Shown: positions 1 through 64,000 of the stretch, in pieces | Layout: every line of letters begins with the position of its first letter | Numbering within the stretch: the stretch's first letter is position 1 | Virus record (IMG/VR): IMGVR_UViG_3300031521_000009 | Reading direction: 5' to 3' (one strand) | Length of the DNA stretch: 64,000 bases | DNA from: a virus | The notes under the pieces: generated by a model | Database searches by the model: none | The model's input: only the letters and a program-made list of their open reading frames with translations | Told to the model about the DNA's origin: nothing | Position numbers and translations under genes: made by a program

Positions 1-2576
1 CTGAGATCACTTGTAAAAGGGGAAATAAATGCAGAAGTAAATGGGAATGCTGAATCTACTGCATAACCAGTTGTCATTGCTGGACGAATATTTACTTCAT
101 TATCTCCTGTTGTTTTCTTAGTTCTATTGATAAGGATGCCGGCATCTTTCAATTGCTCTCTTGATTGGTCAAAATAATTTTCAATTACTTTTTGTGATGG
201 ATCATTAGTACCATCCCATACTTCGTCACCAAAAACATCAATGATACTTTTCATTCTACTTGAAAAACCATTGTTTGAAAATATCTGATTTTCTTGTACA
301 ATACTAGGTGTCATTTTAATAGCAACCGGATTCTGTATGATATGATGGTCGTAACCAAGACTAGGTTCAATAAGACGATTAGATACATCTTTGTAAGCAT
401 GTGATTGATTAGTAAACAAATTGAAATTTGCTCCCCAACCGGTATGTGTTGCATACTTATTTTCAATAGAAGTATTATTTACTTTTGCAACTGATTCATT
501 AAATCCTTGATTTACTACATCAATTTTTACTTTTGGTCGAAGATAATAATCGCCAATAATTACCAAATTTTTATTCAGTAATAAATCAGGAGCAAACACA
601 CTATACTTGTCAGTTTTCAATTCAAGAAAGTAATTACGATTATCATAGTAACGCGCCCACATATCATTGGCTTGTACCTTATTTTTGTACATCCATTTTT
701 GACTAGCATCTGTTTCATGTTCTTGAACAAGAATTTCTTCTTTATTCATTACTTGTAACTCGGTTACTGACCAAGCACCAATATACCAACCTTGTGTTGA
801 TTTACTAATTTTAATTACTGGAAATACTTTCTTATCTCCACCTAAGAATGGAAAAGCAATATCAACTCCATTTGTACCAATCTTTGTTGATTGGCTAACT
901 TCTCTATCTCCCCATGTCATAGGTGATACACCACGATAGCATTCAAAGACATTCTTAAAGCCAACAGCTTCAACCATTGCAGAACTATATCCCTGGCATA
1001 CAACATTAGCTTGTCGTTTACCTTGCACAAAATACATAGTAGTAATATTTGGAAGAATATCTTTATTTGCTTGATAATAATCATATGCAAAGTCATGAAT
1101 AAACTCTACACCCATAAGTTTAAAGTGAAGTTGTTTTAAATCCTCAGCATTTGAAGTATGAGTAATAATACCTTTTCTTGGGAACTTATAAAGACCACTA
1201 AGATTATCAATTGTTTTAAGCGTTTCTGAGGGACTTTCGTTATGATACTGTTCTCTATTATCAACATAGGTACGTAAGTCGAAATAGTTCATGTCTATGA
1301 TAGTTCCATTGGCATTAGTAAGTGTTACTCCTTCATACCAACCGCAAATAGGAAATACTGGTGTCTTATATTGACCATCTATTAAAAATGAAACACCCAT
1401 AGGATAGATTTCATCTTCCATATATTCAAAGTATTTTGCTGTCTGATCATATACTTTATCGAAACGACTTTCATCTTTGATTACAGCATGTGGTATGATA
1501 AGAGAAGCCATTTCTTTGAGCATAGCATAATCTATTGCCCGGCCTTTCCAATTAGCTCCATAATATCTATCTTCATGTTGAACTTCCGTTTCAGCAATGT
1601 CAAATGCCATATTGTCTTTGAATAGTTCTTCAAAAGTAATATCCTGAACAACATTGTTTCCATTGAATACTACAGTGGCTACACTATTGACAATCTTTGT
1701 AGACTTACTGATAAGTTGCATTGATTTACTCAAAGTATCTGATGTACCATAATAATGGACAAAACCGACAGAAACCTTTTTATAGTTTGAGTCGGTATTT
1801 GTAATTTGTAATTGTACTTGTTTTGATACTCTTTCTTCGCCAGTATTCAATACTCCCGAAGAGCTATTAAACTCTTTAGAACCACTATGGATATAGAATG
1901 GACCTACTTCTTTAATGAATGGTGTTGTATTCAATGATTCATCTTCATAGCGAATATAGAAGAAGTAAGTACCAGGCTTCATAGTTCCATTGTCTTTTAC
2001 TTGTCCTACAACATCAGGAACATTAGTAATACTCTTCTGATGAACAAACAGAAGTACATCGTCAAGATTAGTATATGAACGAAGTGTTTTCTTTCCTTGT
2101 TGATCAATACCGGTATTGATAATAATGTTTTTATTCAATCCATCACAGATATACAAATCAACAGAACCATCATAACTATTCTTAGCAATTATCTCAAGTA
2201 ACTTTCCTTTGGAGAAACCAAGTACTGATTGATTTATTGATAATGCATCATCAGGGCCATTAGGGATAATAAGAAGTGTTTCTTCTACCCATGCAGTACC
2301 ATCACTACCCTTAAATGAATAGAAATTAATCTTATCAGTATTAGTTGCATGAGTAACAATATAAAGTATTCCATTGAATGATACTGAACCAACAGGAACT
2401 TCATTTGTAGCAAAAGAAGTAATACTCTTTGTTCCACGAATATTAGTAATTGTATATCCATGTTCATCTTTTGAAACAATACTTCCATTGAGCATATAGG
2501 TATAACTATTCTGTGGCATTAACGTATTATCAATACCTCTTTTCATACCACCTAGAAACGTATTATTATGTTGCAT
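1..2576 (-). CDS. crAss-like tail stabilization/muzzle protein (P22 gp10-like), 3' partial
   Basis: Not in the ORF track because it runs off the window edge. ATG at 2576 gives MQHNNTFLGGMKRGIDNTLMPQNSYTYMLNG, matching the NTFxGGMxxxxD...P...Y...N start of crAss stabilization proteins; lies downstream of a ring protein. Confidence 0.8.
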   Translation of the reverse strand, partial: MQHNNTFLGGMKRGIDNTLMPQNSYTYMLNGSIVSKDEHGYTITNIRGTKSITSFATNEVPVGSVSFNGILYIVTHATNTDKINFYSFKGSDGTAWVEETLLIIPNGPDDALSINQSVLGFSKGKLLEIIAKNSYDGSVDLYICDGLNKNIIINTGIDQQGKKTLRSYTNLDDVLLFVHQKSITNVPDVVGQVKDNGTMKPGTYFFYIRYEDESLNTTPFIKEVGPFYIHSGSKEFNSSSGVLNTGEERVSKQVQLQITNTDSNYKKVSVGFVHYYGTSDTLSKSMQLISKSTKIVNSVATVVFNGNNVVQDITFEELFKDNMAFDIAETEVQHEDRYYGANWKGRAIDYAMLKEMASLIIPHAVIKDESRFDKVYDQTAKYFEYMEDEIYPMGVSFLIDGQYKTPVFPICGWYEGVTLTNANGTIIDMNYFDLRTYVDNREQYHNESPSETLKTIDNLSGLYKFPRKGIITHTSNAEDLKQLHFKLMGVEFIHDFAYDYYQANKDILPNITTMYFVQGKRQANVVCQGYSSAMVEAVGFKNVFECYRGVSPMTWGDREVSQSTKIGTNGVDIAFPFLGGDKKVFPVIKISKSTQGWYIGAWSVTELQVMNKEEILVQEHETDASQKWMYKNKVQANDMWARYYDNRNYFLELKTDKYSVFAPDLLLNKNLVIIGDYYLRPKVKIDVVNQGFNESVAKVNNTSIENKYATHTGWGANFNLFTNQSHAYKDVSNRLIEPSLGYDHHIIQNPVAIKMTPSIVQENQIFSNNGFSSRMKSIIDVFGDEVWDGTNDPSQKVIENYFDQSREQLKDAGILINRTKKTTGDNEVNIRPAMTTGYAVDSAFPFTSAFISPFTSDL

Positions 2577-2578
2577 AA

Positions 2579-3220
2579 TTAATGTCTTTTTGTAATGAAT
2601 TTGTATTCCGGACTAATAATATAATTATGGATTTCCTCAACGTCATTGTTTGATAAATCTCCCCAACTAACATAAGCTGCTTGAATTTCGTAATCAGAAT
2701 CCTGACACATCTGTAACCATCTCCATTGTTGTATACGTGGTGGTATAACACTGGCATCTTCTTCATGCATCTTTTTAATGCAATAAGCATAACATGCTGT
2801 TTCATATCCACGTTTTATCAATGGAAAACCAAGAGTATCTACTGGCAATGAATAGTAATCAATAAAGCACTTCTGAGGTGTTCTAGTAGTACTGAATTGT
2901 ATGTACTCTCCTTGATAAGTACTATTCTTTACTTTGTTTCCAGCTTCATCAAATACATTTTCCAATTTAAATACATCTGGCGGTACTAGAGCGCGATTAG
3001 AACGAATGATTAAAGTAGGATCATCATCAGAAGTAGGTTCTCCAATCTGTATTTTTTTATTCAAAATTAATCCTACTGGATCAGTAAGATATTCTGCAAC
3101 GACTTCACTACACCATCGCATCACTTGTATCTTACTTATTTGAGTACCTTTTATTGGAAATGCAGACAGCAACCGAACATAAATCTCGGCTGCTGTAAAA
3201 TATTTATTATTCGGATTCAT
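2579..3220 (-). CDS. crAss-like tail ring/tubular protein
   Basis: 213 aa; IDYYSLPVDTLGFPLI and ACYAYC motifs typical of crAss ring proteins; immediately upstream of the muzzle gene. Confidence 0.7.
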   Translation of the reverse strand: MNPNNKYFTAAEIYVRLLSAFPIKGTQISKIQVMRWCSEVVAEYLTDPVGLILNKKIQIGEPTSDDDPTLIIRSNRALVPPDVFKLENVFDEAGNKVKNSTYQGEYIQFSTTRTPQKCFIDYYSLPVDTLGFPLIKRGYETACYAYCIKKMHEEDASVIPPRIQQWRWLQMCQDSDYEIQAAYVSWGDLSNNDVEEIHNYIISPEYKFITKRH

Positions 3221-3388
3221 CTTTATTAGATTTTAATTCTATATGTTGATAAGCAAAAACTCCATGTACATTCCTTGCTGTCTTTACATACAACTCATTT
3301 GGTCTGTACTCTTTATTGCTATCCTCTACTACCTCTTTCAGTTTCTGATAGTACTCTTCGTCGTGTGCTTTCGAACGCTTACTCATAA

Positions 3389-3745
3389 TTATTGTGGCAT
3401 TGGTACTGCTGCAGGAGCCGCTGGTTGTGCTTGTCCTTGTGATTGTAATTGATCAGTAGCTTGCTGAATCAACTGTTGTGCCTGTTCTTGTGGAATACCA
3501 CCTTGTACTAACTGTGCAAGAATATCTTCCGGCTTAGCACCTTGTTGAAGCATTTTGATAATCTCTTGTATCATTTGAGCAGTTTGCTCTTCTGACATTT
3601 GAGGACTAGCCGGTGGTGATGTTTTAGCTGGAACAGATGATTTACCTTGCGCTTGTTGAACTTGTTCTTTAGTATAACCTTTTGCGGGTGTCGTAGATTT
3701 AGCAGAACTAGCTGCAGCATACTTTGTTTTGTCGATTGTTGCCAT
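3389..3745 (-). CDS. Gln/Ala/Pro-rich small virion-associated protein
   Basis: 118 aa low-complexity protein with IIKMLQQGAKPEDILAQLVQGGIP helical segment; in the structural module. Confidence 0.6.
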   Translation of the reverse strand: MATIDKTKYAAASSAKSTTPAKGYTKEQVQQAQGKSSVPAKTSPPASPQMSEEQTAQMIQEIIKMLQQGAKPEDILAQLVQGGIPQEQAQQLIQQATDQLQSQGQAQPAAPAAVPMPQ

Positions 3746-3747
3746 GA

Positions 3748-4251
3748 TTAAAATTTTATATTATTATCTTCTAATGAGTGTAATTTCTTCTTATAGAATT
3801 TCCCAAATGATGCATAAGGAAAACCATATCTTACTTTATCCTGAGAAAAGAAATAATCGCAATTGATACGAGTATAAAATCCTTTTCTTTTTGAACGTTC
3901 TCTATCTTTTTGTCGACCTTGATATTTAGTACTTGAGGTCATTGTTAGCAAACTTATCAATCCGACTTTATTGATTTTGATTGTATTTCCCTTAAAGAGT
4001 TCTTCAACAATTATAGATATGTATGCAAAGAACACCTTATAGGCCATACCTCTTATAATTTGGCTTTTCGGATGTGTATTGGTAGAAAAGGTCACGTGAG
4101 ATAAACGAGGTCTAAAAAGAGTGTCTATGTAAACCGTTTTACGTACACCAAATTTATTATTCTCATTGACTACATCATGATAATCAAATTCCTCTTTCCT
4201 AAATTCTTTTACCTTTTTATTGATCCGGGTTTTCTTTGAAGATACTTCCAT
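3748..4251 (-). CDS. IHF/HU-like DNA-binding protein
   Basis: Basic 167 aa; VFFAYISIIVEELFKGNTIKINKVGLISL resembles the HU/IHF helix plus beta arm; crAss structural modules carry IHF-like genes here. Confidence 0.6.
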   Translation of the reverse strand: MEVSSKKTRINKKVKEFRKEEFDYHDVVNENNKFGVRKTVYIDTLFRPRLSHVTFSTNTHPKSQIIRGMAYKVFFAYISIIVEELFKGNTIKINKVGLISLLTMTSSTKYQGRQKDRERSKRKGFYTRINCDYFFSQDKVRYGFPYASFGKFYKKKLHSLEDNNIKF

Positions 4252-5200
4252 TGATATCTTTATGTGGATTTATACCATCACGAAACTGAGCCGCGTAATT
4301 CTCTTTCATATCAATACCAAAATGTTCTTTTACCGGTTCGAAAAATTCTGTATGCTTATCTGAATGTGTTCGATATTGATATTCTCCAAATGGAATATTC
4401 TGCTCACGAGTAAATCTTGGTGTTTCAATAACTTTATCTTTTGGGAAAACATAATCAATTCCATTATATGTAATAACAAAATCATCAGATATAATTTCAA
4501 TTAATGTAGTTTCATAAACATTATTCTCATCATTATTATACATTGATACTGCCCCAAATAATTCATTTATACTATAGTCTATATCATCACCATTGTTATA
4601 TTTTGTTGTAGATATATTTTGTTGTAACCATACTTGATTACCAATAGTTATTGAATTATATGTATCACCATCAATTATAATATCTCCTTCATTAATATTA
4701 TTATCTTTTATTAATCTAATTGATGCTAATGTATTGTAATATGCATTCCAAATTTCAGCAGAATCTTTATTAGATGATAATATTAATGCGTCCCCTTGAT
4801 TATCGGGATTATCATTAGTAGAAGCCCATAATATAGTTCTATACAATATGTCAAAATAAGTATTATTAAATCCTACTCCTGAACCAAAAGCATTAAAATT
4901 AAATGTATTATCACCTGCAATATTCCATTTAGAAATATCATTTGATTTTAAATGTTTTCCAGCTATAAGTAATCCTCCTACATAATTTATAAGTATAATA
5001 AAATCTTCTTTTGTTGGAATATGCCAACCTATTGCGGCAATCCCTCTAGGATCTGTTGCAGCATACCAATTATATAATCTACCATGTTTAATAACTTTTT
5101 GATTTTCTATTTTTGTTGCTTTTCGATAATCTTTCCAAGAAACACCTTCATAGAATAATTCACCATCAACTTCAAACTGTTCTGTAGTTACTAGATACAT
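4217..5200 (-). CDS. Protein with a circularly permuted Fib_succ_major (FISUMP) domain
   Basis: HGRLYNWYAA...GWHIPT...SIRLIKD and IDGDTYNSITIGNQVWLQQN...YNNGDDI...YNNDENN motifs present, in swapped order. Confidence 0.75.
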   Translation of the reverse strand: MYLVTTEQFEVDGELFYEGVSWKDYRKATKIENQKVIKHGRLYNWYAATDPRGIAAIGWHIPTKEDFIILINYVGGLLIAGKHLKSNDISKWNIAGDNTFNFNAFGSGVGFNNTYFDILYRTILWASTNDNPDNQGDALILSSNKDSAEIWNAYYNTLASIRLIKDNNINEGDIIIDGDTYNSITIGNQVWLQQNISTTKYNNGDDIDYSINELFGAVSMYNNDENNVYETTLIEIISDDFVITYNGIDYVFPKDKVIETPRFTREQNIPFGEYQYRTHSDKHTEFFEPVKEHFGIDMKENYAAQFRDGINPHKDINGSIFKENPDQ

Positions 5201-5202
5201 AA

Positions 5203-5862
5203 TTATTGTCCCCCATTATCTTGTTGTTGTTGCTGTTGTTGTGGTTGCTTTACCGGAATATTCTTTGTTTCATCAATACCATTATTAGCAAAGTCTACTG
5301 GCATTCCTAACTTAGCTGCAATATGCTGAAAAGTAATTATCTCTAACTGTCTTTCATTGTTTTCTCCAATAGGATAACTTGATGTTTCATAACTGTAGTC
5401 AGCTAACGAATTTGGAGCTTCTATAACGGCATGTAATTCTATTGCGGACATATTGGGTGCTTTTATCTGTAAGATGTCACCAAGGTTCGCAAAAGCGGGT
5501 TGGTCAATGCCAAAGCGATGTGATTCATAGTTTACCAACTCTTCGAAAGAACAATAATGAAAATCCGGATTCTTTGTACCTATAGGACCAAAATAACGAA
5601 CATTTCTTCTTCCTATTCCTTCCATTAGTTTTGATGGCATAGTAAACTTCTTATAATCGAGATCAAGAGTTTCTACATTACCAGTTATCTTTTGAAAGAA
5701 TGCTGTAAAGACTTCCCCGGAAACATATAAAGAACGACACATTGCCGCTCTTGAAGTATTGATCATTTCTATCAACCATTCATCATGTACTATCTGGTCG
5801 TCCGTAAGATGTGGTTTTAATTGAAGTTTTAAACTTTCAACTATTTTTTCAAGTGTTATCAT
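5203..5862 (-). CDS. crAss-like ring (head-tail joining) protein
   Basis: Likely start MITLEKIVES at 5862; L...IN..RA and YPI...DFANNG motifs; poly-Q tail; synteny. Confidence 0.65.
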   Translation of the reverse strand: MITLEKIVESLKLQLKPHLTDDQIVHDEWLIEMINTSRAAMCRSLYVSGEVFTAFFQKITGNVETLDLDYKKFTMPSKLMEGIGRRNVRYFGPIGTKNPDFHYCSFEELVNYESHRFGIDQPAFANLGDILQIKAPNMSAIELHAVIEAPNSLADYSYETSSYPIGENNERQLEIITFQHIAAKLGMPVDFANNGIDETKNIPVKQPQQQQQQQDNGGQ

Positions 5863-5874
5863 ATTACTGATATT

Positions 5875-5912
5875 AAAAAAAGGGTAAGTAGACATATCCT
5901 ACCTACCCTTTT
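5875..5912 (-). terminator. Intrinsic terminator after the auxiliary capsid gene
   Basis: AAAAAAAGGGTAAGTAG-ACATATC-CTACCTACCCTTTTT inverted repeat; the A-run becomes the U-tail on the minus strand. Confidence 0.7.
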
Positions 5913-5934
5913 TGGATTTAATTGAAACTAATTA

Positions 5935-6879
5935 TTAAGGTGCTGTTTCCAATGCTACTACACGTGCAGTAAGTGCATCTACTGGAGATACATTGTATGC
6001 AAGGTAATTATCAAATGATTTAGCAGCAACTACAACATCTGCCATAGATGGAACAATACCTGCAGAAGCAACAGCGATATCAGCAAACAATACATCATCA
6101 GTCAATGCTAATGGCATATAGAAGTTGTAAACTTGTTCGCGTTTTACAAAAGCACTTGCAGATACATTTTCATAACCAAGTGTTTTGCTGGCAATAGTAA
6201 TACAACAGTAATCAACACCCTCAGTAGGCATTACAACACGTTGTCCTTCGTTTTCTGCTTTAATCATAAAGATACGACTCAACATATCGTTTGTCAATGT
6301 ATCTTTCTTAGGCTTAGTAGTAAGCACCTGAGTAAAGTTTTCATCGAAAATACGAACAGTAATTGGTTGTCCTTTTTCTTTTGCAGTAAGAACAAGAGCA
6401 GATGTACCGGCAGCACCAGTACGACTAGCTACTACACAAGCACCACTGTTTACAGCATTCGAAGTTCTCATGACATCAGCATTGATTGCTTCAACAAGAC
6501 CATCAACAACAGTTTGTTTATCTGTAGTCAAAGTAGCCGTGTTGGTCAACTTATAACCATAAGTATGACTTACTGGAAACTGATGATTACCGGCGCCATC
6601 ATACAATGGTTGACGAGTGATTTCAATTTCAATAATACGTTGATCACCGGTAGTCTTAGCAACAAATGCAGGAGTAAGAGTGATTACTGCAGCAGCGCCA
6701 ACAGCAGATGTTTTCTTTACAATGGTAGTATCTCCATCAAATGGAATATCAATACCATATTTTTTACATACAAGATGTTTAATACCGGTTACTACATCTC
6801 CCTGGTAGTACATACCAAATTCCTTTGGTCCGATAGTATTCAATAGGTAGTCTTGCGCACCTCTTATAAGATTACTCAT
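5935..6879 (-). CDS. Auxiliary capsid / decoration protein
   Basis: 314 aa beta-rich Ala/Thr/Val protein downstream of the MCP cluster and followed by a terminator, as for crAss auxiliary capsid genes. Confidence 0.55.
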   Translation of the reverse strand: MSNLIRGAQDYLLNTIGPKEFGMYYQGDVVTGIKHLVCKKYGIDIPFDGDTTIVKKTSAVGAAAVITLTPAFVAKTTGDQRIIEIEITRQPLYDGAGNHQFPVSHTYGYKLTNTATLTTDKQTVVDGLVEAINADVMRTSNAVNSGACVVASRTGAAGTSALVLTAKEKGQPITVRIFDENFTQVLTTKPKKDTLTNDMLSRIFMIKAENEGQRVVMPTEGVDYCCITIASKTLGYENVSASAFVKREQVYNFYMPLALTDDVLFADIAVASAGIVPSMADVVVAAKSFDNYLAYNVSPVDALTARVVALETAP

Positions 6880-6891
6880 AATATTTAATTA

Positions 6892-7575
6892 TTAATGTTT
6901 GAATTTTAATTCATTGTTGAAAGTTTGATATCGACTATCTTGAATACCTTCCAAATACATACGGGATGCCGTAGTGATAATTTCAGAACATACTTCACGG
7001 TCAAATATACTTTCCTTAGTATTAGTAGTCTCCATTTCAGTAATAACCGGCGGGTTGACAACATAACTTATTCTAAATTTAGGATAACCATCACCAATAG
7101 TAATATTTGGTACATAAACCAAAACATTTTTTACCGGTTTAGTTTCAACGATATCTTGACTTAAACTGTAATAACAATTAGAAGTCGTTGGTTTGCTAAA
7201 TATACCATTCAAAACAGTGGTCAGTTCGTTTGAAGTTAGTGGATTACATTTGGCTTCTTTCAGACCAGATATTTCTGCAGATAATCTAGCAACCAATCGA
7301 CAATCTTCCGGTAACACAAATGAATACGCTTTATAACGATCGCTACTGCTTGTTTCCGATAAAGTACCAGTAAATAATTTAGGTCCTTGCGTAATTGGCA
7401 AAAGCTGTATTGCAAACTTTTTATTCAATTCAAAATTATCAATCTTATTTGAAATAACTTCTTCGGTCGCTAAACCTAAAATTACTGAGAACTCTAATGG
7501 TGAAACAGTTCCTACTCGTGACTTCCTTACTATAGCAAGGAAATCTTTATACATATCAATTATTGCTACCGACAT
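6892..7575 (-). CDS. crAss-like ring protein (portal-proximal)
   Basis: 227 aa; VSPLEF, ISYVVNPP, EII..ASRMYLEGIQDSRYQT motifs characteristic of crAss ring protein 1 homologs. Confidence 0.7.
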   Translation of the reverse strand: MSVAIIDMYKDFLAIVRKSRVGTVSPLEFSVILGLATEEVISNKIDNFELNKKFAIQLLPITQGPKLFTGTLSETSSSDRYKAYSFVLPEDCRLVARLSAEISGLKEAKCNPLTSNELTTVLNGIFSKPTTSNCYYSLSQDIVETKPVKNVLVYVPNITIGDGYPKFRISYVVNPPVITEMETTNTKESIFDREVCSEIITTASRMYLEGIQDSRYQTFNNELKFKH

Positions 7576-7579
7576 AATA

Positions 7580-8362
7580 CTATTTGTTACCTTCTGATTT
7601 GTCCAACATATCTTTCAATGGGACATACAGACTATTATTTTTATCATCATAAATGAATGCAGCAGCTTCTTTTTCATCAGCTCCAAGAGTTACTTTGTCA
7701 TACATGATATATCCATTGGCAACAGCGCGTTGTAAGTACTTCTTAGCAAGAAGTTTTTTGATAAATACAATTTGCTGATTATCGTCAAGATTTTCAAGAT
7801 ATGCAAGAACATCGGCTGGACGTGTTTCAACTAAACCATATACTCGAGCTTCGGCAATCTTAGTAGAAAGATTTGTTGCATTCTCACCAAAGTAAAACAA
7901 TAAATTGTTCATGTCTGATAATGATAGGTCGATAACCTTTGCTCCGGCCTGTGCTTTTGTCTTTCCATCAACAGCTGCTTTTACAGCTTCTGCTTCGAAG
8001 TTTTGAATATACATTAAGTGTTTTCCAACTACTGCATCTTTACGGGATAATGCTATCTCCGGCATTTCAAGAGCAAGGCAATAAAGCGCATAATCTCTTG
8101 TTGGTAGATAGCTTCCGTTTCTCTTAATCAAAACAAGCGTTTGGTTATGAACGATAGGATAATTTTCATCTTCCTTGATTATCAATTCTTGTTTTGATAA
8201 TTCAGTAGGACTCATATTATGTTGCCCAGTTAATAACTTCTTTGTTGCATTATCGGTAATCGGAGTCATTAAAAATGGTTTCTCCTTATACTTCTTATTG
8301 ATCGCATAGATTTTTACTTCTTCGCGTTCTTCGCCTGTTTCATCTTTGGTTATCTTAGCCAT
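7580..8362 (-). CDS. Conserved crAss capsid-module protein (gene 75-like)
   Basis: Directly downstream of MCP; C-terminal IMYDKVTLGADEKEAAAFIYDDKN motif. Confidence 0.65.
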   Translation of the reverse strand: MAKITKDETGEEREEVKIYAINKKYKEKPFLMTPITDNATKKLLTGQHNMSPTELSKQELIIKEDENYPIVHNQTLVLIKRNGSYLPTRDYALYCLALEMPEIALSRKDAVVGKHLMYIQNFEAEAVKAAVDGKTKAQAGAKVIDLSLSDMNNLLFYFGENATNLSTKIAEARVYGLVETRPADVLAYLENLDDNQQIVFIKKLLAKKYLQRAVANGYIMYDKVTLGADEKEAAAFIYDDKNNSLYVPLKDMLDKSEGNK

Positions 8363-8388
8363 TATCTATAATTTTTAAAAGGAATGAA

Positions 8389-9825
8389 TTAATATTTTAC
8401 TGGACGATAAAGTTCAGCAATACCGTTTACGTCAAGTAAAGCTGCACCAGTTTCCCATAGGATGTGGTGGTGTTTACCATCCACTGAGTTGGCCATGTCG
8501 CCACCTTTGTTGATACCATTTACTTCACCTTCTAACCAACCGCGTTTTCCAAGTTGCAATAACTCAATTGCTGGTTGATTGATTTCAACATCTCCCAATG
8601 ATACAAAGATTGCATTATGAGAACTGTTACGGGTTCCATCAGCACCATAAGTGGTTGCACGTTGAGGATTATCAAACCATGGCACTACAGTAGGAATCAT
8701 TTTGACACCACCAAATTCATAGTATTCATAATCCAAGTTGATACCTTTCTTACCATTACCACCCATCTCAACTGTTTTAGGGTCGATACCGGCTTGTTCA
8801 CGCATAAGCTTAGCAAATCCTTTGTAGAACTGCATACCACAGATTACGGCTACCTCAGTTCCCCATGAAGAAGAATAGATAGAAATGTTTTCCATGATAT
8901 TATCAATGACACGTGTTGAAATAACATTGTAAGGTAATCTCCAAGCACCATCGCCTTGATTCAAGATACCATCACCGGCCATTACTTCAAATCCTTCATT
9001 TGTTTTCAACAGAACTTTATCATCTGCAGTAACAGTTGATTTTCCGTTCAACAATTGTTTTTCACGATACATAGCGGCACGTTCAAGCATTTGAATCTGT
9101 GCATGGTCAGCCCACATAGAAACGCCATTATGTTCCATCCAAATAGCACTAGGACGATATTCATCAGCAGTACCAGACATAGACCATTTCAAACGTTGAA
9201 TAGTCATGTGAGTATATGCCTTTTCGTCAAAGGTATATTTTTCGTAAGCTGTTTCTGACATTTCTTCGAATGAAGTATGTGAGATACTAACTTCTTGTCC
9301 AATAGCAAGCAAATTCGGATTTACATAATCACCCGATACATTGGTCATGATTTTTACACGGTAATGGAAAATTCCGGCATCAACTTCTTGTGGAAGAGTC
9401 GAGTCGGAAACGTGTACATAAGTTTGGTTATCGGCAAGTTCAAGAACATCTTTTGGAGAGAACCAATTGGTATCAAGATACAAGTCAATCCACGTTTGGT
9501 TACGACCAGGTTCATTAGGGAATGCATCACATTTGAATGCAGCAATAACGCGAGCTTTACGATCCGGATAACCTTTGACATTCCACATTACTTTGCGGTT
9601 ACCAACGATTTTATACTTTCCTGATTTTGGATTCAAAGGATCAGCAAGTTTTCCCGAGAACATATTACGACCGGCAAGTAATGAACTAAATGCAGTTACA
9701 TTTTTACGGAAAAGGGTAGTTACTTGTGCAAGCATATGTGGTGCTGCAATCAAGTATTGTGACATGTGTTTTGATGTCGGAGTTTGATTAGCGAACTCTT
9801 GTGGTGCGCCAGGTAAAATTCTCAT
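8389..9825 (-). CDS. Major capsid protein (HK97-fold, crAss type)
   Basis: 478 aa; WFSPKDVLEL, MAGDGILNQ and MANSVDG...HILWETG motifs; position in the portal-scaffold-MCP block. Confidence 0.9.
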   Translation of the reverse strand: MRILPGAPQEFANQTPTSKHMSQYLIAAPHMLAQVTTLFRKNVTAFSSLLAGRNMFSGKLADPLNPKSGKYKIVGNRKVMWNVKGYPDRKARVIAAFKCDAFPNEPGRNQTWIDLYLDTNWFSPKDVLELADNQTYVHVSDSTLPQEVDAGIFHYRVKIMTNVSGDYVNPNLLAIGQEVSISHTSFEEMSETAYEKYTFDEKAYTHMTIQRLKWSMSGTADEYRPSAIWMEHNGVSMWADHAQIQMLERAAMYREKQLLNGKSTVTADDKVLLKTNEGFEVMAGDGILNQGDGAWRLPYNVISTRVIDNIMENISIYSSSWGTEVAVICGMQFYKGFAKLMREQAGIDPKTVEMGGNGKKGINLDYEYYEFGGVKMIPTVVPWFDNPQRATTYGADGTRNSSHNAIFVSLGDVEINQPAIELLQLGKRGWLEGEVNGINKGGDMANSVDGKHHHILWETGAALLDVNGIAELYRPVKY

Positions 9826-9849
9826 GATGAATTTGATTAATAGAGTTGA

Positions 9850-10875
9850 TTATTTTTCTGACTGTTCAAGCAATCTCAATTCAGATTCGAAATCTAATGA
9901 TTGACCAGTCTTGCGAGCGCCTACACCAGAGAAATTTGGAGTAATGCTTAATGACTTAAGCAATGCTTCTTTTCCACCTTCGCGCCCCTTGGTAATTGTT
10001 TCGATTACCTTTTCTTCTCCAAACTTAGCAACCATTACAAACATTTTGTACAATGTCATATTGTCTGACAATATATCATCGATTAAACGTTCACCGGTTT
10101 CTTTGTTAGGAATAACAACTCTTTCAAATTCTGCTAAAAACTGATCATGGGTTTCTTGATTGACAGGAATACCATAAATAGAATCAACTTTTGAAAGACT
10201 TTCTTTAAGAGTATTCAATTCGCTTTTTGTTTCACTCAACATTTGATTGTACTGAGCTTCATAAGTAGCAGATTGATTTTCCTTATATTCTTTTACAAGA
10301 TTGTCATTGTAGTTCTTGATATTTTCATCAATTACCAAAGCGGCATCTTGCTTTTGTATTTTTGTCATTCGACCAATTTCTTGTAAGATATCATCATCAG
10401 TCAAACCACTAGGATTTTTTTCTGAATCATAAATACCATAACGAGTCTTTAAATCGAATGCTATTTTTTCATCAATAGAAAATTTGCTTGCATCAACATA
10501 CTGTTCTGATACATTTGTTACCAAATCATTAATCGTTAGATTAGGATTGGTAGCTGTCAAATCTTGTATCTGTTGTGCTAATGGATGAAGAACCGGTTTC
10601 TCTAAACCAAACTTCTGTGCAACGAATGGACGAAGTAAATCATTCTCTGTTTCTGCAGTAATCTTTTCAGGCATTTTAAAGCCTTCTAAATCTTTAAATG
10701 AATCCCACAAAGGGCTAGGAGTATAAACTTCCTCTACGATACTTTTAGATACTTCCTCAGCAGGCTTTTCAACTTTAATAGGTTCTTCAAATGTTCCAGC
10801 CGGTGCTTCTAATCTTTGAAGTTCTTCCGCAGAAAAGCCACCAGAGGTATCTTGTCCCTCGGCGGCTTCTTCCAT
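9850..10875 (-). CDS. Acidic scaffold-like protein (crAss gene 77-like)
   Basis: Acidic helical protein immediately upstream of MCP; likely start MEEAAEG at 10875. Confidence 0.65.
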   Translation of the reverse strand: MEEAAEGQDTSGGFSAEELQRLEAPAGTFEEPIKVEKPAEEVSKSIVEEVYTPSPLWDSFKDLEGFKMPEKITAETENDLLRPFVAQKFGLEKPVLHPLAQQIQDLTATNPNLTINDLVTNVSEQYVDASKFSIDEKIAFDLKTRYGIYDSEKNPSGLTDDDILQEIGRMTKIQKQDAALVIDENIKNYNDNLVKEYKENQSATYEAQYNQMLSETKSELNTLKESLSKVDSIYGIPVNQETHDQFLAEFERVVIPNKETGERLIDDILSDNMTLYKMFVMVAKFGEEKVIETITKGREGGKEALLKSLSITPNFSGVGARKTGQSLDFESELRLLEQSEK

Positions 10876-10891
10876 TTTAAAAAATAATGGC

Positions 10892-11311
10892 TTATACATT
10901 GATCAAATCATTAAAGTTAGTATCAACTCCTAAAAGATAAGTATCACTTACTACCAAAGCAAGAGCACTTTTTACAACAATTTGTTGTGCTGCATTAGCC
11001 ATTGATGGATTGTAATAAACAATATCGCCAGCTTTAAATTGACTACTTCCACTTTCCATAATAACAGCCAAATGTGGATGAACACCTTTGAACTCTTCTA
11101 ATGATGGTTTGTAATTTTCCATCTTAATCATACGTTCAGTATAAGGAACAGTAATCGGGCAAATAAGAACTTCACCACTATTGTTTATTGTTCTACACTT
11201 GAAACCAGTTTGACCTGGGTCACATACTTCAATAAGTGATGGATAATTTTTAATCCCATTGTTCTTAGATTGAATATCTTCAATCGCTTTTTCTAATCTG
11301 TCTTTAAACAT
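10892..11311 (-). CDS. GroES-like co-chaperonin-fold protein
   Basis: LAVIMESGSSQFKAGDIVYY...LVVSDTYLLGV resembles the GroES beta-barrel; between portal and scaffold. Confidence 0.55.
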   Translation of the reverse strand: MFKDRLEKAIEDIQSKNNGIKNYPSLIEVCDPGQTGFKCRTINNSGEVLICPITVPYTERMIKMENYKPSLEEFKGVHPHLAVIMESGSSQFKAGDIVYYNPSMANAAQQIVVKSALALVVSDTYLLGVDTNFNDLINV

Positions 11312-11340
11312 AAGTGTTTGATTTGATTAATAATATGTTG

Positions 11341-11348
11341 CAAATATA
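11341..11348 (-). promoter_or_regulatory. Bacteroidota sigma-A -7 element
   Basis: TATATTTG (TAnnTTTG) on the minus strand, 30 nt upstream of the ATG at 11311. Confidence 0.6.
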
Positions 11349-11363
11349 TGAATAATTTAATTA

Positions 11364-13886
11364 CTATGAGTCTTTTATATTTACTTTGTTCCTCATGTTT
11401 TTATCGAGATCAACATGCATCTTACGAAGTGATTGCATTTCTCCTGTTTTAATTTGTGCTTCTGACAAAATTGCATTCATCTTAATTTCAAACTGTTTCA
11501 TCATTTCTTGTACTCTATTTACTCTACCTTCTTCTTGTAAGTAAGCTGATTCAATATCATTCTGTGCCATGATTTTGAAGTTTTCAGTTTTCTCTTTAAC
11601 AACAAGTTCTCGTTCTTTGAACTCTGATTCCCATTCATAACGTTTTTCATCAAGTTGCAAACGAGCTTTTTCTATTTCCCTTGAAGCTAAATCAAATTCA
11701 TCTTTTGTTTTTAAAAGCTGCATATCAATCTGAGCTTGCAAGTTCATTGTTTTTTGCTTAGCTTCTTCTTTTGCTGTTTCAGTAGCTGCTGCATTCTGTT
11801 GTCTGATTGCTTCGGCTTCTTTAGACATTTGAATAAGTTTGTTTTCCATCTCAGTCAAATCATCAATCTTAAACATACTTACTACAGAAGTAAATGGAAG
11901 TTCGGCCCGTCCCCATGATTGCATTGCTGCAGTACGTAAATCTTCAAGTCTTGATTCTTCTTTTACATTATTAGAAGAGTATATACGAAAATCAGAACCA
12001 TTTAATGTTCCCTTTGGAATTTGAACTAAAACTTCTTCTAAGTCTTTATCAAGATAATTTAGAACTTTACCATCTTTCCATGAATAACGTATTTTTAAGT
12101 TCAAGAATAATTCAATAGCCTTATCAAAGACTACATCATTTTCTGAGAACTGTATTTCAGTAATAAGAGAAGATTGTTCCCTAGACATGTTTACATTACT
12201 TACTGGATCAGAAGATACAAATTGACCAAGTGAAGCATCAGTAATACCAATGAGTTTACCTATTAATGAATCTATGCCATTAAGAACATTATCAATGAAA
12301 GTAATACTTTGAGTAATGGTATCATCATAGTTTTGGAATTGATTATAAGAAGCCGGTGTTTTACGACCTTTCTTCATTGTTTCAATCCACATGGTTCCAA
12401 GCTTACGATAGTACATCCATTTACCCGAAGTCATGTTATCAGGTTTTTGGCTTTTATCCATTATCATACCTTTTACTCCGGATAAGGCAATTGTAAGTTC
12501 TTTCTTATAATTTACAATATCATAAAGTTCTATCAGTTCTCGTACTCTCCATATAAGAGAATATGGTTTTTCAGACGCTGTGTTGAATGATCTGGCAACA
12601 AGTGGCAGTGTAGGAAGTCCAGGCATATCAAGTGGTCTAAAAACGTTCTCTTGTTTACCCATATTGACATGAATAACGTTTCCAATAACAACAACATGAT
12701 ACATATCATAAATGACAGCGCGATTACGTATTTCATCTTTTCTTAGTTTAGCATCTTTTGTTGTGAGATGTACAAAGTATTCTTCCGGACGATATTTGTT
12801 TGGTGTTTTTTTCCAAAATATTTCGCGAGGTACCAAAAACCAAATACGTGATACTTCAATTGCATTATGTTGATCATTGAAGTTTTCACTATTATCAAAG
12901 TAAACACTATTACCAATATAGTTTTTTAAAGCAGTAGCATCACCAAGACTGTATGCTTGAATAATTAGTTCCTCAGATTTTGTCAATTCAAATTCAGAGA
13001 ATACTTGACTTTTATTCATATACTCTTTTGTAAAACACCACTCACCATTTTGTGTCCAACGGTTATTTCCACCTTTAGAATAAGCTGCAGTATTAGCATC
13101 AACTTGTTTGAAAACTACATTCTTTGTTCTAGGATTGTAGTAAGTAATATAAGTTGGTTTACCGGTTACAATTTTTTCACGAAGTCCTACATTCCAATGT
13201 TGTTTTAAATCTTCTGTCTGAATAGCTGATTTTAATGCAGCATTAGCAACTTGTTGCATTATTTCAACATCAGTATTTAGCAAGAAATAATCAATATGTT
13301 TTTGCATTTCATTATTATCCAATGAAACACGAGAAAGATTTCTGATAATTTTCTGCATCTCCAATTGGATCATAGGCATATTCTTTTTCAGTTCTTCCAT
13401 TTGAACTTGTGCTTGTTCGTTGTTCGGTTGAACTTCTAATTGCTTTTGCATATCACTCATTCTATCTTGAACTTGTTGAATCTGCTGTTGAACAATAGCA
13501 TCACGTTCTTTATACATTTCCAAGCGAGCATTTAGACTAGCTTTAATGCGATTTTCATACTTCAATTGAAGTGTACGTTCATCCATAGCAATTGCTTTGC
13601 TTTTGAATGACCTACGAGCTTGTTTAGACTCTAAGATATTAAGTTTGCTTCTCACAATCTCATTACCTATATTTCTAAACTTGGCCGGATAAGTAAAACC
13701 CTCAACCTTTGTTAAGTATTCAAACTTTGTATTATCTACAATACCATGGTAAATATTCCAACATTTCCTGTCTTTTACATTATCTTCATGAAAATCAGAA
13801 GCACCGGATGATAAAATATATTTGGCAACTTCTTTGAAATAGTTGTCATCTTTATTCTCGTTATTGATTAATTTTTCTGGAAACAT
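11364..13886 (-). CDS. Portal protein
   Basis: About 840 aa from MFPEKLIN; GFTYPAKFRN, KPYSL, YNQFQNYDDT and LIGITDASLGQ motifs plus C-terminal coiled coil; directly downstream of TerL. Confidence 0.9.
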   Translation of the reverse strand: MFPEKLINNENKDDNYFKEVAKYILSSGASDFHEDNVKDRKCWNIYHGIVDNTKFEYLTKVEGFTYPAKFRNIGNEIVRSKLNILESKQARRSFKSKAIAMDERTLQLKYENRIKASLNARLEMYKERDAIVQQQIQQVQDRMSDMQKQLEVQPNNEQAQVQMEELKKNMPMIQLEMQKIIRNLSRVSLDNNEMQKHIDYFLLNTDVEIMQQVANAALKSAIQTEDLKQHWNVGLREKIVTGKPTYITYYNPRTKNVVFKQVDANTAAYSKGGNNRWTQNGEWCFTKEYMNKSQVFSEFELTKSEELIIQAYSLGDATALKNYIGNSVYFDNSENFNDQHNAIEVSRIWFLVPREIFWKKTPNKYRPEEYFVHLTTKDAKLRKDEIRNRAVIYDMYHVVVIGNVIHVNMGKQENVFRPLDMPGLPTLPLVARSFNTASEKPYSLIWRVRELIELYDIVNYKKELTIALSGVKGMIMDKSQKPDNMTSGKWMYYRKLGTMWIETMKKGRKTPASYNQFQNYDDTITQSITFIDNVLNGIDSLIGKLIGITDASLGQFVSSDPVSNVNMSREQSSLITEIQFSENDVVFDKAIELFLNLKIRYSWKDGKVLNYLDKDLEEVLVQIPKGTLNGSDFRIYSSNNVKEESRLEDLRTAAMQSWGRAELPFTSVVSMFKIDDLTEMENKLIQMSKEAEAIRQQNAAATETAKEEAKQKTMNLQAQIDMQLLKTKDEFDLASREIEKARLQLDEKRYEWESEFKERELVVKEKTENFKIMAQNDIESAYLQEEGRVNRVQEMMKQFEIKMNAILSEAQIKTGEMQSLRKMHVDLDKNMRNKVNIKDS

Positions 13887-13896
13887 AATATTGATT

Positions 13897-15933
13897 TTAA
13901 GAAGCGAATTTAATATTTTGATTATTCTCAGATACATATCCACCATATGTGTCCTCTTCTAGTTCTTCTCCTTCTGAATAGGCTGCGAACTCTTGTGTTT
14001 CTAATGCACTGGCAACATTTAATGCACTGGCAATTGTAATATCACAATTATATTTTGGTGACTTTTTGAATTTGGCAAAAGCTTCAATCTGTCGTATATC
14101 AAACATCTTATCAATAATGGCAAAATCATCTTGCTTCATCTTATCTCTCCAAATATTTAAAGCATGTGGTATAAATGATTGTTCTACTCCATAACGTTGT
14201 GCAGCCTTACCATCTTGTACATATTGACTAATTACCATTTGTGGGCGTTCTTGTAATAGAAACTCACAACCGGCCCGCTTATAATAATCAAAAATCAATA
14301 CATTGGAATATTCAATCAAATTCTCACACTCACCATAGAGATAACAAAGCTTTATTGAATCTTCATAGAACTGATAATTTCCACCTTCATCTTCTGTTGG
14401 TCGTTCTGTCACCCGGGCAACCCAATGATCAAATGTATGATGTGAATCAATAGCTCCTTTCCAAATAGAACAACTACCCAATGAGAATGATGTTTCACTT
14501 TCTACTTTGTCATAGCTGTCCGTAGCGGCACTATAAAGATTTTTCCATACTTTCCCATAGCCATCAACTTCCGGTGCCTGTATGATAAGGAAACGACCTA
14601 ATTCAGATGGTACAAGTTCTACTCCTTTACCCCAATCAAATGGATCAATCCAATTGATTTCTGCATTGTAAGCAATTTGCTGTTCACGATGGGTAAGAAG
14701 ATATCGTTTTCTATCATTCAATTTTTGATTAGCCGTTTCTCCAAGAAAACCACCAGTAGCCACCATAAACATTTGTGATAAATAGAGTGGTTTAGCAGTA
14801 AGAGCAATGTAACGCTCAGAAGAATTTTTACTCGATAATTCTTTTTGAATCGAAACAATACTTTCCTCTATCAAACTATTACCATCTTCATCAATAATTT
14901 CAAACTCATAAGCTGGAACAAAGGCCGCTACCTTACCAGTCGAAGAGATTTCATCTTCTTCCCATATATTATCAAACTCGAGTAAGTCAAACTTAGCCGG
15001 ATTGTATGCCATTTCCTCTACATCAGCAACAGACTCGTCCATATCACCACCAGTACCAATATACATTTGATAACCGGTTTTGTCACCCTCTGCGAGTAGA
15101 GATGGTTTGACAAACTCTGCAGTTTGCTTAAGCGTGTCTTTTTTCCACTTTCCAATTTCTTCATATAATATCCAAAAAGGTGTAAGTCCTGAAACAGCTT
15201 GCGTATTATCTTTTGCAGTAATACAGTAGACTTCACTACCAAAACCGAGCATAAGCGTTCTTTTCTCTCCGGTTTCTTCATTTATTACTTCTTCACGATA
15301 TGAAGATTTAATATAGTCATTTCTATTTGGTGACCTACGTTTGTAGAACTCACTATCTCCTAGCCAATCCAAACCACGAACTACATTACTCATGGTATGC
15401 TCAGCATAGTTTCCTTGACCGGCAACAATTACATTTTGTGATCCTGGAATAAAAATGAAGTTGTAACCAATATTACTTGCAGCATATTCAGAGAATCCTT
15501 TCTGTCTTGACTTAGGAAATAACAAATCTTTTGCATTTAAGAACATAAGTTCTATACACATGAATTTGAAATAATCTAATGATGTAAATTTAGGATGGCG
15601 TTTATCCTTTCTCTTTACGTTATCAAGCTTAGCTAAGATTACCCAAAAATTTAAATAGAAATACATTCGCCCGGGAATCCAAATATCATATCCACGCTTT
15701 GTAGCATTTGGAACAATATATCCTTTGACACAACGACGATATTGTTCATGCCACCACGCTTGGTAGTCTGGACTATCTTTATTGGGTTGCATTTCATTCT
15801 TGTTATAGATAACAGGACTGAAACGTTTAGTATCTTTGAAATCTCTTGTTAGACACATGTTATCAATGTCCGGAACAAGTGTTCTATCCATTGCTAAAAT
15901 ATCATCTAAATATGTAAGCTTAATATCAGCCAT
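13897..15933 (-). CDS. terL: Terminase large subunit
   Basis: PGRMYFYLNF, Walker A-like KSRQKGFS, Walker B ILYEEIGK, GTGG and nuclease ATDSYD motifs. Confidence 0.95.
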   Translation of the reverse strand: MADIKLTYLDDILAMDRTLVPDIDNMCLTRDFKDTKRFSPVIYNKNEMQPNKDSPDYQAWWHEQYRRCVKGYIVPNATKRGYDIWIPGRMYFYLNFWVILAKLDNVKRKDKRHPKFTSLDYFKFMCIELMFLNAKDLLFPKSRQKGFSEYAASNIGYNFIFIPGSQNVIVAGQGNYAEHTMSNVVRGLDWLGDSEFYKRRSPNRNDYIKSSYREEVINEETGEKRTLMLGFGSEVYCITAKDNTQAVSGLTPFWILYEEIGKWKKDTLKQTAEFVKPSLLAEGDKTGYQMYIGTGGDMDESVADVEEMAYNPAKFDLLEFDNIWEEDEISSTGKVAAFVPAYEFEIIDEDGNSLIEESIVSIQKELSSKNSSERYIALTAKPLYLSQMFMVATGGFLGETANQKLNDRKRYLLTHREQQIAYNAEINWIDPFDWGKGVELVPSELGRFLIIQAPEVDGYGKVWKNLYSAATDSYDKVESETSFSLGSCSIWKGAIDSHHTFDHWVARVTERPTEDEGGNYQFYEDSIKLCYLYGECENLIEYSNVLIFDYYKRAGCEFLLQERPQMVISQYVQDGKAAQRYGVEQSFIPHALNIWRDKMKQDDFAIIDKMFDIRQIEAFAKFKKSPKYNCDITIASALNVASALETQEFAAYSEGEELEEDTYGGYVSENNQNIKFAS

Positions 15934-15936
15934 AAA

Positions 15937-16578
15937 TTATTTTGCTATAAAATATCCACCTATTGCACCGGCGCCTAAATAAAACCAAATATCATTTTTA
16001 CTCCACCATCCCGTTGAACGTTTTAATGCTCCAATCAAATCTTTTTTTTCTTTTTGAAGAACAAGATTTTCATTTTTGGATTGTTCTGTTTCTTCTACTT
16101 GTAGAAAGTATTTTTTAGTTACATCAGTCAGACTTAATTCGGTACTTGCTAATTTTTTCTCAGTACTTTTTATGATGGTATCTTTCTGCTGCAGAGAAAT
16201 ATTTTTTAGTCCTACAAGACTGTCACAATTTGCAAGAGTATGCTTAGTAGTATCGGTATTATAATCATTCTCAAACTTACTTATCTTATTTGTAAGAACT
16301 GAATTTTTGTTCTTATAAGTAGTAATCGTTTTAGTTGATTCTAAGCGATCTTTAGCCCTCAAAGTATTCACACTATCGATAGAGTCTTTTAATTGCTTAC
16401 GATAAGCGCTAGTTGCTGTATTATACCCATTACGATATGCAGATGATAGTTCTTGATTTACAATCAAGTTAGATGCTTGTTTTGATTGACATGATTTAAA
16501 CCAACCGCCAATAAACAACAAAAGCGCGATAGAAATTATCGCACTTATTATCCAGTTTTTCTTTATATATTTTATCAT
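15937..16578 (-). CDS. Putative spanin-like lysis protein
   Basis: N-terminal TM ending WFKSC, long coiled coil, C-terminal hydrophobic GAGAIGG segment; in the lysis cassette. Confidence 0.5.
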   Translation of the reverse strand: MIKYIKKNWIISAIISIALLLFIGGWFKSCQSKQASNLIVNQELSSAYRNGYNTATSAYRKQLKDSIDSVNTLRAKDRLESTKTITTYKNKNSVLTNKISKFENDYNTDTTKHTLANCDSLVGLKNISLQQKDTIIKSTEKKLASTELSLTDVTKKYFLQVEETEQSKNENLVLQKEKKDLIGALKRSTGWWSKNDIWFYLGAGAIGGYFIAK

Positions 16579-16796
16579 TGTTCTCGCGTCCCTCCTGTTA
16601 CGTCACTATCTTTTGTAAGAAAAGCAATTATTGCTGCAAGGAATATACTAATAGGAGAAAGGACCGATGCAACATCAAGAAGTGTGCATTTACCGGTATA
16701 AACAAGAAATAAACAAATGAATAAAACAATTATTCCAATAACACCCATTAAAGATGTTTTCCATGATTTGTGCTTATAAGAAGTACGTGGTTTCAT
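16575..16796 (-). CDS. Putative holin (2 TM)
   Basis: SWKTSLMG-TM-TM-KDSDVTGG pattern; next to the endolysin; likely start at 16796. Confidence 0.65.
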   Translation of the reverse strand: MKPRTSYKHKSWKTSLMGVIGIIVLFICLFLVYTGKCTLLDVASVLSPISIFLAAIIAFLTKDSDVTGGTREQ

Positions 16797-16825
16797 AATT
16801 ATTAATTTTATGTGTAAATACAACA

Positions 16826-16853
16826 TTAGGGAATGAACTTAATCACTCCCTAA
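16826..16853 (-). terminator. Hairpin, possible terminator after the small basic peptide gene
   Basis: ATTAGGGA-ATGAACTTAATCAC-TCCCTAAT inverted repeat. Confidence 0.45.
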
Positions 16854-16866
16854 TAGATAATAAATA

Positions 16867-16938
16867 TCAACAAGTTTTCTTGTTTGACATTGGTTTCTTC
16901 TTTCCAGAAGAAGCAGGTTTTTTCTTTGTACCAGCCAT
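16867..16938 (-). CDS. 23-aa Lys-rich peptide MAGTKKKPASSGKKKPMSNKKTC
   Basis: Read by hand; A-rich leader AAAACTAAACATT-ATG; fills the gap between endolysin and holin. Confidence 0.55.
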   Translation of the reverse strand: MAGTKKKPASSGKKKPMSNKKTC

Positions 16939-16962
16939 AATGTTTAGTTTTAAAAATGAATA

Positions 16963-17451
16963 CTACCGACCAAAGTAAAGTTTTACATCAAGTTTTCTAC
17001 GCTTAATCAAACCATTGGAAGGTTTACCTTTCGAATTAATCCATTTATTAAACTCATGTTCAATATTTGGATCGTTGGAATTTGCAAGAACAAGTTTTAA
17101 AAGACGACTGTCGCCAAGTCCTTCTGGTGTAGAATCAATATCAATATCGCTACCAACATTGTAAGCAAAATCTACAAGTGCATCAAATTTACCTTGATTT
17201 ACTTCAACTGGACCAAGTAAGTAAATTACATCTTTCTCAAATTGTCTTACATCATATTTTAAAAGTTCGTCAGCTTTACTTTGTGTAATAGCAGGATCTT
17301 TCAGACTTACACGAACACCATTTGAATATCGAGTACTACCCCAACCAATAGTAGGAATACCAGATTGACATAAATAAGGTTTAAGTTCACACCCTTCACA
17401 TGATTTTAATACTGCATATCCTTTTTCTGAAAATTTTAAATTTGTATTCAT
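16963..17451 (-). CDS. Endolysin, GH24 lysozyme
   Basis: EGCELKPYLCQSGIPTIGWGST catalytic region, FDALVDFAYNVG, GLIKRR. Confidence 0.92.
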   Translation of the reverse strand: MNTNLKFSEKGYAVLKSCEGCELKPYLCQSGIPTIGWGSTRYSNGVRVSLKDPAITQSKADELLKYDVRQFEKDVIYLLGPVEVNQGKFDALVDFAYNVGSDIDIDSTPEGLGDSRLLKLVLANSNDPNIEHEFNKWINSKGKPSNGLIKRRKLDVKLYFGR

Positions 17452-17464
17452 AATATGTATTTAT

Positions 17465-17836
17465 TTAATCCGATTTATTTTCAATATCTAAAGCACGCAT
17501 TTTAATTGCTACTGGACAATTATCTGTATTGTCTTTATTATGTTTGCAACTTTTATTAGAACTTACAATCATTCTATATGCTGAGATAAGTCTTTGTGAA
17601 CGATTATCTTTTTTTAGAAGTTTTTCAACATCTTGTTCAAGAGTTTCAATTTTCTTCTCAGCTTCTAATTTCCATTTAAGAAGAAGATTTAGTGAAGTCT
17701 CCCATGATTGATTTTCTTTGATAATTGCATTACTTTTTCGAATGCTAATAGAGGATGGAGAAAAATATGAAACAATACTCATTGCTCCACCAGCAGCTCC
17801 AATAGCTCCACCTATTAATATTAAAATATTATCCAT
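17465..17836 (-). CDS. Single-TM coiled-coil protein (holin/antiholin-like)
   Basis: N-terminal hydrophobic GGAIGAAGG helix, coiled coil, C-x8-CP tail; upstream of the endolysin. Confidence 0.5.
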   Translation of the reverse strand: MDNILILIGGAIGAAGGAMSIVSYFSPSSISIRKSNAIIKENQSWETSLNLLLKWKLEAEKKIETLEQDVEKLLKKDNRSQRLISAYRMIVSSNKSCKHNKDNTDNCPVAIKMRALDIENKSD

Positions 17837-18000
17837 CGTTTTCTTTTTATATAAGTTTCGTCAATTTTTTTTGATTCCTCTAGTAGTCGTATTAAATGAT
17901 CTATTTCATTAGCAGTCATATTATCACAAACTCCATTATCTATTGCTTTTATAACTCTTTTGAAGAGTCGTATGATTGTTTTTTTTAGCGTAGCATCCAT
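17821..18000 (-). CDS. 59-aa ORF paralogous to the N-terminal domain of the HTH protein at 29839
   Basis: Read by hand: MDATLKKTIIRLFKRVIKAIDNGVCDNMTANEIDHLIRLLEESKKIDETYIKRKRWIIF; overlaps both neighbours; below the ORF-track cutoff. Confidence 0.6.
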   Translation of the reverse strand: MDATLKKTIIRLFKRVIKAIDNGVCDNMTANEIDHLIRLLEESKKIDETYIKRKRWIIF

Positions 18001-18361
18001 AGTAAAAATATAGAAATATTGATAAACTCAAAGATAATAATAAAATAGCACTCAAACAGTAAAATATATATGGCAATTTTATATTAACCTTATATAAATC
18101 TACTAAGACTAAAATTAAAATATCCGTGTAGATTAATATTCTATGCCAGGAACAAAATCTAAATGTATAAGATAATGCTAACATACCTATATGAAATAAA
18201 TAACAATGACAAATTATAGTCGTATGTGAAGTATATGCTGTATAATCAATAAATCCAAAAGCTTCCCCAGTCATACCTATAGCTAAATAAACTGTAAGTA
18301 TAACTGGGAATAACTTTACGAAGTAAAGAGATACATATCTTGATATATGTTCAAGATTCAT
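17936..18361 (-). CDS. 4-TM membrane protein with FRFCSWHR motif
   Basis: Four hydrophobic segments with clustered Cys/His residues (CHCYLFH, CSWHR). Confidence 0.7.
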   Translation of the reverse strand: MNLEHISRYVSLYFVKLFPVILTVYLAIGMTGEAFGFIDYTAYTSHTTIICHCYLFHIGMLALSYTFRFCSWHRILIYTDILILVLVDLYKVNIKLPYIFYCLSAILLLSLSLSIFLYFYYGCYAKKNNHTTLQKSYKSNR

Positions 18362-18366
18362 AATTC

Positions 18367-18876
18367 TTATTTGCTAGGTGGGAATGTTGCACCACCTGAG
18401 TCCGGGCTTTTTTTATCATCAGCTTGATCAGAACTTTCTTTTTTAATTTTCATTTGTTTCCAATTATTTGGTTGTGAAAAAAATTTAAGAGTAATTAAAG
18501 AATTCATAGGTATTCCTTTTGTAGAACGAACTGTTGATTCTTTAATCTCTACTAATGAAATTTTACGTTCAATTTCAAAATCTTTTTGAAGTTTTGCTTG
18601 AAGAATTTTATATTCTTTTTGTTCATCTAATGAAAGTAATAATATACTATCATCATGTTGAGCATTTACTTCTTTCCCTTTTTCTTGAATAATATTTTCT
18701 AATTCAATTAAACGTGGATTAATTGTTTTTTGAATTTTATTATTTTCTTTTTCAAGAATTTCAAAGTTATCTAAGATAAGACAATTTAATTCAGTATTAT
18801 CAATACCTTTAGCAGAAAAAATTGTCATTAAATTACTAATCTCAAAAAACTTTACTCTAATTTCTCCAATTTTCAT
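18367..18876 (-). CDS. Hypothetical helical protein with C-terminal peptide-like extension
   Basis: 169 aa; the last 28 aa (MKIKKESSDQADDKKSPDSGGATFPPSK) begin at an internal ATG at 18453. Confidence 0.6.
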   Translation of the reverse strand: MKIGEIRVKFFEISNLMTIFSAKGIDNTELNCLILDNFEILEKENNKIQKTINPRLIELENIIQEKGKEVNAQHDDSILLLSLDEQKEYKILQAKLQKDFEIERKISLVEIKESTVRSTKGIPMNSLITLKFFSQPNNWKQMKIKKESSDQADDKKSPDSGGATFPPSK

Positions 18877-18923
18877 GATGGTTTTTTTTTATTTATTGAT
18901 TTATATATAAGAAATTTTTATTA

Positions 18924-19421
18924 TTAAGTTGGTGCAGATACTAAATCAGTACAATAATATGTTACTCCATCTACAACAATATATGTTCTAAAATAATATA
19001 TTTTATTTGCTATTAAAGGAGTACTGGTATTAATAGTAAGTGTTTGATATGTTACACTTATATCACTATTTGTACGTGTCCCTATAATATAATCATTATA
19101 AGAACGTGTAGGATTAGGAGCTGAATTCCAACAAATACCATACACTATAGAGCTACTAACTGGTGCTGTAAAAGTCATCCAATAAGCAATAAAAGTAGAT
19201 AAGTTAGTAACTGTTGCATTAGAAATACTTGTATTTATTGTAACAGTTATATGTTTATAGTTTCTAAAATTATATAAACTATTCTTAGAACCAACATATA
19301 GAGAATCAAATGTACCAGTAGCTGCTGTAAACAATTCAGTCAAACTTCTATCACTTGAATCTCCATATATTTCAGTAACAACATCTCTTTGATTAAATGT
19401 AGTTATATCAGGAACAGCCAT
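18924..19421 (-). CDS. Tail fibre-associated protein
   Basis: Overlaps the tail fibre stop; SLYNFRNY N-terminal motif and Fn3-like YGICW...YYFRTY C-terminus. Confidence 0.55.
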   Translation of the reverse strand: MAVPDITTFNQRDVVTEIYGDSSDRSLTELFTAATGTFDSLYVGSKNSLYNFRNYKHITVTINTSISNATVTNLSTFIAYWMTFTAPVSSSIVYGICWNSAPNPTRSYNDYIIGTRTNSDISVTYQTLTINTSTPLIANKIYYFRTYIVVDGVTYYCTDLVSAPT

Positions 19422-22400
19422 ACTTATCCTCCAATTGTTTTATTCTTGATTCTGCGTTAGCTAATTTGGCTACCAATAAATCAAAATATTTCACTTTATA
19501 TTCTCCTTCTATATCTCCGACTACAAATTCTTCAAATCCGCTACTTAGCAAATCTTGCGCTATAACACCAAACCTAAGTTCGTCTAAATTATTTTTAAAA
19601 TTAAACTCGACTAAGTCAATAGAGCTATAGTCTTTTAGTATTGGTCTTATGTTAGTCTTTAAGGTTCTATCTGATGATAAATTAAAATTAGTTGCACTTA
19701 CGTCACCACTAAATGTTCCTGTAGTCGCTCCAGTAATTGCACCACTAATATTTGCACTACCATTAAAGGATTGTCCCCAAATAGTTCTAGCTGTTTGCAA
19801 TATAGTAGCAGTACCAGCATTACCCGTTATAGTAGTTTGTGTGGCTAACCTTGAATCATTACCTTGACAAAATGTTCCTGCTATTGTACCAAAGGAACCG
19901 ACTTGTAAGATACCTCCAGTACCTGTTATAATAGGTAAACTAGCAACAGTTCCTATCAATCCTCCACTAGTTATATTTCCATGAACATGTGTAGTTAATG
20001 AATAAGAGCCTGACGCTTGTTTGTTATTGATCTGACCTTGCAATTTTTCAATCGCTGATTCTAAAGTATCGGTGTTCAAAACAGTGCTATTTGCACCAAC
20101 CGTAAAGCCTGTAATTACTTGTGAGAATAGATCGGTAATTCCATAACCGATAACTGTAGTTGGCCGGATACTAATTTCTGACCATGAGTAACTAGGTTTT
20201 GTCGCTGATTTAGCCCATGCAGAAACATCAGATGCTACACGAGCATCTGAAAGTCTTGAATCATTTCCTTGACAAAATGTACCTGCTGTTGTACTGAAGG
20301 AACCCGCTTGTAAAATACCGCCAGTACCAGTTATAATTGGCAAAGATGCTATTGAACCTATATATCCACTATTAGTTATATTACCATGAGAGTGAGTATT
20401 CAATGAGTAATTAGAAGGAATAAAATTTCCACTAGTCCAAACCGTATTCCATGCACCCGTAGACCTTCTTTGATACATGTTGCCATCGCTACTGAATCCT
20501 AATTGATGGAAATATGTGGAAGTGCCATTATAAGTATCAATAGTCAATACTGCATTAGCATTATCTACTGTAGTAAATTTATTAGTTGATGCTGCACCAA
20601 GTCTTGAATATGATAATAACTTATCTACATTAAGAGTATTTAAATCCAATGTTGGCATACTTGCAGAGTTGCTTAAAGAGCTATGTGTATGGATAGTTGG
20701 TGAATAATAACTTCCATGCTGTCCATCTAGTAAATCAGCATTAAAATCACTAACCATAGTAGTAGATGCTACAGTTAATGGTGCTGTTCCAGTTGCTATT
20801 GTTGATTGAAGTTGAGTAGCATTGACTGTTGACAAAAAGACTCCCCTACCATCACCATATAATTTTACATTAGGGGTAAATACAGACGAAGATATTATAC
20901 CCAACTGCCATATATTTGTTCCCGCTGACCCAATTGAAGTATTTAAAACCTCCCCAGTCATATATCTATTTACCCACCAGTCAGTAATTCCTTGTGTTCT
21001 AGGATATATAGCCATATTTGCAGCATATCCAATATCCCCAGTTATCCTAATATTTGCTGCTTGATTAGAAGTACCTTGATTTTGAATATAATTAGACATA
21101 CCACTAGGTAAACTAGTTAACCCATTACCACTTCCTATAAAATTAGTTGCACTGACTGTAGATGCAAAAGTTGCTGCTCCATCGACTTGTAGATTAGTAT
21201 TTGTAGATGATATAAATGAACCATCTGTATTACATTGTCCTAACCTAATTACCGAGCCACTACCTCCTATTCCCCATATATTAGATGAAGTCCAATTTCC
21301 TATAAATGCAGCAGAATTATATAGATAAGTTCTATAAACTCCATTTATATAACTATTAGCAGCTTGCGCTGAACTATTTTGATTCTGTATTGCATCTGTA
21401 ATTCCATAGTTAGATAAAGTAGTTGGATGATTACCAGTATTCCATGGAGTATAACCTAAAGCAGTAGTAACCATTCCTGAATTGATACCAGTTATCCATC
21501 CACCATAGTTACCAAGATTATTATTAAATTGACTGAGATTAGTTGGAAAATCACTAACTTGTGACTTAGTAATGCTTATACCAGTAGATTTATTCCATGC
21601 CGTAAATACGGGATCTGTCTCAGTAAAACTAGATAGGTAGTTATGCGTATGAGTAGTTATCAGTCCAGTAAGAACCGATTCTACATTCTCCTTAGTTATT
21701 CCACTAATATAACTATTTGGATTTGATGCCAAGTAATAAGATGAGCTATCATAGCTTATGGTGGTTCCATTAGCCTTTACAAATCCAATTCCATTCAATT
21801 GTGGCTGTCCGGCAAGACTAGATAAAGTTTGGTCGCCAGTATTAGTACCACTTACTGCATTCAATGCTACAATATTTGAATGTATATCACTAGAATATGC
21901 AACATTACTTGCTGATGTAACTAAACCTTTTCCATTAACCGTTATATTATTAAAAGTACCTACATTAGCATTTACTGTTGCTAAAGTTAGTACAGTAGAA
22001 CCTATTACATCACCAGTATGCGTTGCATTACTTAATTTATTATTGAAAATATTCCAATCAGTAGAAGATAATGCTCCGGTAGTTATTGTAGAAGATAAAC
22101 CCAATGATATTGCTTGACCAGATAAAGAAAGACCATTACTTGTTCCTAGAGTAACAGCAACATGTTTATCATAACTTACTTTTTGTAATGCTGTTAATAT
22201 ACTATCAGTTGTTGATATTGTACCTGATGTTGCTACATAACCAGAAAGTATAGTATTTAATATATCTGTAATTCCATATCCTGCAACTGTTGTTGGATGA
22301 TTACTTACACTCCATTGTAATATGTTAGCAACATTTGAAAGACCTATATCTGACTTATTCAATACAACAGCACCTATGTGACCATTTACAGAAATAACTG

Positions 22401-23448
22401 CATCTGTATTATCAACTTTACCCCATGTATTTCCATTAGCAATTAACCAGTCACCAACTTGCCATTCACTAACAGAACCCATAGTAGTAGTGCCGGCTAC
22501 CGAAACTATATAATAATCACCATTAGATGTTGGAATAGAAGGTAATGAAGGTGTTCCATTTGATGCATCCCAAAATCCTTTATAATCCACTTGACCAAAT
22601 AATGATGTCGGAAGTTGAGATAAAGGAACTTTTGTATCATTTCCTAATGTAGCTAAACCATTTGCTACGCCCATTAATGATGGAGACAATTTGTTATTAA
22701 AAGTAATCCAATCTACATTACTTAGTGCACCATTTGAAGTACTAGACGAAAGACCCAATGATAATTGTTGATTATCTAATGAAAGGCCATTAGAAGAACC
22801 CAATGTAAGTGGATTATGGTTTTTATAGCTAAGCTTCTGTATCGCGGTAAGAACAGTATCTGATGGACTTATAGTACCTTCTGTTGCTACATATCCTGAA
22901 AGGTTAGTACCAAGAACTCTATTATATGTAAAATAAAGATTAGCTGCTTCAGTAACTTCGGAAGTAGTATATGATGGTTTAGAAGTAGAAAGAGCCCAAG
23001 TTGGAATATCTGTTATTCCAAAACCTTGGACTGTTGTTGGTTTATTTAATAAACCAGAGAATGTCAATTGGTGTAGATTACCACTAGCTTGTGAATGATC
23101 GTAAGCAATCTTACCTAAATCACCATAGTAAGCATTTATATGAAGATTGCCAAGAACTAAATTTTCGACTGGAGCAAATAAAACCCATTGTCCATTTCTT
23201 CGACAATAGAGTTGTTCGTCTGGAGCATCACCGATACCGCTAGTAAAAAATGTAGTTGAAGGTTCTACAATATAAGTAACATTTGTATCACTTAGAATAA
23301 CTTCAAATTGTTCTACGTTTTCAGTAAATATCACTTCGTAAGTGACAATTACATTATCCAATACCAATTCAAAGATTGCATTTTTAGCGTTTATGTTTTC
23401 TTCATTGTTTCCACTTGTTTCATCTACCGTAATAGAATAGATATCCAT
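19408..23448 (-). CDS. Long tail fibre with C-terminal intramolecular chaperone (peptidase S74)
   Basis: 1346 aa G/S/T-rich; PTTxxGYGITD fibre repeats; YKGFWDAS...GDYYIVSVAG...GDW module; SSDRTLKTNI autocleavage motif and terminal coiled coil. Confidence 0.85.
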   Translation of the reverse strand: MDIYSITVDETSGNNEENINAKNAIFELVLDNVIVTYEVIFTENVEQFEVILSDTNVTYIVEPSTTFFTSGIGDAPDEQLYCRRNGQWVLFAPVENLVLGNLHINAYYGDLGKIAYDHSQASGNLHQLTFSGLLNKPTTVQGFGITDIPTWALSTSKPSYTTSEVTEAANLYFTYNRVLGTNLSGYVATEGTISPSDTVLTAIQKLSYKNHNPLTLGSSNGLSLDNQQLSLGLSSSTSNGALSNVDWITFNNKLSPSLMGVANGLATLGNDTKVPLSQLPTSLFGQVDYKGFWDASNGTPSLPSIPTSNGDYYIVSVAGTTTMGSVSEWQVGDWLIANGNTWGKVDNTDAVISVNGHIGAVVLNKSDIGLSNVANILQWSVSNHPTTVAGYGITDILNTILSGYVATSGTISTTDSILTALQKVSYDKHVAVTLGTSNGLSLSGQAISLGLSSTITTGALSSTDWNIFNNKLSNATHTGDVIGSTVLTLATVNANVGTFNNITVNGKGLVTSASNVAYSSDIHSNIVALNAVSGTNTGDQTLSSLAGQPQLNGIGFVKANGTTISYDSSSYYLASNPNSYISGITKENVESVLTGLITTHTHNYLSSFTETDPVFTAWNKSTGISITKSQVSDFPTNLSQFNNNLGNYGGWITGINSGMVTTALGYTPWNTGNHPTTLSNYGITDAIQNQNSSAQAANSYINGVYRTYLYNSAAFIGNWTSSNIWGIGGSGSVIRLGQCNTDGSFISSTNTNLQVDGAATFASTVSATNFIGSGNGLTSLPSGMSNYIQNQGTSNQAANIRITGDIGYAANMAIYPRTQGITDWWVNRYMTGEVLNTSIGSAGTNIWQLGIISSSVFTPNVKLYGDGRGVFLSTVNATQLQSTIATGTAPLTVASTTMVSDFNADLLDGQHGSYYSPTIHTHSSLSNSASMPTLDLNTLNVDKLLSYSRLGAASTNKFTTVDNANAVLTIDTYNGTSTYFHQLGFSSDGNMYQRRSTGAWNTVWTSGNFIPSNYSLNTHSHGNITNSGYIGSIASLPIITGTGGILQAGSFSTTAGTFCQGNDSRLSDARVASDVSAWAKSATKPSYSWSEISIRPTTVIGYGITDLFSQVITGFTVGANSTVLNTDTLESAIEKLQGQINNKQASGSYSLTTHVHGNITSGGLIGTVASLPIITGTGGILQVGSFGTIAGTFCQGNDSRLATQTTITGNAGTATILQTARTIWGQSFNGSANISGAITGATTGTFSGDVSATNFNLSSDRTLKTNIRPILKDYSSIDLVEFNFKNNLDELRFGVIAQDLLSSGFEEFVVGDIEGEYKVKYFDLLVAKLANAESRIKQLEDKYGCS
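19847..20397 (-). repeat. Duplicated ~49-aa module in the tail fibre (approx. 19847-19993 and 20251-20397)
   Basis: THxHGNITxxGxIGxxASLPIITGTGGILQxGSFxTxAGTFCQGNDSRL occurs twice; DNA is also similar. Confidence 0.85.
22030..22903 (-). repeat. Duplicated ~73-aa module in the tail fibre (approx. 22030-22250 and 22685-22903)
   Basis: LSGYVATxGTISxxDxxLTAxQKxSY...LGxSNGLSL...SLGLSS...GALSxxDWxxFNNKLS occurs twice. Confidence 0.85.
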
Positions 23449-23450
23449 GA

Positions 23451-23807
23451 TTATCTTATTGTACTAATTGGTAATACTTCTCTTCTTCCTGGTGCAAAAC
23501 CGGTAATCTTTTTTCCACTAGCAAGAATAATATTAAAATCAAATTCATAATCTGCCGGTTCAGCAGTCATTACATGTTCCGGAATTATAATGAAGTTTGT
23601 TGAAACTTCTATTGATCCATCTTCTGTAGAATATTGCTTTCCCAATACATTCCCATTCATAAAATTCATAACGACATCAGCGCCTACCATATTAACTGGA
23701 GAACGTATCTTTTTAGTACTATCTGTCGGATCATCAACAAGTGTATTTATTTCAATTTTATATTCTGGTACTGTGGAACCAAAAAATACTGGGTCAAGGA
23801 CTATCAT
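23451..23807 (-). CDS. BppU-N-like fibre adaptor protein
   Basis: PVNMVGADVVMNF...DYEFDFNIILASG...GRREV beta-sandwich pattern; directly upstream of the tail fibre. Confidence 0.5.
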   Translation of the reverse strand: MIVLDPVFFGSTVPEYKIEINTLVDDPTDSTKKIRSPVNMVGADVVMNFMNGNVLGKQYSTEDGSIEVSTNFIIIPEHVMTAEPADYEFDFNIILASGKKITGFAPGRREVLPISTIR

Positions 23808-23811
23808 AATA

Positions 23812-24483
23812 TTATTCTTTTGCTCGTGGGAACTCTTCTGTAATCGTTATCTTAGCGACTTCCTTTTGATTCTCAAACATTGTTGCTGAGGACCGTTTCT
23901 TAATGGCATCCTTATTTACATTTGCCAATACCTTTACATAATAATCATACAAATCACTTGCTTGCTTTAAAGCATCAAGTCGCTCTTTTGTATTGGGAAT
24001 ATCTATTTCAACTTCATGAACCCGGTCTATCATTGTCTGACCATCTTCATCAAGTTCTTTATGTGTAACCTTAATCTTTTTTTTGATCATATGTGGCATC
24101 TTCTGTACCACCTCAGAGAACATATCAATATCCTCTTTTAATGTATCAAGCAAAATCTCATTCCGGGTCCTGGAATATTTCAAATAACCGTGAATACATT
24201 TCTGAACCCATTCGTTTTCCTCAAAATCACTAATCTTTTTATACGATCCAGTATGGCTTTTTACAGCTTGCATACGACGTTGTGGTAACGGTTGATTATG
24301 AAGATAAGAACGTTCTTCTCCAAAGACTTTATACACGTAGTAGATATAAGCCATAGCCTTATAAAAAAAGACTTTGTTAGTGCTGGTATCATAACGTTTG
24401 AAATCTCTGAACTCAGGCATCTGCATTGCCATCTCAGTAACTTTCACTACTGAATCCTCAAGATATAGAAAATCTTCTTGCAT
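23812..24483 (-). CDS. Conserved crAss protein, probable terminase small subunit
   Basis: PEFRDFKRYDTSTNK..FYKAMAYIYYV motif resembling the conserved crAss gene usually found upstream of TerL. Confidence 0.5.
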   Translation of the reverse strand: MQEDFLYLEDSVVKVTEMAMQMPEFRDFKRYDTSTNKVFFYKAMAYIYYVYKVFGEERSYLHNQPLPQRRMQAVKSHTGSYKKISDFEENEWVQKCIHGYLKYSRTRNEILLDTLKEDIDMFSEVVQKMPHMIKKKIKVTHKELDEDGQTMIDRVHEVEIDIPNTKERLDALKQASDLYDYYVKVLANVNKDAIKKRSSATMFENQKEVAKITITEEFPRAKE

Positions 24484-24486
24484 ATA

Positions 24487-24774
24487 TTAATAGTTTTTAT
24501 AAATGCCCTCACGATTAATAAACATCATAGCTTCTAAAACTCCTTTTAAAGCAACATCCAATGGTATCAACTCTTTTGAATGCATTATGTCAACCTCAGT
24601 AGTTTTCTCAGTAACATGCTTTACTTTGATACCTACCAAACGACTTACTCGTTTTACATTACCACCTTTGTCTTTTATCTCTTTGCTTTTGAATATCGCG
24701 TGGTCGACAACAAAGACTTTTTCTAAATTTGTAATATTCACAACAGGAATACCTGGCTTTATCCAATTTGACAT
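24487..24774 (-). CDS. Small SH3-like conserved hypothetical protein
   Basis: WIKPGIPVV...LVGIKVK...MHSKELIP pattern. Confidence 0.5.
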   Translation of the reverse strand: MSNWIKPGIPVVNITNLEKVFVVDHAIFKSKEIKDKGGNVKRVSRLVGIKVKHVTEKTTEVDIMHSKELIPLDVALKGVLEAMMFINREGIYKNY

Positions 24775-24797
24775 ATTATATGTTTTTAAGTTATGTG

Positions 24798-24822
24798 CAA
24801 AGATATAAATAGTTTTTGCAAA
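24798..24822 (-). promoter_or_regulatory. Bacteroidota promoter
   Basis: TATCTTTG -7 element (24798-24805) on the minus strand with an upstream TTTG, just before the ATG at 24774. Confidence 0.6.
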
Positions 24823-24823
24823 G

Positions 24824-24857
24824 AAGAGAAGATAGTATTTAAACTATCCTCTCTTTA
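24824..24857 (-). terminator. Intrinsic terminator
   Basis: AAGAGAAGATAG-TATTTAAA-CTATCCTCTCTT inverted repeat downstream of the DUF3127 gene. Confidence 0.55.
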
Positions 24858-24911
24858 ATTTACAATAGTGTTTAATTGACTGTTTTATTTTTGCGGGATT
24901 ACAGTAAACCC

Positions 24912-25343
24912 TTAATTAAAAGGCAAATCACTTCCCTCACCACTACCAACAGCTAACCCGCCAGTAACAAATGGCCTTTGTCCGCCAGTATTTGCATCAG
25001 GATAAACAACAGCACCGGCTGGTGGTGTCATACTATCATTGCCAGGAACAGACATGCCAGGAACATCTGCCGGAGCATCCGATTTTTGTATAGAAACAAC
25101 AGTAAGCTCATTGAAATATTTATCTTGCCATGGCTTACCTTTTGTTTCAATCTCACAATCAATATGCAATGTAGGATTAGCCAAGAAATACTCATGAATA
25201 TCAGTAAAGCATTTTACACTGAACTCAACATTATCAATCACACTCTTTACAATCCATGTACCAATTATATAAGGACCGTTCTGGCCGGAACCTTCATAAT
25301 TAGAAAAATTCTTTACCAACGCTATTCTTTGTACTACTTTCAT
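24912..25343 (-). CDS. DUF3127-like OB-fold ssDNA-binding protein
   Basis: KGKPWQDKYFNEL motif and acidic SDLPF C-terminal tail. Confidence 0.7.
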   Translation of the reverse strand: MKVVQRIALVKNFSNYEGSGQNGPYIIGTWIVKSVIDNVEFSVKCFTDIHEYFLANPTLHIDCEIETKGKPWQDKYFNELTVVSIQKSDAPADVPGMSVPGNDSMTPPAGAVVYPDANTGGQRPFVTGGLAVGSGEGSDLPFN

Positions 25344-26065
25344 TTCTTTGTTCTCCTTTTTGTTCTATTTTGAAATACCATTCTCTTCTCTTCATTTTCA
25401 ACTACTATATTCCATTCCCAACGGTAACGCATTACTTCATAACCATAGTTTACTGACAGAAGCAAATGGAATAGCCTATAAGCTTCGATAGGAACAGAAA
25501 CAGTACCATGATTCAATAAAGTAATCAACCACGTAGGAAGCATGTTTGCATTACTTATCTGACGTTCATTTTCAATATCAACATCACTGACAACTAACAC
25601 AGGTGCATTTTCCGGAGCAGATAACAAACCACTAATGATTTCTTCTTTTTCAGACAACTGTTTCGTAATCTCCAAATACATTTTCTGTTGAGTAACAAAA
25701 CCACTTCTATAATTACTTACCAATCCCTCTAATCCACCTAGCAACTTACGTAAATGAATCCTACCAAAATAAATCTCCCCACGAGTAATAGAATCAATAA
25801 ACTCGTCCAATCCCAAAACATCATTCTTATCACCATAAGAAAAACCAAAACTAAATAAATCATTCTTATCCCGATAAACCAAATGGGAATACTCTTTTAC
25901 AAAAGGAGCCTCAGCAGAACTAAATACTCTACCACACTTTTGACAACTATACAAATATCTCTCATTACCACGAGCATCTACTACACTACCATGGAACAAT
26001 GAACCTCGCGTATCACAACGCCTTACTAAGCACTTTAAAAGTGCACCTAATGAACGATTACTCAT
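25340..26065 (-). CDS. Hypothetical protein with N-terminal Zn-ribbon-like motif
   Basis: 241 aa; C..RC...CQKCG; has its own TATCTTTG promoter at 26092-26099. Confidence 0.6.
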   Translation of the reverse strand: MSNRSLGALLKCLVRRCDTRGSLFHGSVVDARGNERYLYSCQKCGRVFSSAEAPFVKEYSHLVYRDKNDLFSFGFSYGDKNDVLGLDEFIDSITRGEIYFGRIHLRKLLGGLEGLVSNYRSGFVTQQKMYLEITKQLSEKEEIISGLLSAPENAPVLVVSDVDIENERQISNANMLPTWLITLLNHGTVSVPIEAYRLFHLLLSVNYGYEVMRYRWEWNIVVENEEKRMVFQNRTKRRTKK

Positions 26066-26091
26066 AAATTATTCTCTTTAAAATTATACCC

Positions 26092-26099
26092 CAAAGATA
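26092..26099 (-). promoter_or_regulatory. Bacteroidota -7 element starting the minus-strand module
   Basis: TATCTTTG, 27 nt upstream of the ATG at 26065. Confidence 0.6.
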
Positions 26100-26314
26100 A
26101 CCAATAAATAAACAACTACCTAGTAACAATACTATTATAAAATACCATTAACAACATAACCAATCCAACGAAGAACATACCCTACACTACCATATACAAT
26201 ATACAAGCCCACCGTATACCCACTACCAAATTACGAAAGCCCTGGATACTCTCTAGTAACTCCCCCCGGTTAGACGATATAAAAAATTAATTACAAATTA
26301 AAAACAAAATTATT

Positions 26315-26677
26315 ATGAGCAAATTATTGTATGTAGCGACAAAAGCCGCTGAGTTGAAATTCGATCTTACTGACATTGCACCAACAACATTTGAAATCGT
26401 TGGACAATTTTATCGTGACGGAAGTCAAAAGAATGCAGCAGGTAAGCTGGTGAAAATCGAAGCAGCTGATGCTGACGTATCGAACAAAGACCTTCGTATC
26501 TGGTGTAACATGGCTATCGCCGGAATGACTGACAACTTCTCTCAAGAAGTAACTCGTATGAACTCTTGTGGGTTTGATACAGTCATTGACAAGAAGGAAG
26601 CTGCCAAAGGTATCATTAAGATTAAAGCAGGCGCTAAGATTAGCTGCTTAGGTGGTGTTATCAAATACAGCATGTAA
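26315..26677 (+). CDS. First plus-strand early gene, hypothetical
   Basis: 120 aa; A-rich leader; followed by its own terminator. Confidence 0.75.
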   Translation: MSKLLYVATKAAELKFDLTDIAPTTFEIVGQFYRDGSQKNAAGKLVKIEAADADVSNKDLRIWCNMAIAGMTDNFSQEVTRMNSCGFDTVIDKKEAAKGIIKIKAGAKISCLGGVIKYSM

Positions 26678-26685
26678 GAACAAAC

Positions 26686-26714
26686 AAGGGAGATGTAATG
26701 TCTCCCTTTTTTTT
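26686..26714 (+). terminator. Intrinsic terminator
   Basis: AAGGGAGA-TGTAATG-TCTCCCTT followed by a T-run. Confidence 0.85.
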
Positions 26715-27161
26715 AATACTATTACCTCGAAATACTTGCTTGCTAGAGTTGTTGCGGACTGGCTTGTTTAAGTGATCTCTACGCGCGCGTTCATTATATT
26801 ATATACACATTAATACTTACTCTTATGAAAGCTTCTTTTAAACATATTGCTGAGCATATCATATATGCCTTTATCTTCGGTGTTGCATTTATATTCTTTG
26901 CTACTCATACCTATATATATGGTAGAGCAATTCTTATTGGTGCACTGTTCTTCTTTGGACTACATGTTCATGAAGCTATTACTCATTATAGAAATAGATA
27001 ATACTATGAAACCAAAATATAATGACAAAGTTTGGAGATTAATAAATTTCCATTCTCAATTAAATGAGCAGGAACATACAAGACCTATATGGAGAGATAC
27101 TGCTGTTATCTTTATTCCTAAAGGTTCGCATAAGCGTCCTAATAAACGCAAATAATACTAC

Positions 27162-27248
27162 TAATTGGTGGCGTTACTCGTGAGAGTAGATGCATTTGAT
27201 TCTATTGGTACCTCATTTCACCCAACAAGGTGTAGAAGCCATCAATTA
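27162..27248. ncRNA. Structured intergenic element with GUGA tetraloop
   Basis: Closing stem TAATTGGTGGC/GCCATCAATTA; internal TACTC-GTGA-GAGTA and CACC/GGTG stems. Confidence 0.45.
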
Positions 27249-27461
27249 AAAATTACCTCTATTCTTTATCCTTTGTATTCCTATTCCGGTCCAGACAATG
27301 CATTCCTTTATACGGACTGGTTCACTCAATAATTTACGACGTATAGTATCATCACTACATCCAACGAACTTGGATAGCATGGTCTTACTTGTACATATAA
27401 TAATGTCGTGATTCAATAGATTGTGTGCTACATAGTACACTTTATCATTCAATTTACTCAT
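27246..27461 (-). CDS. Small HTH-like (NUMOD1-like) protein, antisense to the early module
   Basis: SKTMLSKFVGCSDDTIRRKL; own TATCTTTG promoter at 27492-27499. Confidence 0.55.
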   Translation of the reverse strand: MSKLNDKVYYVAHNLLNHDIIICTSKTMLSKFVGCSDDTIRRKLLSEPVRIKECIVWTGIGIQRIKNRGNF

Positions 27462-27528
27462 TTTGCTGGCACTACATGAGAGTAGATGCCGCAAAGATAA
27501 CACAATATTTACTCTAAATTCATATAAA

Positions 27529-27801
27529 ATGAACACAAAACATCTATTCTTATTGTTATTGACTATCGTTGTTATAGTCCTTTCTAGCTGCTCTGAAACA
27601 ACGCCAGTAAACAATACTGGACCTCTTATAATGTATCCTTATGCTATTCATAACTCTATTGTAATGAATAAGAAAAGCTCTGATAACAAGCCTTATACAT
27701 TCCTTATGACCGTGTATAACTACAAGGATTCAGCGTTCCATACATACAGCATTCCAGCTTGTTATTACAATGATTTTAAGGCTAAGGATAGTATAAAGTA
27801 A
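27529..27801 (+). CDS. Lipoprotein
   Basis: MNTKHLFLLLLTIVVIVLSSC signal peptide II/lipobox. Confidence 0.65.
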   Translation: MNTKHLFLLLLTIVVIVLSSCSETTPVNNTGPLIMYPYAIHNSIVMNKKSSDNKPYTFLMTVYNYKDSAFHTYSIPACYYNDFKAKDSIK

Positions 27802-28285
27802 ACGTTCAAACAGGCTCTGTACACTCCTACTCTCTATGCTTCTCTCTCTATCTATAAGAATAATATAATACCTATAATGCGTTGAATGCGCTGTTATATG
27901 TGGTTGTATGATATGTCTAGTTATGGTGGTGGTAATGGTGAGTTGGTTGTATTCCTTAAGTATTCATTTCTTGCAATAGAGTATAGTGTGTTGAATCTAT
28001 TGGTCTACATTATATTAGATTATTTGATAGTGGTTGTGATTGGTGTAATCCGGTGTATCAGATGCTATACAATATTGTAAGATTTGATTACTTTTGCGGG
28101 CTTGTTTAAGCTACTTTCTTTTATTGATATGATACATAGTGTCATTCTATTGCTATTCGTTCAACAGTAAGCTTTCTATGCGTTGAAATGACGTGTATGG
28201 TCAGTGTAAATGATAGCTCATTTCTATTATTGTCTATTTATTCTCGTATATAAACTATTTATTAATCAACAAAACATTTATTATT

Positions 28286-28552
28286 ATGCAAGTAGGTGAT
28301 TTAATTTATTTGAACAGGTGTCACAGTACAAATTGTGGAAAAGACTATCCTGTAAATTCCATTGGTATTTTAGTTGTAACTGCAGTCCCTGATCGTGATG
28401 ATGATTTGCGTGTCCGTTTCTCAAGACATTCTACTAATGATCGTTCTTATATTCCGGCTTCTAAAATTGTTTTAGTACCAACTGAACGACAAGAAGAAGC
28501 AAGAACTAAGTTTGACAAGGCTAAAGAAGAATACAAAAATGCTGTGCTCTAA
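28286..28552 (+). CDS. Hypothetical SH3-like protein
   Basis: MQVGDLI... beta-barrel pattern; A-rich leader. Confidence 0.55.
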   Translation: MQVGDLIYLNRCHSTNCGKDYPVNSIGILVVTAVPDRDDDLRVRFSRHSTNDRSYIPASKIVLVPTERQEEARTKFDKAKEEYKNAVL

Positions 28553-28901
28553 CGACCCTATCATAATGCTACTGTATCTTCTTATAGGATTTGCAGTAGC
28601 TGCTCTTGCTCTTTGCTTTCAGCATATACAAGAGTTTGGAATGATATTCGACTGGTATCATGACTGGTTATACAAATACGTTCGATATAAGAGACTTTTA
28701 TCGAAGTATGGTAAGAATATACGTTTAGTGTCCTTTATGGCTTATATTGCCAAACCATTGGGCTTGTGTCCCTATTGTAATGGTATATGGATAGCTATCA
28801 TTACTTACTTGATTGCTTTTGGATTTCATTGGGATATATTTCTATTCATTGGCATATCATGGTTCTTTATTCGATTTATTCAACAAAACAAAATATTGTA
28901 A
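28539..28901 (+). CDS. Membrane protein with CPYCxxxW motif (DUF1360-like)
   Basis: TM helices around KPLGLCPYCNGIW. Confidence 0.55.
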   Translation: MLCSNDPIIMLLYLLIGFAVAALALCFQHIQEFGMIFDWYHDWLYKYVRYKRLLSKYGKNIRLVSFMAYIAKPLGLCPYCNGIWIAIITYLIAFGFHWDIFLFIGISWFFIRFIQQNKIL

Positions 28902-28902
28902 T

Positions 28903-29118
28903 ATGATTATTACTAGTGTAAATCAAGTTTATGATATTGTTGGAAATGAAATAATATTGTCCGGAATGAGTAATAAACAAATAGCTACTAAAGCTGGAGT
29001 AACTGAAAGTATGGTTAGTTCAGTAAGAGGTGGCAGATATATGCAAGTTAGTTTTGAAAAATTCATTACTATTTGTAAAGTTTTAAAAATTGAACTTCAA
29101 ATTAATATTAAACAATAA
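28903..29118 (+). CDS. XRE-family HTH regulator
   Basis: GMSNKQIATKAGVTESMVSSVRGG...SFEKFITICKVL. Confidence 0.8.
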   Translation: MIITSVNQVYDIVGNEIILSGMSNKQIATKAGVTESMVSSVRGGRYMQVSFEKFITICKVLKIELQINIKQ

Positions 29119-29122
29119 CAGT

Positions 29123-29407
29123 ATGGGAACACAAAATTATAGAGCTAAAGGAGATATTATCTTCTTTATGAACAACAACAAGATTGAAAAGAAACCAATC
29201 TTAGGTATATCAACATACACTGGTGATTGCCAAGTATTAATGAGTAATAATAGAATTGTTCCGGATGGAGAAGTTCTTATGGTGTATCACACTGGTTCAT
29301 ATCATGAAGTAGAATCAAAAGATGCTTATGATACTCTTGAGGATTTAATGACAAGTCTAACAACACCATTAAACTTACCAGATGGCACACAGAGTAGAGA
29401 ATCCTAA
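29123..29407 (+). CDS. Hypothetical protein
   Basis: ORF track; tightly packed in the operon. Confidence 0.55.
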   Translation: MGTQNYRAKGDIIFFMNNNKIEKKPILGISTYTGDCQVLMSNNRIVPDGEVLMVYHTGSYHEVESKDAYDTLEDLMTSLTTPLNLPDGTQSRES

Positions 29408-29648
29408 AGGGTTCAAAGTAATAAGCACTACAGCTACTGAATGCCTACAATGGGGTGGATTTGGCGTGTGTGATCATTGTAATCAATCTTCTGATGAAGG
29501 TCGATTTATTGCAGTTCTTAATCATTGGATATGTCCTGAATGCTTTGATAAATGGCTTAAACGTGCTGTTGTCTATGAAGAGGACAAACCTTATGAGACT
29601 AAAGTATTTAATCGCTATGCTAAATTGCTTGGCTTGCCGATTAAGTAG
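29382..29648 (+). CDS. Conserved Bacteroidota-phage Zn-finger protein
   Basis: GGFGVCDHCN...AVLNHWICPECF. Confidence 0.7.
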   Translation: MAHRVENPKGFKVISTTATECLQWGGFGVCDHCNQSSDEGRFIAVLNHWICPECFDKWLKRAVVYEEDKPYETKVFNRYAKLLGLPIK

Positions 29649-29743
29649 TGATTGGAATAGCTTGGATAATTATCTCAATATACTAATGCTGATGTAGAAT
29701 AATGATAAATAATTATTAGGTAGCTAACAATTACAAATGGTTC

Positions 29744-29813
29744 GGGAGTGTAGCTCAAAGGTAGAGCACAACATTTTATGTTGAGGGTGATGGTTCGAGT
29801 CCATTTGGTCCCA
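29744..29813 (+). tRNA. Degenerate tRNA (pseudo-tRNA; anticodon ambiguous, UUU or UUA)
   Basis: D-arm GCTC-AAAGGTA-GAGC and T-arm GATGG-TTCGAGT-CCATT are intact; anticodon stem CAACA/TGTTG encloses only 5 nt (TTTTA); acceptor stem has a G-G mismatch. Confidence 0.65.
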
Positions 29814-29838
29814 CTAATATCAATAAACAATTATTACA

Positions 29839-30132
29839 ATGAGAAATTTAAATAAGATCATTTCTATTGTTTTAAAAATGATAGAGAATAATGAATGCGA
29901 AGATTTGACTAATGAAGAATTAGAACAAATATCAATACTTATTCATAGACCTACTACAATGGGCCGAGAAGATGCTGCTAAGTTTATGGGAGTATCACTA
30001 AATAAGTTCCATGAACTAAAAGACATGGGTATAATATCAGAACCGCGCAAACGTAAAGGATTCAAAGAGAAAGAATATTATCTATCTGATTTGAAAAAAG
30101 CATTAGAATTAAAGAAAAAACTAGACCTATAA
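29839..30132 (+). CDS. Excisionase-like HTH regulator with extra N-terminal helical domain
   Basis: MGREDAAKFMGVSLNKFHELKDMGIISEPRKRKGFKE winged-HTH motif. Confidence 0.75.
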   Translation: MRNLNKIISIVLKMIENNECEDLTNEELEQISILIHRPTTMGREDAAKFMGVSLNKFHELKDMGIISEPRKRKGFKEKEYYLSDLKKALELKKKLDL

Positions 30133-30162
30133 AATTCATTAGTACTAAGTTAGAGTAGTATA

Positions 30163-30179
30163 TAATTTTGACATGTCAA
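30163..30179 (+). promoter_or_regulatory. -7 promoter element overlapped by a 12-bp palindrome (candidate operator)
   Basis: TAATTTTG at 30163-30170; TTGACATGTCAA at 30168-30179. Confidence 0.55.
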
Positions 30180-30210
30180 CAATTCAGTTGGCAATTAAAA
30201 ACTATATATT

Positions 30211-30942
30211 ATGTTGACATTAGATGGTACACTACCAACTGGCTCATTAGGCGGTGGTAGTTCAATGGGTTCCGGAGTAGGTCTTGGAGCAGTCGGTGGT
30301 GGTGTTGCTGGGTTAGTTCTCGGTTCACTTCTTGCAAACAATGGTAATGGTTTGTTTGGTGGTGGTAACAATGGCAATGCAAATGTTGCTGAGTTTGGTG
30401 CTATCAATAACCAAATACAATCATTGGCCGGTCAAATCAGTAATACTGCATTGACTGGTCAAATTCGTGCTGATACTATTGACCTTTCTCAAAGTATTAG
30501 TAATGTAGGTACACAAATAGGACAATTGGCGACTGCTCAAGCTGCAGCTAATTTTACTACTTTGGATTCAATCAATGGATTGGGAAGAGATATTACCGCT
30601 TCTCAAAATCAGAATGCTCTTCAACAATTAAACAGTTTCAATAACCTTACTACAACTACATTGCAAGGCTTCAATAGCTCAGCAATGCAAGTACAAAATG
30701 CTACGAATCAAATCATAGCACAAGGTACGGCTAATGCAGCTGCTATGGCTCAATGCTGTTGTGAGATTAAGAGTACTATTCTTGCCGATGGTAATGCAAC
30801 ACGCGCACTTATCAATGACTTGAATGTTCAAAATTTACGGGATCAACTTTCTGCTGCTAACAACAAAATCAGTAACAATGAACAAAATCAGTATTTGTTG
30901 AATACTATTTTGACTCATATTACTCCTACAGCAGTAGTTTAA
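30211..30942 (+). CDS. Gly-rich N-terminal, coiled-coil CCC-motif phage protein
   Basis: GLGAVGGGVAGLVLGSLL hydrophobic segment, N/Q/T-rich heptads, AQCCCEIK...DGNATRALI motif. Confidence 0.75.
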   Translation: MLTLDGTLPTGSLGGGSSMGSGVGLGAVGGGVAGLVLGSLLANNGNGLFGGGNNGNANVAEFGAINNQIQSLAGQISNTALTGQIRADTIDLSQSISNVGTQIGQLATAQAAANFTTLDSINGLGRDITASQNQNALQQLNSFNNLTTTTLQGFNSSAMQVQNATNQIIAQGTANAAAMAQCCCEIKSTILADGNATRALINDLNVQNLRDQLSAANNKISNNEQNQYLLNTILTHITPTAVV

Positions 30943-30953
30943 TACTTGCAATT

Positions 30954-31262
30954 ATGGCCAGTCCAGTAATTGTAGGTACTTCGGCTATAGTAGTCGCTCC
31001 TATAAATAAGAAAAGAAGTAACATTCGATTTCAGAATACCAGTACTAATATAATCTATATAAAGAAAATTCCTTTGAGTGGTCCTTATTCGGTTGTATCT
31101 GCTACTGATTATGAAATTCAATTGTTCCCGGCATCATCTTCTCAGGAAGGTGGTGAAGCATTCGAAACTAACTCTATTGCATCTTTTATGGCTATTGCAG
31201 CCGGAGCAAGTAGTGCTTTAGCAGTTTATGAAACTAATAAGGTAACCTCTAAAACTCATTAA
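30954..31262 (+). CDS. Small beta-sandwich protein
   Basis: NKKRSNIRFQNTSTNIIYI pattern; co-oriented with the CCC protein. Confidence 0.6.
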   Translation: MASPVIVGTSAIVVAPINKKRSNIRFQNTSTNIIYIKKIPLSGPYSVVSATDYEIQLFPASSSQEGGEAFETNSIASFMAIAAGASSALAVYETNKVTSKTH

Positions 31263-31263
31263 G

Positions 31264-31449
31264 ATGGAAGAAATAACATTGCATTTACCTCTTAGTAAGG
31301 TAATAGAACTTGTTAGACAAGAGGAAAGAATGATGATTAAGAAATTTTTAGCTACAAATTTAAATCAACAAACTGCTGATTACATTGATCAGTATGTTCC
31401 TGTTGAATCAGAAGTATTGGCTATGTTTACATGTCCGGGCATCGGATGA
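31264..31449 (+). CDS. Hypothetical protein
   Basis: 61 aa; last gene before the terminator. Confidence 0.5.
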   Translation: MEEITLHLPLSKVIELVRQEERMMIKKFLATNLNQQTADYIDQYVPVESEVLAMFTCPGIG

Positions 31450-31466
31450 ATTTTGTAGTAGTATAT

Positions 31467-31503
31467 AAAAAGAGTTATGATTAATTTTGTAACTCTTTTT
31501 TTT
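31467..31503 (+). terminator. Intrinsic terminator
   Basis: AAAAAGAGTTA...TAACTCTTTTT followed by a T-run. Confidence 0.75.
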
Positions 31504-31526
31504 GTTTAATATTTAAATTAAATCAA

Positions 31527-31835
31527 ATGGAAAATGGTAAAGAACCTAGTGCAGATTTAGGTGTAAAAAAAGTACCTGCTAATGAAGCTATTGATGGTGG
31601 TGGACAACCTTTAGCAACTGCTAAATCAGTGTTGAATTATCCACGTAATGAAGAGCTTGTTATTCAATGTGTGATTAATAGTGAAGCCGAAGGATATGCT
31701 CTTTTAAGGGCATTACAAATCGTTGTGAATACCTTTGGTGCTACTACATGTACTCAGCTTGTTACTAAGCTTGAGAATAGTCCTAAGCTTGCTGATACTG
31801 TAAGAAAGTATATTCCTATTGTACTAGAAATGTAA
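31527..31835 (+). CDS. Hypothetical protein
   Basis: 102 aa ORF with A-rich leader. Confidence 0.6.
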   Translation: MENGKEPSADLGVKKVPANEAIDGGGQPLATAKSVLNYPRNEELVIQCVINSEAEGYALLRALQIVVNTFGATTCTQLVTKLENSPKLADTVRKYIPIVLEM

Positions 31836-31844
31836 TAATGGTAT

Positions 31845-31953
31845 GATCTAATGGCGGAATTGGTTATACGCATAGTAATTTAAAGAAAAGTCATACGAAC
31901 TACGGTGTCAGGCTTATACACTATAATTCTCTGTTCGAATCAGAGTTAGATCA
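31845..31953 (+). tRNA. tRNA-like RNA with a ~43-nt expanded anticodon loop
   Basis: Perfect acceptor GATCTAA/TTAGATC, Leu-like D-arm GCG-GAATTGGTTATA-CGC, perfect T-arm CTCTG-TTCGAAT-CAGAG; ATAGT/ACTAT stem encloses 43 nt. Confidence 0.65.
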
Positions 31954-31977
31954 CAAATTAATAATCAAATAATAATC

Positions 31978-32259
31978 ATGACTGAAACAACTTATGTACC
32001 TTTTAGTGATTTACAATCACAACCTGAGCAGTTATCAACAATAACTACTATTGAACCTTATAGTCCGGCTAATGCACAAGCGACTACTCAATGTAATCCT
32101 GTTCTTACTCATTGTTATGTATGTGGCAAAGGATGGGGTTATGGCTACTGGAAACATTGTGGATGCAATACAGTGCCAGTTGGTGATGGAACGTTGCTCT
32201 TTGCTATGTTTCTGACAGTTTATGCGCTATTCAAATACTTTAAAAGAAGAAAGATATGA
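31978..32259 (+). CDS. Cys-rich small protein with PID/PEP-CTERM-like sorting signal
   Basis: C-terminus VPVGDG-TM-KYFKRRKI. Confidence 0.6.
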   Translation: MTETTYVPFSDLQSQPEQLSTITTIEPYSPANAQATTQCNPVLTHCYVCGKGWGYGYWKHCGCNTVPVGDGTLLFAMFLTVYALFKYFKRRKI

Positions 32260-32409
32260 AACTAAAGCGTAAAAAGACATTCGTGTTCTTATTTTTATTG
32301 ATGGTATTGATAGGACTTATGTTCTTTTCTAGTGCTATCATTGAGATATTTGATATTGAATTAAGTAAACCTGCTCGAGTTTATTATGAACCCGACGAAA
32401 ACAAATAAA

Positions 32410-32991
32410 ATGAAAAAACTATTACTTCTATTGTGCTTATTACCCATAATGGCTATAGCGCAAAACTTTCTTTCCTTTGGTGGTGCTATTGTAGCTCCCA
32501 AAACAGATACCGGTAATGAAACTGGTGCCAGTCTATCCGCTTCGTTTAATCATATTATTGGACCAATAGTAATACAACCAGTAATGGCTATTACTATGAT
32601 GTCCGGGATAGATAATGAACGACGTAGAGAACGCCAATACTCATATAATGTAGAGATGGCTTCAATAGGTATTAATCTACTTAGTACTGGTAAGTTCTAT
32701 GGTGTTCTTGGCTTACATTATAATGCTAATACATTAAGCAATCAGTTTAAATTAGTTCCTAATCAATTTGATCGTACCTCACGTAATAATCTATTCTTTT
32801 CTGAATATGTTGGCATTGGTTATCGTACTTCTGTCAATATTGAATTTGGTCTTATGTATGCCAATACAAACTATATGGAAGGATATTGGCCTATAACCTC
32901 AAAGCATAACGATATGTACTTGCAATTTAAAGTATCGTATGATATTCCTCTTCATAGTAAATGTAATTGCGAACGTAAAAATTATTATTAA
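32410..32991 (+). CDS. Outer-membrane beta-barrel protein
   Basis: Signal peptide MKKLLLLLCLLPIMAIAQ; alternating strands (YVGIGYR, YLQFKVSYDIPL). Confidence 0.65.
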   Translation: MKKLLLLLCLLPIMAIAQNFLSFGGAIVAPKTDTGNETGASLSASFNHIIGPIVIQPVMAITMMSGIDNERRRERQYSYNVEMASIGINLLSTGKFYGVLGLHYNANTLSNQFKLVPNQFDRTSRNNLFFSEYVGIGYRTSVNIEFGLMYANTNYMEGYWPITSKHNDMYLQFKVSYDIPLHSKCNCERKNYY

Positions 32992-33001
32992 ATATAGCAT
33001 A

Positions 33002-33274
33002 ATGGAAAATACATTTTTTGTAATAACTAGAGGTATTAATGAATATGATCAAGATGGTGAATATTTTCATGCTGTATTTATTACAAAACCAACTAGAGAA
33101 GAACTGAGGTTATTATTTTATGGTAAAAAACATGCTCGTATTATTGGACCATCTAATGAAGAAAAATTCATTACTCATTTATTAAATGGTGGTGGTAGAC
33201 AAGAATATGAAAATGAATGGTATTATCTAACTGAAATAAAATCAGGTGAATTATATAAACATTATAGTAAATAA
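33002..33274 (+). CDS. Conserved phage hypothetical protein
   Basis: NEYDQDGEYF...GGGRQEYENEWYYL. Confidence 0.6.
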   Translation: MENTFFVITRGINEYDQDGEYFHAVFITKPTREELRLLFYGKKHARIIGPSNEEKFITHLLNGGGRQEYENEWYYLTEIKSGELYKHYSK

Positions 33275-33298
33275 AATTATTACTAAAACTCAAATAAA

Positions 33299-33628
33299 AT
33301 GAAAAAAGAAAAAGTATGTGTAGGTGATACTATCGTAGTTGATGTGTGTCAACCGAAGTTCGGCCGCTTTCCGATAGGTCGCCATCAAGGTATGATATGT
33401 AAGCTTACCTATCCGGATGGTCTGAAAAGATTAGAATACGGATGTGTGATAACAGCAACAGTACTTGTCATTAAAGATAAGTCGTTATCTGTTCTTGTGG
33501 AAGAAGTGACTAAGAGTGCTGCTGCAGCTAATGCTGAATTAAGCGTTTCAATTAGTTCCCTTGCTACTTTATGGGGTAAACAAAACAATCATACCAAGAA
33601 AGATAAATCTATCATTAGAACGCTTTAA
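33299..33628 (+). CDS. Hypothetical OB/TRAM-like protein
   Basis: Beta-rich 109 aa ORF. Confidence 0.5.
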   Translation: MKKEKVCVGDTIVVDVCQPKFGRFPIGRHQGMICKLTYPDGLKRLEYGCVITATVLVIKDKSLSVLVEEVTKSAAAANAELSVSISSLATLWGKQNNHTKKDKSIIRTL

Positions 33629-33638
33629 AATCGATATT

Positions 33639-34607
33639 ATGGACTTAGAAAAAAACATAGAAATAGCTGCAGAAGTATATTCTACTAATGGTTTTGGTAA
33701 ACCTGATGATTCTATGTCAGATCAAGATGGAATGTTTTTTGATTATTCAAAAGATTCATTTATTGATGGTGCTAAATCACAAGCTGCAAAAGATTATTGG
33801 TATAATGAGTTTAAAGCTGAAAAAACGCAAGAACCAAAACCAATGCATAATTTAATGGAAATGTTTAAAACTGCAGAAGGAATACTTATAGTAAAACCAC
33901 CAAAACATATAGATTTTGATAAACTTGTTGAATTGATAAAAGGTATCAGTAAGAAACCTACATTTGTTCAAGAAGATGAATCTGGTCTTGGTTTACATGG
34001 TATGCCTTTTAAAGTTGAGTTTCCAAAAGACTATCCTTGGAATGAACCGGTTATTATGACTGGTTGGAAAGAATACAAAGAGTATATGCGCGATTGTCCT
34101 GATCCATCTTTTACTTTTGAAGATTGGAAAAATATGATGACTAAATACAATCAAGTAACACGTAAAATTACTGATGAAATATCAGAAAGTGTTTTTGGTG
34201 TAGCTGGACATCCTATTGAAATTGTTCTTTCTGAAAAATGGTATCAACCAAATATATTTGATAAAACAGATTTATATGATGTTGAAGGAAAATCGAAAGG
34301 AATTATTATTGGTGTAGGACCAGGCAAATCATGTATGCAAGAATCTCATATACTAAGAGAATATGCTAAAAATGGTGGAGTTATCATTGGTGTTGCTAAT
34401 ATACCTAATATTGGAAAAGGATTAAGAATGGATCCAATTACTTTCAAAGAAATGTCTATTGGTATTACTGAACAAATAAAAGAAGTTCCTATATTTGATT
34501 ATACTGCTATAAGTAGAGATTATTTAGCAAATACTATTATAGAAGATAAGCCATGGGATACTAAAAAGCAAAAGCGTAACAATTACAAAAAGAAAAGAAG
34601 AAAGTAG
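33639..34607 (+). CDS. Hypothetical protein
   Basis: About 322 aa; basic C-terminal tail. Confidence 0.6.
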   Translation: MDLEKNIEIAAEVYSTNGFGKPDDSMSDQDGMFFDYSKDSFIDGAKSQAAKDYWYNEFKAEKTQEPKPMHNLMEMFKTAEGILIVKPPKHIDFDKLVELIKGISKKPTFVQEDESGLGLHGMPFKVEFPKDYPWNEPVIMTGWKEYKEYMRDCPDPSFTFEDWKNMMTKYNQVTRKITDEISESVFGVAGHPIEIVLSEKWYQPNIFDKTDLYDVEGKSKGIIIGVGPGKSCMQESHILREYAKNGGVIIGVANIPNIGKGLRMDPITFKEMSIGITEQIKEVPIFDYTAISRDYLANTIIEDKPWDTKKQKRNNYKKKRRK

Positions 34608-34848
34608 TTTTATTCAAATAATTTTATACATTTGCAGTCATGATACAATCAATAATTCATCCCATCACCAGCCAGACGTTTGCATTATGCAGCGACACAC
34701 AACAACACGTGATTACGGTTATTATTAGATTTGTTTCGGATATCAATCAAACTTTAAAGAAAGCCTATTGCAAAGCAACACTTGAACTATCTAGTTCGTA
34801 TGGTTAGATGCAAACAGGTGTCAGTAAAATAATAGATTGATATAAATT

Positions 34849-34883
34849 AAACGTCCAGGTACTTTATTGTATCTGGACGTTTT
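34849..34883 (+). terminator. Intrinsic terminator ending a promoter-driven ~240-nt leader/sRNA
   Basis: 14-bp stem AAACGTCCAGGTAC/GTATCTGGACGTTT; TACATTTG promoter at 34627-34634. Confidence 0.75.
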
Positions 34884-34907
34884 CGTTTCAAATTAAAAAC
34901 TAATAAA

Positions 34908-35183
34908 ATGCATACAGTAAAAATGTTGTTCGTAAAAGAACCGGTTGCTATTGTACCAACTGTTGAGTTACGTAGATACTCTTACGATACACAAGAAGAA
35001 CTTAAAGTTGGTGAAGTATATTCTTCTCCATCTTATCCAAAGAACTTCTTACAAGTAGATTCTATTGAGCCAAAAGACGAAAGTGTAGTATTACCATACA
35101 AGATCAAAGAACTTGTTATTGGTGAACCGTCGGCGATTGCAGTAAGTAACACAAACTTAGTATATCTCAAAAAAGTAAATTAA
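34908..35183 (+). CDS. Hypothetical protein
   Basis: 91 aa; RRYSYDTQEELKVG motif. Confidence 0.6.
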   Translation: MHTVKMLFVKEPVAIVPTVELRRYSYDTQEELKVGEVYSSPSYPKNFLQVDSIEPKDESVVLPYKIKELVIGEPSAIAVSNTNLVYLKKVN

Positions 35184-35184
35184 G

Positions 35185-35586
35185 ATGAAAAATCTCATTT
35201 ATAGCATATTGTCGATAATGCTGTTTGTCGGCATGTTCTTAGGTCTTGAATATGATTTCCGGACAAACAACAATCATGTTCTTGGACTATTCTCACCTAT
35301 TCAATGGATGGCAGTACTATTCCTATTTTGGATAACTATTGTACTTCTGAATATATGCCTTGCTTATGCACTTAAACGTGTACATATAGCTTCAAGCCTA
35401 TTATTCTATATTGAATCCGATGATGAATGTCAGTTATACGTTATACCTTTCATGCAAGTCATTGTGCTTTTAAATAATTTCTTTTGTTGGCTTGCTATTA
35501 TTAATGGTCGTATTAATGACGAGGAAAGAATGCAGAAAGAATTTGATGAAGAATTTCAAAAGAATACTATTGGTTCAAAGAATTAG
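35185..35586 (+). CDS. Membrane protein
   Basis: Three hydrophobic segments. Confidence 0.6.
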   Translation: MKNLIYSILSIMLFVGMFLGLEYDFRTNNNHVLGLFSPIQWMAVLFLFWITIVLLNICLAYALKRVHIASSLLFYIESDDECQLYVIPFMQVIVLLNNFFCWLAIINGRINDEERMQKEFDEEFQKNTIGSKN

Positions 35587-35884
35587 CTCTCTCTTTAATA
35601 GCTTTTGTTATTATCATATTACGCCTTATACAACGTTCAAGAAACACTTTGTAGATTATTTTTCTTTCAATTGGAGCTATTCGTATGCACCGGTTGAATT
35701 TGTGTGTCTTGTACACTGATAACGTAAGAAAACCTCCACGTTTAATGATATGGGAAATTACTTGACCATAATAGTTTAGTAGTCTTTCTATATCGTTACG
35801 CGTGACAGATTTAAAATTTACTGGATCCTGTTCTTTTACTTTGGCCAGGACTCTTTTACTTATCTCTTTATTTGTAAATAGCAT
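35567..35884 (-). CDS. HU/IHF-like protein, antisense to the early module
   Basis: TNKEISKRV...VTRNDIERLLNYYGQVISHIIKRGGFLTL; own TATCTTTG promoter at 35946-35953. Confidence 0.55.
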   Translation of the reverse strand: MLFTNKEISKRVLAKVKEQDPVNFKSVTRNDIERLLNYYGQVISHIIKRGGFLTLSVYKTHKFNRCIRIAPIERKIIYKVFLERCIRRNMIITKAIKERANSLNQ

Positions 35885-35977
35885 AATGTTGTTTATATCA
35901 ATTTCTACTATTGTAGATTAAATAGCATATCATAATGATTTGCGACAAAGATAACACTTTCATAAAACATAACGTAA

Positions 35978-36343
35978 ATGAAAACAAAATTAGTAAAACC
36001 GAATTTAAGCTCTTTTGAGCTAGCTAAATTGAATTTCTATGCTGACTACTTAGGTTACATATTTAAGTTCAACAGAGAGAAGAACAGTGCCCTTTTCGAA
36101 ACAATAGAAAAGGAAATTGCATACATACAAATGGATGAATACAATCATCTCTTTCTTGTGTGGAAAAATGACGAACGTATAGAATTTATTGATGAAAAGA
36201 TAAATATCTGTATCAAGCTCCATAAGATTAATATCCTTCCTGAGATATTCTCAACTATTTCATTAATCATTGGTATGCACGTCATGTGTGGTGAAACAGT
36301 TTCTAAACAAAAATATAAAAAGCTATGTCTACACACTTTGTAA
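35978..36343 (+). CDS. Hypothetical protein
   Basis: ORF track. Confidence 0.55.
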   Translation: MKTKLVKPNLSSFELAKLNFYADYLGYIFKFNREKNSALFETIEKEIAYIQMDEYNHLFLVWKNDERIEFIDEKINICIKLHKINILPEIFSTISLIIGMHVMCGETVSKQKYKKLCLHTL

Positions 36344-36660
36344 TTACAACTTATGATGAGTTCTTAGAAAAGCTTTATGTCTTATGTCCTATTGGTAATG
36401 CTGAGGTAATATACCAAGTTATGCTTACCATATTGAATAAACCACTTCCTACTAAAGAACTACTGACATTTGAATTACTATGCAAGCGATTCAAAGATTA
36501 TCAGAACTTCATTAAGCCGTTCAATGCCGGTGAGAAACAGTTTATCAAAAAAGACAAAGAAGAGAAAGAACTTGGAGCGTATATTCAATTGGAAATGTAC
36601 AAGAACGATTATAGCAAACAACACAATGATCCTAATGACTTTTATTTATTTGGAGTATGA
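36325..36660 (+). CDS. Hypothetical protein
   Basis: ORF track; translationally coupled to neighbours. Confidence 0.55.
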   Translation: MSTHFVITTYDEFLEKLYVLCPIGNAEVIYQVMLTILNKPLPTKELLTFELLCKRFKDYQNFIKPFNAGEKQFIKKDKEEKELGAYIQLEMYKNDYSKQHNDPNDFYLFGV

Positions 36661-36899
36661 AAGAAAATGAAAATAAAGATGTAATTACTCTTAATCCAGT
36701 AACTGCATTTAAGACCACAGATGGTCAGTTGTACGAAAATGATATTGATGCATTAGAACATCAAAAAGAATTGAATTTCGAGTCTGATATCATTGAATTT
36801 TCAGAAAATTATATTCCTTATGAATCTGACAAAAGTGATTTTGTTAGATATGTAATGGAAAATAAAGATTTATTGAAAGAAATATTTGATAGATTATGA
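36657..36899 (+). CDS. Hypothetical protein
   Basis: AFKTTDGQLYE..DALEHQ motif common in phage small proteins. Confidence 0.6.
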   Translation: MKENENKDVITLNPVTAFKTTDGQLYENDIDALEHQKELNFESDIIEFSENYIPYESDKSDFVRYVMENKDLLKEIFDRL

Positions 36900-38293
36900 A
36901 AAAAGATAAAGCTGTTGATTTATTCAACCAACCTAAAGTAGTAAAACCGAAGAAAGAAAAGAAACCAAAGAAGTCAGCCGACCGGGACCCTAATGTTACT
37001 CTCAATGAAGAACAAGAAGAAGCCATTCAGCTATTACGTGCTTTTTTGAAATCTGATACTGACTTTGATTTTACTATTGAAGGTAAAGGAGGAACCGGCA
37101 AATCCTTTCTGATTCAAGAGTTATTCAAACGTAAAAAACAGAACTATGATGAATGGTATGTACCAAATACTGTAATTGGTGTATGCGTTACTCACATGGC
37201 ACGTATCAATCTTATGAAGTCAATACCGAATACTACTACCTATGCTTCTGCAGCTAATCTTACAGTAATGTATGATCCTAATGGGACATTGTATTTTGTA
37301 GAGAAGTATGGTGGTAGTCAGTTCTCAGAACTTATGGGATATAAATACATCGTAGTAGATGAATGCTCTATGTTCTCAAAAGGTATGATTGCTATGCTTC
37401 GTAAGTGTTGCTCTAAAACAGCTAAGATTATATGGCTTGGTGATTCTAATCAGTTGCCACCAATTGAAGCTGATGGAGATAATGATAGTCCTACTTTTGA
37501 TTTCAAGAATAAGTATCAACTTACCATTAAAATGCGTCAAAAGAATGAAGATCATATTGCTATTCTCGGTGATAAAATTTGTGAACATATTGCCGGTGAC
37601 AAAGATATTTCTTTTCTTTCTACTATGACTCAGCAATGGGATGCAGCTAAAGGTAAAGGATATTCAATTACAACCATGGACAAGGCCATAGAAAGCTATG
37701 TAAAGAACTTTCAGGCTGGAATGGATATTCGTATCACTGCATACAGAAACAAACGTATAATCGAACACAATAAAGTAATTCGGAATATGCTTTGGGTGGA
37801 GAACTCAAATGAAATGTATGTACCCGGCGAACTTATTGTCATGAATGAACAGTATGCACCACACATGAATATTATTGCGTACAATGGCCAATCATTCCGT
37901 ATTCAAAGTCTGCATGTAGAAATGGTAGAGTTTGTTGAATGCTTTGTCATATCAGTTCCGAAAGTTGGAAGAAAACCAAAATCAAAAGAAACAGTGCAAT
38001 TGCTTGTTCCTACTGAGAATGGTTATCCTCTTTACAAAAATCATTTGGATAAGCTGAAACGTACTGCAATAAAAACGCATGAGTGGTCCGAACACCAAGC
38101 TTTCAAAGGAAAGTTTGCCAATATCTCGTATGGCTATGCTATGAATAACTATAAGATACAAGGTAGTACCATAAAGGGATGCTATGTAGATTTAAGTGAT
38201 ATCATGAGTGTAAAGCCTATCTCAAATAAACGTAAGTTACAAGCCTTTTATGTAGGAGTATCGCGCGCTACTCACTTTTTAGCAATATTTTAA
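36896..38293 (+). CDS. SF1B Dda/RecD-like DNA helicase
   Basis: GKGGTGKS Walker A, VVDECSM, GDSNQLPPI, KIQGST and FYVGVSRA motifs. Confidence 0.9.
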   Translation: MKKDKAVDLFNQPKVVKPKKEKKPKKSADRDPNVTLNEEQEEAIQLLRAFLKSDTDFDFTIEGKGGTGKSFLIQELFKRKKQNYDEWYVPNTVIGVCVTHMARINLMKSIPNTTTYASAANLTVMYDPNGTLYFVEKYGGSQFSELMGYKYIVVDECSMFSKGMIAMLRKCCSKTAKIIWLGDSNQLPPIEADGDNDSPTFDFKNKYQLTIKMRQKNEDHIAILGDKICEHIAGDKDISFLSTMTQQWDAAKGKGYSITTMDKAIESYVKNFQAGMDIRITAYRNKRIIEHNKVIRNMLWVENSNEMYVPGELIVMNEQYAPHMNIIAYNGQSFRIQSLHVEMVEFVECFVISVPKVGRKPKSKETVQLLVPTENGYPLYKNHLDKLKRTAIKTHEWSEHQAFKGKFANISYGYAMNNYKIQGSTIKGCYVDLSDIMSVKPISNKRKLQAFYVGVSRATHFLAIF

Positions 38294-38294
38294 T

Positions 38295-38654
38295 ATGATA
38301 CTAACAACAATTGAGCAAAATAAATATGATATTCTGGTAGATATTCAAAAGAACTTTCCAGCACTTACTTTTCAACATGTCGGTTATGATTATATTGATA
38401 AAAGTAAACTCACTGAAGCAGATAAACAAGCCTGGAAAGAAGTTGAAACTTTATTGCGTAAAGCTATCAAAGGATTTGATTGTTTCAAAAACTTCTGTCA
38501 TACTAAAAAAGGAATATTACAAATCCGATTTGATTATGGTTGGGGCTGGGAACTTGAAAATGGTATTGCTGTACATAGAGGAATATCATTTACCGGTGTT
38601 GGTTATTTAGAGTTACAAGAGTTACTTAATGGATTTAATGAAAACAAAGTATGA
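38295..38654 (+). CDS. Hypothetical protein
   Basis: ORF track; IRFDYGW...SFTGVGY. Confidence 0.6.
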   Translation: MILTTIEQNKYDILVDIQKNFPALTFQHVGYDYIDKSKLTEADKQAWKEVETLLRKAIKGFDCFKNFCHTKKGILQIRFDYGWGWELENGIAVHRGISFTGVGYLELQELLNGFNENKV

Positions 38655-39414
38655 TTATAGCGATATATGATTTTAAAATAAAAGGGTTTCCTGAAATAAT
38701 TGAAGAAGTAATCTGTAGAAAAAGAACACCAATTCATTTTTCTGAAAAAAGGTTTCCTATGTCAGATATTACTCTTGAATTTATTTACGTAGGGTTTTAA
38801 TTAATAATATCATGGCAGAATATAGTGATAAAATGTATTACGAAGATCAACTGAAAAAACTCAAAGACACAAAGACTATAAATGTCTGTTTTGTTGATTA
38901 TCGTGGTGAACGTACCAGTTGGATAATGCTGAATAATGACAGCATAGAAGTATTAATCGAGTTCTTAGAATCTCAAAAAACAAAAACATAAATGATTAAA
39001 ATTGGACTAAAAGCAAATGCTCAATGGTCTTTTGAAGCAATGAATGGCAATACGCTTGGTGGTGAAACTGATACTTCTAAAAATTTTCGAAGTATTATGC
39101 ATCTTAGCCCAGAACAGTTCTTTGATTATAAAGAGCTTCTTGACAAACATGGATGTGATAATATAAAATCACTAACCGAGCTTACAGAGAATCAAAAAAT
39201 TGAGTATAAATGTGACTATATATGTTACATAATTAATAAGTAAAATGAAAAGAACAATAGTTATCATAACCATTGAACACCATACAGAAGGTGAGTTTCA
39301 AACAAAGTTTTCTAATGCTGCAGATTTAATATCTCAAGGGTTTAAAAATGCTGAATATTCCAATGATGAAGATGAAGTAACAATGGAGTTTAAACGATCA
39401 TAAACAGAAGCATA

Positions 39415-39912
39415 ATGGCAAAAATTTGTAAACACGAAACATGTACCATGCCCGTTTTTTCTCACCAATTCTGCAAAAACCATCAGTATTTACGTACTGA
39501 TGATAAAGCACAGAAAGTAAGAACAGCAATAACTATTTCAATCAATACGAAGAGTAAAGCTGTAAAACCTAAGTTTCGGCAGCCGACTGGTGAACTTTCA
39601 ATTTTTAAAGAAGTATGGAATGAACGCCCACATGTTTCAGAACTAAGTGGTGATAAACTATATTTCTTTGATATCAATAATTTTCATCATTTGCTTACTA
39701 AGAAAACATATAAGAAATTTCGGTTGTACAAACCAAATATCATTCTTCTTACAAAGAGTGAACACTTTCAGATACATAATGTAGCTCAAAGTGTGCTTGT
39801 ATCACAAGATAGCAGATGGCAGAAAGTATTTGATAAATATCAACAACTAAAAGAGAATTACAACTATGGCCGAGAAACGGAATTACAACAGAAAACCACC
39901 ATTACCGGCTAA
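39415..39912 (+). CDS. HNH/Ref-like endonuclease
   Basis: VWNERPHVSELSG...FHHLLTK...NIILLTKSEHFQIH. Confidence 0.7.
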   Translation: MAKICKHETCTMPVFSHQFCKNHQYLRTDDKAQKVRTAITISINTKSKAVKPKFRQPTGELSIFKEVWNERPHVSELSGDKLYFFDINNFHHLLTKKTYKKFRLYKPNIILLTKSEHFQIHNVAQSVLVSQDSRWQKVFDKYQQLKENYNYGRETELQQKTTITG

Positions 39913-41371
39913 TGATTTTGGTAAGCTCCCACCGCAAGATATTGAATTTGAAAAAGCAATTCTTTCAACAGTCATTAATTATCCTGATAATTTGGGTTTT
40001 GTGCTTTCTATCATTAAACCTCAATGTCTTTATAAAGTAACGCATCAAAATATACTAGAAACATTAATGGGAATGTCTGAACAAGAGATTCCCATTGATA
40101 ATACTACTCTTGTGCATGCTTTACGTAAAAATGAAATGATTGATGATGTAGGTGGTCCATATGCAATAATAATACTTGCTGGTGAACCTCATTCACAACA
40201 GAACCTGGAATACTATTGCTATGTGATATTTGAAATGTATGTTCGACGTACTATGATTGAACTGTTCTCAAATGAAATCAATAACTTATATAAATACGAT
40301 ATAGATATTAAAGAAATCTATGAACGTGTTTACGAAGAGTTAGAGAAGATATTTGAGAACTTCAATGATAAACAGATTAAGCACATGAAGAACTCGGTTG
40401 ATAAGGCTATTAATGAAATTCAGAACTACTCTAGTGGTAAAGATATTTCATACCTAAGAACTGGGTTTAAATTGCTTGATGAACATGTATATCTTGCTCC
40501 TAAGTTTATCCTTGGTATTGCAGCATCGCGTGGTGCCGGTAAAACCAGATTCCTTATTGAACTTATGCGTTCGATATTTGAAATCAATCCGGAAGATGTA
40601 GCTGCTCTATGGTATTCAATGGAAGATAGCGATACAAAGATTATTAGACTGTTCGCTGCAAAGAAAACAGGACTCACTGAGGCACAAATGCAAGGTAAAG
40701 GGTACAAACTATCCAATGACGAATTAAAGTCCGTTACAGGAGAGATAAACAAGTTTTCTAAGTATGATATAGATTTTGTAAATGAGCAAGAAACAATGTC
40801 AACCATATCGCGAACTTTCAATCGATTCATAAAGAAAAGAGAAAAGAAAGTGTGTTTTCTGATTATTGACAATATCATGCTTATTGATGATTTGTATAAC
40901 AGCCCAGCCGGTTCCAACCAGATTCAAATTGAAGATAAAGTTGCGGCCAGTATTCGTGCTATCGTAAACAATGCCGATAAGAAAGGACATAAAGCTATTG
41001 TGATATTCTTGCACCACATGACAAAAGAAATGGAGAGTAAGAACAATTTCGAAGAAGCATATCGTCCTAAGCTTAGTCATATGAAAGGAACCACTCGTTT
41101 TGCAGATGTTGCTAATGGTATTATTCTATTGAATAATCCGGGCATGCATAAAGACCTTATAAAAAAGCATTCTTCTCTTCCGGATATCAACTGTATCAAT
41201 TCAAATGGTACTTCTATGTTCGTAAAAAGAGAAAAGCTTTTAAAGAATATGCTTATTGCTGAGGTGGCAAAGAATAGAGATGGTGATATGTCTGACGACT
41301 CTAAAGCTGTCCAACGATGGATAGTTGATTTCGGTACTATGAAGTTTAATGAATTAAATACTCAAAAATAA
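39866..41371 (+). CDS. dnaB: Replicative DNA helicase DnaB
   Basis: N-terminal LPPQDIEFEKAILS domain; AASRGAGKT Walker A, YSMED, IIDNI, RPKLSHMKGT and VAKNRDG. Confidence 0.9.
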   Translation: MAEKRNYNRKPPLPANDFGKLPPQDIEFEKAILSTVINYPDNLGFVLSIIKPQCLYKVTHQNILETLMGMSEQEIPIDNTTLVHALRKNEMIDDVGGPYAIIILAGEPHSQQNLEYYCYVIFEMYVRRTMIELFSNEINNLYKYDIDIKEIYERVYEELEKIFENFNDKQIKHMKNSVDKAINEIQNYSSGKDISYLRTGFKLLDEHVYLAPKFILGIAASRGAGKTRFLIELMRSIFEINPEDVAALWYSMEDSDTKIIRLFAAKKTGLTEAQMQGKGYKLSNDELKSVTGEINKFSKYDIDFVNEQETMSTISRTFNRFIKKREKKVCFLIIDNIMLIDDLYNSPAGSNQIQIEDKVAASIRAIVNNADKKGHKAIVIFLHHMTKEMESKNNFEEAYRPKLSHMKGTTRFADVANGIILLNNPGMHKDLIKKHSSLPDINCINSNGTSMFVKREKLLKNMLIAEVAKNRDGDMSDDSKAVQRWIVDFGTMKFNELNTQK

Positions 41372-41789
41372 TGGGAAAATATAAAGTTGAAATAGCATAT
41401 ACATTTTTGTGTGAATTTGAAATTGAGGCTGATACTAAAATTGAAGCTAAAGAATTTGGATTAAAACATTGTGGTGCTGTTCGTCCAGATTATCAATCTA
41501 CAATTACAAGTGAATGGTGTGGTAATAATCATCCAAATACTGAAGTTGTAAAATCAATAAAAAAGATATAATGAGTAAGATTGATGGTAATGTACCAAAA
41601 CGTTTTCCTAACACTAAAAAGGATTACGTAAAGTATCTGAATGAGCTTGGTGAATCTCTTGGTGATGATGAATTTATCATTGCTGGCATAATGCGTAAAA
41701 GAAGAGATAACTATGGACAACTAATTAAAGACAATGATCCGACAGCTTTCAATCTTAGTTACAATGAATGGAAATTAAATCAAAAATAA

Positions 41790-42581
41790 ATGGAAAAAAT
41801 AATTTATTTGAAAAATGGTGAACGTGCAATACTTCATCAAGAATTGGCAATTAATGAATTTGTTGTCGAAAAACTTTATCTATATAATGATCGTCATGAT
41901 GAAGATGGTAGTGGGGAACCGTACGAAGAACCATCAGGAATGAAAATTATTGTAGATAAGATATTTGATACAGCACCAATTCAATCTATTGATAAGTTGT
42001 ATGCTGATAAGTATAAAGCTTTTGAAAAATTGAGTGTATCTGTAAGAACACTTACATCCGAGTTGCAAACTTTACGAAATGATGTTTATAAAGAAAAAGT
42101 TATTCAAACTAACTTATCTAAGTTGATTTTTAATAAATCACAATTAAAAACAGCTAAAACAATTCATTATTTTATTGATGATAAAATCATGCCTGAACTT
42201 ATGACTGATTATGCCAAACAAAGCATGAAAATGACATTAGAAGTATCTGTGTATTCTGATTCAATACGTGCATGGAGTTATAGACTTTATGTAAATGATA
42301 ATTCATGGGGTTCATCAGATAAAGTTGATGATACGTATGGTTTTTTATTTGATCTTACAGATGAAGAATTAGATAAGGCAATTATTGAACGTGTAAAGAC
42401 AAAGCAAGCAAAAGATTTTTATGCTGGTTATTTATCTCAAATTGATAATAAATATCTTACTGATGAACTTATTCAAATTAAAGATAAATTCAAATCAGAC
42501 CAAGTAGAAAAACAAATTGCTGAATGTCGAAAAACTATTGAATTAAAAACAACTGAATTAAATCTTTTATTAGATAAATAA
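41790..42581 (+). CDS. Hypothetical coiled-coil protein
   Basis: 263 aa ORF. Confidence 0.6.
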   Translation: MEKIIYLKNGERAILHQELAINEFVVEKLYLYNDRHDEDGSGEPYEEPSGMKIIVDKIFDTAPIQSIDKLYADKYKAFEKLSVSVRTLTSELQTLRNDVYKEKVIQTNLSKLIFNKSQLKTAKTIHYFIDDKIMPELMTDYAKQSMKMTLEVSVYSDSIRAWSYRLYVNDNSWGSSDKVDDTYGFLFDLTDEELDKAIIERVKTKQAKDFYAGYLSQIDNKYLTDELIQIKDKFKSDQVEKQIAECRKTIELKTTELNLLLDK

Positions 42582-42788
42582 AGAAATGGAAAACGCGTAT
42601 AAAATTGTAGTAAGCAAAGTGTATTACATTACTCACGAAGAAGCACGTCAACGCAAAAACAATAGCGAAACAGAACGTGAATGTGCAAAACGTCTTGCTC
42701 TACGTAATATGGAAGAAGATGGCCGTAATGGGTTCCTAGAACCTTATGAAGATAACTTTAAAGTAGAACTAACATAATAACACAAAGT

Positions 42789-43679
42789 ATGAAAACTTTC
42801 GATTTCAAATCAAACAATGTTCAAGAAATGGAACTTGATGTTCTAAAACAAACTTACCATGAAAAAAACTTCGATGGTAAACCCTCTTTCAATGGTATCT
42901 ATCACTATGAGCTTATTGAACGTATTGGTGCTATAATAGCAAAAAACAATATGGATTTCAATATTGAATCAATCTTTGCCGCTAACAATAAAAAGGCCGG
43001 TCGTGATGGTGTATCAGTATCAAAAGAATTAGAAGCTCAGTATGGAGATAATTCTATTCAAGCGCATGTTCTTCGTCGCGTATTTACTACGATCCGAATT
43101 AATGATTTGGAAGATGATGAAACGAACACCGGTCTTGTCGTTGCATTCCACCAAGATGGCATTCAAATAGCTATTGGTCCTAACGTAAAGATTTGTCATA
43201 ACCAATGTATTTTGGCAGCCGACAGAATGATTTCTACCTATGGTGGAGATGGTAAGATTAAAGACCTGGATAAAGTATTTCAAATCATTGATGATTGGAT
43301 GCAGAACTTCACTGAGCAACGTTCACATGACCAAAAGATAATATCACGTATGAAAGCTATTGAAGTTACGTACAATAATACTATGGCGCTTATTGGCCGG
43401 TTGAATACCATACGTGTTGTAAAGGATTCTTCTGAAAAGTCATTGAAGAAACTTGAAGCAAATGTGGGTAGAAACTACCCTCTCAATCAAACACAGATTT
43501 CTACATTTGTTGAGAACTATCTATTGGAATGTATCAAGCGTGATTCTACCAATATGAGTTTGTGGGATATCTACAATATCTCTACTGAATTGTATAAGCC
43601 AGGTCAAACTGACTTTAGCAATATAATTGGGCAAAACATCGCCTGGAGTGAGTTTTTATCAAAAGAATACAATTTGTAG
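42789..43679 (+). CDS. DUF932-like protein
   Basis: GPNVKICHNQCI and SLWDIYNISTE motifs typical of DUF932/TIGR03299-like proteins. Confidence 0.65.
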   Translation: MKTFDFKSNNVQEMELDVLKQTYHEKNFDGKPSFNGIYHYELIERIGAIIAKNNMDFNIESIFAANNKKAGRDGVSVSKELEAQYGDNSIQAHVLRRVFTTIRINDLEDDETNTGLVVAFHQDGIQIAIGPNVKICHNQCILAADRMISTYGGDGKIKDLDKVFQIIDDWMQNFTEQRSHDQKIISRMKAIEVTYNNTMALIGRLNTIRVVKDSSEKSLKKLEANVGRNYPLNQTQISTFVENYLLECIKRDSTNMSLWDIYNISTELYKPGQTDFSNIIGQNIAWSEFLSKEYNL

Positions 43680-43680
43680 C

Positions 43681-44286
43681 ATGAAAGACGTAAATATTGA
43701 AAATGCTTTTATAGTATTGAAAGGTGATCATATGTCAAATGACATTGAGCTTGGTACTATTTTTCTTGAATGCAAATGTGATCGATACAAATTGAATGTT
43801 CTTTCTTATGAACGTAAATTCAAAGATGGAAATACTATTTTTGAATTAGATGTTGAAAATCCAAATGATTTTGTAGCTGATGTATTTAGAAACAATGAAG
43901 TATCAGTTAGTTATTGGACTAAGAATGCAACCGGCCCATTTATTATCGGTATGATGCCAGTTATTTTATTTGATGGAACTATTCATTATCTTCCATTCAA
44001 TCAATTTGCAGAAGAGAAGCTATATATGGCTCCCGGCAATCATTTATGGATGGCATTGACAATAGTAAAATACAAAAGCTGTACTGCTACTTTTGGTGAA
44101 GGACCTGGTTGGGCGACTATCTACAGTATCGATAGCTATCAAGAAGGACAAGGACATGCTCAGGAGCTACTTATTCAAGCAAAAGCATATTACTCCTTAC
44201 TTGAGAAAGAAATGGCTTCTACAGTAGCTTTAAACTCTACTATGGAACATATCTTGGAAAAACTTTCTATTAAAGAGTACAAATAA
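43681..44286 (+). CDS. Hypothetical protein with C-terminal GNAT-like domain
   Basis: IYSIDSYQEGQGHAQELL resembles GNAT acetyl-CoA motif A. Confidence 0.5.
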   Translation: MKDVNIENAFIVLKGDHMSNDIELGTIFLECKCDRYKLNVLSYERKFKDGNTIFELDVENPNDFVADVFRNNEVSVSYWTKNATGPFIIGMMPVILFDGTIHYLPFNQFAEEKLYMAPGNHLWMALTIVKYKSCTATFGEGPGWATIYSIDSYQEGQGHAQELLIQAKAYYSLLEKEMASTVALNSTMEHILEKLSIKEYK

Positions 44287-44297
44287 TTAGCGAATTG

Positions 44298-44804
44298 TTT
44301 GGTAAACTTATAGAATTGTCTTTTCTTTGTATCGTTATTAATGGTAGATACAAGGACATATAAAAGAAATTAAGGCTATTCTCGGCTATGCTGAAAGCCT
44401 TTGAAACCTCTGACATCGTATCTACCAGGATTTGTCAGGGGTTTCTCTTTTATAGTCTATCGGTGTATAATGTACGTTTGGCTATAATCGTAAATCTTCT
44501 AAAAGGAAATGGTGTGCGATAAGAAGAATGGAGCCAGATTAATCCATGTACCAGTGATACAACACTGAAAGTAATCAAAGTAGAGCATTTGTATTATTAC
44601 TCTGCCCTGAAAGCGAACGACCGACTGCCGGACTGCCTACGCTTAGAAAGGATAACCCTTTCACAACATTTTAATATGGTTGTGGGTAAGGGGTACTTAT
44701 ATCCTTTCTTCTCACTCCCTCCTTTAAAACTGTCTAATTATATACTTATTTAATATATAATATATCTATAAGTATAAGTTTATAATAATATATAATAGTA
44801 TACG
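44298..44804 (+). other. Structured noncoding element (promoter, attenuator-like terminator, multi-stem RNA, AT-rich tract); candidate replication origin
   Basis: TTTG-N20-TTTCTTTG promoter; hairpin 44403-44445; nested stems 44460-44568; hairpin 44645-44709; AT-rich tract 44736-44802. Confidence 0.5.
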
Positions 44805-45470
44805 TTGAAAACTTTTTATTTCTTTACTGATGGTGCATCAGAACCTACAAATCCAGGGCCTTCCGCTAGTGCTTTTTGTGAACTCTCCGATTATCACGAT
44901 AACCGTGAATTATATTCTGAATCTATTTTTCTTGGATATGCTACAAATAATATTGCTGAATTAAAAGCAATAGATATTTTATTTGATTATATCATTCTCA
45001 ATTCTAATAAATATCTTTCTTTAGAAAATATCATTTATGTTTATGCTGACAGTCAATATGCACTTGATTGTATTCGTAAATGGTATCCTGAATGGGTAAG
45101 AAAGAATAAATTGAAAGATAAAAAGAATTTAGAACTAATTAAAAGCATATACATAAAATATATTCAGATAACTGCATTATCAAACATAAAACTTGATTGG
45201 GTAAAAGCTCATAATGGTCATTGGGGTAATGAAAGAGCTGATGAGTTATGCGTAAAACAGTGTTTAGACAATGCAGGAAAGATTATTGTATCTAAAACTA
45301 TGCAATCACCTACTGAACAATTTAATGCTCTTATACGTGAATCAAATATGCTTAATCAATCTATCAATAATAATATAAAGACATTAAAATCTTTGTATGA
45401 AGAAATTGTTGGTGTAAATATAGATGAATACTTAATTCTATCAATGATAAAAGAAAAGAATATATTATGA
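44805..45470 (+). CDS. rnhA: Ribonuclease HI
   Basis: FTDGAS, TNNIAELKA, DSQY and WVKAHNGHWGNERADEL catalytic motifs. Confidence 0.93.
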   Translation: MKTFYFFTDGASEPTNPGPSASAFCELSDYHDNRELYSESIFLGYATNNIAELKAIDILFDYIILNSNKYLSLENIIYVYADSQYALDCIRKWYPEWVRKNKLKDKKNLELIKSIYIKYIQITALSNIKLDWVKAHNGHWGNERADELCVKQCLDNAGKIIVSKTMQSPTEQFNALIRESNMLNQSINNNIKTLKSLYEEIVGVNIDEYLILSMIKEKNIL

Positions 45471-47110
45471 ATGAAATTTCTAAAATTTATTTATCAAAAA
45501 TTATTGCTTCCAATTTAAATCCTAGGAAAGTAATAGATCAAAACTCTATAATTGAGTTAGCACAAAGTATTAAATCAGTAGGATTATTGCAACCTATTAC
45601 TGTACGACTTCTTACAGAAGATAATCATTATGAAATTATAATGGGATATCGTCGATTTTGTGCATGTAAATATCTTGAAATGGAAACAATGCCATGTATC
45701 ATTGTAGAAATGAATGATGAAGAAGCACTGGATGCAATGATCATTGAGAACTTACAACGCCAGAATATCGAACCTATGGATGAAGCGCGGGCATTTGCTG
45801 ACCTAAATAACAAAGGTTGGACATTTGCTGATATTGCTGTAAAAGTTGGTAAGCCGGTTCAATTTGTAATGCATAGAATACGTTTACTTGAGCTTATTGC
45901 TGAGTTTGTAAAAATGTTTGATGAAAATGAATTATCTATTTCTCATGCTTATGAATTATGTAAGCTTGACAAAGATGTTCAGTTAGATATTTTCAAAACT
46001 CGTTACAGTGAAACAGCTGGTGATTACTATCGGTGGAATGACCTTAATCTAAAAGATTTGAAATCGAAAATACAAAATCTTGCAAAGAACTTAGACAATG
46101 CTTCTTTTAGCTTAGCTGAGTGTATTACTTGTCAGTTTTGTACTTCTAGTCATGGTTCTTTATTCCCGGACTACAAAATCAATTCTTGTACTAATGGCTT
46201 CTGTTATGATGAAAAAAGCTTTGAACATGGTATGAACAATATCATTCTTGCACATGAAGAAGATACTACTATTATGATTCGTTCATTAGGTACAAGTAAT
46301 CGAGTTCTTGATAAGCTGAAAGAATTGAATATACCAGTTGTAGTGTTCAGTACCGATGAATACGATTTTGAGCATGATAATAGCGATGATCTATCCTTTC
46401 ATGATAAAATGGTCAAGAAAGGATTTGAACTCGTGTATGGGCTTGATATATGGTCTGGTGGTGATAAGATATTCTATGTAAAAGCAAAGATTACCAAAAA
46501 AGATATCGCTGCTGCAGGAACAGTTCATCCGGAACTTGTAAAGCTTGACAAAGACCTTGTTCGTAAAGAGGAAATCAAAGAGGAAAAGATTAATGCTGAT
46601 CTTAGAAGTCTTATTTCCAGTAGTGATTATCGTGAGATAAGTACACCACTTCTTCCTATCGAAGAAACTGCTTTTATGGCTGTAGTATTCTATATGGCTT
46701 CCAATAGTAAATTAAAAGAGATAAGAGCAAAATTCAAGAAAGATTTGTCTTACATGGAAAACATACAAAACATGTTGCCCGAGGATATTATTACATTGAA
46801 ACGGTGCTTTATAAAACAATGTATTGTTGGAACAGAAGTAACTCATGATGCCGATGTTCAGAATATCCTTTCATCTATTTCGAATGTATTCTATTCAGAT
46901 AAGTTTGGGGAGATTGTCAAAGAACATACGGCCACATGTAACAAACGTAAAGATCGTATTGCTATTCGTAAACAAGTTATTCTTGATGAAATTAATCCGG
47001 TAAAGAAAGAAGTTGTTGAGAAAGAAAAGAAAGTACCTACAAAAGAAAAAGAAGTGCCGGTTGTAGTAGAAGAAAATGAATATGTCAAATTTGGTAACAT
47101 AGGAGAATAA
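45467..47110 (+). CDS. parB: ParB/Spo0J-family protein with long C-terminal extension
   Basis: NPRK...ELAQSIKSVGLLQPITVR...GYRRF...IIENLQR, followed by an HTH. Confidence 0.88.
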   Translation: MNEISKIYLSKIIASNLNPRKVIDQNSIIELAQSIKSVGLLQPITVRLLTEDNHYEIIMGYRRFCACKYLEMETMPCIIVEMNDEEALDAMIIENLQRQNIEPMDEARAFADLNNKGWTFADIAVKVGKPVQFVMHRIRLLELIAEFVKMFDENELSISHAYELCKLDKDVQLDIFKTRYSETAGDYYRWNDLNLKDLKSKIQNLAKNLDNASFSLAECITCQFCTSSHGSLFPDYKINSCTNGFCYDEKSFEHGMNNIILAHEEDTTIMIRSLGTSNRVLDKLKELNIPVVVFSTDEYDFEHDNSDDLSFHDKMVKKGFELVYGLDIWSGGDKIFYVKAKITKKDIAAAGTVHPELVKLDKDLVRKEEIKEEKINADLRSLISSSDYREISTPLLPIEETAFMAVVFYMASNSKLKEIRAKFKKDLSYMENIQNMLPEDIITLKRCFIKQCIVGTEVTHDADVQNILSSISNVFYSDKFGEIVKEHTATCNKRKDRIAIRKQVILDEINPVKKEVVEKEKKVPTKEKEVPVVVEENEYVKFGNIGE

Positions 47111-47841
47111 TGTCAAAACAAAGAATTTTATCAGAATGTACAGTAGTACAAAATCGCGTATATCTACCGGAAGAACAAATCGACCGTAAGCTTTATATGG
47201 AAGTTGCAAAAGCTTTAGAACTTATCGGTGGTAAATGGACTGGTGGTAAAGTAAAGGCTTTTGTATTTGCTGAGGATCCAACAGATTTATTGGCAGAGAT
47301 AGCCAGTGGTGAAAAACGGAACCTAAAGAAAGAACATCAATTCTTTGGTACTCCACCGGAACTTGCTGACAGACTTGTAGAGCTTGCTCAATTAAACAAC
47401 TATGACCGTGTTCTAGAGCCTAGTGCCGGACAAGGTGCTATCGTTGAAGCAATGCAACGCAAATGGCATAATATCGTGCCTACATGTGTTGAGAATATGG
47501 GACTCAATTCTATTATTCTTACAAAGAAACAGATTACTCATTTCTTTCAAGACTTTCTTACTTCAGAATGTAATAGACCATTTGATAAGGTAATCGCTAA
47601 TCCACCATTCACAAAGAATCAGGATATTGATCATATCTATAAAATGGTTGAAGTCTGTAAGCCCGGTGGAATAGTAGTATCATGTGTTTCTAATCATTGG
47701 AGAGAATCAAATAATAAGAAAGAAACTGAGTTCAGAGCTTTTCTTGATGGTATGGGTGCTGTTATTGAAGAAATACCAGCTGGTACCTTTAAAGAAAGTG
47801 GAACTATGATTGCAGCATGTATCGCAATCATTCATGTATGA
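47110..47841 (+). CDS. SAM-dependent (N6-adenine-type) DNA methyltransferase
   Basis: QFFGTP, VLEPSAGQGA, IANPPF and GTFKESGT motifs. Confidence 0.85.
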   Translation: MSKQRILSECTVVQNRVYLPEEQIDRKLYMEVAKALELIGGKWTGGKVKAFVFAEDPTDLLAEIASGEKRNLKKEHQFFGTPPELADRLVELAQLNNYDRVLEPSAGQGAIVEAMQRKWHNIVPTCVENMGLNSIILTKKQITHFFQDFLTSECNRPFDKVIANPPFTKNQDIDHIYKMVEVCKPGGIVVSCVSNHWRESNNKKETEFRAFLDGMGAVIEEIPAGTFKESGTMIAACIAIIHV

Positions 47842-48048
47842 CAAACGATAGTACCTTGAATAATGACCTATTTGCTATGTTTCAAGAGCAAGATGCCCTT
47901 GAATTTAGTAGATGGGTCAATTCAGTAGAGAAGCATGTAAGTAAGATTAAAACGAAGCTATGCAAGTCATGCAACAAAAACAAATTAGAAGTAGTAAACA
48001 TGCATAAAGCAGAATGTACAAATTGTCAAACATTAAACTCATTTTAAA

Positions 48049-48375
48049 ATGTCAGAAGAGAAATTTGATTTATGGTGTATGGTTGAATTATTCGGCCATA
48101 ATAAGATTGCTGGTAAATGTACTGAGCAAAATATAGCAGGAACTAATATGCTTCGTGTAGATGTTCCAGAAACAACAAAACAACCGGCCTTTACTAAGTT
48201 CTATAATGGAACAGCTATTTATGCAATTAATCCAATTACTGAAGAAGTAGCTACTGATTTAGCAAATAGATTTGAAAGCACACCAGTATCAGTTTATGAA
48301 GTAAAAAATATGATTAAACGTAATATATTAGAATTAGAAGAAAAAGAACCTTTACCATGGGAGGATGAAAAATGA
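48049..48375 (+). CDS. Conserved phage hypothetical protein
   Basis: WCMVELFGH..IAG...MLRVDVP...AIYAINP. Confidence 0.7.
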   Translation: MSEEKFDLWCMVELFGHNKIAGKCTEQNIAGTNMLRVDVPETTKQPAFTKFYNGTAIYAINPITEEVATDLANRFESTPVSVYEVKNMIKRNILELEEKEPLPWEDEK

Positions 48376-48634
48376 ACAAAGAAAATATTAAACGTGCAAA
48401 TGAACTTGAAAAAGAAATAAAAGACCTTGAAGTATTAATTCCATACATTGATGCTTGTTTAAACAAATCAGAAGATGGATTTAATGGAATACAAATTGTT
48501 CTTTCATCATCTGGTTATGAAAAAAGCATATACAAAAATTCGTTCCTCAATTAATGCCGGTAATTGCTATAATAGCAAAAGATGAAATCAGAAAACAAAT
48601 CACAGAAAAAGAAGCTGAAATTGCAACACTTTAA
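48372..48634 (+). CDS. Small coiled-coil protein, possibly frameshifted at the A6 run 48520-48525
   Basis: Frame 0 stops at 48554; the -1 frame continues KHIQKFVPQLMPVIAIIAKDEIRKQITEKEAEIATL to 48634. Confidence 0.4.
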
Positions 48635-48644
48635 ATAACACAAC

Positions 48645-50123
48645 ATGTCACAAGAAATTAAAATTCATATCAAAAATTACAAACTTCTCAAAGAGGGAGA
48701 ATGGGATTTATCAAATGGTACTATCTTCTTCGCACAAGGCGGAAACAAAAAAGGTAAAACTTCTTTCTTGAATCTTATCCAAGCACTCATGGAAGTAAAA
48801 GATACTACTGTCAATCCAGTAACCTTTGGTGAGAAAGAAGGATTTGCTACCGGTACAATACCTGGCGCTGATGGTTTACAATACCAATTCCGTTATGACT
48901 TCAATATTGATGGAAAGAACAAATTTCAGTTCATTGCTCCAGACAATAAAGTTGTCAAAGGAATTACTGAAATGCGCGCTATCTTCAACTATACTCACTT
49001 CACATTGGAAGAGTTCTTTGAATGGAGTAAAACAGAACCGGGCCGTGCTAAACAACGTGCTATCTTCATGAACTTACTTTCTGAGAAAGACCGTGAAGAG
49101 ATTTTGAAAATTGATGCTCAGGTTCATCCAACCAAAGGTACAATGATTGACTCGCGCAAAGTATTGAATGCATCTGTTGACTTCTTGAAAAAGAGTATTG
49201 ACAATATCGTATTCAATCCGGAACAACAAAAGCTTATTACTGATGCGCCGGCGATTCAAACTTTGTTTACTGAACTTACTGCTCGTAAAGAAGTAATTGA
49301 TGAAACAATCAAAGGATTCGATACTTATCAAGTGAAGTTGGATGCAGAAAATGCAAAACTGGATCCATTAAAAAAATCGCATGATAAACAAGTGGAAAGT
49401 CTTACTAATTCTATTCGTTTTGCCAAAGAGGAAATTGAACGCCTTACCAAAGAGTTGGCAGCTGATGAAAAGAAATTGGAAACTGAGAATGCTGAGTACG
49501 AAACTTCTGAAAAAGCAATCACTGCAGCAATCACTGAATTGAATACTAAGTTCGATGTAAAAGTACTTGAAGCTGCAAAATTGGAATTAGATGGTGATGG
49601 TACTGAAAAGAATATCGGTCTTGCTAAACGATTAGAGATTGGCCAAACAAAAATCAATCAGTATAATCAATTGGATGTATTGGTAAAACAAAAAGCAAAG
49701 AATGAAGAAGATTATAAGAAGAAGGAAAGTGAAGTTAGTGAGTTGGACGAGAAGATTACGACTCTCCGCACCAAGAAGAAGGAAATCATCAAAAACAGCC
49801 AGAACATGCCGGTTGGTTGGTCGATTGATGATGATTATGTTACTATCGATAATATTCCTTTTCTGGAAACTGATATTTGTAAGTCGGAAGCGACTGCTGC
49901 GATTGCTCAATTGATGATGCGCGTCAATAAGGCTCCATTGATGCTTATGGGCGATGCTGAGGCCTTGGGATATGAAGTACTCAATAAGCTTGAGGAAACA
50001 GCTAAAAGTCTTGGTAAGGTAATGCTATTCGCTGAACATGTTCGTTCTGCTGATGAAATGCAATTGGTTTGCTACGATGAAGTTGATCATGAAGTAAAGA
50101 AAGAAGAGAAAGAATTGTTTTAA
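48645..50123 (+). CDS. SbcC/Rad50-like ABC ATPase
   Basis: GGNKKGKTS Walker A, long coiled coil, LMGDAEAL Walker B region. Confidence 0.75.
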   Translation: MSQEIKIHIKNYKLLKEGEWDLSNGTIFFAQGGNKKGKTSFLNLIQALMEVKDTTVNPVTFGEKEGFATGTIPGADGLQYQFRYDFNIDGKNKFQFIAPDNKVVKGITEMRAIFNYTHFTLEEFFEWSKTEPGRAKQRAIFMNLLSEKDREEILKIDAQVHPTKGTMIDSRKVLNASVDFLKKSIDNIVFNPEQQKLITDAPAIQTLFTELTARKEVIDETIKGFDTYQVKLDAENAKLDPLKKSHDKQVESLTNSIRFAKEEIERLTKELAADEKKLETENAEYETSEKAITAAITELNTKFDVKVLEAAKLELDGDGTEKNIGLAKRLEIGQTKINQYNQLDVLVKQKAKNEEDYKKKESEVSELDEKITTLRTKKKEIIKNSQNMPVGWSIDDDYVTIDNIPFLETDICKSEATAAIAQLMMRVNKAPLMLMGDAEALGYEVLNKLEETAKSLGKVMLFAEHVRSADEMQLVCYDEVDHEVKKEEKELF

Positions 50124-50164
50124 TAACTAAAACCTAGTGCGGTATAGGTAAGCCAATAATAATT

Positions 50165-50506
50165 ATGGATTTTAATCATGCAATTAAAACTTATCCAATG
50201 ATTCAAAGAATTGGATGGAATGGTAAAGGACTATTTGTATTTCAACAAGTACCTTCTGAGATACCAATAGCTGTTGTTCCGAAAATGCAATCATTACCTG
50301 AAGCAGTAAAATGTGAATTTACTCGTCGCTATGATTTAGCTAGTGATAATGGGAATAAAATGATGCAAAATAATAGCCCATTTTTGACTATTCGTTACAA
50401 CTATCAATTAGCAATAGTTGATAAAGAAAACAACATCAATGGATGGGCGCCTTCTGTTTCTGATGCATTGGCCGAAGATTGGATTGAATATATACCGGAG
50501 GTTTAA
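50165..50506 (+). CDS. DUF2829 / Tad2-like nucleotide-signal sponge
   Basis: RIGWNGKGLFV and GWAPSVSDALAEDW signature motifs. Confidence 0.8.
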   Translation: MDFNHAIKTYPMIQRIGWNGKGLFVFQQVPSEIPIAVVPKMQSLPEAVKCEFTRRYDLASDNGNKMMQNNSPFLTIRYNYQLAIVDKENNINGWAPSVSDALAEDWIEYIPEV

Positions 50507-50507
50507 A

Positions 50508-50873
50508 ATGGGAAAAGTATCAACAATTGATACCAAACGCAATCTTTGTGGTAGTTACAAAAGCAGCTACCCTGATTGCACTGGTCAGCCGGAGTTTGGA
50601 GATAATGTCGGAAATGATAATGTTATCCGATGTAATAAGTATACAAAGAAAAAAACGAATGTCATTCGCGTAGCAGTAGGTGAAGAGTATTTTGTTTATG
50701 TTCTGAAAGATCAAAATGTTTCTATGAATGATTTCATTTCAAGAAAACGTGTAGAAACAAACAACACTACAGATAATCTGTATTATGAAGTTGGAAACTA
50801 TTTTCTAACAGAGGGAGATTGTAATGAAGAGATTGAACGAGTAACAAAATTGAAGAAAAATGGCACAAGGTAA
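50508..50873 (+). CDS. Hypothetical protein
   Basis: NLC...YPDC...DNVIRC N-terminus and DNLYYEVGNYF C-terminus. Confidence 0.55.
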   Translation: MGKVSTIDTKRNLCGSYKSSYPDCTGQPEFGDNVGNDNVIRCNKYTKKKTNVIRVAVGEEYFVYVLKDQNVSMNDFISRKRVETNNTTDNLYYEVGNYFLTEGDCNEEIERVTKLKKNGTR

Positions 50874-51483
50874 ATTAATCAGTTTCGTACCACTGATGAA
50901 AAATGGCGTACAAGATACATATAGTGGAAGTAATGGTATGCTTTATAAGTTTACTGTTACTCTTGATAATGCCGGTACACAAGTAACCGGAACAGCTAAC
51001 AGCAGCAAACAACAACCATCATGGAAGATTGGTGAAGAATATACTTATGAAGTAGCGGTACAAGGAAACTATACTAATATCAAAAACATGAAGTCTATCA
51101 ATCAAGCTGGTGGTTTTGGTGGCAGTGGTGCACGCGTTCCTAATCCTAGCTTTGTAGTACAGAAATGTCTTGAAGCTTCATTGGAATGTACTTTCAAATT
51201 CTTTGAACTTAATCCAGAAGTTTATAAGAACCAAGCTGCAGAAGATGCTGTATTGAATTTGTTCTATACATTCACATTAAAAGGTGATGAACAACAACGC
51301 TGGATGAATATTGCCGGACTACGCTTTGCTCTACAAAAGATGCAAGCGAATGGTATGTTTGATAAAGTAGAAGGAGTAACACTTACTGCATGGACTATTG
51401 AAAAGGCTAAGACCATTGCCGCTTCTATGTCCTCAGTAGTAAAAGCTCAAGTAGAATTTGAAAAGACTAATCCACCTAAATAA
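50860..51483 (+). CDS. OB-fold ssDNA-binding-like protein
   Basis: YKFTVTLDN...WKIGEEYTYEV OB-like strands, Gly linker; lies between the ATPase and the nuclease. Confidence 0.5.
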   Translation: MAQGKLISFVPLMKNGVQDTYSGSNGMLYKFTVTLDNAGTQVTGTANSSKQQPSWKIGEEYTYEVAVQGNYTNIKNMKSINQAGGFGGSGARVPNPSFVVQKCLEASLECTFKFFELNPEVYKNQAAEDAVLNLFYTFTLKGDEQQRWMNIAGLRFALQKMQANGMFDKVEGVTLTAWTIEKAKTIAASMSSVVKAQVEFEKTNPPK

Positions 51484-52415
51484 TGAGTAAAACATATATC
51501 AATCAATCATTGATAAAAAAGTTCTTCTACAAAGGAGAGAAACGTGATTATTGTGCTATGGCCATAAAGGCTAATACTATTGATAAAACAGTTAGCCGGG
51601 AGTCGCTATCAATGACATGTGGTAACTATTTTGAAACACAATGTCTGGGCGCTTCTATTGGTGGAAAGAAAACACTTGACTTACCAAGAAAGAAACTTAC
51701 TGCTAAGCAAATTCTTGCTGGTCAAACAATAGGTGATAAAAAGATTGATCAGATACGTATCGACCAACAAGTGATGATGTTCAATAAACTAAAAACTGAA
51801 TATCAAATACCAATAGAGAAAGAGATGAACACCCAAGTCGGTGTAAAAAAAATATGGAGTAAGAATGACAATATTATCTTACAAGGTGAGATTGATATAT
51901 TCCCTGCTTCTATTGCATTACCGACACGTGGATTACGACTTTGTGCTATTGATTTAAAGCTTACTGGTACATTCTCTAATTATGGAGAGTTCTGTTGGGG
52001 TTCTCCATCCAATTTAGATGGCATACAAGGCAAGATGTACCATGAGTTGATACGTGACATTGATTTGGACTTTAATATGCTTGAAAACCCTGAAAGTACC
52101 ATTCATCAAGTTTTTACTCCAACGGTAAGAAACATATTAAAGAACAACGATCCTTTATTCTTCTTTTGGGTATTTAATTACAAAGAAGCAATAAGCAATA
52201 AATTCATAGAAGTTCAATATGATAAGTTAGCTCAGGCAGAACTTCATGAATCTATTCGTAGAACTGTAGAAGAGTTGAATAAGAATGAACGCGATAATTG
52301 GCAAGGTATGGTATCAAATATTGATAACTGCAGTCAGTGTGCATTATTATCTTGTCCTTCGCGAACAGAGAGAAGAAAAGAAGCAGAAGAACAACAAAAT
52401 TTCGAAGTCATTTAA
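51483..52415 (+). CDS. PD-(D/E)XK exonuclease
   Basis: LQGEIDIF...AIDLKLT, Q..MY and C-terminal CSQC...C cluster. Confidence 0.75.
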   Translation: MSKTYINQSLIKKFFYKGEKRDYCAMAIKANTIDKTVSRESLSMTCGNYFETQCLGASIGGKKTLDLPRKKLTAKQILAGQTIGDKKIDQIRIDQQVMMFNKLKTEYQIPIEKEMNTQVGVKKIWSKNDNIILQGEIDIFPASIALPTRGLRLCAIDLKLTGTFSNYGEFCWGSPSNLDGIQGKMYHELIRDIDLDFNMLENPESTIHQVFTPTVRNILKNNDPLFFFWVFNYKEAISNKFIEVQYDKLAQAELHESIRRTVEELNKNERDNWQGMVSNIDNCSQCALLSCPSRTERRKEAEEQQNFEVI

Positions 52416-52586
52416 TGAGTAACGAAAATATCAAATCAGTTATGAATACCTACAATAATGCAATGTTGCTGCGTAGGTATTTGTTGTCTGATTATATGAA
52501 CTCTAAGATAAACACAAGCGAACTTATAAGGGGTATTCAAATGTGTCAAATAATTATTATTACAAACGCTTTTATAATAAACAGAG

Positions 52587-53300
52587 ATGGCCGGATGGAC
52601 TAAAGCAGATCGAAAAGCATTTCTTGAAAGATGTGATTCAAGAAAGAATATAATGCCCCAAGAAGTAATATCAACACAAGGTAGCCTTTTTGATGATGTC
52701 ATTGAAACAGACAGTGTAAATCCCAGATATCAGAAATTACGATTAGTATTACTTTATCCAGAACTTGATACAAATGAAAAAGGTAATCCTATTCCTAAGC
52801 AGTCAGCACGTTTTATGGTTACTCGCTATAGTAATGGTCCAAAGAAAGGAGAGATTCTTATGTACACAAATAAGCATACTGGAAAGCCTGATGTACTTAT
52901 CAAATCATATCAAGATGCTCGTATCACTAATACAGTAAAAGCATTGCAATTACAAGTCCTGAAACAACTTGGTGAAATATCATTTACAAAATTCCGTGGT
53001 GCTATATTCGTTACCCGTCTTGAATTTATATTTAAAGTATCTGATTCGGCACCTAAGTATATGAAAGATGATCTTACCGCCGGCACTAAGATTTACTTTA
53101 AAGATACGGCTCCCGATTTAGATAACCTTGAAAAGATGATATGGGATGCTATGCAAGCTGAAAAGGCTGAGAAAGATGTAAAGAATGCCCTTGTAGGTCT
53201 TGTGTATGATAATGATGCACAGATAGTATCTAAGAATGGTATTTTTAAACGTTGGGGTTTACGCCCGGGTGTAATAATTGAATTAGAAGGACCTATTTAA
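52587..53300 (+). CDS. rusA: RusA-family Holliday junction resolvase
   Basis: PIPKQSARF, PDLDNLEKMIWDAM and YDNDAQIV. Confidence 0.85.
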   Translation: MAGWTKADRKAFLERCDSRKNIMPQEVISTQGSLFDDVIETDSVNPRYQKLRLVLLYPELDTNEKGNPIPKQSARFMVTRYSNGPKKGEILMYTNKHTGKPDVLIKSYQDARITNTVKALQLQVLKQLGEISFTKFRGAIFVTRLEFIFKVSDSAPKYMKDDLTAGTKIYFKDTAPDLDNLEKMIWDAMQAEKAEKDVKNALVGLVYDNDAQIVSKNGIFKRWGLRPGVIIELEGPI

Positions 53301-53308
53301 TTTAGAAT

Positions 53309-53848
53309 ATGATAAAAAGAAAAGAGCTTACTGCTTATGCTAATTCCATAATGGAACAGTCGATGAATGTTGATGGATTTTTTACTAATGAGCATAATAC
53401 TCTATTTGCAATGAAAAGTCTTTGTGATTGTACTATTGCAATAGATAAAGATAAAAAAGCAAATATAAAATCCTTTGAATTAGTAAACAATACCATTGAA
53501 CAACATTACGATTATAATTTTGAGGTATTCATGAAAGACAGTATTGAATATCATCTTGCAATGGCTTATATTGACCTTATTGAGTATTGCCAGATGAATG
53601 GGTTCAAACCAAATTTTGAACGCTGTAAAACGATTGATTTCGTCAAATATAATTATTATGACTGTCTTACTATTATTATTTCAGAGCATCAGTTTTATGA
53701 ACATCCAAAAATGGAAAAGATAGTCAATCAAATGCTTTTTCTTATTGAGCTTGTTTGTCGTCAATGGAAAATTGATTTGCATTCTATGGTAGACTATACA
53801 ATCAAATATCTTATACTAGGTAATAAATACAAAACATTCGAATTATGA
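53309..53848 (+). CDS. Hypothetical all-alpha protein, possibly degenerate MazG-like
   Basis: KDSIEYHLAMAYIDL loosely resembles KDTVEDELADxxIR. Confidence 0.35.
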   Translation: MIKRKELTAYANSIMEQSMNVDGFFTNEHNTLFAMKSLCDCTIAIDKDKKANIKSFELVNNTIEQHYDYNFEVFMKDSIEYHLAMAYIDLIEYCQMNGFKPNFERCKTIDFVKYNYYDCLTIIISEHQFYEHPKMEKIVNQMLFLIELVCRQWKIDLHSMVDYTIKYLILGNKYKTFEL

Positions 53849-54150
53849 AAACAATTGAAGAAGCCGTAAAAGAGTATTGTAGTATAAAAGACGAAGATTC
53901 AAAATGGGCGTTCGAACATGGTGTTGAATTTGCACAGCGTTGGATACCTATCAAAGAAGATTTACCTAAAATAGAATCAGGAGAACCTTATTCTGATAGA
54001 TTTTTATTGAAGTGTAAAATATTCAAATCTATAAAAACATTTTTATGTGTTAGAACTGTCTATGGTGAATTTGTTGTAGAAGGAATGAAAAATGAAATAC
54101 TTGATCAACATTATCAACCAATAGAATGGCGACCTATTGAATTAAAATAA
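53845..54150 (+). CDS. DUF551-like protein
   Basis: GVEFAQRWIPIKEDLP...IEWRPI. Confidence 0.65.
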   Translation: MKTIEEAVKEYCSIKDEDSKWAFEHGVEFAQRWIPIKEDLPKIESGEPYSDRFLLKCKIFKSIKTFLCVRTVYGEFVVEGMKNEILDQHYQPIEWRPIELK

Positions 54151-54156
54151 AAGAAT

Positions 54157-54531
54157 ATGATATCAACAAAAATTTATACTAAAGCAGAAATAGCTGAGAA
54201 AGAAGCAAGAGTAGAAGCATTGATATATCTTGTTCATCAGCTTGCTGACATACAAGAAGGATATATTCTTGATGCAATGGAAATACTAAAAGATGTAGGT
54301 GATTACCGGTTTCGTATAAAACAGGATATCGATAAGATTAAACATCTTACCGGAACACTTCGTGAAGAAGTATGGAAACGTAACAAAGACAATATACCGG
54401 CAGTAGTATTGTTCGGAGAAGAAAGTGAATCACTTAGAAATGTAATTGAGAATTTCTTTTTTAATATTGACCTTAATGAAATGGTTCCGGCTTGTACTGA
54501 CACAAATGACATTTACACTCAAAATCCATAA
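54157..54531 (+). CDS. Hypothetical protein
   Basis: ORF track. Confidence 0.55.
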   Translation: MISTKIYTKAEIAEKEARVEALIYLVHQLADIQEGYILDAMEILKDVGDYRFRIKQDIDKIKHLTGTLREEVWKRNKDNIPAVVLFGEESESLRNVIENFFFNIDLNEMVPACTDTNDIYTQNP

Positions 54532-54533
54532 TC

Positions 54534-54941
54534 ATGGCTAAAGGATCAAATGCTTTTAAAGAAACGATATTGAATTATGTATGTGCTCTTGCTGATAAAG
54601 ATGAACTCTTTGCAGCAAAGTACGCTAATTCAAAAAAGAACATTGATGATTGTGTTACCTACATTCTCAATTATGTACAAACAAGTGGTGAAACTGGATT
54701 TACTGATGCTGAGATATTCGGACAAGCAGTACACTACTATGAAGAAGAAAATATCAATGTTGGAAAACCAGTCAATACTCGTGTAGTAATCAATCATAAA
54801 GTTGAACTTACACCGGAAGAACTTGAAAAAGCTAAAGCAGCTGCAAAAGAAAGAGTATATACTGAAACAGCTAGTTCTATGAAAAAATCTGTAAGAAAAA
54901 TAGCTACACCAGTTATTCAACAACCTACTTTATTTGATTAA
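54534..54941 (+). CDS. PcfK-like protein
   Basis: FKETI...DELFA..Y....KNIDDCVTYILNYVQ.SG..GFTDAEIFGQAVHYYEE. Confidence 0.85.
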   Translation: MAKGSNAFKETILNYVCALADKDELFAAKYANSKKNIDDCVTYILNYVQTSGETGFTDAEIFGQAVHYYEEENINVGKPVNTRVVINHKVELTPEELEKAKAAAKERVYTETASSMKKSVRKIATPVIQQPTLFD

Positions 54942-56188
54942 TGAAACCACGTACCAAACTTCAACTTCGGATAGTAAATGATATATCCAGCAAGTTGAAA
55001 CCTATTACTAAGAAACAAATTAATTGGGCCATAAAGACCGGATTTCCTTGTGAGGGTTATCGTACTAAAACAAAAGGGACAACATGTATGGAATGCGCTA
55101 CTGTGTTCCATACAGACAAAGAGAAGTGTACTTGCCCGGAATGTGGTAAGAAATTGAATATCGTTGATACTAAAAAGAAGTTAGCACAAAATCAAGTAAC
55201 TATTTCCATAATAGAAACAGTTGAAGAGTTTCAGATAATGCGTTATTTCTCTTTTATTCGATATTATAGTAAAGGTGATAAAGTAAAATATGCACATATT
55301 GAAGGATGCCGAAATTTTCTTGATGATAACAATAAGCTTACAACAATGTCCAGACTTATATATGCCGGTTATGGTTATTCTATTGATGGATATATGTGGA
55401 GTTCTGCATTAGAACTAAGAAACTTTGTTTTTAATCATCATGATATTTATGCTGATTATGTTTATCTAAATCCTACTATTCGACCAATATATAAACAACG
55501 AGGACTTGATTCTGATTTCTTTGATATACGTCCATTGTTTATGTTTCGTTCTTTACTTACTAATAATAAGATTGAGACATTACTAAAGACCGGTCAAACA
55601 AGTTTAATTGAGTTTCAGTGTTACAAGAATGATATTGATTTTAAATTATTATGGCCAACTATCCGTATTTGTATGCGTAATAACTACATTATCAAAGATG
55701 CAAATATGTGGATGGATTATATCAATTTCTTGATGAAGTTCAAGAAAGACATTCTCAATCCAAAGTATGTTTGCCCTGTTGATTTAAAGTTAGAACATGA
55801 TATTTACATGAATAGAAACTTCATGATTGTAAATGGACCTGGATTAAAGATATTGGCAAAGAAATCAGTTGTTTATTCCGACTTACTTATCACTGATGGT
55901 AAAATAGAAGTTGTTCCTTTAAAGACATTAGAGGAATACAAAGAGGAAGGAATTGGATTGAAGCATTGTGTGTTCAAGAGCAGTTATTATGATAGACCCA
56001 AATCACTTATTCTAAGCGCGCGTATTGACTCCAAACGTATTGAGACAGTAGAAGTATCACTTGAAACATTTAAAGTCGTACAGTGCCATGGTTGGAACAA
56101 TCAAAACAGTAAGTATCATGACAAGATTGTTCAATTGGTAAATGAGAATGGAAATGTCATTCGAAAACTAACAAAAAAGGCTATATGA
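54941..56188 (+). CDS. PcfJ-domain protein
   Basis: MKPRTKLQ start, CMEC/CPECG Zn finger, EEGIGLKHCV...RIETVEV...VVQCHG. Confidence 0.85.
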   Translation: MKPRTKLQLRIVNDISSKLKPITKKQINWAIKTGFPCEGYRTKTKGTTCMECATVFHTDKEKCTCPECGKKLNIVDTKKKLAQNQVTISIIETVEEFQIMRYFSFIRYYSKGDKVKYAHIEGCRNFLDDNNKLTTMSRLIYAGYGYSIDGYMWSSALELRNFVFNHHDIYADYVYLNPTIRPIYKQRGLDSDFFDIRPLFMFRSLLTNNKIETLLKTGQTSLIEFQCYKNDIDFKLLWPTIRICMRNNYIIKDANMWMDYINFLMKFKKDILNPKYVCPVDLKLEHDIYMNRNFMIVNGPGLKILAKKSVVYSDLLITDGKIEVVPLKTLEEYKEEGIGLKHCVFKSSYYDRPKSLILSARIDSKRIETVEVSLETFKVVQCHGWNNQNSKYHDKIVQLVNENGNVIRKLTKKAI

Positions 56189-56742
56189 AAAACGTAACTA
56201 ATCTAGCAAAGCAATATGCTCTTTCATTATTTAGTAATCCAGTTCAAGTTACTATTCGTAAAATAATTGAAGATGCATACATCAAAGGATTTCAAAAATG
56301 CGATGAATTTATTGATATGACATTATTAAAGCATCCAATGAATACTGATATCATAGTAAGAACCCATAAAGGGAGTACTTACTTTGGTAAGTTTAAAGTA
56401 GTAGGACATGATGTTGTATTCCGGCCAGACCTCACAGATGGTGAGGAAGATTTGAAATATGAAATAATTAAAGAATGGAAAAACGTGATTAATAAATAAG
56501 TAATATGATAATAGACGAATCAAATAATTGGATAATAATGACAACTGAGAATGTTGTCCTGCATCAAGACACTCAAGAAAGAATACAAATGACTTGGGAC
56601 TGTAATACTCGTACATTAGAGGATTTACAAAGTGAGTATCGACATACACATACTATGGAAGATATGGCAAGGGTTTATCAAGAAGAACAGATTGATTACA
56701 AAGGAGAATTATTATTAATGGAAATACATAACAGCTTAGTCA

Positions 56743-57144
56743 ATGATTAAAGTAAGAGATATTACCGAAGCAAAAGCAATTGATTTGTTTACTTCTCAGT
56801 TTGGAACTGATATAGAAATCCGTTATGAAAAATTTGTAGAAGAAACTACAGAACTTCATGAAGCTATGTCTACATATATTGGTAATAAGTCACCAGAAGC
56901 ATTAGAACACCTACGTGACGAGTTTTCTGATGTTCAAGGTACGTTTACTCATTTAGCTAGTTTATTTAGCTTATATCAACAAGAAATGCTTCATAACTGT
57001 ATAGACAAAGTAACAGGTCGAATGATTGATCCAAACTATAAACGATTTACAAGTGGAAGAGAAATGTTTGAAGTTGGAAAAGTAGTTCCAGGATTTGTAG
57101 AACATAGTTCTGTTCTAAATGTAAAGCAAGATATAAAGAAATAA
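56743..57144 (+). CDS. MazG-like NTP pyrophosphohydrolase
   Basis: KFVEETTEL..A...HLRDEFSDV (EExxE...ExxD). Confidence 0.7.
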   Translation: MIKVRDITEAKAIDLFTSQFGTDIEIRYEKFVEETTELHEAMSTYIGNKSPEALEHLRDEFSDVQGTFTHLASLFSLYQQEMLHNCIDKVTGRMIDPNYKRFTSGREMFEVGKVVPGFVEHSSVLNVKQDIKK

Positions 57145-57274
57145 ATAAAAAGAAATAGTATGGGAAAAATTAAATGTATAACCTTTGATAAAGATGCACA
57201 AGACTCACTTCCACAACATATCAAAGATAAAATGAAAGCTGATAGAGATGCGGCAAGAAATAATAAAGAATAAT

Positions 57275-57628
57275 ATGGAACATAAAACAAATGGTAGAGC
57301 TGTATTTTATACAGTTCTATGGGAAGATTTTAGAAAAGCAGCTTTAGAACTTGGATGGGCTTTAGCTTTACATGGTTCAATGGCTTCTGATATGGATATT
57401 ATGGCAATGCCTTGGACGGAAGAAGCTAAACCAACAGAAGAACTTATAAAAGCTATTTCAGATAGAATAGGACAAACAGTTTGGAGTAATACACATTATA
57501 AACCACACTTTGATAAACCACATGGAAGAATAGTTTATACATTATGTATATCTACTGATTGGTATATTGATTTAAGTATAATTTGTCCTACTTCACTCGT
57601 TTCTATTTATAACGAAAACAATAAATAG
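57275..57628 (+). CDS. Minimal nucleotidyltransferase-like protein
   Basis: LALHGSMASDMDIMAMPW (GS..D.D) and KPHGR. Confidence 0.6.
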   Translation: MEHKTNGRAVFYTVLWEDFRKAALELGWALALHGSMASDMDIMAMPWTEEAKPTEELIKAISDRIGQTVWSNTHYKPHFDKPHGRIVYTLCISTDWYIDLSIICPTSLVSIYNENNK

Positions 57629-57629
57629 T

Positions 57630-58004
57630 ATGAATAAAGTAAAAATACATCAATTTGATCCAGTAATCTATCCGTATAAAATATGGGTAGTCGTAAATAA
57701 TATACCGGATATTATTTCTGAACAATTTTATCAATTCGATAGCAAAGAAATTGAATCTTTTGATAACTGTTCAAACTTAGATGCTTTTACAATGCCGGTA
57801 AGAAATAAAGTAAATTCAAAGTATGGTTGTATATTGTTCTTTTCATCAAAAGAAAGTATGACATACAACATTGTTGCTCATGAAGCATGTCATGCAGCTA
57901 AGAACTTATTTGAATACATTGATGCTGATATGAAACATCATGAACCATTTGAATATGTTGTTGGATGGATTGCCGAATGTTGTGAAACAGTAAAAAACAT
58001 TTGA
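57630..58004 (+). CDS. Zincin-like metallopeptidase-domain protein
   Basis: IVAHEACHAA...HEPFEY. Confidence 0.65.
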   Translation: MNKVKIHQFDPVIYPYKIWVVVNNIPDIISEQFYQFDSKEIESFDNCSNLDAFTMPVRNKVNSKYGCILFFSSKESMTYNIVAHEACHAAKNLFEYIDADMKHHEPFEYVVGWIAECCETVKNI

Positions 58005-58005
58005 T

Positions 58006-58521
58006 ATGGGATTAAAGAAAAAAAAAGAAGTATCTATTCTTTCAGCAAATTCTATTATACAAGGATTTATTGACAGAGTAATGATAAACAAACCTCAGAA
58101 CAAAATAATACCGAATGTATTTTTAGGCCATTGGGAATGTGATTTGCTTGAAATAACAAAATCTGATTATTTGTATGAATATGAAGTAAAGATATCTCGT
58201 TCTGATTTTAAAGCAGATGCTGAAAAAGAGAAACGTTATTTCAAAAAAGAAAATATTAAAAAGCATGATCATATAGTTCAAGGTAAAAGGACTAACTACT
58301 TTTATTATATTGTTCCTGTAAATATGATTACAGTTAGTGAGGTTCCTGAATTTGCTGGTCTTATTTATTGCGAAAACTACAATGGATATTTTTCTTTCAA
58401 TGTAGTAAAGTCAGCACCTAAAATACATTCAATAAAAGCAACAGCTGAACAAAAATATAAAATCTTAGAAAGCTGTTATTATCGTTTTCATTCTCTTCGA
58501 AAGAAGAATGATAAAATATAA
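58006..58521 (+). CDS. MmcB-like restriction-endonuclease-fold protein
   Basis: WECDLL...EYEVKISRSDFKAD...NYFYYIVP...PEFAGLI. Confidence 0.7.
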   Translation: MGLKKKKEVSILSANSIIQGFIDRVMINKPQNKIIPNVFLGHWECDLLEITKSDYLYEYEVKISRSDFKADAEKEKRYFKKENIKKHDHIVQGKRTNYFYYIVPVNMITVSEVPEFAGLIYCENYNGYFSFNVVKSAPKIHSIKATAEQKYKILESCYYRFHSLRKKNDKI

Positions 58522-58564
58522 ATTTGTAGATTGTAATCCTATCTTTTTATTTACATTTGTACGT

Positions 58565-58697
58565 GTTATATAAAAAGTGAGATTTTTGCAATTTTAGTTA
58601 GTTTTTTATACGTTAAAGAGACAGAATGCTGTGAAGTATGTAAAGCTCAAAAAGAAAGCCATCTTTCCTATTCGTAGGTTAGATGGCTTATTTTTTA
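58565..58697 (+). ncRNA. Candidate Bacteroidota-type sRNA ending in a bidirectional terminator
   Basis: TACATTTG promoter at 58552-58559, U-rich segment, ATGCT-GTGA-AGTAT hairpin, AAGCCATCT/AGATGGCTT stem plus T-run. Confidence 0.5.
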
Positions 58698-61600
58698 CTT
58701 CTTACTTTCAAGATCGTCAACTTTTTTCTGTAATCGCTTTGCTCGTTTATCAGCAACTTCCTGATAGTGTTCTTTCAGTTCCTGAGCATTCATATCGTTT
58801 ATTTTCTTACGTGCTGTCCAGTCTTGAAGCATATTGTCATTATCTCCTAACAATTCCATAAACCATATAGCATCATATACCGGTCCAGTATAAGCAAATA
58901 AACGTGTCCACTTCTTCTGTCCTGTCATAAGCCCCATAATATTGTCTATAAGACCTGACATTGGAACGATATTGCTCTTTATGGAGTCATAGTTCGAATA
59001 AGCCATAAGCTCGCTGTAAAGCCATGAAAGCTTATCCTTATCTCTATCACTCATTCCATTTGCTGCAAGCATGTTTATACCTACAAGAATAGAAGTAAAG
59101 AAAGTAGCACTAATCATTGACCGGGCAAGATTATATTTTGTCATGGGGTCCATCTCTTCCAAATCAGAAAACTTCATATCTTTAGTACGAACAACTTTTA
59201 CCACATCAGAAAGATAGTTCCACATAGAAGCAAGTGTTCCCTCTATCATAATCTGTTTTTTGATAGTTTCCCATTCATTGTTTTCATTCAGTTCTGCAGT
59301 AACATCAGCACCATACGATGTCATTCTTCTACTACCAACTAAATTGAATATCTTTCCTGGCAAGAAAGTACGGAACTGAGTAAAGATACGACCCGAGAAT
59401 GTATTCCCTAAAAGCATCTTCTGATATTCATCCATAGCACCAATAATGTACTTATCAGCATACCATTTGAAACGAGTGTTTACTTCTTCAAAATCATAAC
59501 CCACTTCCATATTGTCAGTATCTTTTATAATACCTTGGTCAATCATCTGTTTTGTCTTTCTGTCCCAGATAGCTTGTTCTTTACCACTGATTATCTTACC
59601 CTCTTTATCGAAGTAACGAGTATCTTTCAACTTATCATATTTCAATGTATCAGTTTCCTTATCATAGGTATGAGCTTCATAAGAACCATCATGTATCATA
59701 AATCCAACCATGGTAGTTAGTCGAGCCGCGATATCTGAGTAATAGTTACCAATATGTGCCAGCTGTGATTGAAAAACGTTCTTATCAATGTTTGTTGTAA
59801 AGAACGATTCAATAGCTTCCATCTCACTACCATTCACTAAACCAAACTTCTTACCTAGCGCCATAACTTTTTTATGGTTCATAGCAAGTTCAAGATTTGC
59901 TTTAGTCATATCTTCCGGAGTAGGAAAGTTCAATCGTTTATTTTCATCAGTAAACATATTGGCCGCTTTAGTAGACAATGCTTCTATGATTTGTGACTGA
60001 GTATTGAAATAAGCAGAACGTACCCATACAAGTGGACGATAACCAAGAGCCATGAAAGAATAGGCATTAGTGATATTCTTTACAAAAGCTGCAGTCTTAT
60101 CAGTAGGATCATCTTGTGATTTTCCTTTGATAATTCTATCAGAATATTCTTTTAAAAATTCATTGGTATATTTTGTTTGGATATTATACTCTTCTTTCAA
60201 TATTTGATTCCATTGAATAGCTTTATTCATAGCCGGGATCATCCTATTCTCAATCTCAATAGTACGAATGCTATCATCCACAAACATGCTAAATACATAT
60301 TCTAAGTTCATAGTCTTTTTACCATAGAATTTTAAATCACCTTTGTATCTGTTAGGTGTAGTACTATCTGTTGGCATAAGTCCCATTCGTATCATCTGTT
60401 GCTGTATAGACTGCTGAGATCGAAACCGTGAGTTCATATGTTGATAATCATCTGAAATCAAATCATTGTCAATAGTCACATCTTCTATTCCGGCCATAAA
60501 CTCAGAAATAGCTATTTGATCCCATCCTTTACGAACCATCTCTTTATACTTCTTATCACGGAATAACTCTTGTTTAGTCTTTTCCAAAACAGGAATATGA
60601 CCAGGAACCATTTTACTCAATAACTCATTACGCAACTCTTCTTCTTTCTTTGGTGTTGACCGGCGCGAGTTATCATGCATTGCATTGGCAAGATAGCGTT
60701 CTTTTACTGTTTCAAGTATAAGGTCGGCCAGAGCAATATCCTCAGTAGTAAGTCCTGCTTTTTTAGCTTCATCGACATTGTAAGACCCATACAATTGATT
60801 GTTTAGAATAATAGGAACAATATCACCTTTCTTATTCTTATCACTATCCTCAGTAAGCAATAACTCTCCTTTTTTAAATAAGTGACCAAATACTTTCTCG
60901 GGTTGATTGCCAAGAATGTTTAATGACATACCACGTGATTCAAGTGATTTAGTCAGTGCATCATTAAACTTCGCTTTGTAGTCATTCAGCTGATTGACAA
61001 TAATAGATTTTGTTGCTTCGGCTTCTACTGAATAGTATTGAAGGATATCAGATTTGATATTGTGGATATTGGTAAACTTCAACCAAGTCTTATTGATATC
61101 TTTTACTTGTCCGTTATTGATACCTACACCTTGTTTGAACCATACAAGATACTGAGTAATCAATTTGTGTTCTGGATTGTTTATCCAATTCTTATCTTTT
61201 ATTTCTATTGCCCGGGCGCGGTCACTGAGTAATTTGAAATGTTCATAACTGTTGAAGTTTTCAGTCATAGCATCACGTTGTACTTCATCCATATTCAATG
61301 ATTGATAGTAAGCAGCATAATACGTTTCTAGCTTATCTCTCCAACTCTGGTATATACTATCTTCATTCCATGCCTTATCATCGCTTAGAAGTTCTTGAAA
61401 CCATTTATACGATAATGATTTTTCATCCATGACAGCTTGTATTGATGGAAGAGTAAACAAATCTCTACCATTGGCCATAGCTTGATGAAGAGTAGAAAGC
61501 ATTCGCGGTTGAATAGAAGTACCATTGAAACCAATAACACCATAGCGACGTAAGGTAAGTTTCTTGTTATTCTCCTGAGCAAGTTTATTCATGCCGGCAA

Positions 61601-63380
61601 TAGTTACCCCAAGTAATACTTGTCGTATATCTCCCTGGCTATTGCTCATATTGAACTTACGACCTTTTTCTGATTTTTCATGGCCAAGATTAGCAGCAAG
61701 TGATTTCTTATGTGAGTCCATAAGATTGTCTTGAAAACCAAGAACGGATCCAGTCAAATCAATAAGTGATACATCAACTTTACTGTCTGACATGGTATGT
61801 ACTATTACGATAGGATTAAAACCAACAATAGCATCATTGTATAATGGTGCCAGCGCTTGTACGTTTGTCATATCCCGATAGTTCATAACAGTAGTCATAG
61901 GTTCGTTTATACCAAGCAATTTGATAGACCGAACAATGTTTTCAACTACAGTATCAGAGAAACCATATTCAGAAAAAGTATCTTGAATAAGTGTTTCAAG
62001 AGGAACAGAAGTATCTGATATATGCTTATTAAGTATTTCGACAATATTGTTATTGAATGAGTTCATCATTTGCTGACGACGTACTAGCATTTCATTCTTT
62101 ATACTAGCCATAACTTCATTGTCCGGCATACTATTAGGAAAGCTATACATCTTACCATAGTCAACATAGATACGATCTTTATCTCTTTGCCAAAGATTCG
62201 CGAATATGTTTTCTACCATTTTTTCTTTTGCTTCCGGATTTTCAAAGTTGAGTTGTCCGTACTCTTCATTATTGATAAGAAATGGTACTACCTCAGCGAC
62301 ATTCTCAATAGGTTTGAATCCCATATCAGCTTCATAAAAACCATCACTGTAATAGTTCTTCAATAACTGTTCTACCTCTACCGGACCAAAGTCAATAATC
62401 TTTCTACCATTAAGAATATCTTCTGTCAATGCATTAAAAATATCATTCAATGTACCTTTTTCAAAGTTTACATTGTCGAGTGCTGAGTTAGCAGTTATCT
62501 TACTAGATACTAGATTACCTATTGAAGAGAAAAGACTGCTAACAATATCATATACTTTTCTGAATATATCTTTTGATCGAGTAGAAGATACATAACGATT
62601 GTTACGAGCAAGGAACTTGTTTACTTCTTTCTGTGAAGTCATACCACTTACTGCAGCAGCATATTCATATAGTTGGTGAACTTCGTCAAGCTTCCAATAC
62701 TTTTTACGTATCGAATCCATGATTTCTTTATTGTCAGCAATTGAATCACGTACTTTACTCATGAACTGATTATACTTAAATCCATCAGTCATTTCAAGAG
62801 CATGAATCCATACGTGTGTAAGCTCATGAATAGGAGTATCAACATTCATTGATTGAGTATTCAAGTGTATTCCGGTAGCATCTACCCACGCGCGATCAGT
62901 AGCATGTTCAGTATTACGTGTTGTTTCAAAACTTTCAACTTGTATTTTAAATCCCGGGACCGCTTTCTCTAATGCATGAATGAATGAATTAGTCTTTTCT
63001 GCTGTTGCAATAAACTCTTTACGCAGCTTATAGTCTTTAATACCTTCCGTTTCTGCCACTTTCTCCCCTATCTGAATAGATTTACCCGACTTAGTTATAA
63101 TGTTGTCATTTTCGTCAAGTGAGAGCTTTGTATGTTCGGTTGAAGTAACACCACTTAGAACAGCAAACTTTTCAGTAAACATATTTGCGCGATACTTTAC
63201 TGCTTTATCTATACCATAGCGTTCCACTAACTGCTGGTATATTAAAGATGGATTCCCATCAGCCGTTAAGCTGACAGGATTACCATTGTTCTTTGCATAG
63301 ATAGTATGTGCTTTACCATCTCCGACGACTGCTGATAAGGCTTTGTATTCCTTATCATTTTTGTTAGGACATTTACTCAT
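58695..63380 (-). CDS. Giant crAss-like cargo/ejection protein with zincin-like domain
   Basis: 1561 aa; MSKCPNKN...DGNPSLIY N-terminus, PIHELTHVW (HExxH), GRIFTQFRTFLP motif of crAss cargo proteins. Confidence 0.75.
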   Translation of the reverse strand: MSKCPNKNDKEYKALSAVVGDGKAHTIYAKNNGNPVSLTADGNPSLIYQQLVERYGIDKAVKYRANMFTEKFAVLSGVTSTEHTKLSLDENDNIITKSGKSIQIGEKVAETEGIKDYKLRKEFIATAEKTNSFIHALEKAVPGFKIQVESFETTRNTEHATDRAWVDATGIHLNTQSMNVDTPIHELTHVWIHALEMTDGFKYNQFMSKVRDSIADNKEIMDSIRKKYWKLDEVHQLYEYAAAVSGMTSQKEVNKFLARNNRYVSSTRSKDIFRKVYDIVSSLFSSIGNLVSSKITANSALDNVNFEKGTLNDIFNALTEDILNGRKIIDFGPVEVEQLLKNYYSDGFYEADMGFKPIENVAEVVPFLINNEEYGQLNFENPEAKEKMVENIFANLWQRDKDRIYVDYGKMYSFPNSMPDNEVMASIKNEMLVRRQQMMNSFNNNIVEILNKHISDTSVPLETLIQDTFSEYGFSDTVVENIVRSIKLLGINEPMTTVMNYRDMTNVQALAPLYNDAIVGFNPIVIVHTMSDSKVDVSLIDLTGSVLGFQDNLMDSHKKSLAANLGHEKSEKGRKFNMSNSQGDIRQVLLGVTIAGMNKLAQENNKKLTLRRYGVIGFNGTSIQPRMLSTLHQAMANGRDLFTLPSIQAVMDEKSLSYKWFQELLSDDKAWNEDSIYQSWRDKLETYYAAYYQSLNMDEVQRDAMTENFNSYEHFKLLSDRARAIEIKDKNWINNPEHKLITQYLVWFKQGVGINNGQVKDINKTWLKFTNIHNIKSDILQYYSVEAEATKSIIVNQLNDYKAKFNDALTKSLESRGMSLNILGNQPEKVFGHLFKKGELLLTEDSDKNKKGDIVPIILNNQLYGSYNVDEAKKAGLTTEDIALADLILETVKERYLANAMHDNSRRSTPKKEEELRNELLSKMVPGHIPVLEKTKQELFRDKKYKEMVRKGWDQIAISEFMAGIEDVTIDNDLISDDYQHMNSRFRSQQSIQQQMIRMGLMPTDSTTPNRYKGDLKFYGKKTMNLEYVFSMFVDDSIRTIEIENRMIPAMNKAIQWNQILKEEYNIQTKYTNEFLKEYSDRIIKGKSQDDPTDKTAAFVKNITNAYSFMALGYRPLVWVRSAYFNTQSQIIEALSTKAANMFTDENKRLNFPTPEDMTKANLELAMNHKKVMALGKKFGLVNGSEMEAIESFFTTNIDKNVFQSQLAHIGNYYSDIAARLTTMVGFMIHDGSYEAHTYDKETDTLKYDKLKDTRYFDKEGKIISGKEQAIWDRKTKQMIDQGIIKDTDNMEVGYDFEEVNTRFKWYADKYIIGAMDEYQKMLLGNTFSGRIFTQFRTFLPGKIFNLVGSRRMTSYGADVTAELNENNEWETIKKQIMIEGTLASMWNYLSDVVKVVRTKDMKFSDLEEMDPMTKYNLARSMISATFFTSILVGINMLAANGMSDRDKDKLSWLYSELMAYSNYDSIKSNIVPMSGLIDNIMGLMTGQKKWTRLFAYTGPVYDAIWFMELLGDNDNMLQDWTARKKINDMNAQELKEHYQEVADKRAKRLQKKVDDLESKK

Positions 63381-63388
63381 AGAATTGA

Positions 63389-64000
63389 TTATTTACATTT
63401 ATTTTTTTCATCATTATTATCTGACTCATTATCTTGTGCCGAAATACCAATAGCGGGTTCACCATTTGCAACTTCTTTCTTACTATCTTTCTTTGCTATC
63501 TCAGTATCGAATAGTTCAAGTGATCCTTCCAATGTATTCAACATTTCAGAACGTTTACTTTCTGTTCCTTTCATTTCAGAACGTACTGCCGGATTAATCA
63601 TTTCAACAATAGCACTACGAGAAACTTTTCCATAAGTAGTAATCCCTACTGACATATCTTCGACTTCTTTATTGAAAGTAGTTTTCTGATTAGCTAAGAA
63701 ATCAGTTGATGAAATCTTATTAGTAAGTTGTTCTACCATGTTCTTTCCCTGACTACTGATATAAGCCAATGCACGTGCTTGTACCAATGCTTTTACTATC
63801 AATGATTGTTTGAAATTGAGTTGTGCCATAGCAATCTTTATTTGCTTAATCTCATTGGCATTCTTCTCAGTTTCCACAACTTGAACATCATCAACTAAAT
63901 TACGAATGTATTTATTGATTTTGTTTCTTCTGTGTTCCTTACTTTGATAGTTCTTTAAGTCCCAAGGAAAGTTCTTTGTCTTTTCTCCGATAGTACTTAA
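63389..64000 (-). CDS. C-terminus of an upstream giant cargo protein (5' partial)
   Basis: Frame is open to the window edge (read by hand); ends ...DEKNKCK. Confidence 0.65.
   Translation of the reverse strand, partial: LSTIGEKTKNFPWDLKNYQSKEHRRNKINKYIRNLVDDVQVVETEKNANEIKQIKIAMAQLNFKQSLIVKALVQARALAYISSQGKNMVEQLTNKISSTDFLANQKTTFNKEVEDMSVGITTYGKVSRSAIVEMINPAVRSEMKGTESKRSEMLNTLEGSLELFDTEIAKKDSKKEVANGEPAIGISAQDNESDNNDEKNKCK

Follow-up and report, generated by a model that had tools for sequence, protein, structure and literature searches.

A 4TM membrane protein and helical-hairpin module in crAss-like phages

No phages are more abundant in the human gut than the Crassvirales, and for the majority of their genes a function is lacking. 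Among the described systems closest to the locus analysed here, phi29 p16.7 and the RacA-DivIVA pair of B. subtilis tether DNA to the membrane; RacA and the excisionases are architectural DNA binders. AgrB, of the agr system, is a membrane peptidase with a catalytic histidine and a catalytic cysteine, and the RIII protein of phage T4 is a cytoplasmic regulator of the holin T. The present locus pairs a small membrane protein with a helical-hairpin domain that is fused to a DNA-binding helix-turn-helix (HTH) in most relatives, which suggests a phage regulator or DNA organiser controlled from the membrane.

Gene order in the window and in related phages

The window, a 64,000-nucleotide stretch of viral DNA, belongs to a divergent crAss-like phage, whose large terminase is only ~28% identical to those of known Crassvirales; blastn of the region against GenBank phages gave no match. 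The initial annotation had described three packed minus-strand units near the lysis genes, and the ORF coordinates agree with it in strand and position. The minus-strand series begins with p169 (18367-18876), a hypothetical protein whose 28-codon tail (18367-18453, including the stop) starts at ATG 18453 and carries the conserved sequence SPDSGGATFPPSK. The gene for a membrane protein of the FxFCxWHR family (hereafter 4TM; 17936-18361, minus strand) starts 5 nt past the p169 stop. Its end overlaps by 65 nt a 59-aa ORF (17821-18000, minus strand) in the +1 frame relative to 4TM, which encodes an HTH-less paralog of the N-terminus of HTH97, a protein encoded elsewhere in the window. Within this overlap lies an A8 run (17979-17986, minus strand); a sequencing error there was rejected, since the run is identical in independent assemblies. 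The p123 gene (17465-17836, minus strand) begins inside the 59-aa gene, with a 16-nt overlap, and its product combines a Gly-rich N-terminal TM segment with a coiled coil and a C-terminal Cys pair. Next come an endolysin of the phage lysozyme type (16963-17451, minus strand; PF00959, 1.6e-29; phrog_7) and, adjoining it, a typical 2-TM holin candidate (16575-16826).

The 59-aa ORF is a real coding gene, yet one often missed by gene callers; it is annotated as a gene in other assemblies. Its protein sequence is identical across L001-L004, and all five nucleotide differences among close relatives are synonymous in its frame, one of them creating a stop in the overlapping 4TM frame. Compared with L006 and L005, the gene has a dN/dS of 0.07-0.12, with dS up to >1.

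Loci with 4TM genes were gathered with a degenerate DNA pattern, and HTH loci with a narrower alignment. The 4TM family is carried by 112 loci, 103 of which have an ORF whose start falls in the range from -130 to +30 nt around the 4TM stop. The two genes overlap by 8-113 nt, the second one starting within the C-terminal codons of 4TM, and in one contig they form an in-frame 4TM-HTH fusion. The hairpin domain is present in 14 of the 15 sequence clusters of this downstream ORF, accompanied by an HTH in 10 of them, and a small Pro/Gly-rich ORF usually precedes the 4TM gene. In the reverse check, starting from the HTH, 4TM lies directly upstream in 10/12 loci, the two exceptions being the window phage's own clade; homologs of HTH97 (45-62% identical) overlap the 4TM gene end in L053, L098, L114 and L129-L138. 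The co-occurrence expected by the initial annotation, of a small Pro/Gly-tailed ORF, 4TM and a helical domain with or without HTH, is therefore found across diverged crAss-like phages. The window carries one copy of a conserved, translationally coupled crAss-like module consisting of a small hydrophilic ORF, the inner-membrane protein 4TM and an overlapping hairpin gene.

This module is widespread and undescribed. It is found in well over a hundred crAss-like contigs and is unnamed in Pfam, PHROGs, NCBIfam, PADLOC, PDB and the ESM Atlas; no description of a 4TM-hairpin module was found in the literature, and the only GenBank record found to contain it is that of phage csAssE-Sib, where it is annotated as 'hypothetical'. 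A pattern scan of bacterial genomes gave 53 matches; just two of them, L149 and L191, truly belong to the family, and these appear to be binned phage contigs. In one clade, ~16 of ~70 contigs carry a broken 4TM gene; the pair may therefore be dispensable. Broken 4TM alleles in the csAssE clade, with W56 changed to TGA or TAG or with 1-nt frameshifts, may be real null alleles or may reflect recoding or assembly error.

In most phages, the module sits between tail-fibre genes and virion-like genes. The ancestral order, as seen in L135 and L053, is tail fibre, small ORF, 4TM, HTH, 243-aa protein and 102-aa protein. This block was split in the window clade, where 4TM with an HTH-less copy now precedes p123 and the endolysin. 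HTH97 (29839-30132, plus strand) lies 12 kb from 4TM, with no 4TM gene attached, and is still accompanied by its old downstream neighbours, the genes for a 243-aa Gly-rich/CCC protein and a 102-aa protein (30211-31262, plus strand), which follow the 4TM-HTH pair in the ancestral order. Two proposed relationships of the 243-aa protein were rejected: on comparison, it is not related to the csAssE 'ring protein', and p123 is not its short paralog (hhalign probability <1%).

The initial annotation had treated the 28-aa segment as a unit of its own. Its ATG is in frame as described, but here the segment is merely the tail of a longer ORF and is free-standing only in relatives. Homologs of p169 occur in the close clade only. 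The equivalent of its tail is a separate ORF in L005, L006, L010, L056, L135 and L136 (30-36 aa and free-standing in the first four), and in L006 the p169 body (144 aa) is read in a frame other than that of the tail peptide. Relative to L001, the p169 tail has three substitutions, all of them synonymous, and the indels preserve the frame. These comparisons show the p169 tail to be a small ORF in fused form. A P-x-[TS]-G-G-[GA] motif near the small-ORF C-terminus recurs in eight clusters, but the small ORFs are poorly conserved in sequence, and those of two large clades are basic (Lys/Arg-rich and unrelated) rather than Pro/Gly-rich. By eye, the 28-aa segment and most free small ORFs are hydrophilic and lack a recognisable signal or TM segment; moderately hydrophobic N-termini are seen in those of L133-L135. 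The secreted communication peptide of the initial annotation is thus not supported, as most small ORFs are poorly conserved, hydrophilic and, by eye, free of an export signal. The small ORF is part of the module, probably as an intracellular partner or leader ORF.

The hairpin domain and the membrane protein

The hairpin domain is characterised by the signature G-x-C-D-x-h-T-x-x-E. The 59-aa protein and HTH97 share 7/21 identities in a pairwise alignment (E = 3e-4 for one comparison), and this pair is the top Smith-Waterman match among 203 window ORFs (family-wise shuffle p ~0.05). A profile of ten foreign HTH proteins that contains nothing from the window matches only HTH97 (8e-34) and the 59-aa ORF (1.2e-7). 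The similarity, weak pairwise, is real, and the profile matches identify the 59-aa domain as a true homolog of the HTH97 N-terminal domain. Both the earlier alignment of the 59-aa core with the HTH protein at 29839 and the earlier proposal that one domain exists free as well as HTH-fused are borne out by this foreign-only profile. The alignment of the 59-aa protein covers profile positions 3-48 and stops before the HTH, which the protein therefore lacks.

HTH97 appears to fuse the hairpin domain to an excisionase/MerR-type winged HTH. PF12728 (HTH_17) matches 8/11 members of the partner HTH family (best E = 4.3e-6), while HTH97 itself has no Pfam HTH match at E <= 1; in PHROGs, it matches phrog_668, 'HTH DNA binding protein' (3.8e-4). 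Its AF2 model (pLDDT 88) predicts helices at 43-50 and 54-62 and strands at 70-71 and 78-81, that is, a helix-turn-helix followed by a beta hairpin wing as in winged-helix domains. The top Foldseek matches of the model are the RdfS excisionase, RacA, GlnR and MerR (probability 0.97-0.98, E = 0.04-0.2). A tblastn search with HTH97 gave no match, and when the HTH family was run as a sequence profile against PDB, the only matches were designed helical hairpins and weak MerR/MarR entries.

An exhaustive HMMER search recovered 29 4TM cluster representatives at E <= 1e-3, most of them ~110-145 aa long (range 86-192). The window protein has 141 aa and four TM helices in its AF2 model (pLDDT 80). Residues P19, S64, C70, W72, H73 and G122 are invariant. 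The initial annotation had pointed to two Cys-His motifs, of which FRFCSWHR, located between TM2 and TM3, is indeed a family signature that includes the invariant C70, W72 and H73, together with a nearly invariant F69 and a residue 74 that is usually Arg and sometimes Lys or Gln; the other, CHCYLFH, is variable across the family. Lysine and arginine are enriched at the N-terminus, in the TM2-3 loop and at the C-terminus, which by the positive-inside rule predicts an N-in/C-in topology. The conserved residues would then lie on the cytoplasmic side, and the predicted periplasmic loops, of ~11 and 6 residues, are variable. The outward-facing receptor or sensor suggested earlier is therefore unsupported, because the conserved residues are predicted to be cytoplasmic and the outer loops are tiny and variable. 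Searches of Pfam (E <= 1), PHROGs, NCBIfam and PADLOC with 4TM, the 59-aa protein, p123 and p169 gave nothing significant, and comparison of the 4TM model with the ESM Atlas (features and fold), PDB (Foldseek) and VIA-align wide returned only generic four-helix bundles (Z <= 8.1).

Possible roles of the module

Adjacency and overlap of the genes show co-expression, not contact; with overlapping gene pairs near-universal, a physical link between 4TM and the hairpin domain would be the natural reading. We tentatively favour, at somewhat less than even chances, the explanation that 4TM docks the hairpin domain at the inner membrane face and thereby tethers or sequesters a DNA-binding protein there. 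Docking could involve the FxFCxWHR loop and the C-terminal G-C of 4TM on its cytoplasmic face, and the conserved Cys of the hairpin domain may contribute. We rejected a strict intermolecular Cys/His metal site, because C123 of 4TM and the partner Cys do not co-vary: some lineages have lost C123 while the Cys of the partner is retained, and the partner in L037 has none. In the window phage, a single 4TM could serve two hairpin proteins, the 59-aa copy acting as a competitor for, or occupant of, the docking site that sets the level of free HTH97; it may also be recruited to the adjacent lysis genes. The relay or dominant-negative role first put forward for the HTH-less copy is plausible. The natural split into one 4TM, one HTH-less domain and one full HTH protein makes the window phage ready for genetic dissection, and the interaction is directly testable.

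The neighbours of the HTH-less copy bring lysis control into consideration: 4TM would be a holin or the partner of one, regulated from the cytoplasm by the 59-aa protein, which together with p123 would set lysis timing. The p123 family follows only HTH-less helical-domain genes, the order 4TM, HTH-less domain, p123-type TM/coiled-coil protein recurs in the window, L005, L009 and L010, and in L005 and the window clade the endolysin is the next gene; L133 has one 0.8 kb upstream. However, most clades have virion-like genes after the module and a DNA-binding protein as partner, and the typical holin candidate already adjoins the endolysin in the window. The invariant C-x-W-H loop is also unusual for a holin. 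4TM has no Pfam, PHROG or NCBIfam holin match, although holins are so diverse that a true one could go unmatched. We consider this role rather unlikely. A general link to lysis, as assumed at first, is not supported, since most modules lie between tail-fibre and virion-like genes and only the HTH-less variant leads into a p123-type gene and an endolysin.

The module's usual place among late and virion genes would also suit DNA anchoring, in which 4TM and the HTH protein tether phage DNA at the membrane while it is replicated, packaged or ejected, instead of controlling transcription, and the predicted winged HTH of HTH97 resembles the architectural binders RacA and the excisionases. Yet anchoring gives no role to the HTH-less copy, which is under strong purifying selection, and there is no evidence for DNA sites; we regard it as distinctly unlikely.

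The initial annotation had combined the three parts into a peptide circuit in which, by analogy with agr or arbitrium, 4TM processes or senses the small-ORF product and in turn controls the HTH protein. The three-part co-occurrence and the domain homology on which it drew have held up; the secreted peptide, the outward receptor and the general lysis link have not. In most clades, a small ORF directly adjoins the 4TM gene, P-x-[TS]-G-G-[GA] is found near its C-terminus in eight clusters, and 4TM has a Cys and a His that are invariant as well as an Arg that is conserved as a rule. Against it, a signal peptide or TM segment is missing, by eye, from most small ORFs, those of two large clades are unrelated and Lys/Arg-rich, the conserved 4TM residues are predicted to face the cytoplasm with tiny loops outside, and there is no AgrB, TPR or other family match. 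Such a circuit is highly unlikely. An intracellular switch, in which the P-x-T-G-G-G tail is bound or cleaved at the Cys-His-Arg face of 4TM and so releases or captures the hairpin-HTH protein, would time late genes and, in the window clade, lysis through the HTH-less copy and p123. The tail cleavage would resemble a miniature sortase or AgrB-type reaction. We rate this a long shot; if true, it would be a new class of phage membrane signalling device in the most abundant gut phages.

Two further readings would deny the 59-aa gene an independent function. The frame could be a C-terminal extension of 4TM, reached by a +1 shift or by transcriptional slippage at the A8 run: one A fewer would join the two frames, the run is kept in L001-L006, and L025 has a natural in-frame 4TM-HTH fusion (P0033). 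However, the ATG and M-D-A start of the 59-aa gene are conserved, the A-run is missing from every clade beyond the close one, and the downstream frame is shifted by +1 in 12 clusters but by +2 in the other 3. Most of the 29 4TM representatives keep to the usual length and none has a fused helical domain, the two longest (167 and 192 aa) being extended N-terminally. An extension of this kind is very improbable, and programmed frameshifting as a general mechanism was rejected because the A-run is confined to the close clade and frame offsets differ. We give almost no credence to the 59-aa ORF being a decaying, functionless remnant of a rearranged HTH gene: its missing HTH and its position at a rearrangement breakpoint would fit, but the selection data already contradict it, with dN/dS at ~0.1 for dS up to >1 and HTH-less copies maintained in four clusters that have diverged to just ~30% identity between their 4TM proteins.

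Comparison with known systems

Arbitrium (AimP/AimR/AimX) resembles the module only in having a phage small ORF near a regulator; the module lacks a small-ORF signal peptide (by eye), a TPR receptor and a lysogeny module, and family searches with its proteins gave no TPR or AimR match. The likeness to agr is wider, comprising a small ORF beside a small polytopic membrane protein, a cytoplasmic Cys/His pair and a link to DNA binding. Unlike agr, the module has no histidine kinase, response regulator or amphipathic peptide leader, and its host is Gram-negative. AgrB proteins are recognised by PF04647 or by ~190 aa with six membrane segments, whereas 4TM has 141 aa, four TM helices and no Pfam match at E <= 1. 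T4 holin T/RIII is comparable in the window clade only, where a membrane protein and a small helical protein of the cytoplasm are encoded together, next to the lysis genes; there is no homology, most module members are not lysis-linked, and most have an HTH.

Anti-sigma/sigma pairs, Mlc-PtsG, RacA-DivIVA and phi29 p16.7 would share the logic of the favoured tethering explanation, in which a membrane protein acts on a co-made soluble DNA binder. The module has no sequence or fold relation to these sequestration systems, and its binding is putative. The closest likeness in the partner's C-terminal domain and the predicted HTH97 fold is to the excisionase/MerR-type winged HTH proteins (PF12728; RdfS, phage Xis and the RacA N-domain). 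To these, the crAss family adds an N-terminal two-helix hairpin with a conserved G-x-C-D/E...T-x-x-E turn, genes that overlap that of a membrane protein, and a 59-aa copy that consists of the hairpin domain without the HTH.

Gene layout and phage affiliation

The minus strand of the window carries a tightly packed gene chain that runs from the tail fibre (19408-23448) through the large terminase (13897-15933). Between them, all on the minus strand, lie p165 (18924-19421) and p169 (18367-18876), followed by 4TM (17936-18361), a 141-aa four-helix membrane protein that starts 5 nt past the p169 stop. A 59-aa ORF (17821-18000) overlaps 4TM by 65 nt in the +1 frame and in turn shares 16 nt with p123 (17465-17836), which features an N-terminal Gly-rich TM segment, a coiled coil, and a C-terminal Cys pair. 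The endolysin, a PF00959 lysozyme (16963-17451), comes next, directly followed by an 83-aa 2-TM protein (16575-16826), the most ordinary holin candidate of the window, and by a 213-aa protein before the terminase (15937-16578) that weakly matches Rz-like spanin PHROGs (3e-4). In the close relatives L001-L004 and L006, the same flanking genes surround another endolysin, GH108 plus PG_binding_3; the lytic gene was exchanged inside a conserved lysis cassette. The phage itself is a divergent crAss-like phage, because its relatives carry a Crass_capsid gene and its terminase is ~28% identical to those of known Crassvirales. No close relative was found among GenBank phages.

The 59-aa gene and its relation to HTH97

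Several features show that the 59-aa ORF is genuinely a gene. Its protein is identical in L001-L004, where 4TM is 92% identical to that of the window, and all five nucleotide differences in the ORF are synonymous in its own frame; one difference introduces a premature 4TM stop, leaving a 4TM of 133 instead of 141 aa. Compared with L006 and L005 (90% and 75% protein identity), dN/dS amounts to 0.07-0.12, also when the portion outside the 4TM overlap is considered, and other assemblies annotate the ORF as a gene. A sequencing error at the A8 run within the overlap (17979-17986) is ruled out, since the run is identical across independent assemblies.

The initial annotation related this ORF to the N-terminus of HTH97 (29839-30132), a 97-aa HTH protein. 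Pairwise, the similarity is weak (7/21 identities, E = 3e-4 as a single comparison), and although the pair gives the best Smith-Waterman match among 203 window ORFs, the family-wise p is only ~0.05. A profile built from ten distinct HTH proteins whose genes follow 4TM in other phages, without window sequences, matches HTH97 (8e-34) and the 59-aa ORF (1.2e-7, profile positions 3-48) and no other ORF of the window. This comparison resolves the matter: the paralogy is real. The common domain is modeled as a two-helix hairpin (helices 2-16 and 25-35; AF2 model of HTH97, pLDDT 88) with the turn G-x-C-D/E-x-h-T-x-x-E. The C-terminal half of HTH97 is predicted to be an excisionase/MerR-type winged HTH: RdfS, RacA, and MerR are the top folds for the model, and 8 of 11 HTH family members match PF12728.

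HTH97 is followed by genes for a Gly-rich 243-aa and a 102-aa protein (together 29839-31262). L135 has tail fibre, p165, small ORF, 4TM, HTH, 243-aa homolog, and 102-aa homolog in a row, and the last four are likewise contiguous in L053, L098, and L114. The window holds the same genes in two places, with tail fibre, p165, p169, 4TM, and the 59-aa gene apart from the HTH97 block; therefore, the ancestral block was broken up, either inside the HTH gene or beside it. A tRNA-Lys(UUU) gene (29744-29814; ARAGORN) immediately upstream of HTH97 marks the start of the relocated block. Further upstream, at 1 kb, lies a multi-TM protein of 129 aa that contains C-P-Y-C (28512-28901) and proved not to belong to the 4TM family. 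It is followed by an XRE-type HTH (28813-29118) and by an 88-aa protein resembling a Cys4 zinc finger (29382-29648).

The 4TM family and its hairpin partner

A degenerate DNA pattern for FxFCxWHRxLI retrieved 115 IMG/VR stretches, which together with earlier loci gave 112 loci with a true 4TM family member. At 103 of these, the start of a further ORF falls within -130 to +30 nt of the 4TM stop; 14 of the 15 sequence clusters of this ORF contain the hairpin domain, ten with an HTH (89-130 aa) and four without (window clade, L005, L010, L009). Searched from the HTH side, 4TM lies directly upstream in 10 of 12 loci; the exceptions, L127 and L128 (75-78% identical to HTH97), both come from the window phage's own clade. 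Comparative analysis shows both pairing and gene order to be strongly conserved. Proteins of the p123 type occur only behind HTH-less versions, namely in the window clade, L005, L010 (E = 5e-5), and, weakly, L009.

The downstream start codon lies inside the last 4TM codons, with overlaps of 8-113 nt and a frame offset of +1 in 12 clusters and +2 in 3, an arrangement that argues for translational coupling rather than for a conserved frameshift site. On one IMG/VR contig (L025:7321-8094), a single-base deletion in the overlap fuses 4TM in-frame with its 129-aa HTH partner (257 aa). L191:1057-2261, from a contig assigned to a Muribaculaceae MAG, carries two tandem 4TM paralogs and then the HTH partner; this is an instance of membrane-gene duplication and may hint at the host. 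In the GenBank phage csAssE-Sib, small ORF, 4TM, and HTH are all annotated "hypothetical".

An exhaustive HMMER search yielded 29 cluster representatives of 4TM, most of ~110-145 aa (range 86-192), none with a fused helical domain. P19, S64, C70, W72, H73, and G122 are invariant, K16 and F69 nearly so; position 74 is mostly Arg, and many members share a C-terminal Y-K-x-G-C. Of the two Cys-His motifs proposed initially, FRFCSWHR is conserved as FxFCxWHR, whereas CHCYLFH is not. AF2 predicts four TM helices (pLDDT 80). Lys/Arg enrichment at both termini and in the TM2-TM3 loop (FxFCxWHR) argues for an N-in/C-in topology, with all conserved polar residues predicted on the cytoplasmic side; the predicted periplasmic loops are short (~11 and 6 residues) and variable. 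Family, fold, and defence-system searches with 4TM gave no match.

In the csAssE-like clade, 4TM is interrupted in ~16 of ~70 contigs, by TGA (L026, L082, L090, L109, L050), TAG (L087, L100, L105, L081), or 1-nt frameshifts (L036, L039, L064, L106, L112, L125). Seven contigs have the stop at the Trp56 codon (four TGA, three TAG), L050 and L081 at another. These interruptions may represent genuine null alleles, recoded stops, or faults of assembly; TGA or TAG read-through does not clearly separate them from intact contigs. When TGA is read as sense, ~390-aa ORFs merge into 810-910-aa ORFs at several loci of this clade (L012, L014, L105), a hint that a gene close to the module is recoded or interrupted by TGA.

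Small upstream ORFs and a possible role of the module

Wherever the upstream sequence is long enough (94 loci), an ORF terminates no more than ~130 nt from the 4TM start. In most clades, it spans only 22-55 aa and often stops a few nucleotides from the 4TM ATG. The Pro/Gly-rich tail proposed for it holds in many lineages: eight clusters have P-x-[TS]-G-G-[GA] shortly before the C-terminus (IPRTGGG, KPRTGGG, PQTGGA; PDSGGA in the window), and others a Pro-rich tail of the type DPPxPxxPPIxP, but two large clades carry a Lys/Arg-rich ORF of 35-40 aa instead. In the window and L001, the small ORF is fused in-frame to p169, and the 28-aa "peptide" from ATG 18453, already noted as in-frame with the upstream gene, is the C-terminal tail of p169, where all three substitutions between the two are synonymous; in L006, its frame differs from that of the p169 homolog. 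Export of such a peptide is not supported, as most small ORFs, judged by eye, lack a hydrophobic segment; the N-termini in L133-L135 are moderately hydrophobic.

The initial observation was confirmed and considerably extended. Its interpretation is partly supported, in that module and paralogy stand but the communication circuit does not: most small ORFs show no export signal, the conserved 4TM face lies inside, and no AgrB, TPR, kinase, or receiver domains were found in the module. A general link to lysis fails as well, being absent in most phages. A simple shared metal site of 4TM and partner is unsupported, because C123 is lost in lineages that keep the partner Cys and one partner has no Cys.

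We suggest that the hairpin domain docks on 4TM from the cytoplasmic side; 4TM would then keep the winged-HTH protein membrane-bound, so as to sequester a regulator or to anchor DNA. In the window phage, a single 4TM would face two hairpin proteins, and the HTH-less copy may compete with HTH97 for the site or have joined the neighbouring lysis cassette. The module is undescribed across the resources searched; its logic, in which a membrane protein and a DNA-binding protein are paired, has precedents.

Follow-up and report, generated by a model that had tools for sequence, protein, structure and literature searches.

Large RNAs that combine several pseudoknots with conserved unpaired bases are, to our knowledge, rare, and most multi-pseudoknotted large RNAs of known function are ribozymes, ribonucleoprotein scaffolds or sensors. 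The GOLLD, ROOL, OLE and raiA RNAs are several hundred nucleotides long, carry covarying helices, pseudoknots and conserved unpaired bases, and are phage-borne. Transcripts also serve DNA replication directly. The primer of ColE1 is produced through trimming by RNase H, and the T4 and T7 origins composed of a promoter plus an unwinding element likewise use transcripts. Origin-initiator pairs of lambdoid phages are exchanged as modules. A further arrangement is found in the autoregulatory leader of T4 gene 32, in which a 5′ pseudoknot is followed by an unstructured A/U-rich tract that reaches the start codon. For the crAss-like phages, replication and RNA biology are, as far as we know, almost unstudied. 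The Cellulophaga crAss-like phage phi14:2 makes abundant long non-coding RNAs, located in its g004-g006 gaps (10.1101/2020.03.07.982082), and the origins of the prototypic crAssphage have been predicted at the strand switch (10.1101/2024.03.20.585998).

The locus described here lies in a 64,000-nt stretch of an AT-rich phage genome (about 33% G+C), referred to as the window, whose phage is of the crAss-like kind. The minus strand of the window encodes the portal, large terminase and major head protein, and a plus-strand block encodes a Dda-like helicase, a DnaB-like helicase, RNase HI, a ParB-like protein, a methyltransferase, RusA and PcfJ. In this replication module, after DnaB, a gap of 518 nt separates an ORF at 43627-44286 from the RNase HI gene at 44805-45470. 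Comparison of related phages indicates that the gap encodes a conserved, non-coding folded RNA of ~390 nt (~44336-44722) with three pseudoknots, most likely a previously uncatalogued family of crAss-like phages. The fuller interpretation that we favor, and that we hold to have an even chance of being correct, is that the gap is the gene for a new multi-pseudoknotted RNA that forms one cassette with RNase HI, extending from the promoter to the stop codon.

The RNA shares its size, covarying helices, pseudoknots, conserved unpaired bases and phage-borne nature with GOLLD, ROOL, OLE and raiA, but it has no sequence or structure match to them, is tied to RNase HI rather than to tRNA clusters, and is known from five lineages. 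It resembles ColE1 RNA II in that its promoter lies several hundred bases upstream, in that it folds over several hundred nucleotides, and in that an RNase H is functionally near; the promoter and defined transcript fold of ColE1 are paralleled here by a conserved motif and a covarying fold. Unlike ColE1, the locus has no RNA I promoter that we could see, no G-rich RNA facing a C-rich template, and no skew signal. The T4 gene 32 leader is similar in that an extended A/U-rich tract without structure leads from a pseudoknotted RNA to the start of a gene for a replication protein; the RNA described here is, however, about five times larger, has three pseudoknots, and precedes RNase HI rather than a single-strand binding protein. 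The non-coding RNAs of phi14:2 differ in genome position, and a covariance model of the RNA core (see below) found no match in bases 1-9000 of that phage.

Relatives were gathered by profile and pattern scans of viral, metagenome and genome contigs. A blastn search of the RNA region against 50,697 phage records gave no matches, and tblastn of RNase HI against the same 50,697 records recovered only relatives at ~33% identity or less. The RNase HI protein search delineated a small subfamily with 48-74% identity. Besides the window, four further lineages were obtained (five in total): L006; L001, with the identical copies L002, L007, L013 and L015; L003, with L010 identical and L008 and L009 near-identical; and L011, with L012 and L014 identical. 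DNA-pattern scans of viral and genome contigs added L011 as the sole lineage; matches from looser DNA patterns were due to chance and were rejected by the core covariance model. The resulting alignment represents the five lineages in seven rows, three of which are near-identical. The RNA is present in all five lineages obtained from this RNase HI subfamily, and in every lineage a gap of at least 500 nt precedes the RNase HI gene, whose start codon is TTG in five of five. The features of the locus, all on the plus strand, are as follows.

44298-44329, plus strand: Bacteroidetes-type promoter-like motif, with a -33 TTTG at 44298-301, a 20-nt spacer and a -7 box, TTTCTTTG, at 44322-29.
44342-44351, plus strand: 5′ strand of pseudoknot helix PK1, pairing with 44418-44427; the helix covaries in five lineages.
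44359-44367, plus strand: A-rich 5′ strand of helix P1, pairing with 44446-44454 and closing a three-way junction.
44372-44401, plus strand: hairpin H1, an arm of the three-way junction, with the outer 5 bp conserved.
44403-44445, plus strand: hairpin H2, terminator-like, 12-14 bp, whose loop holds the PK1 3′ strand (44418-44427).
44446-44454, plus strand: U-rich run after H2, which is also the 3′ strand of P1; the U run is longer in L003.
44455-44494, plus strand: block with the highest conservation in the RNA, for the most part lacking a proven partner; window and L011 are 100% identical here and 57-70% identical in the neighboring parts; many columns are invariant.
44495-44527, plus strand: helix e (44495-500/44522-27), with 5/6 pairs compensatory; its loop gives the 5′ strand of helix b.
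44514-44551, plus strand: pseudoknot helix b (44514-17/44548-51), which crosses e; 100% paired, 2/4 pairs compensatory.
44528-44547, plus strand: hairpin c (44528-32/44543-47); 100% paired, 2/5 pairs compensatory; its loop gives the 5′ strand of helix d.
44537-44576, plus strand: pseudoknot helix d (44537-41/44572-76); 100% paired, 2/5 pairs compensatory.
44552-44567, plus strand: hairpin a (44552-56/44563-67); 100% paired, 3/5 pairs compensatory.
44580-44605, plus strand: hairpin i (44580-85/44600-05); 3/7 pairs compensatory.
44611-44644, plus strand: helix k (44611-15/44640-44) with a small inner hairpin; the same architecture appears in per-lineage folds.
44645-44709, plus strand: long 3′ hairpin j, with a perfect outer stem of 10 bp and a G-rich inner arm.
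44711-44722, plus strand: single-stranded C/U-rich tail, conserved in 4/5 lineages.
44723-44804, plus strand: AT-rich spacer, poorly conserved in sequence.
44805-45470, plus strand: RNase HI gene (PF00075, E 6e-20), with a TTG start and a C-terminal helical tail.

Across the gap, the alignment shows strongly conserved blocks with indel-rich stretches between them. These blocks are conserved at least as well as the catalytic domain of RNase HI: the central 160 nt, here called the core, are 70-83% identical to the window, compared with 64-83% for the DNA of the catalytic domain. On both strands, the predicted folding of the region is better than that of shuffled sequence (z = -3.8 and -4.3). G-U pairs in the core and the 5′ junction occur in the plus-strand orientation only, which identifies the plus strand as the folding strand. 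A protein-coding reading of the region was rejected on the basis of absent codon periodicity and indel lengths, with mismatches that follow no codon phase and indels that are mostly not multiples of three; the longest ATG-initiated ORF in the region is 15-19 aa in two lineages.

Searches of Rfam at the gathering score returned no match for the window or its relatives. Under permissive settings, the window gave chance-level matches only (E 0.5-8, to unrelated eukaryotic and viral families), and four relatives gave none at E <= 1. No Rfam match was obtained to riboswitches, ribozymes, RNase P, tmRNA, introns or GOLLD/ROOL/OLE/HEARO, and ARAGORN placed no tmRNA at the locus, detecting only a tRNA-Lys elsewhere.

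The sequence elements that an earlier note on this DNA had named were all found at the positions it gave. Among them are the TTTG at 44298 and the TTTCTTTG box at 44322 of its proposed promoter. Both TTTG cores are invariant in all five lineages, with a start-to-start spacing of 27-28 nt, and the motif agrees with the Bacteroidetes -33/-7 consensus. The promoter assignment rests on this conservation, because a loose promoter pattern by itself shows no enrichment within the window; a TATATAAT-type motif was likewise not enriched as a recurring promoter. The transcript probably starts near 44336. The 10-codon upstream ORF that the note placed behind the promoter exists in the window, but its ATG at 44341 reads AAG, ACG or another triplet in the relatives. 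Separately, we observed a perfect 10-nt inverted repeat between the promoter spacer (44303-44312) and the AT-rich tract (44773-44782), 460 nt apart; its conservation in the relatives is not apparent.

The 5′ domain is organized around PK1. The earlier note had pointed out a 10-nt complementarity between 44342-51 and 44418-27, the latter within the loop of a 13-bp hairpin at 44403-45 that is followed by a U-rich run, and each of these elements is confirmed. The note had held that its proposal would be refuted if the 10-bp pairing showed no compensatory change in homologs; the pairing covaries in five of five lineages, and this refutation decisively fails. Both strands of PK1 are replaced by other, still complementary sequences in every lineage, always with Watson-Crick pairing and over 8-12 bp: the helix measures 10 bp in the window, 12 in L006, 9 in L011, 12 in L001, and 8 plus 7 in L003. 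Duplex energies range from -10 to -18.5 kcal/mol, and the observed PK1 length was matched by 0-5 of 5000 loop shuffles in four lineages and by 91 of 5000 in L003. PK1 begins 12 nt after the -7 box in four lineages and 4 nt after it in L003.

The minimum-energy folds of four lineages share the same three-way junction, in which P1 encloses H1 and H2. In an alignment of four lineages, the 26 junction pairs are all 100% paired, and three of them are compensatory. P1 is fully paired in four lineages and shows a change from U-A to C-G in L001. The apical part of H1 varies in sequence while a hairpin is retained in each lineage. H2 contributes 12 pairs, all 100% paired and two of them compensatory, with a folding energy of -16.6 to -22.7 kcal/mol. 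A hairpin at 44324-33/44347-56 at the 5′ end, which would mask PK1 in read-through transcripts, was considered and set aside as unconserved in the relatives.

Together, PK1 and H2 show the strand order of a classical H-type pseudoknot (44342-51, 44403-15, 44418-27, 44433-45), and both helices covary. From geometric reasoning, PK1 and H2 can coexist and stack on each other, because the PK1 helix amounts to about one turn and the PK1 strand in the H2 loop is preceded by a linker of 1-3 nt and followed by one of 5-7 nt (four lineages). H2 and its U run also have the form of an intrinsic terminator, one that looks competent, and termination might occur there. Unlike intrinsic terminators, however, the hairpin loop here doubles as a strand of the pseudoknot, and the U run as one of P1; we know of no described terminator with this combination. 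An anti-terminator pairing that competes with the H2 stem is missing in four of the five lineages, and an overlap with the inner stem is seen only in L003. With the PK1 strand confined to the loop in four of five lineages and the upstream ORF unconserved, the attenuator driven by that ORF, as the earlier note had envisaged it, is not supported.

For the core, a covariance model was built on 44446-44612 and the seven sequences were realigned to it. Pairs were counted over six helices, two of them crossing as pseudoknots, and one helix proposed by RNAalifold. Paired cells amount to 96.9%, and 17 of 40 pairs are compensatory, compared with 1-4 after displacing the partner by 1-3 columns; four of the counted helices were used in fitting the alignment, which favors them, and pseudoknot helices b and d lie outside the model. 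None of 500 shuffles of the core reached the observed values on four of five measures, including pairing, compensatory pairs and covariation; the number of further pair types is not distinctive (76/500 shuffles). Among the nested stems noted earlier, the one at 44495-500/44522-27 is retained as helix e, with compensatory changes in five of its six pairs. Those at 44460-66/44562-68 and 44476-83/44532-39 were discarded: they show no compensatory change, are 73-88% paired, and clash with the covarying helices. The RNAalifold helix (44450-57/44480-87) was also rejected, as it shows no compensatory change and is broken in L001, in which its rival P1 is compensated.

In the 3′ part, a short helix and a long hairpin are found in each of the lineages, the hairpin in variable form. 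In helix k, both sides of one pair are changed in L003. The long hairpin at 44645-44709 that the note had described is borne out in the window; a deletion makes it shorter in L001, it is enlarged in L003, and in L011 another hairpin takes its place. The C/U-rich tail has no complementary target elsewhere in the window. The AT-rich spacer that follows is 71-120 nt long, with 12-19% G+C in all five lineages versus 26-34% in other same-strand gaps, and shows no conserved sequence or repeats across the lineages. The near-pure AT composition claimed for this tract is accurate for the window (12% G+C), but the claimed TATACTTAT/ATAAGTATA symmetry is common only to the closest relative, L006. The spacer has no visible pair of promoter elements of the TTTG type, and the stretch from the RNA to the RNase HI gene contains no terminator made of a hairpin and a T run.

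The sequence marks the encoded protein as an ordinary RNase HI whose active site is intact. Residues D9, E52, D82, H136 and D146 are invariant, their catalytic assignment being made by position. The predicted fold is confident for residues 1-155, and a long helix spans residues 169-202; this C-terminal helix is an addition and is poorly conserved. At the start of the gene (window 44802-44812), a two-codon mini-ORF (ATG-NNT-TGA) overlaps the RNase HI start in three lineages, L003, L006 and L011. Such an overlap might couple termination to re-initiation.

The gene order around the locus is kept as DnaB ... o296 ... RNA-RNase HI ... o76-o492; the neighbors o296 and o492 gave no informative match in Pfam and PDB sequence searches. 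The earlier note had also remarked on a ParB gene beside RNase HI. This neighbor is found in the window, L011 and L006, but not in L001 and L003. In the window, the genes after RNase HI, at 45467-47841, encode a 547-aa ParB-like protein and an N6-type DNA methyltransferase; since this pair is missing in L001 and L003, it is an accessory insert and not part of the RNA locus.

A comparison of the window with L011, whose phage is elsewhere about 90% identical to it, delimits the unit that changes together. The flanking proteins are highly similar (DnaB 99%, o296 94%, the upstream protein 86% and ParB 88% identical), whereas RNase HI is only 50% identical in amino acids and the 5′ and 3′ domains of the RNA are 57-69% identical. 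In a sliding comparison, divergence sets in at ~44303, immediately behind the -33 box, and ends at ~45500; an island at 44449-88 within this stretch is 100% identical. Only the promoter, the RNA and RNase HI have diverged, and they were therefore replaced or diverged as one unit. In addition, the core model found no match beside 74 other phage RNase HI genes (<=35% identity; wider profile scan). Given this joint divergence and the absence of the core from the 74 other genes, the RNA and RNase HI look like one cassette. Of the earlier note's claims, those of a pseudoknot close to the promoter and of a large structured RNA associated with the RNase HI gene are supported. A single recombination event can, however, also make neighboring DNA diverge together without functional coupling.

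Several other explanations of the locus were weighed. It is possible, though on balance unlikely, that the RNA is a free-standing, trans-acting RNA of the GOLLD, ROOL, OLE or raiA type that merely lies upstream of the RNase HI gene. Its size, its several pseudoknots and its conserved unpaired bases would suit such a role, as would a conserved promoter motif of its own and a spacer of variable length before the next gene. Related phages make abundant long non-coding RNAs (10.1101/2020.03.07.982082), and ornate RNAs are described as forming RNA-only multimers (10.1101/2024.12.08.627333); in a variant of this explanation, PK1 could be intermolecular and join copies of the RNA into a multimer. However, the RNA occurs strictly with a single RNase HI subfamily, alongside which it has diverged as a cassette, it has no recognizable 3′ terminator, and the linker lengths of PK1 suit an intramolecular knot. 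We consider it improbable that the locus is an RNA-primed origin, as proposed in the earlier note, in which an R-loop formed by the transcript would invade the AT-rich tract and the phage RNase HI would trim it to a 3′-OH primer. The order of promoter, structured RNA, AT-rich tract (low in G+C in all lineages) and RNase HI speaks for it, the locus sits in the replication module after DnaB, and RNA and RNase HI exchange as one module. Yet the tract is without conserved sequence or repeats, and the highly conserved unpaired bases of the core point to a working folded RNA and not to a hybrid. There is also some weak counter-evidence. The RNA near the tract is C/U-rich and then A/U-rich, a composition that, by established thermodynamics, forms the weakest hybrids of RNA with DNA. 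When the alignments were read for an antisense promoter like that of RNA I, the minus strand showed no conserved Bacteroidetes-type promoter motif, and promoters of other types could be present. The GC-skew curve is without an inflection at 44.5 kb, and cumulative skew reaches its minimum at ~27 kb, at the strand switch, where the origins of the prototypic crAssphage are predicted; the skew argument is weak because skew here follows gene direction. The note had also reasoned from a genome with no visible primase or initiator, but such an absence is uninformative because the window covers part of the genome and lacks even a DNA polymerase.

More doubtful still is a regulated attenuator or riboswitch, in which a ligand, a protein or a second RNA would decide whether PK1 forms, and hence whether H2 terminates transcription, gating both the RNA and RNase HI. 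The hairpin and U run are kept in all lineages, and in L003 they are more terminator-like, with PK1 entering the inner stem. Against such a switch, PK1 shows no overlap with the stem in four lineages, the junction offers few bases for a ligand pocket, the 5′ domain is the least conserved part of the RNA in L003 (53%), and no riboswitch family matches. There is no conserved leader peptide either: a conserved leader ORF of the kind found in trp-type attenuators is absent, and codon periodicity is lacking. We give very little credence to the RNA being an inhibitor of the adjacent nuclease, in the manner of type III toxin-antitoxin systems (ToxIN), that would keep RNase HI inactive until needed. 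The order of promoter, RNA and nuclease gene, the pseudoknotted nature of the RNA, and the joint divergence of RNA and nuclease gene are compatible with such a system. The RNA region contains no tandem repeats, however, and the protein is an RNase HI (PF00075) with an intact active site rather than a ToxN-type endoribonuclease; we are not aware of RNase HI acting as a toxin.

If the gap is instead the gene for an RNA that forms a cassette with RNase HI, as we favor, the following sequence of events can be proposed. Host RNA polymerase would start about 6 nt after the -7 box, and the 5′ end of the transcript would pair with the hairpin loop once the loop emerges. PK1 and H2 could stack into one rod of roughly 24 bp, and the U run would pair with the upstream A run, such that the 5′ domain would be a closed, nuclease-resistant cap and not a switch controlled by the upstream ORF. 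Transcription would then continue across the core and the AT-rich spacer and enter the RNase HI gene. Co-transcription of the RNA and RNase HI, which we infer, is the simplest reading because no host-type promoter or hairpin terminator is seen between them. The folded core would be the working part, acting on or with its cognate RNase HI. In one option, it might set the amount of enzyme made from the weak UUG start behind the unstructured A/U tract; a TTG start kept in all lineages together with a long unstructured A/U tract suggests tightly set, low translation. In another option, the core might bind RNase HI through the variable C-terminal helix, although we know of no precedent for an RNase HI that binds a dedicated RNA.

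Some observations run against a single cassette. Because H2 and the U run are terminator-like, a large share of the transcripts might end at about 110 nt. The C-rich tail and the G-poor tract behind it could together form a Rho-type stop; RNase HI would then depend on a separate promoter, and none was recognized. The variation of the spacer between 71 and 120 nt also means that the fold is not positioned at the start codon, unlike most cis-regulators.

A more specific version, which we put forward tentatively and think rather unlikely, is that the RNA and RNase HI form a two-part machine, either as a ColE1-like module for an RNA-primed origin in a large dsDNA phage, swappable from phage to phage, or as the first dedicated RNA partner of RNase HI in a ribonucleoprotein. 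In both cases, the variable C-terminal helix would recognize the matching RNA. Whichever applies, the RNA offers a handle that most orphan RNAs lack, namely the gene of a single, well-understood enzyme as its constant partner. If RNA and RNase HI act together, they would represent either a novel means of initiating or controlling the replication of phage DNA or a novel kind of ribonucleoprotein built on RNase H; if they act separately, the RNA would still be a new family for the crAss-like phages.

Further observations concern the surroundings of the locus. For the upstream ORF at 43627-44286, the ATG at 43681 is the probable start, as it is in L011, and would yield 201 aa. This ORF matches nothing in Pfam or PHROG and is missing from L006 and L003. 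The tRNA-Lys gene (anticodon UUU) lies at 29744-29814, near the strand switch and the cumulative GC-skew minimum (about 26-28 kb). Within 31263-39414, several other plus-strand gaps between ORFs, 235-760 nt in length (31836-32385, 34608-35184, 35587-35977 and 38655-39414), might hold further RNAs. Finally, 52587-53300 encodes a RusA-type Holliday junction resolvase that carries a long N-terminal extension, and 54941-56188 encodes a PcfJ-like protein.
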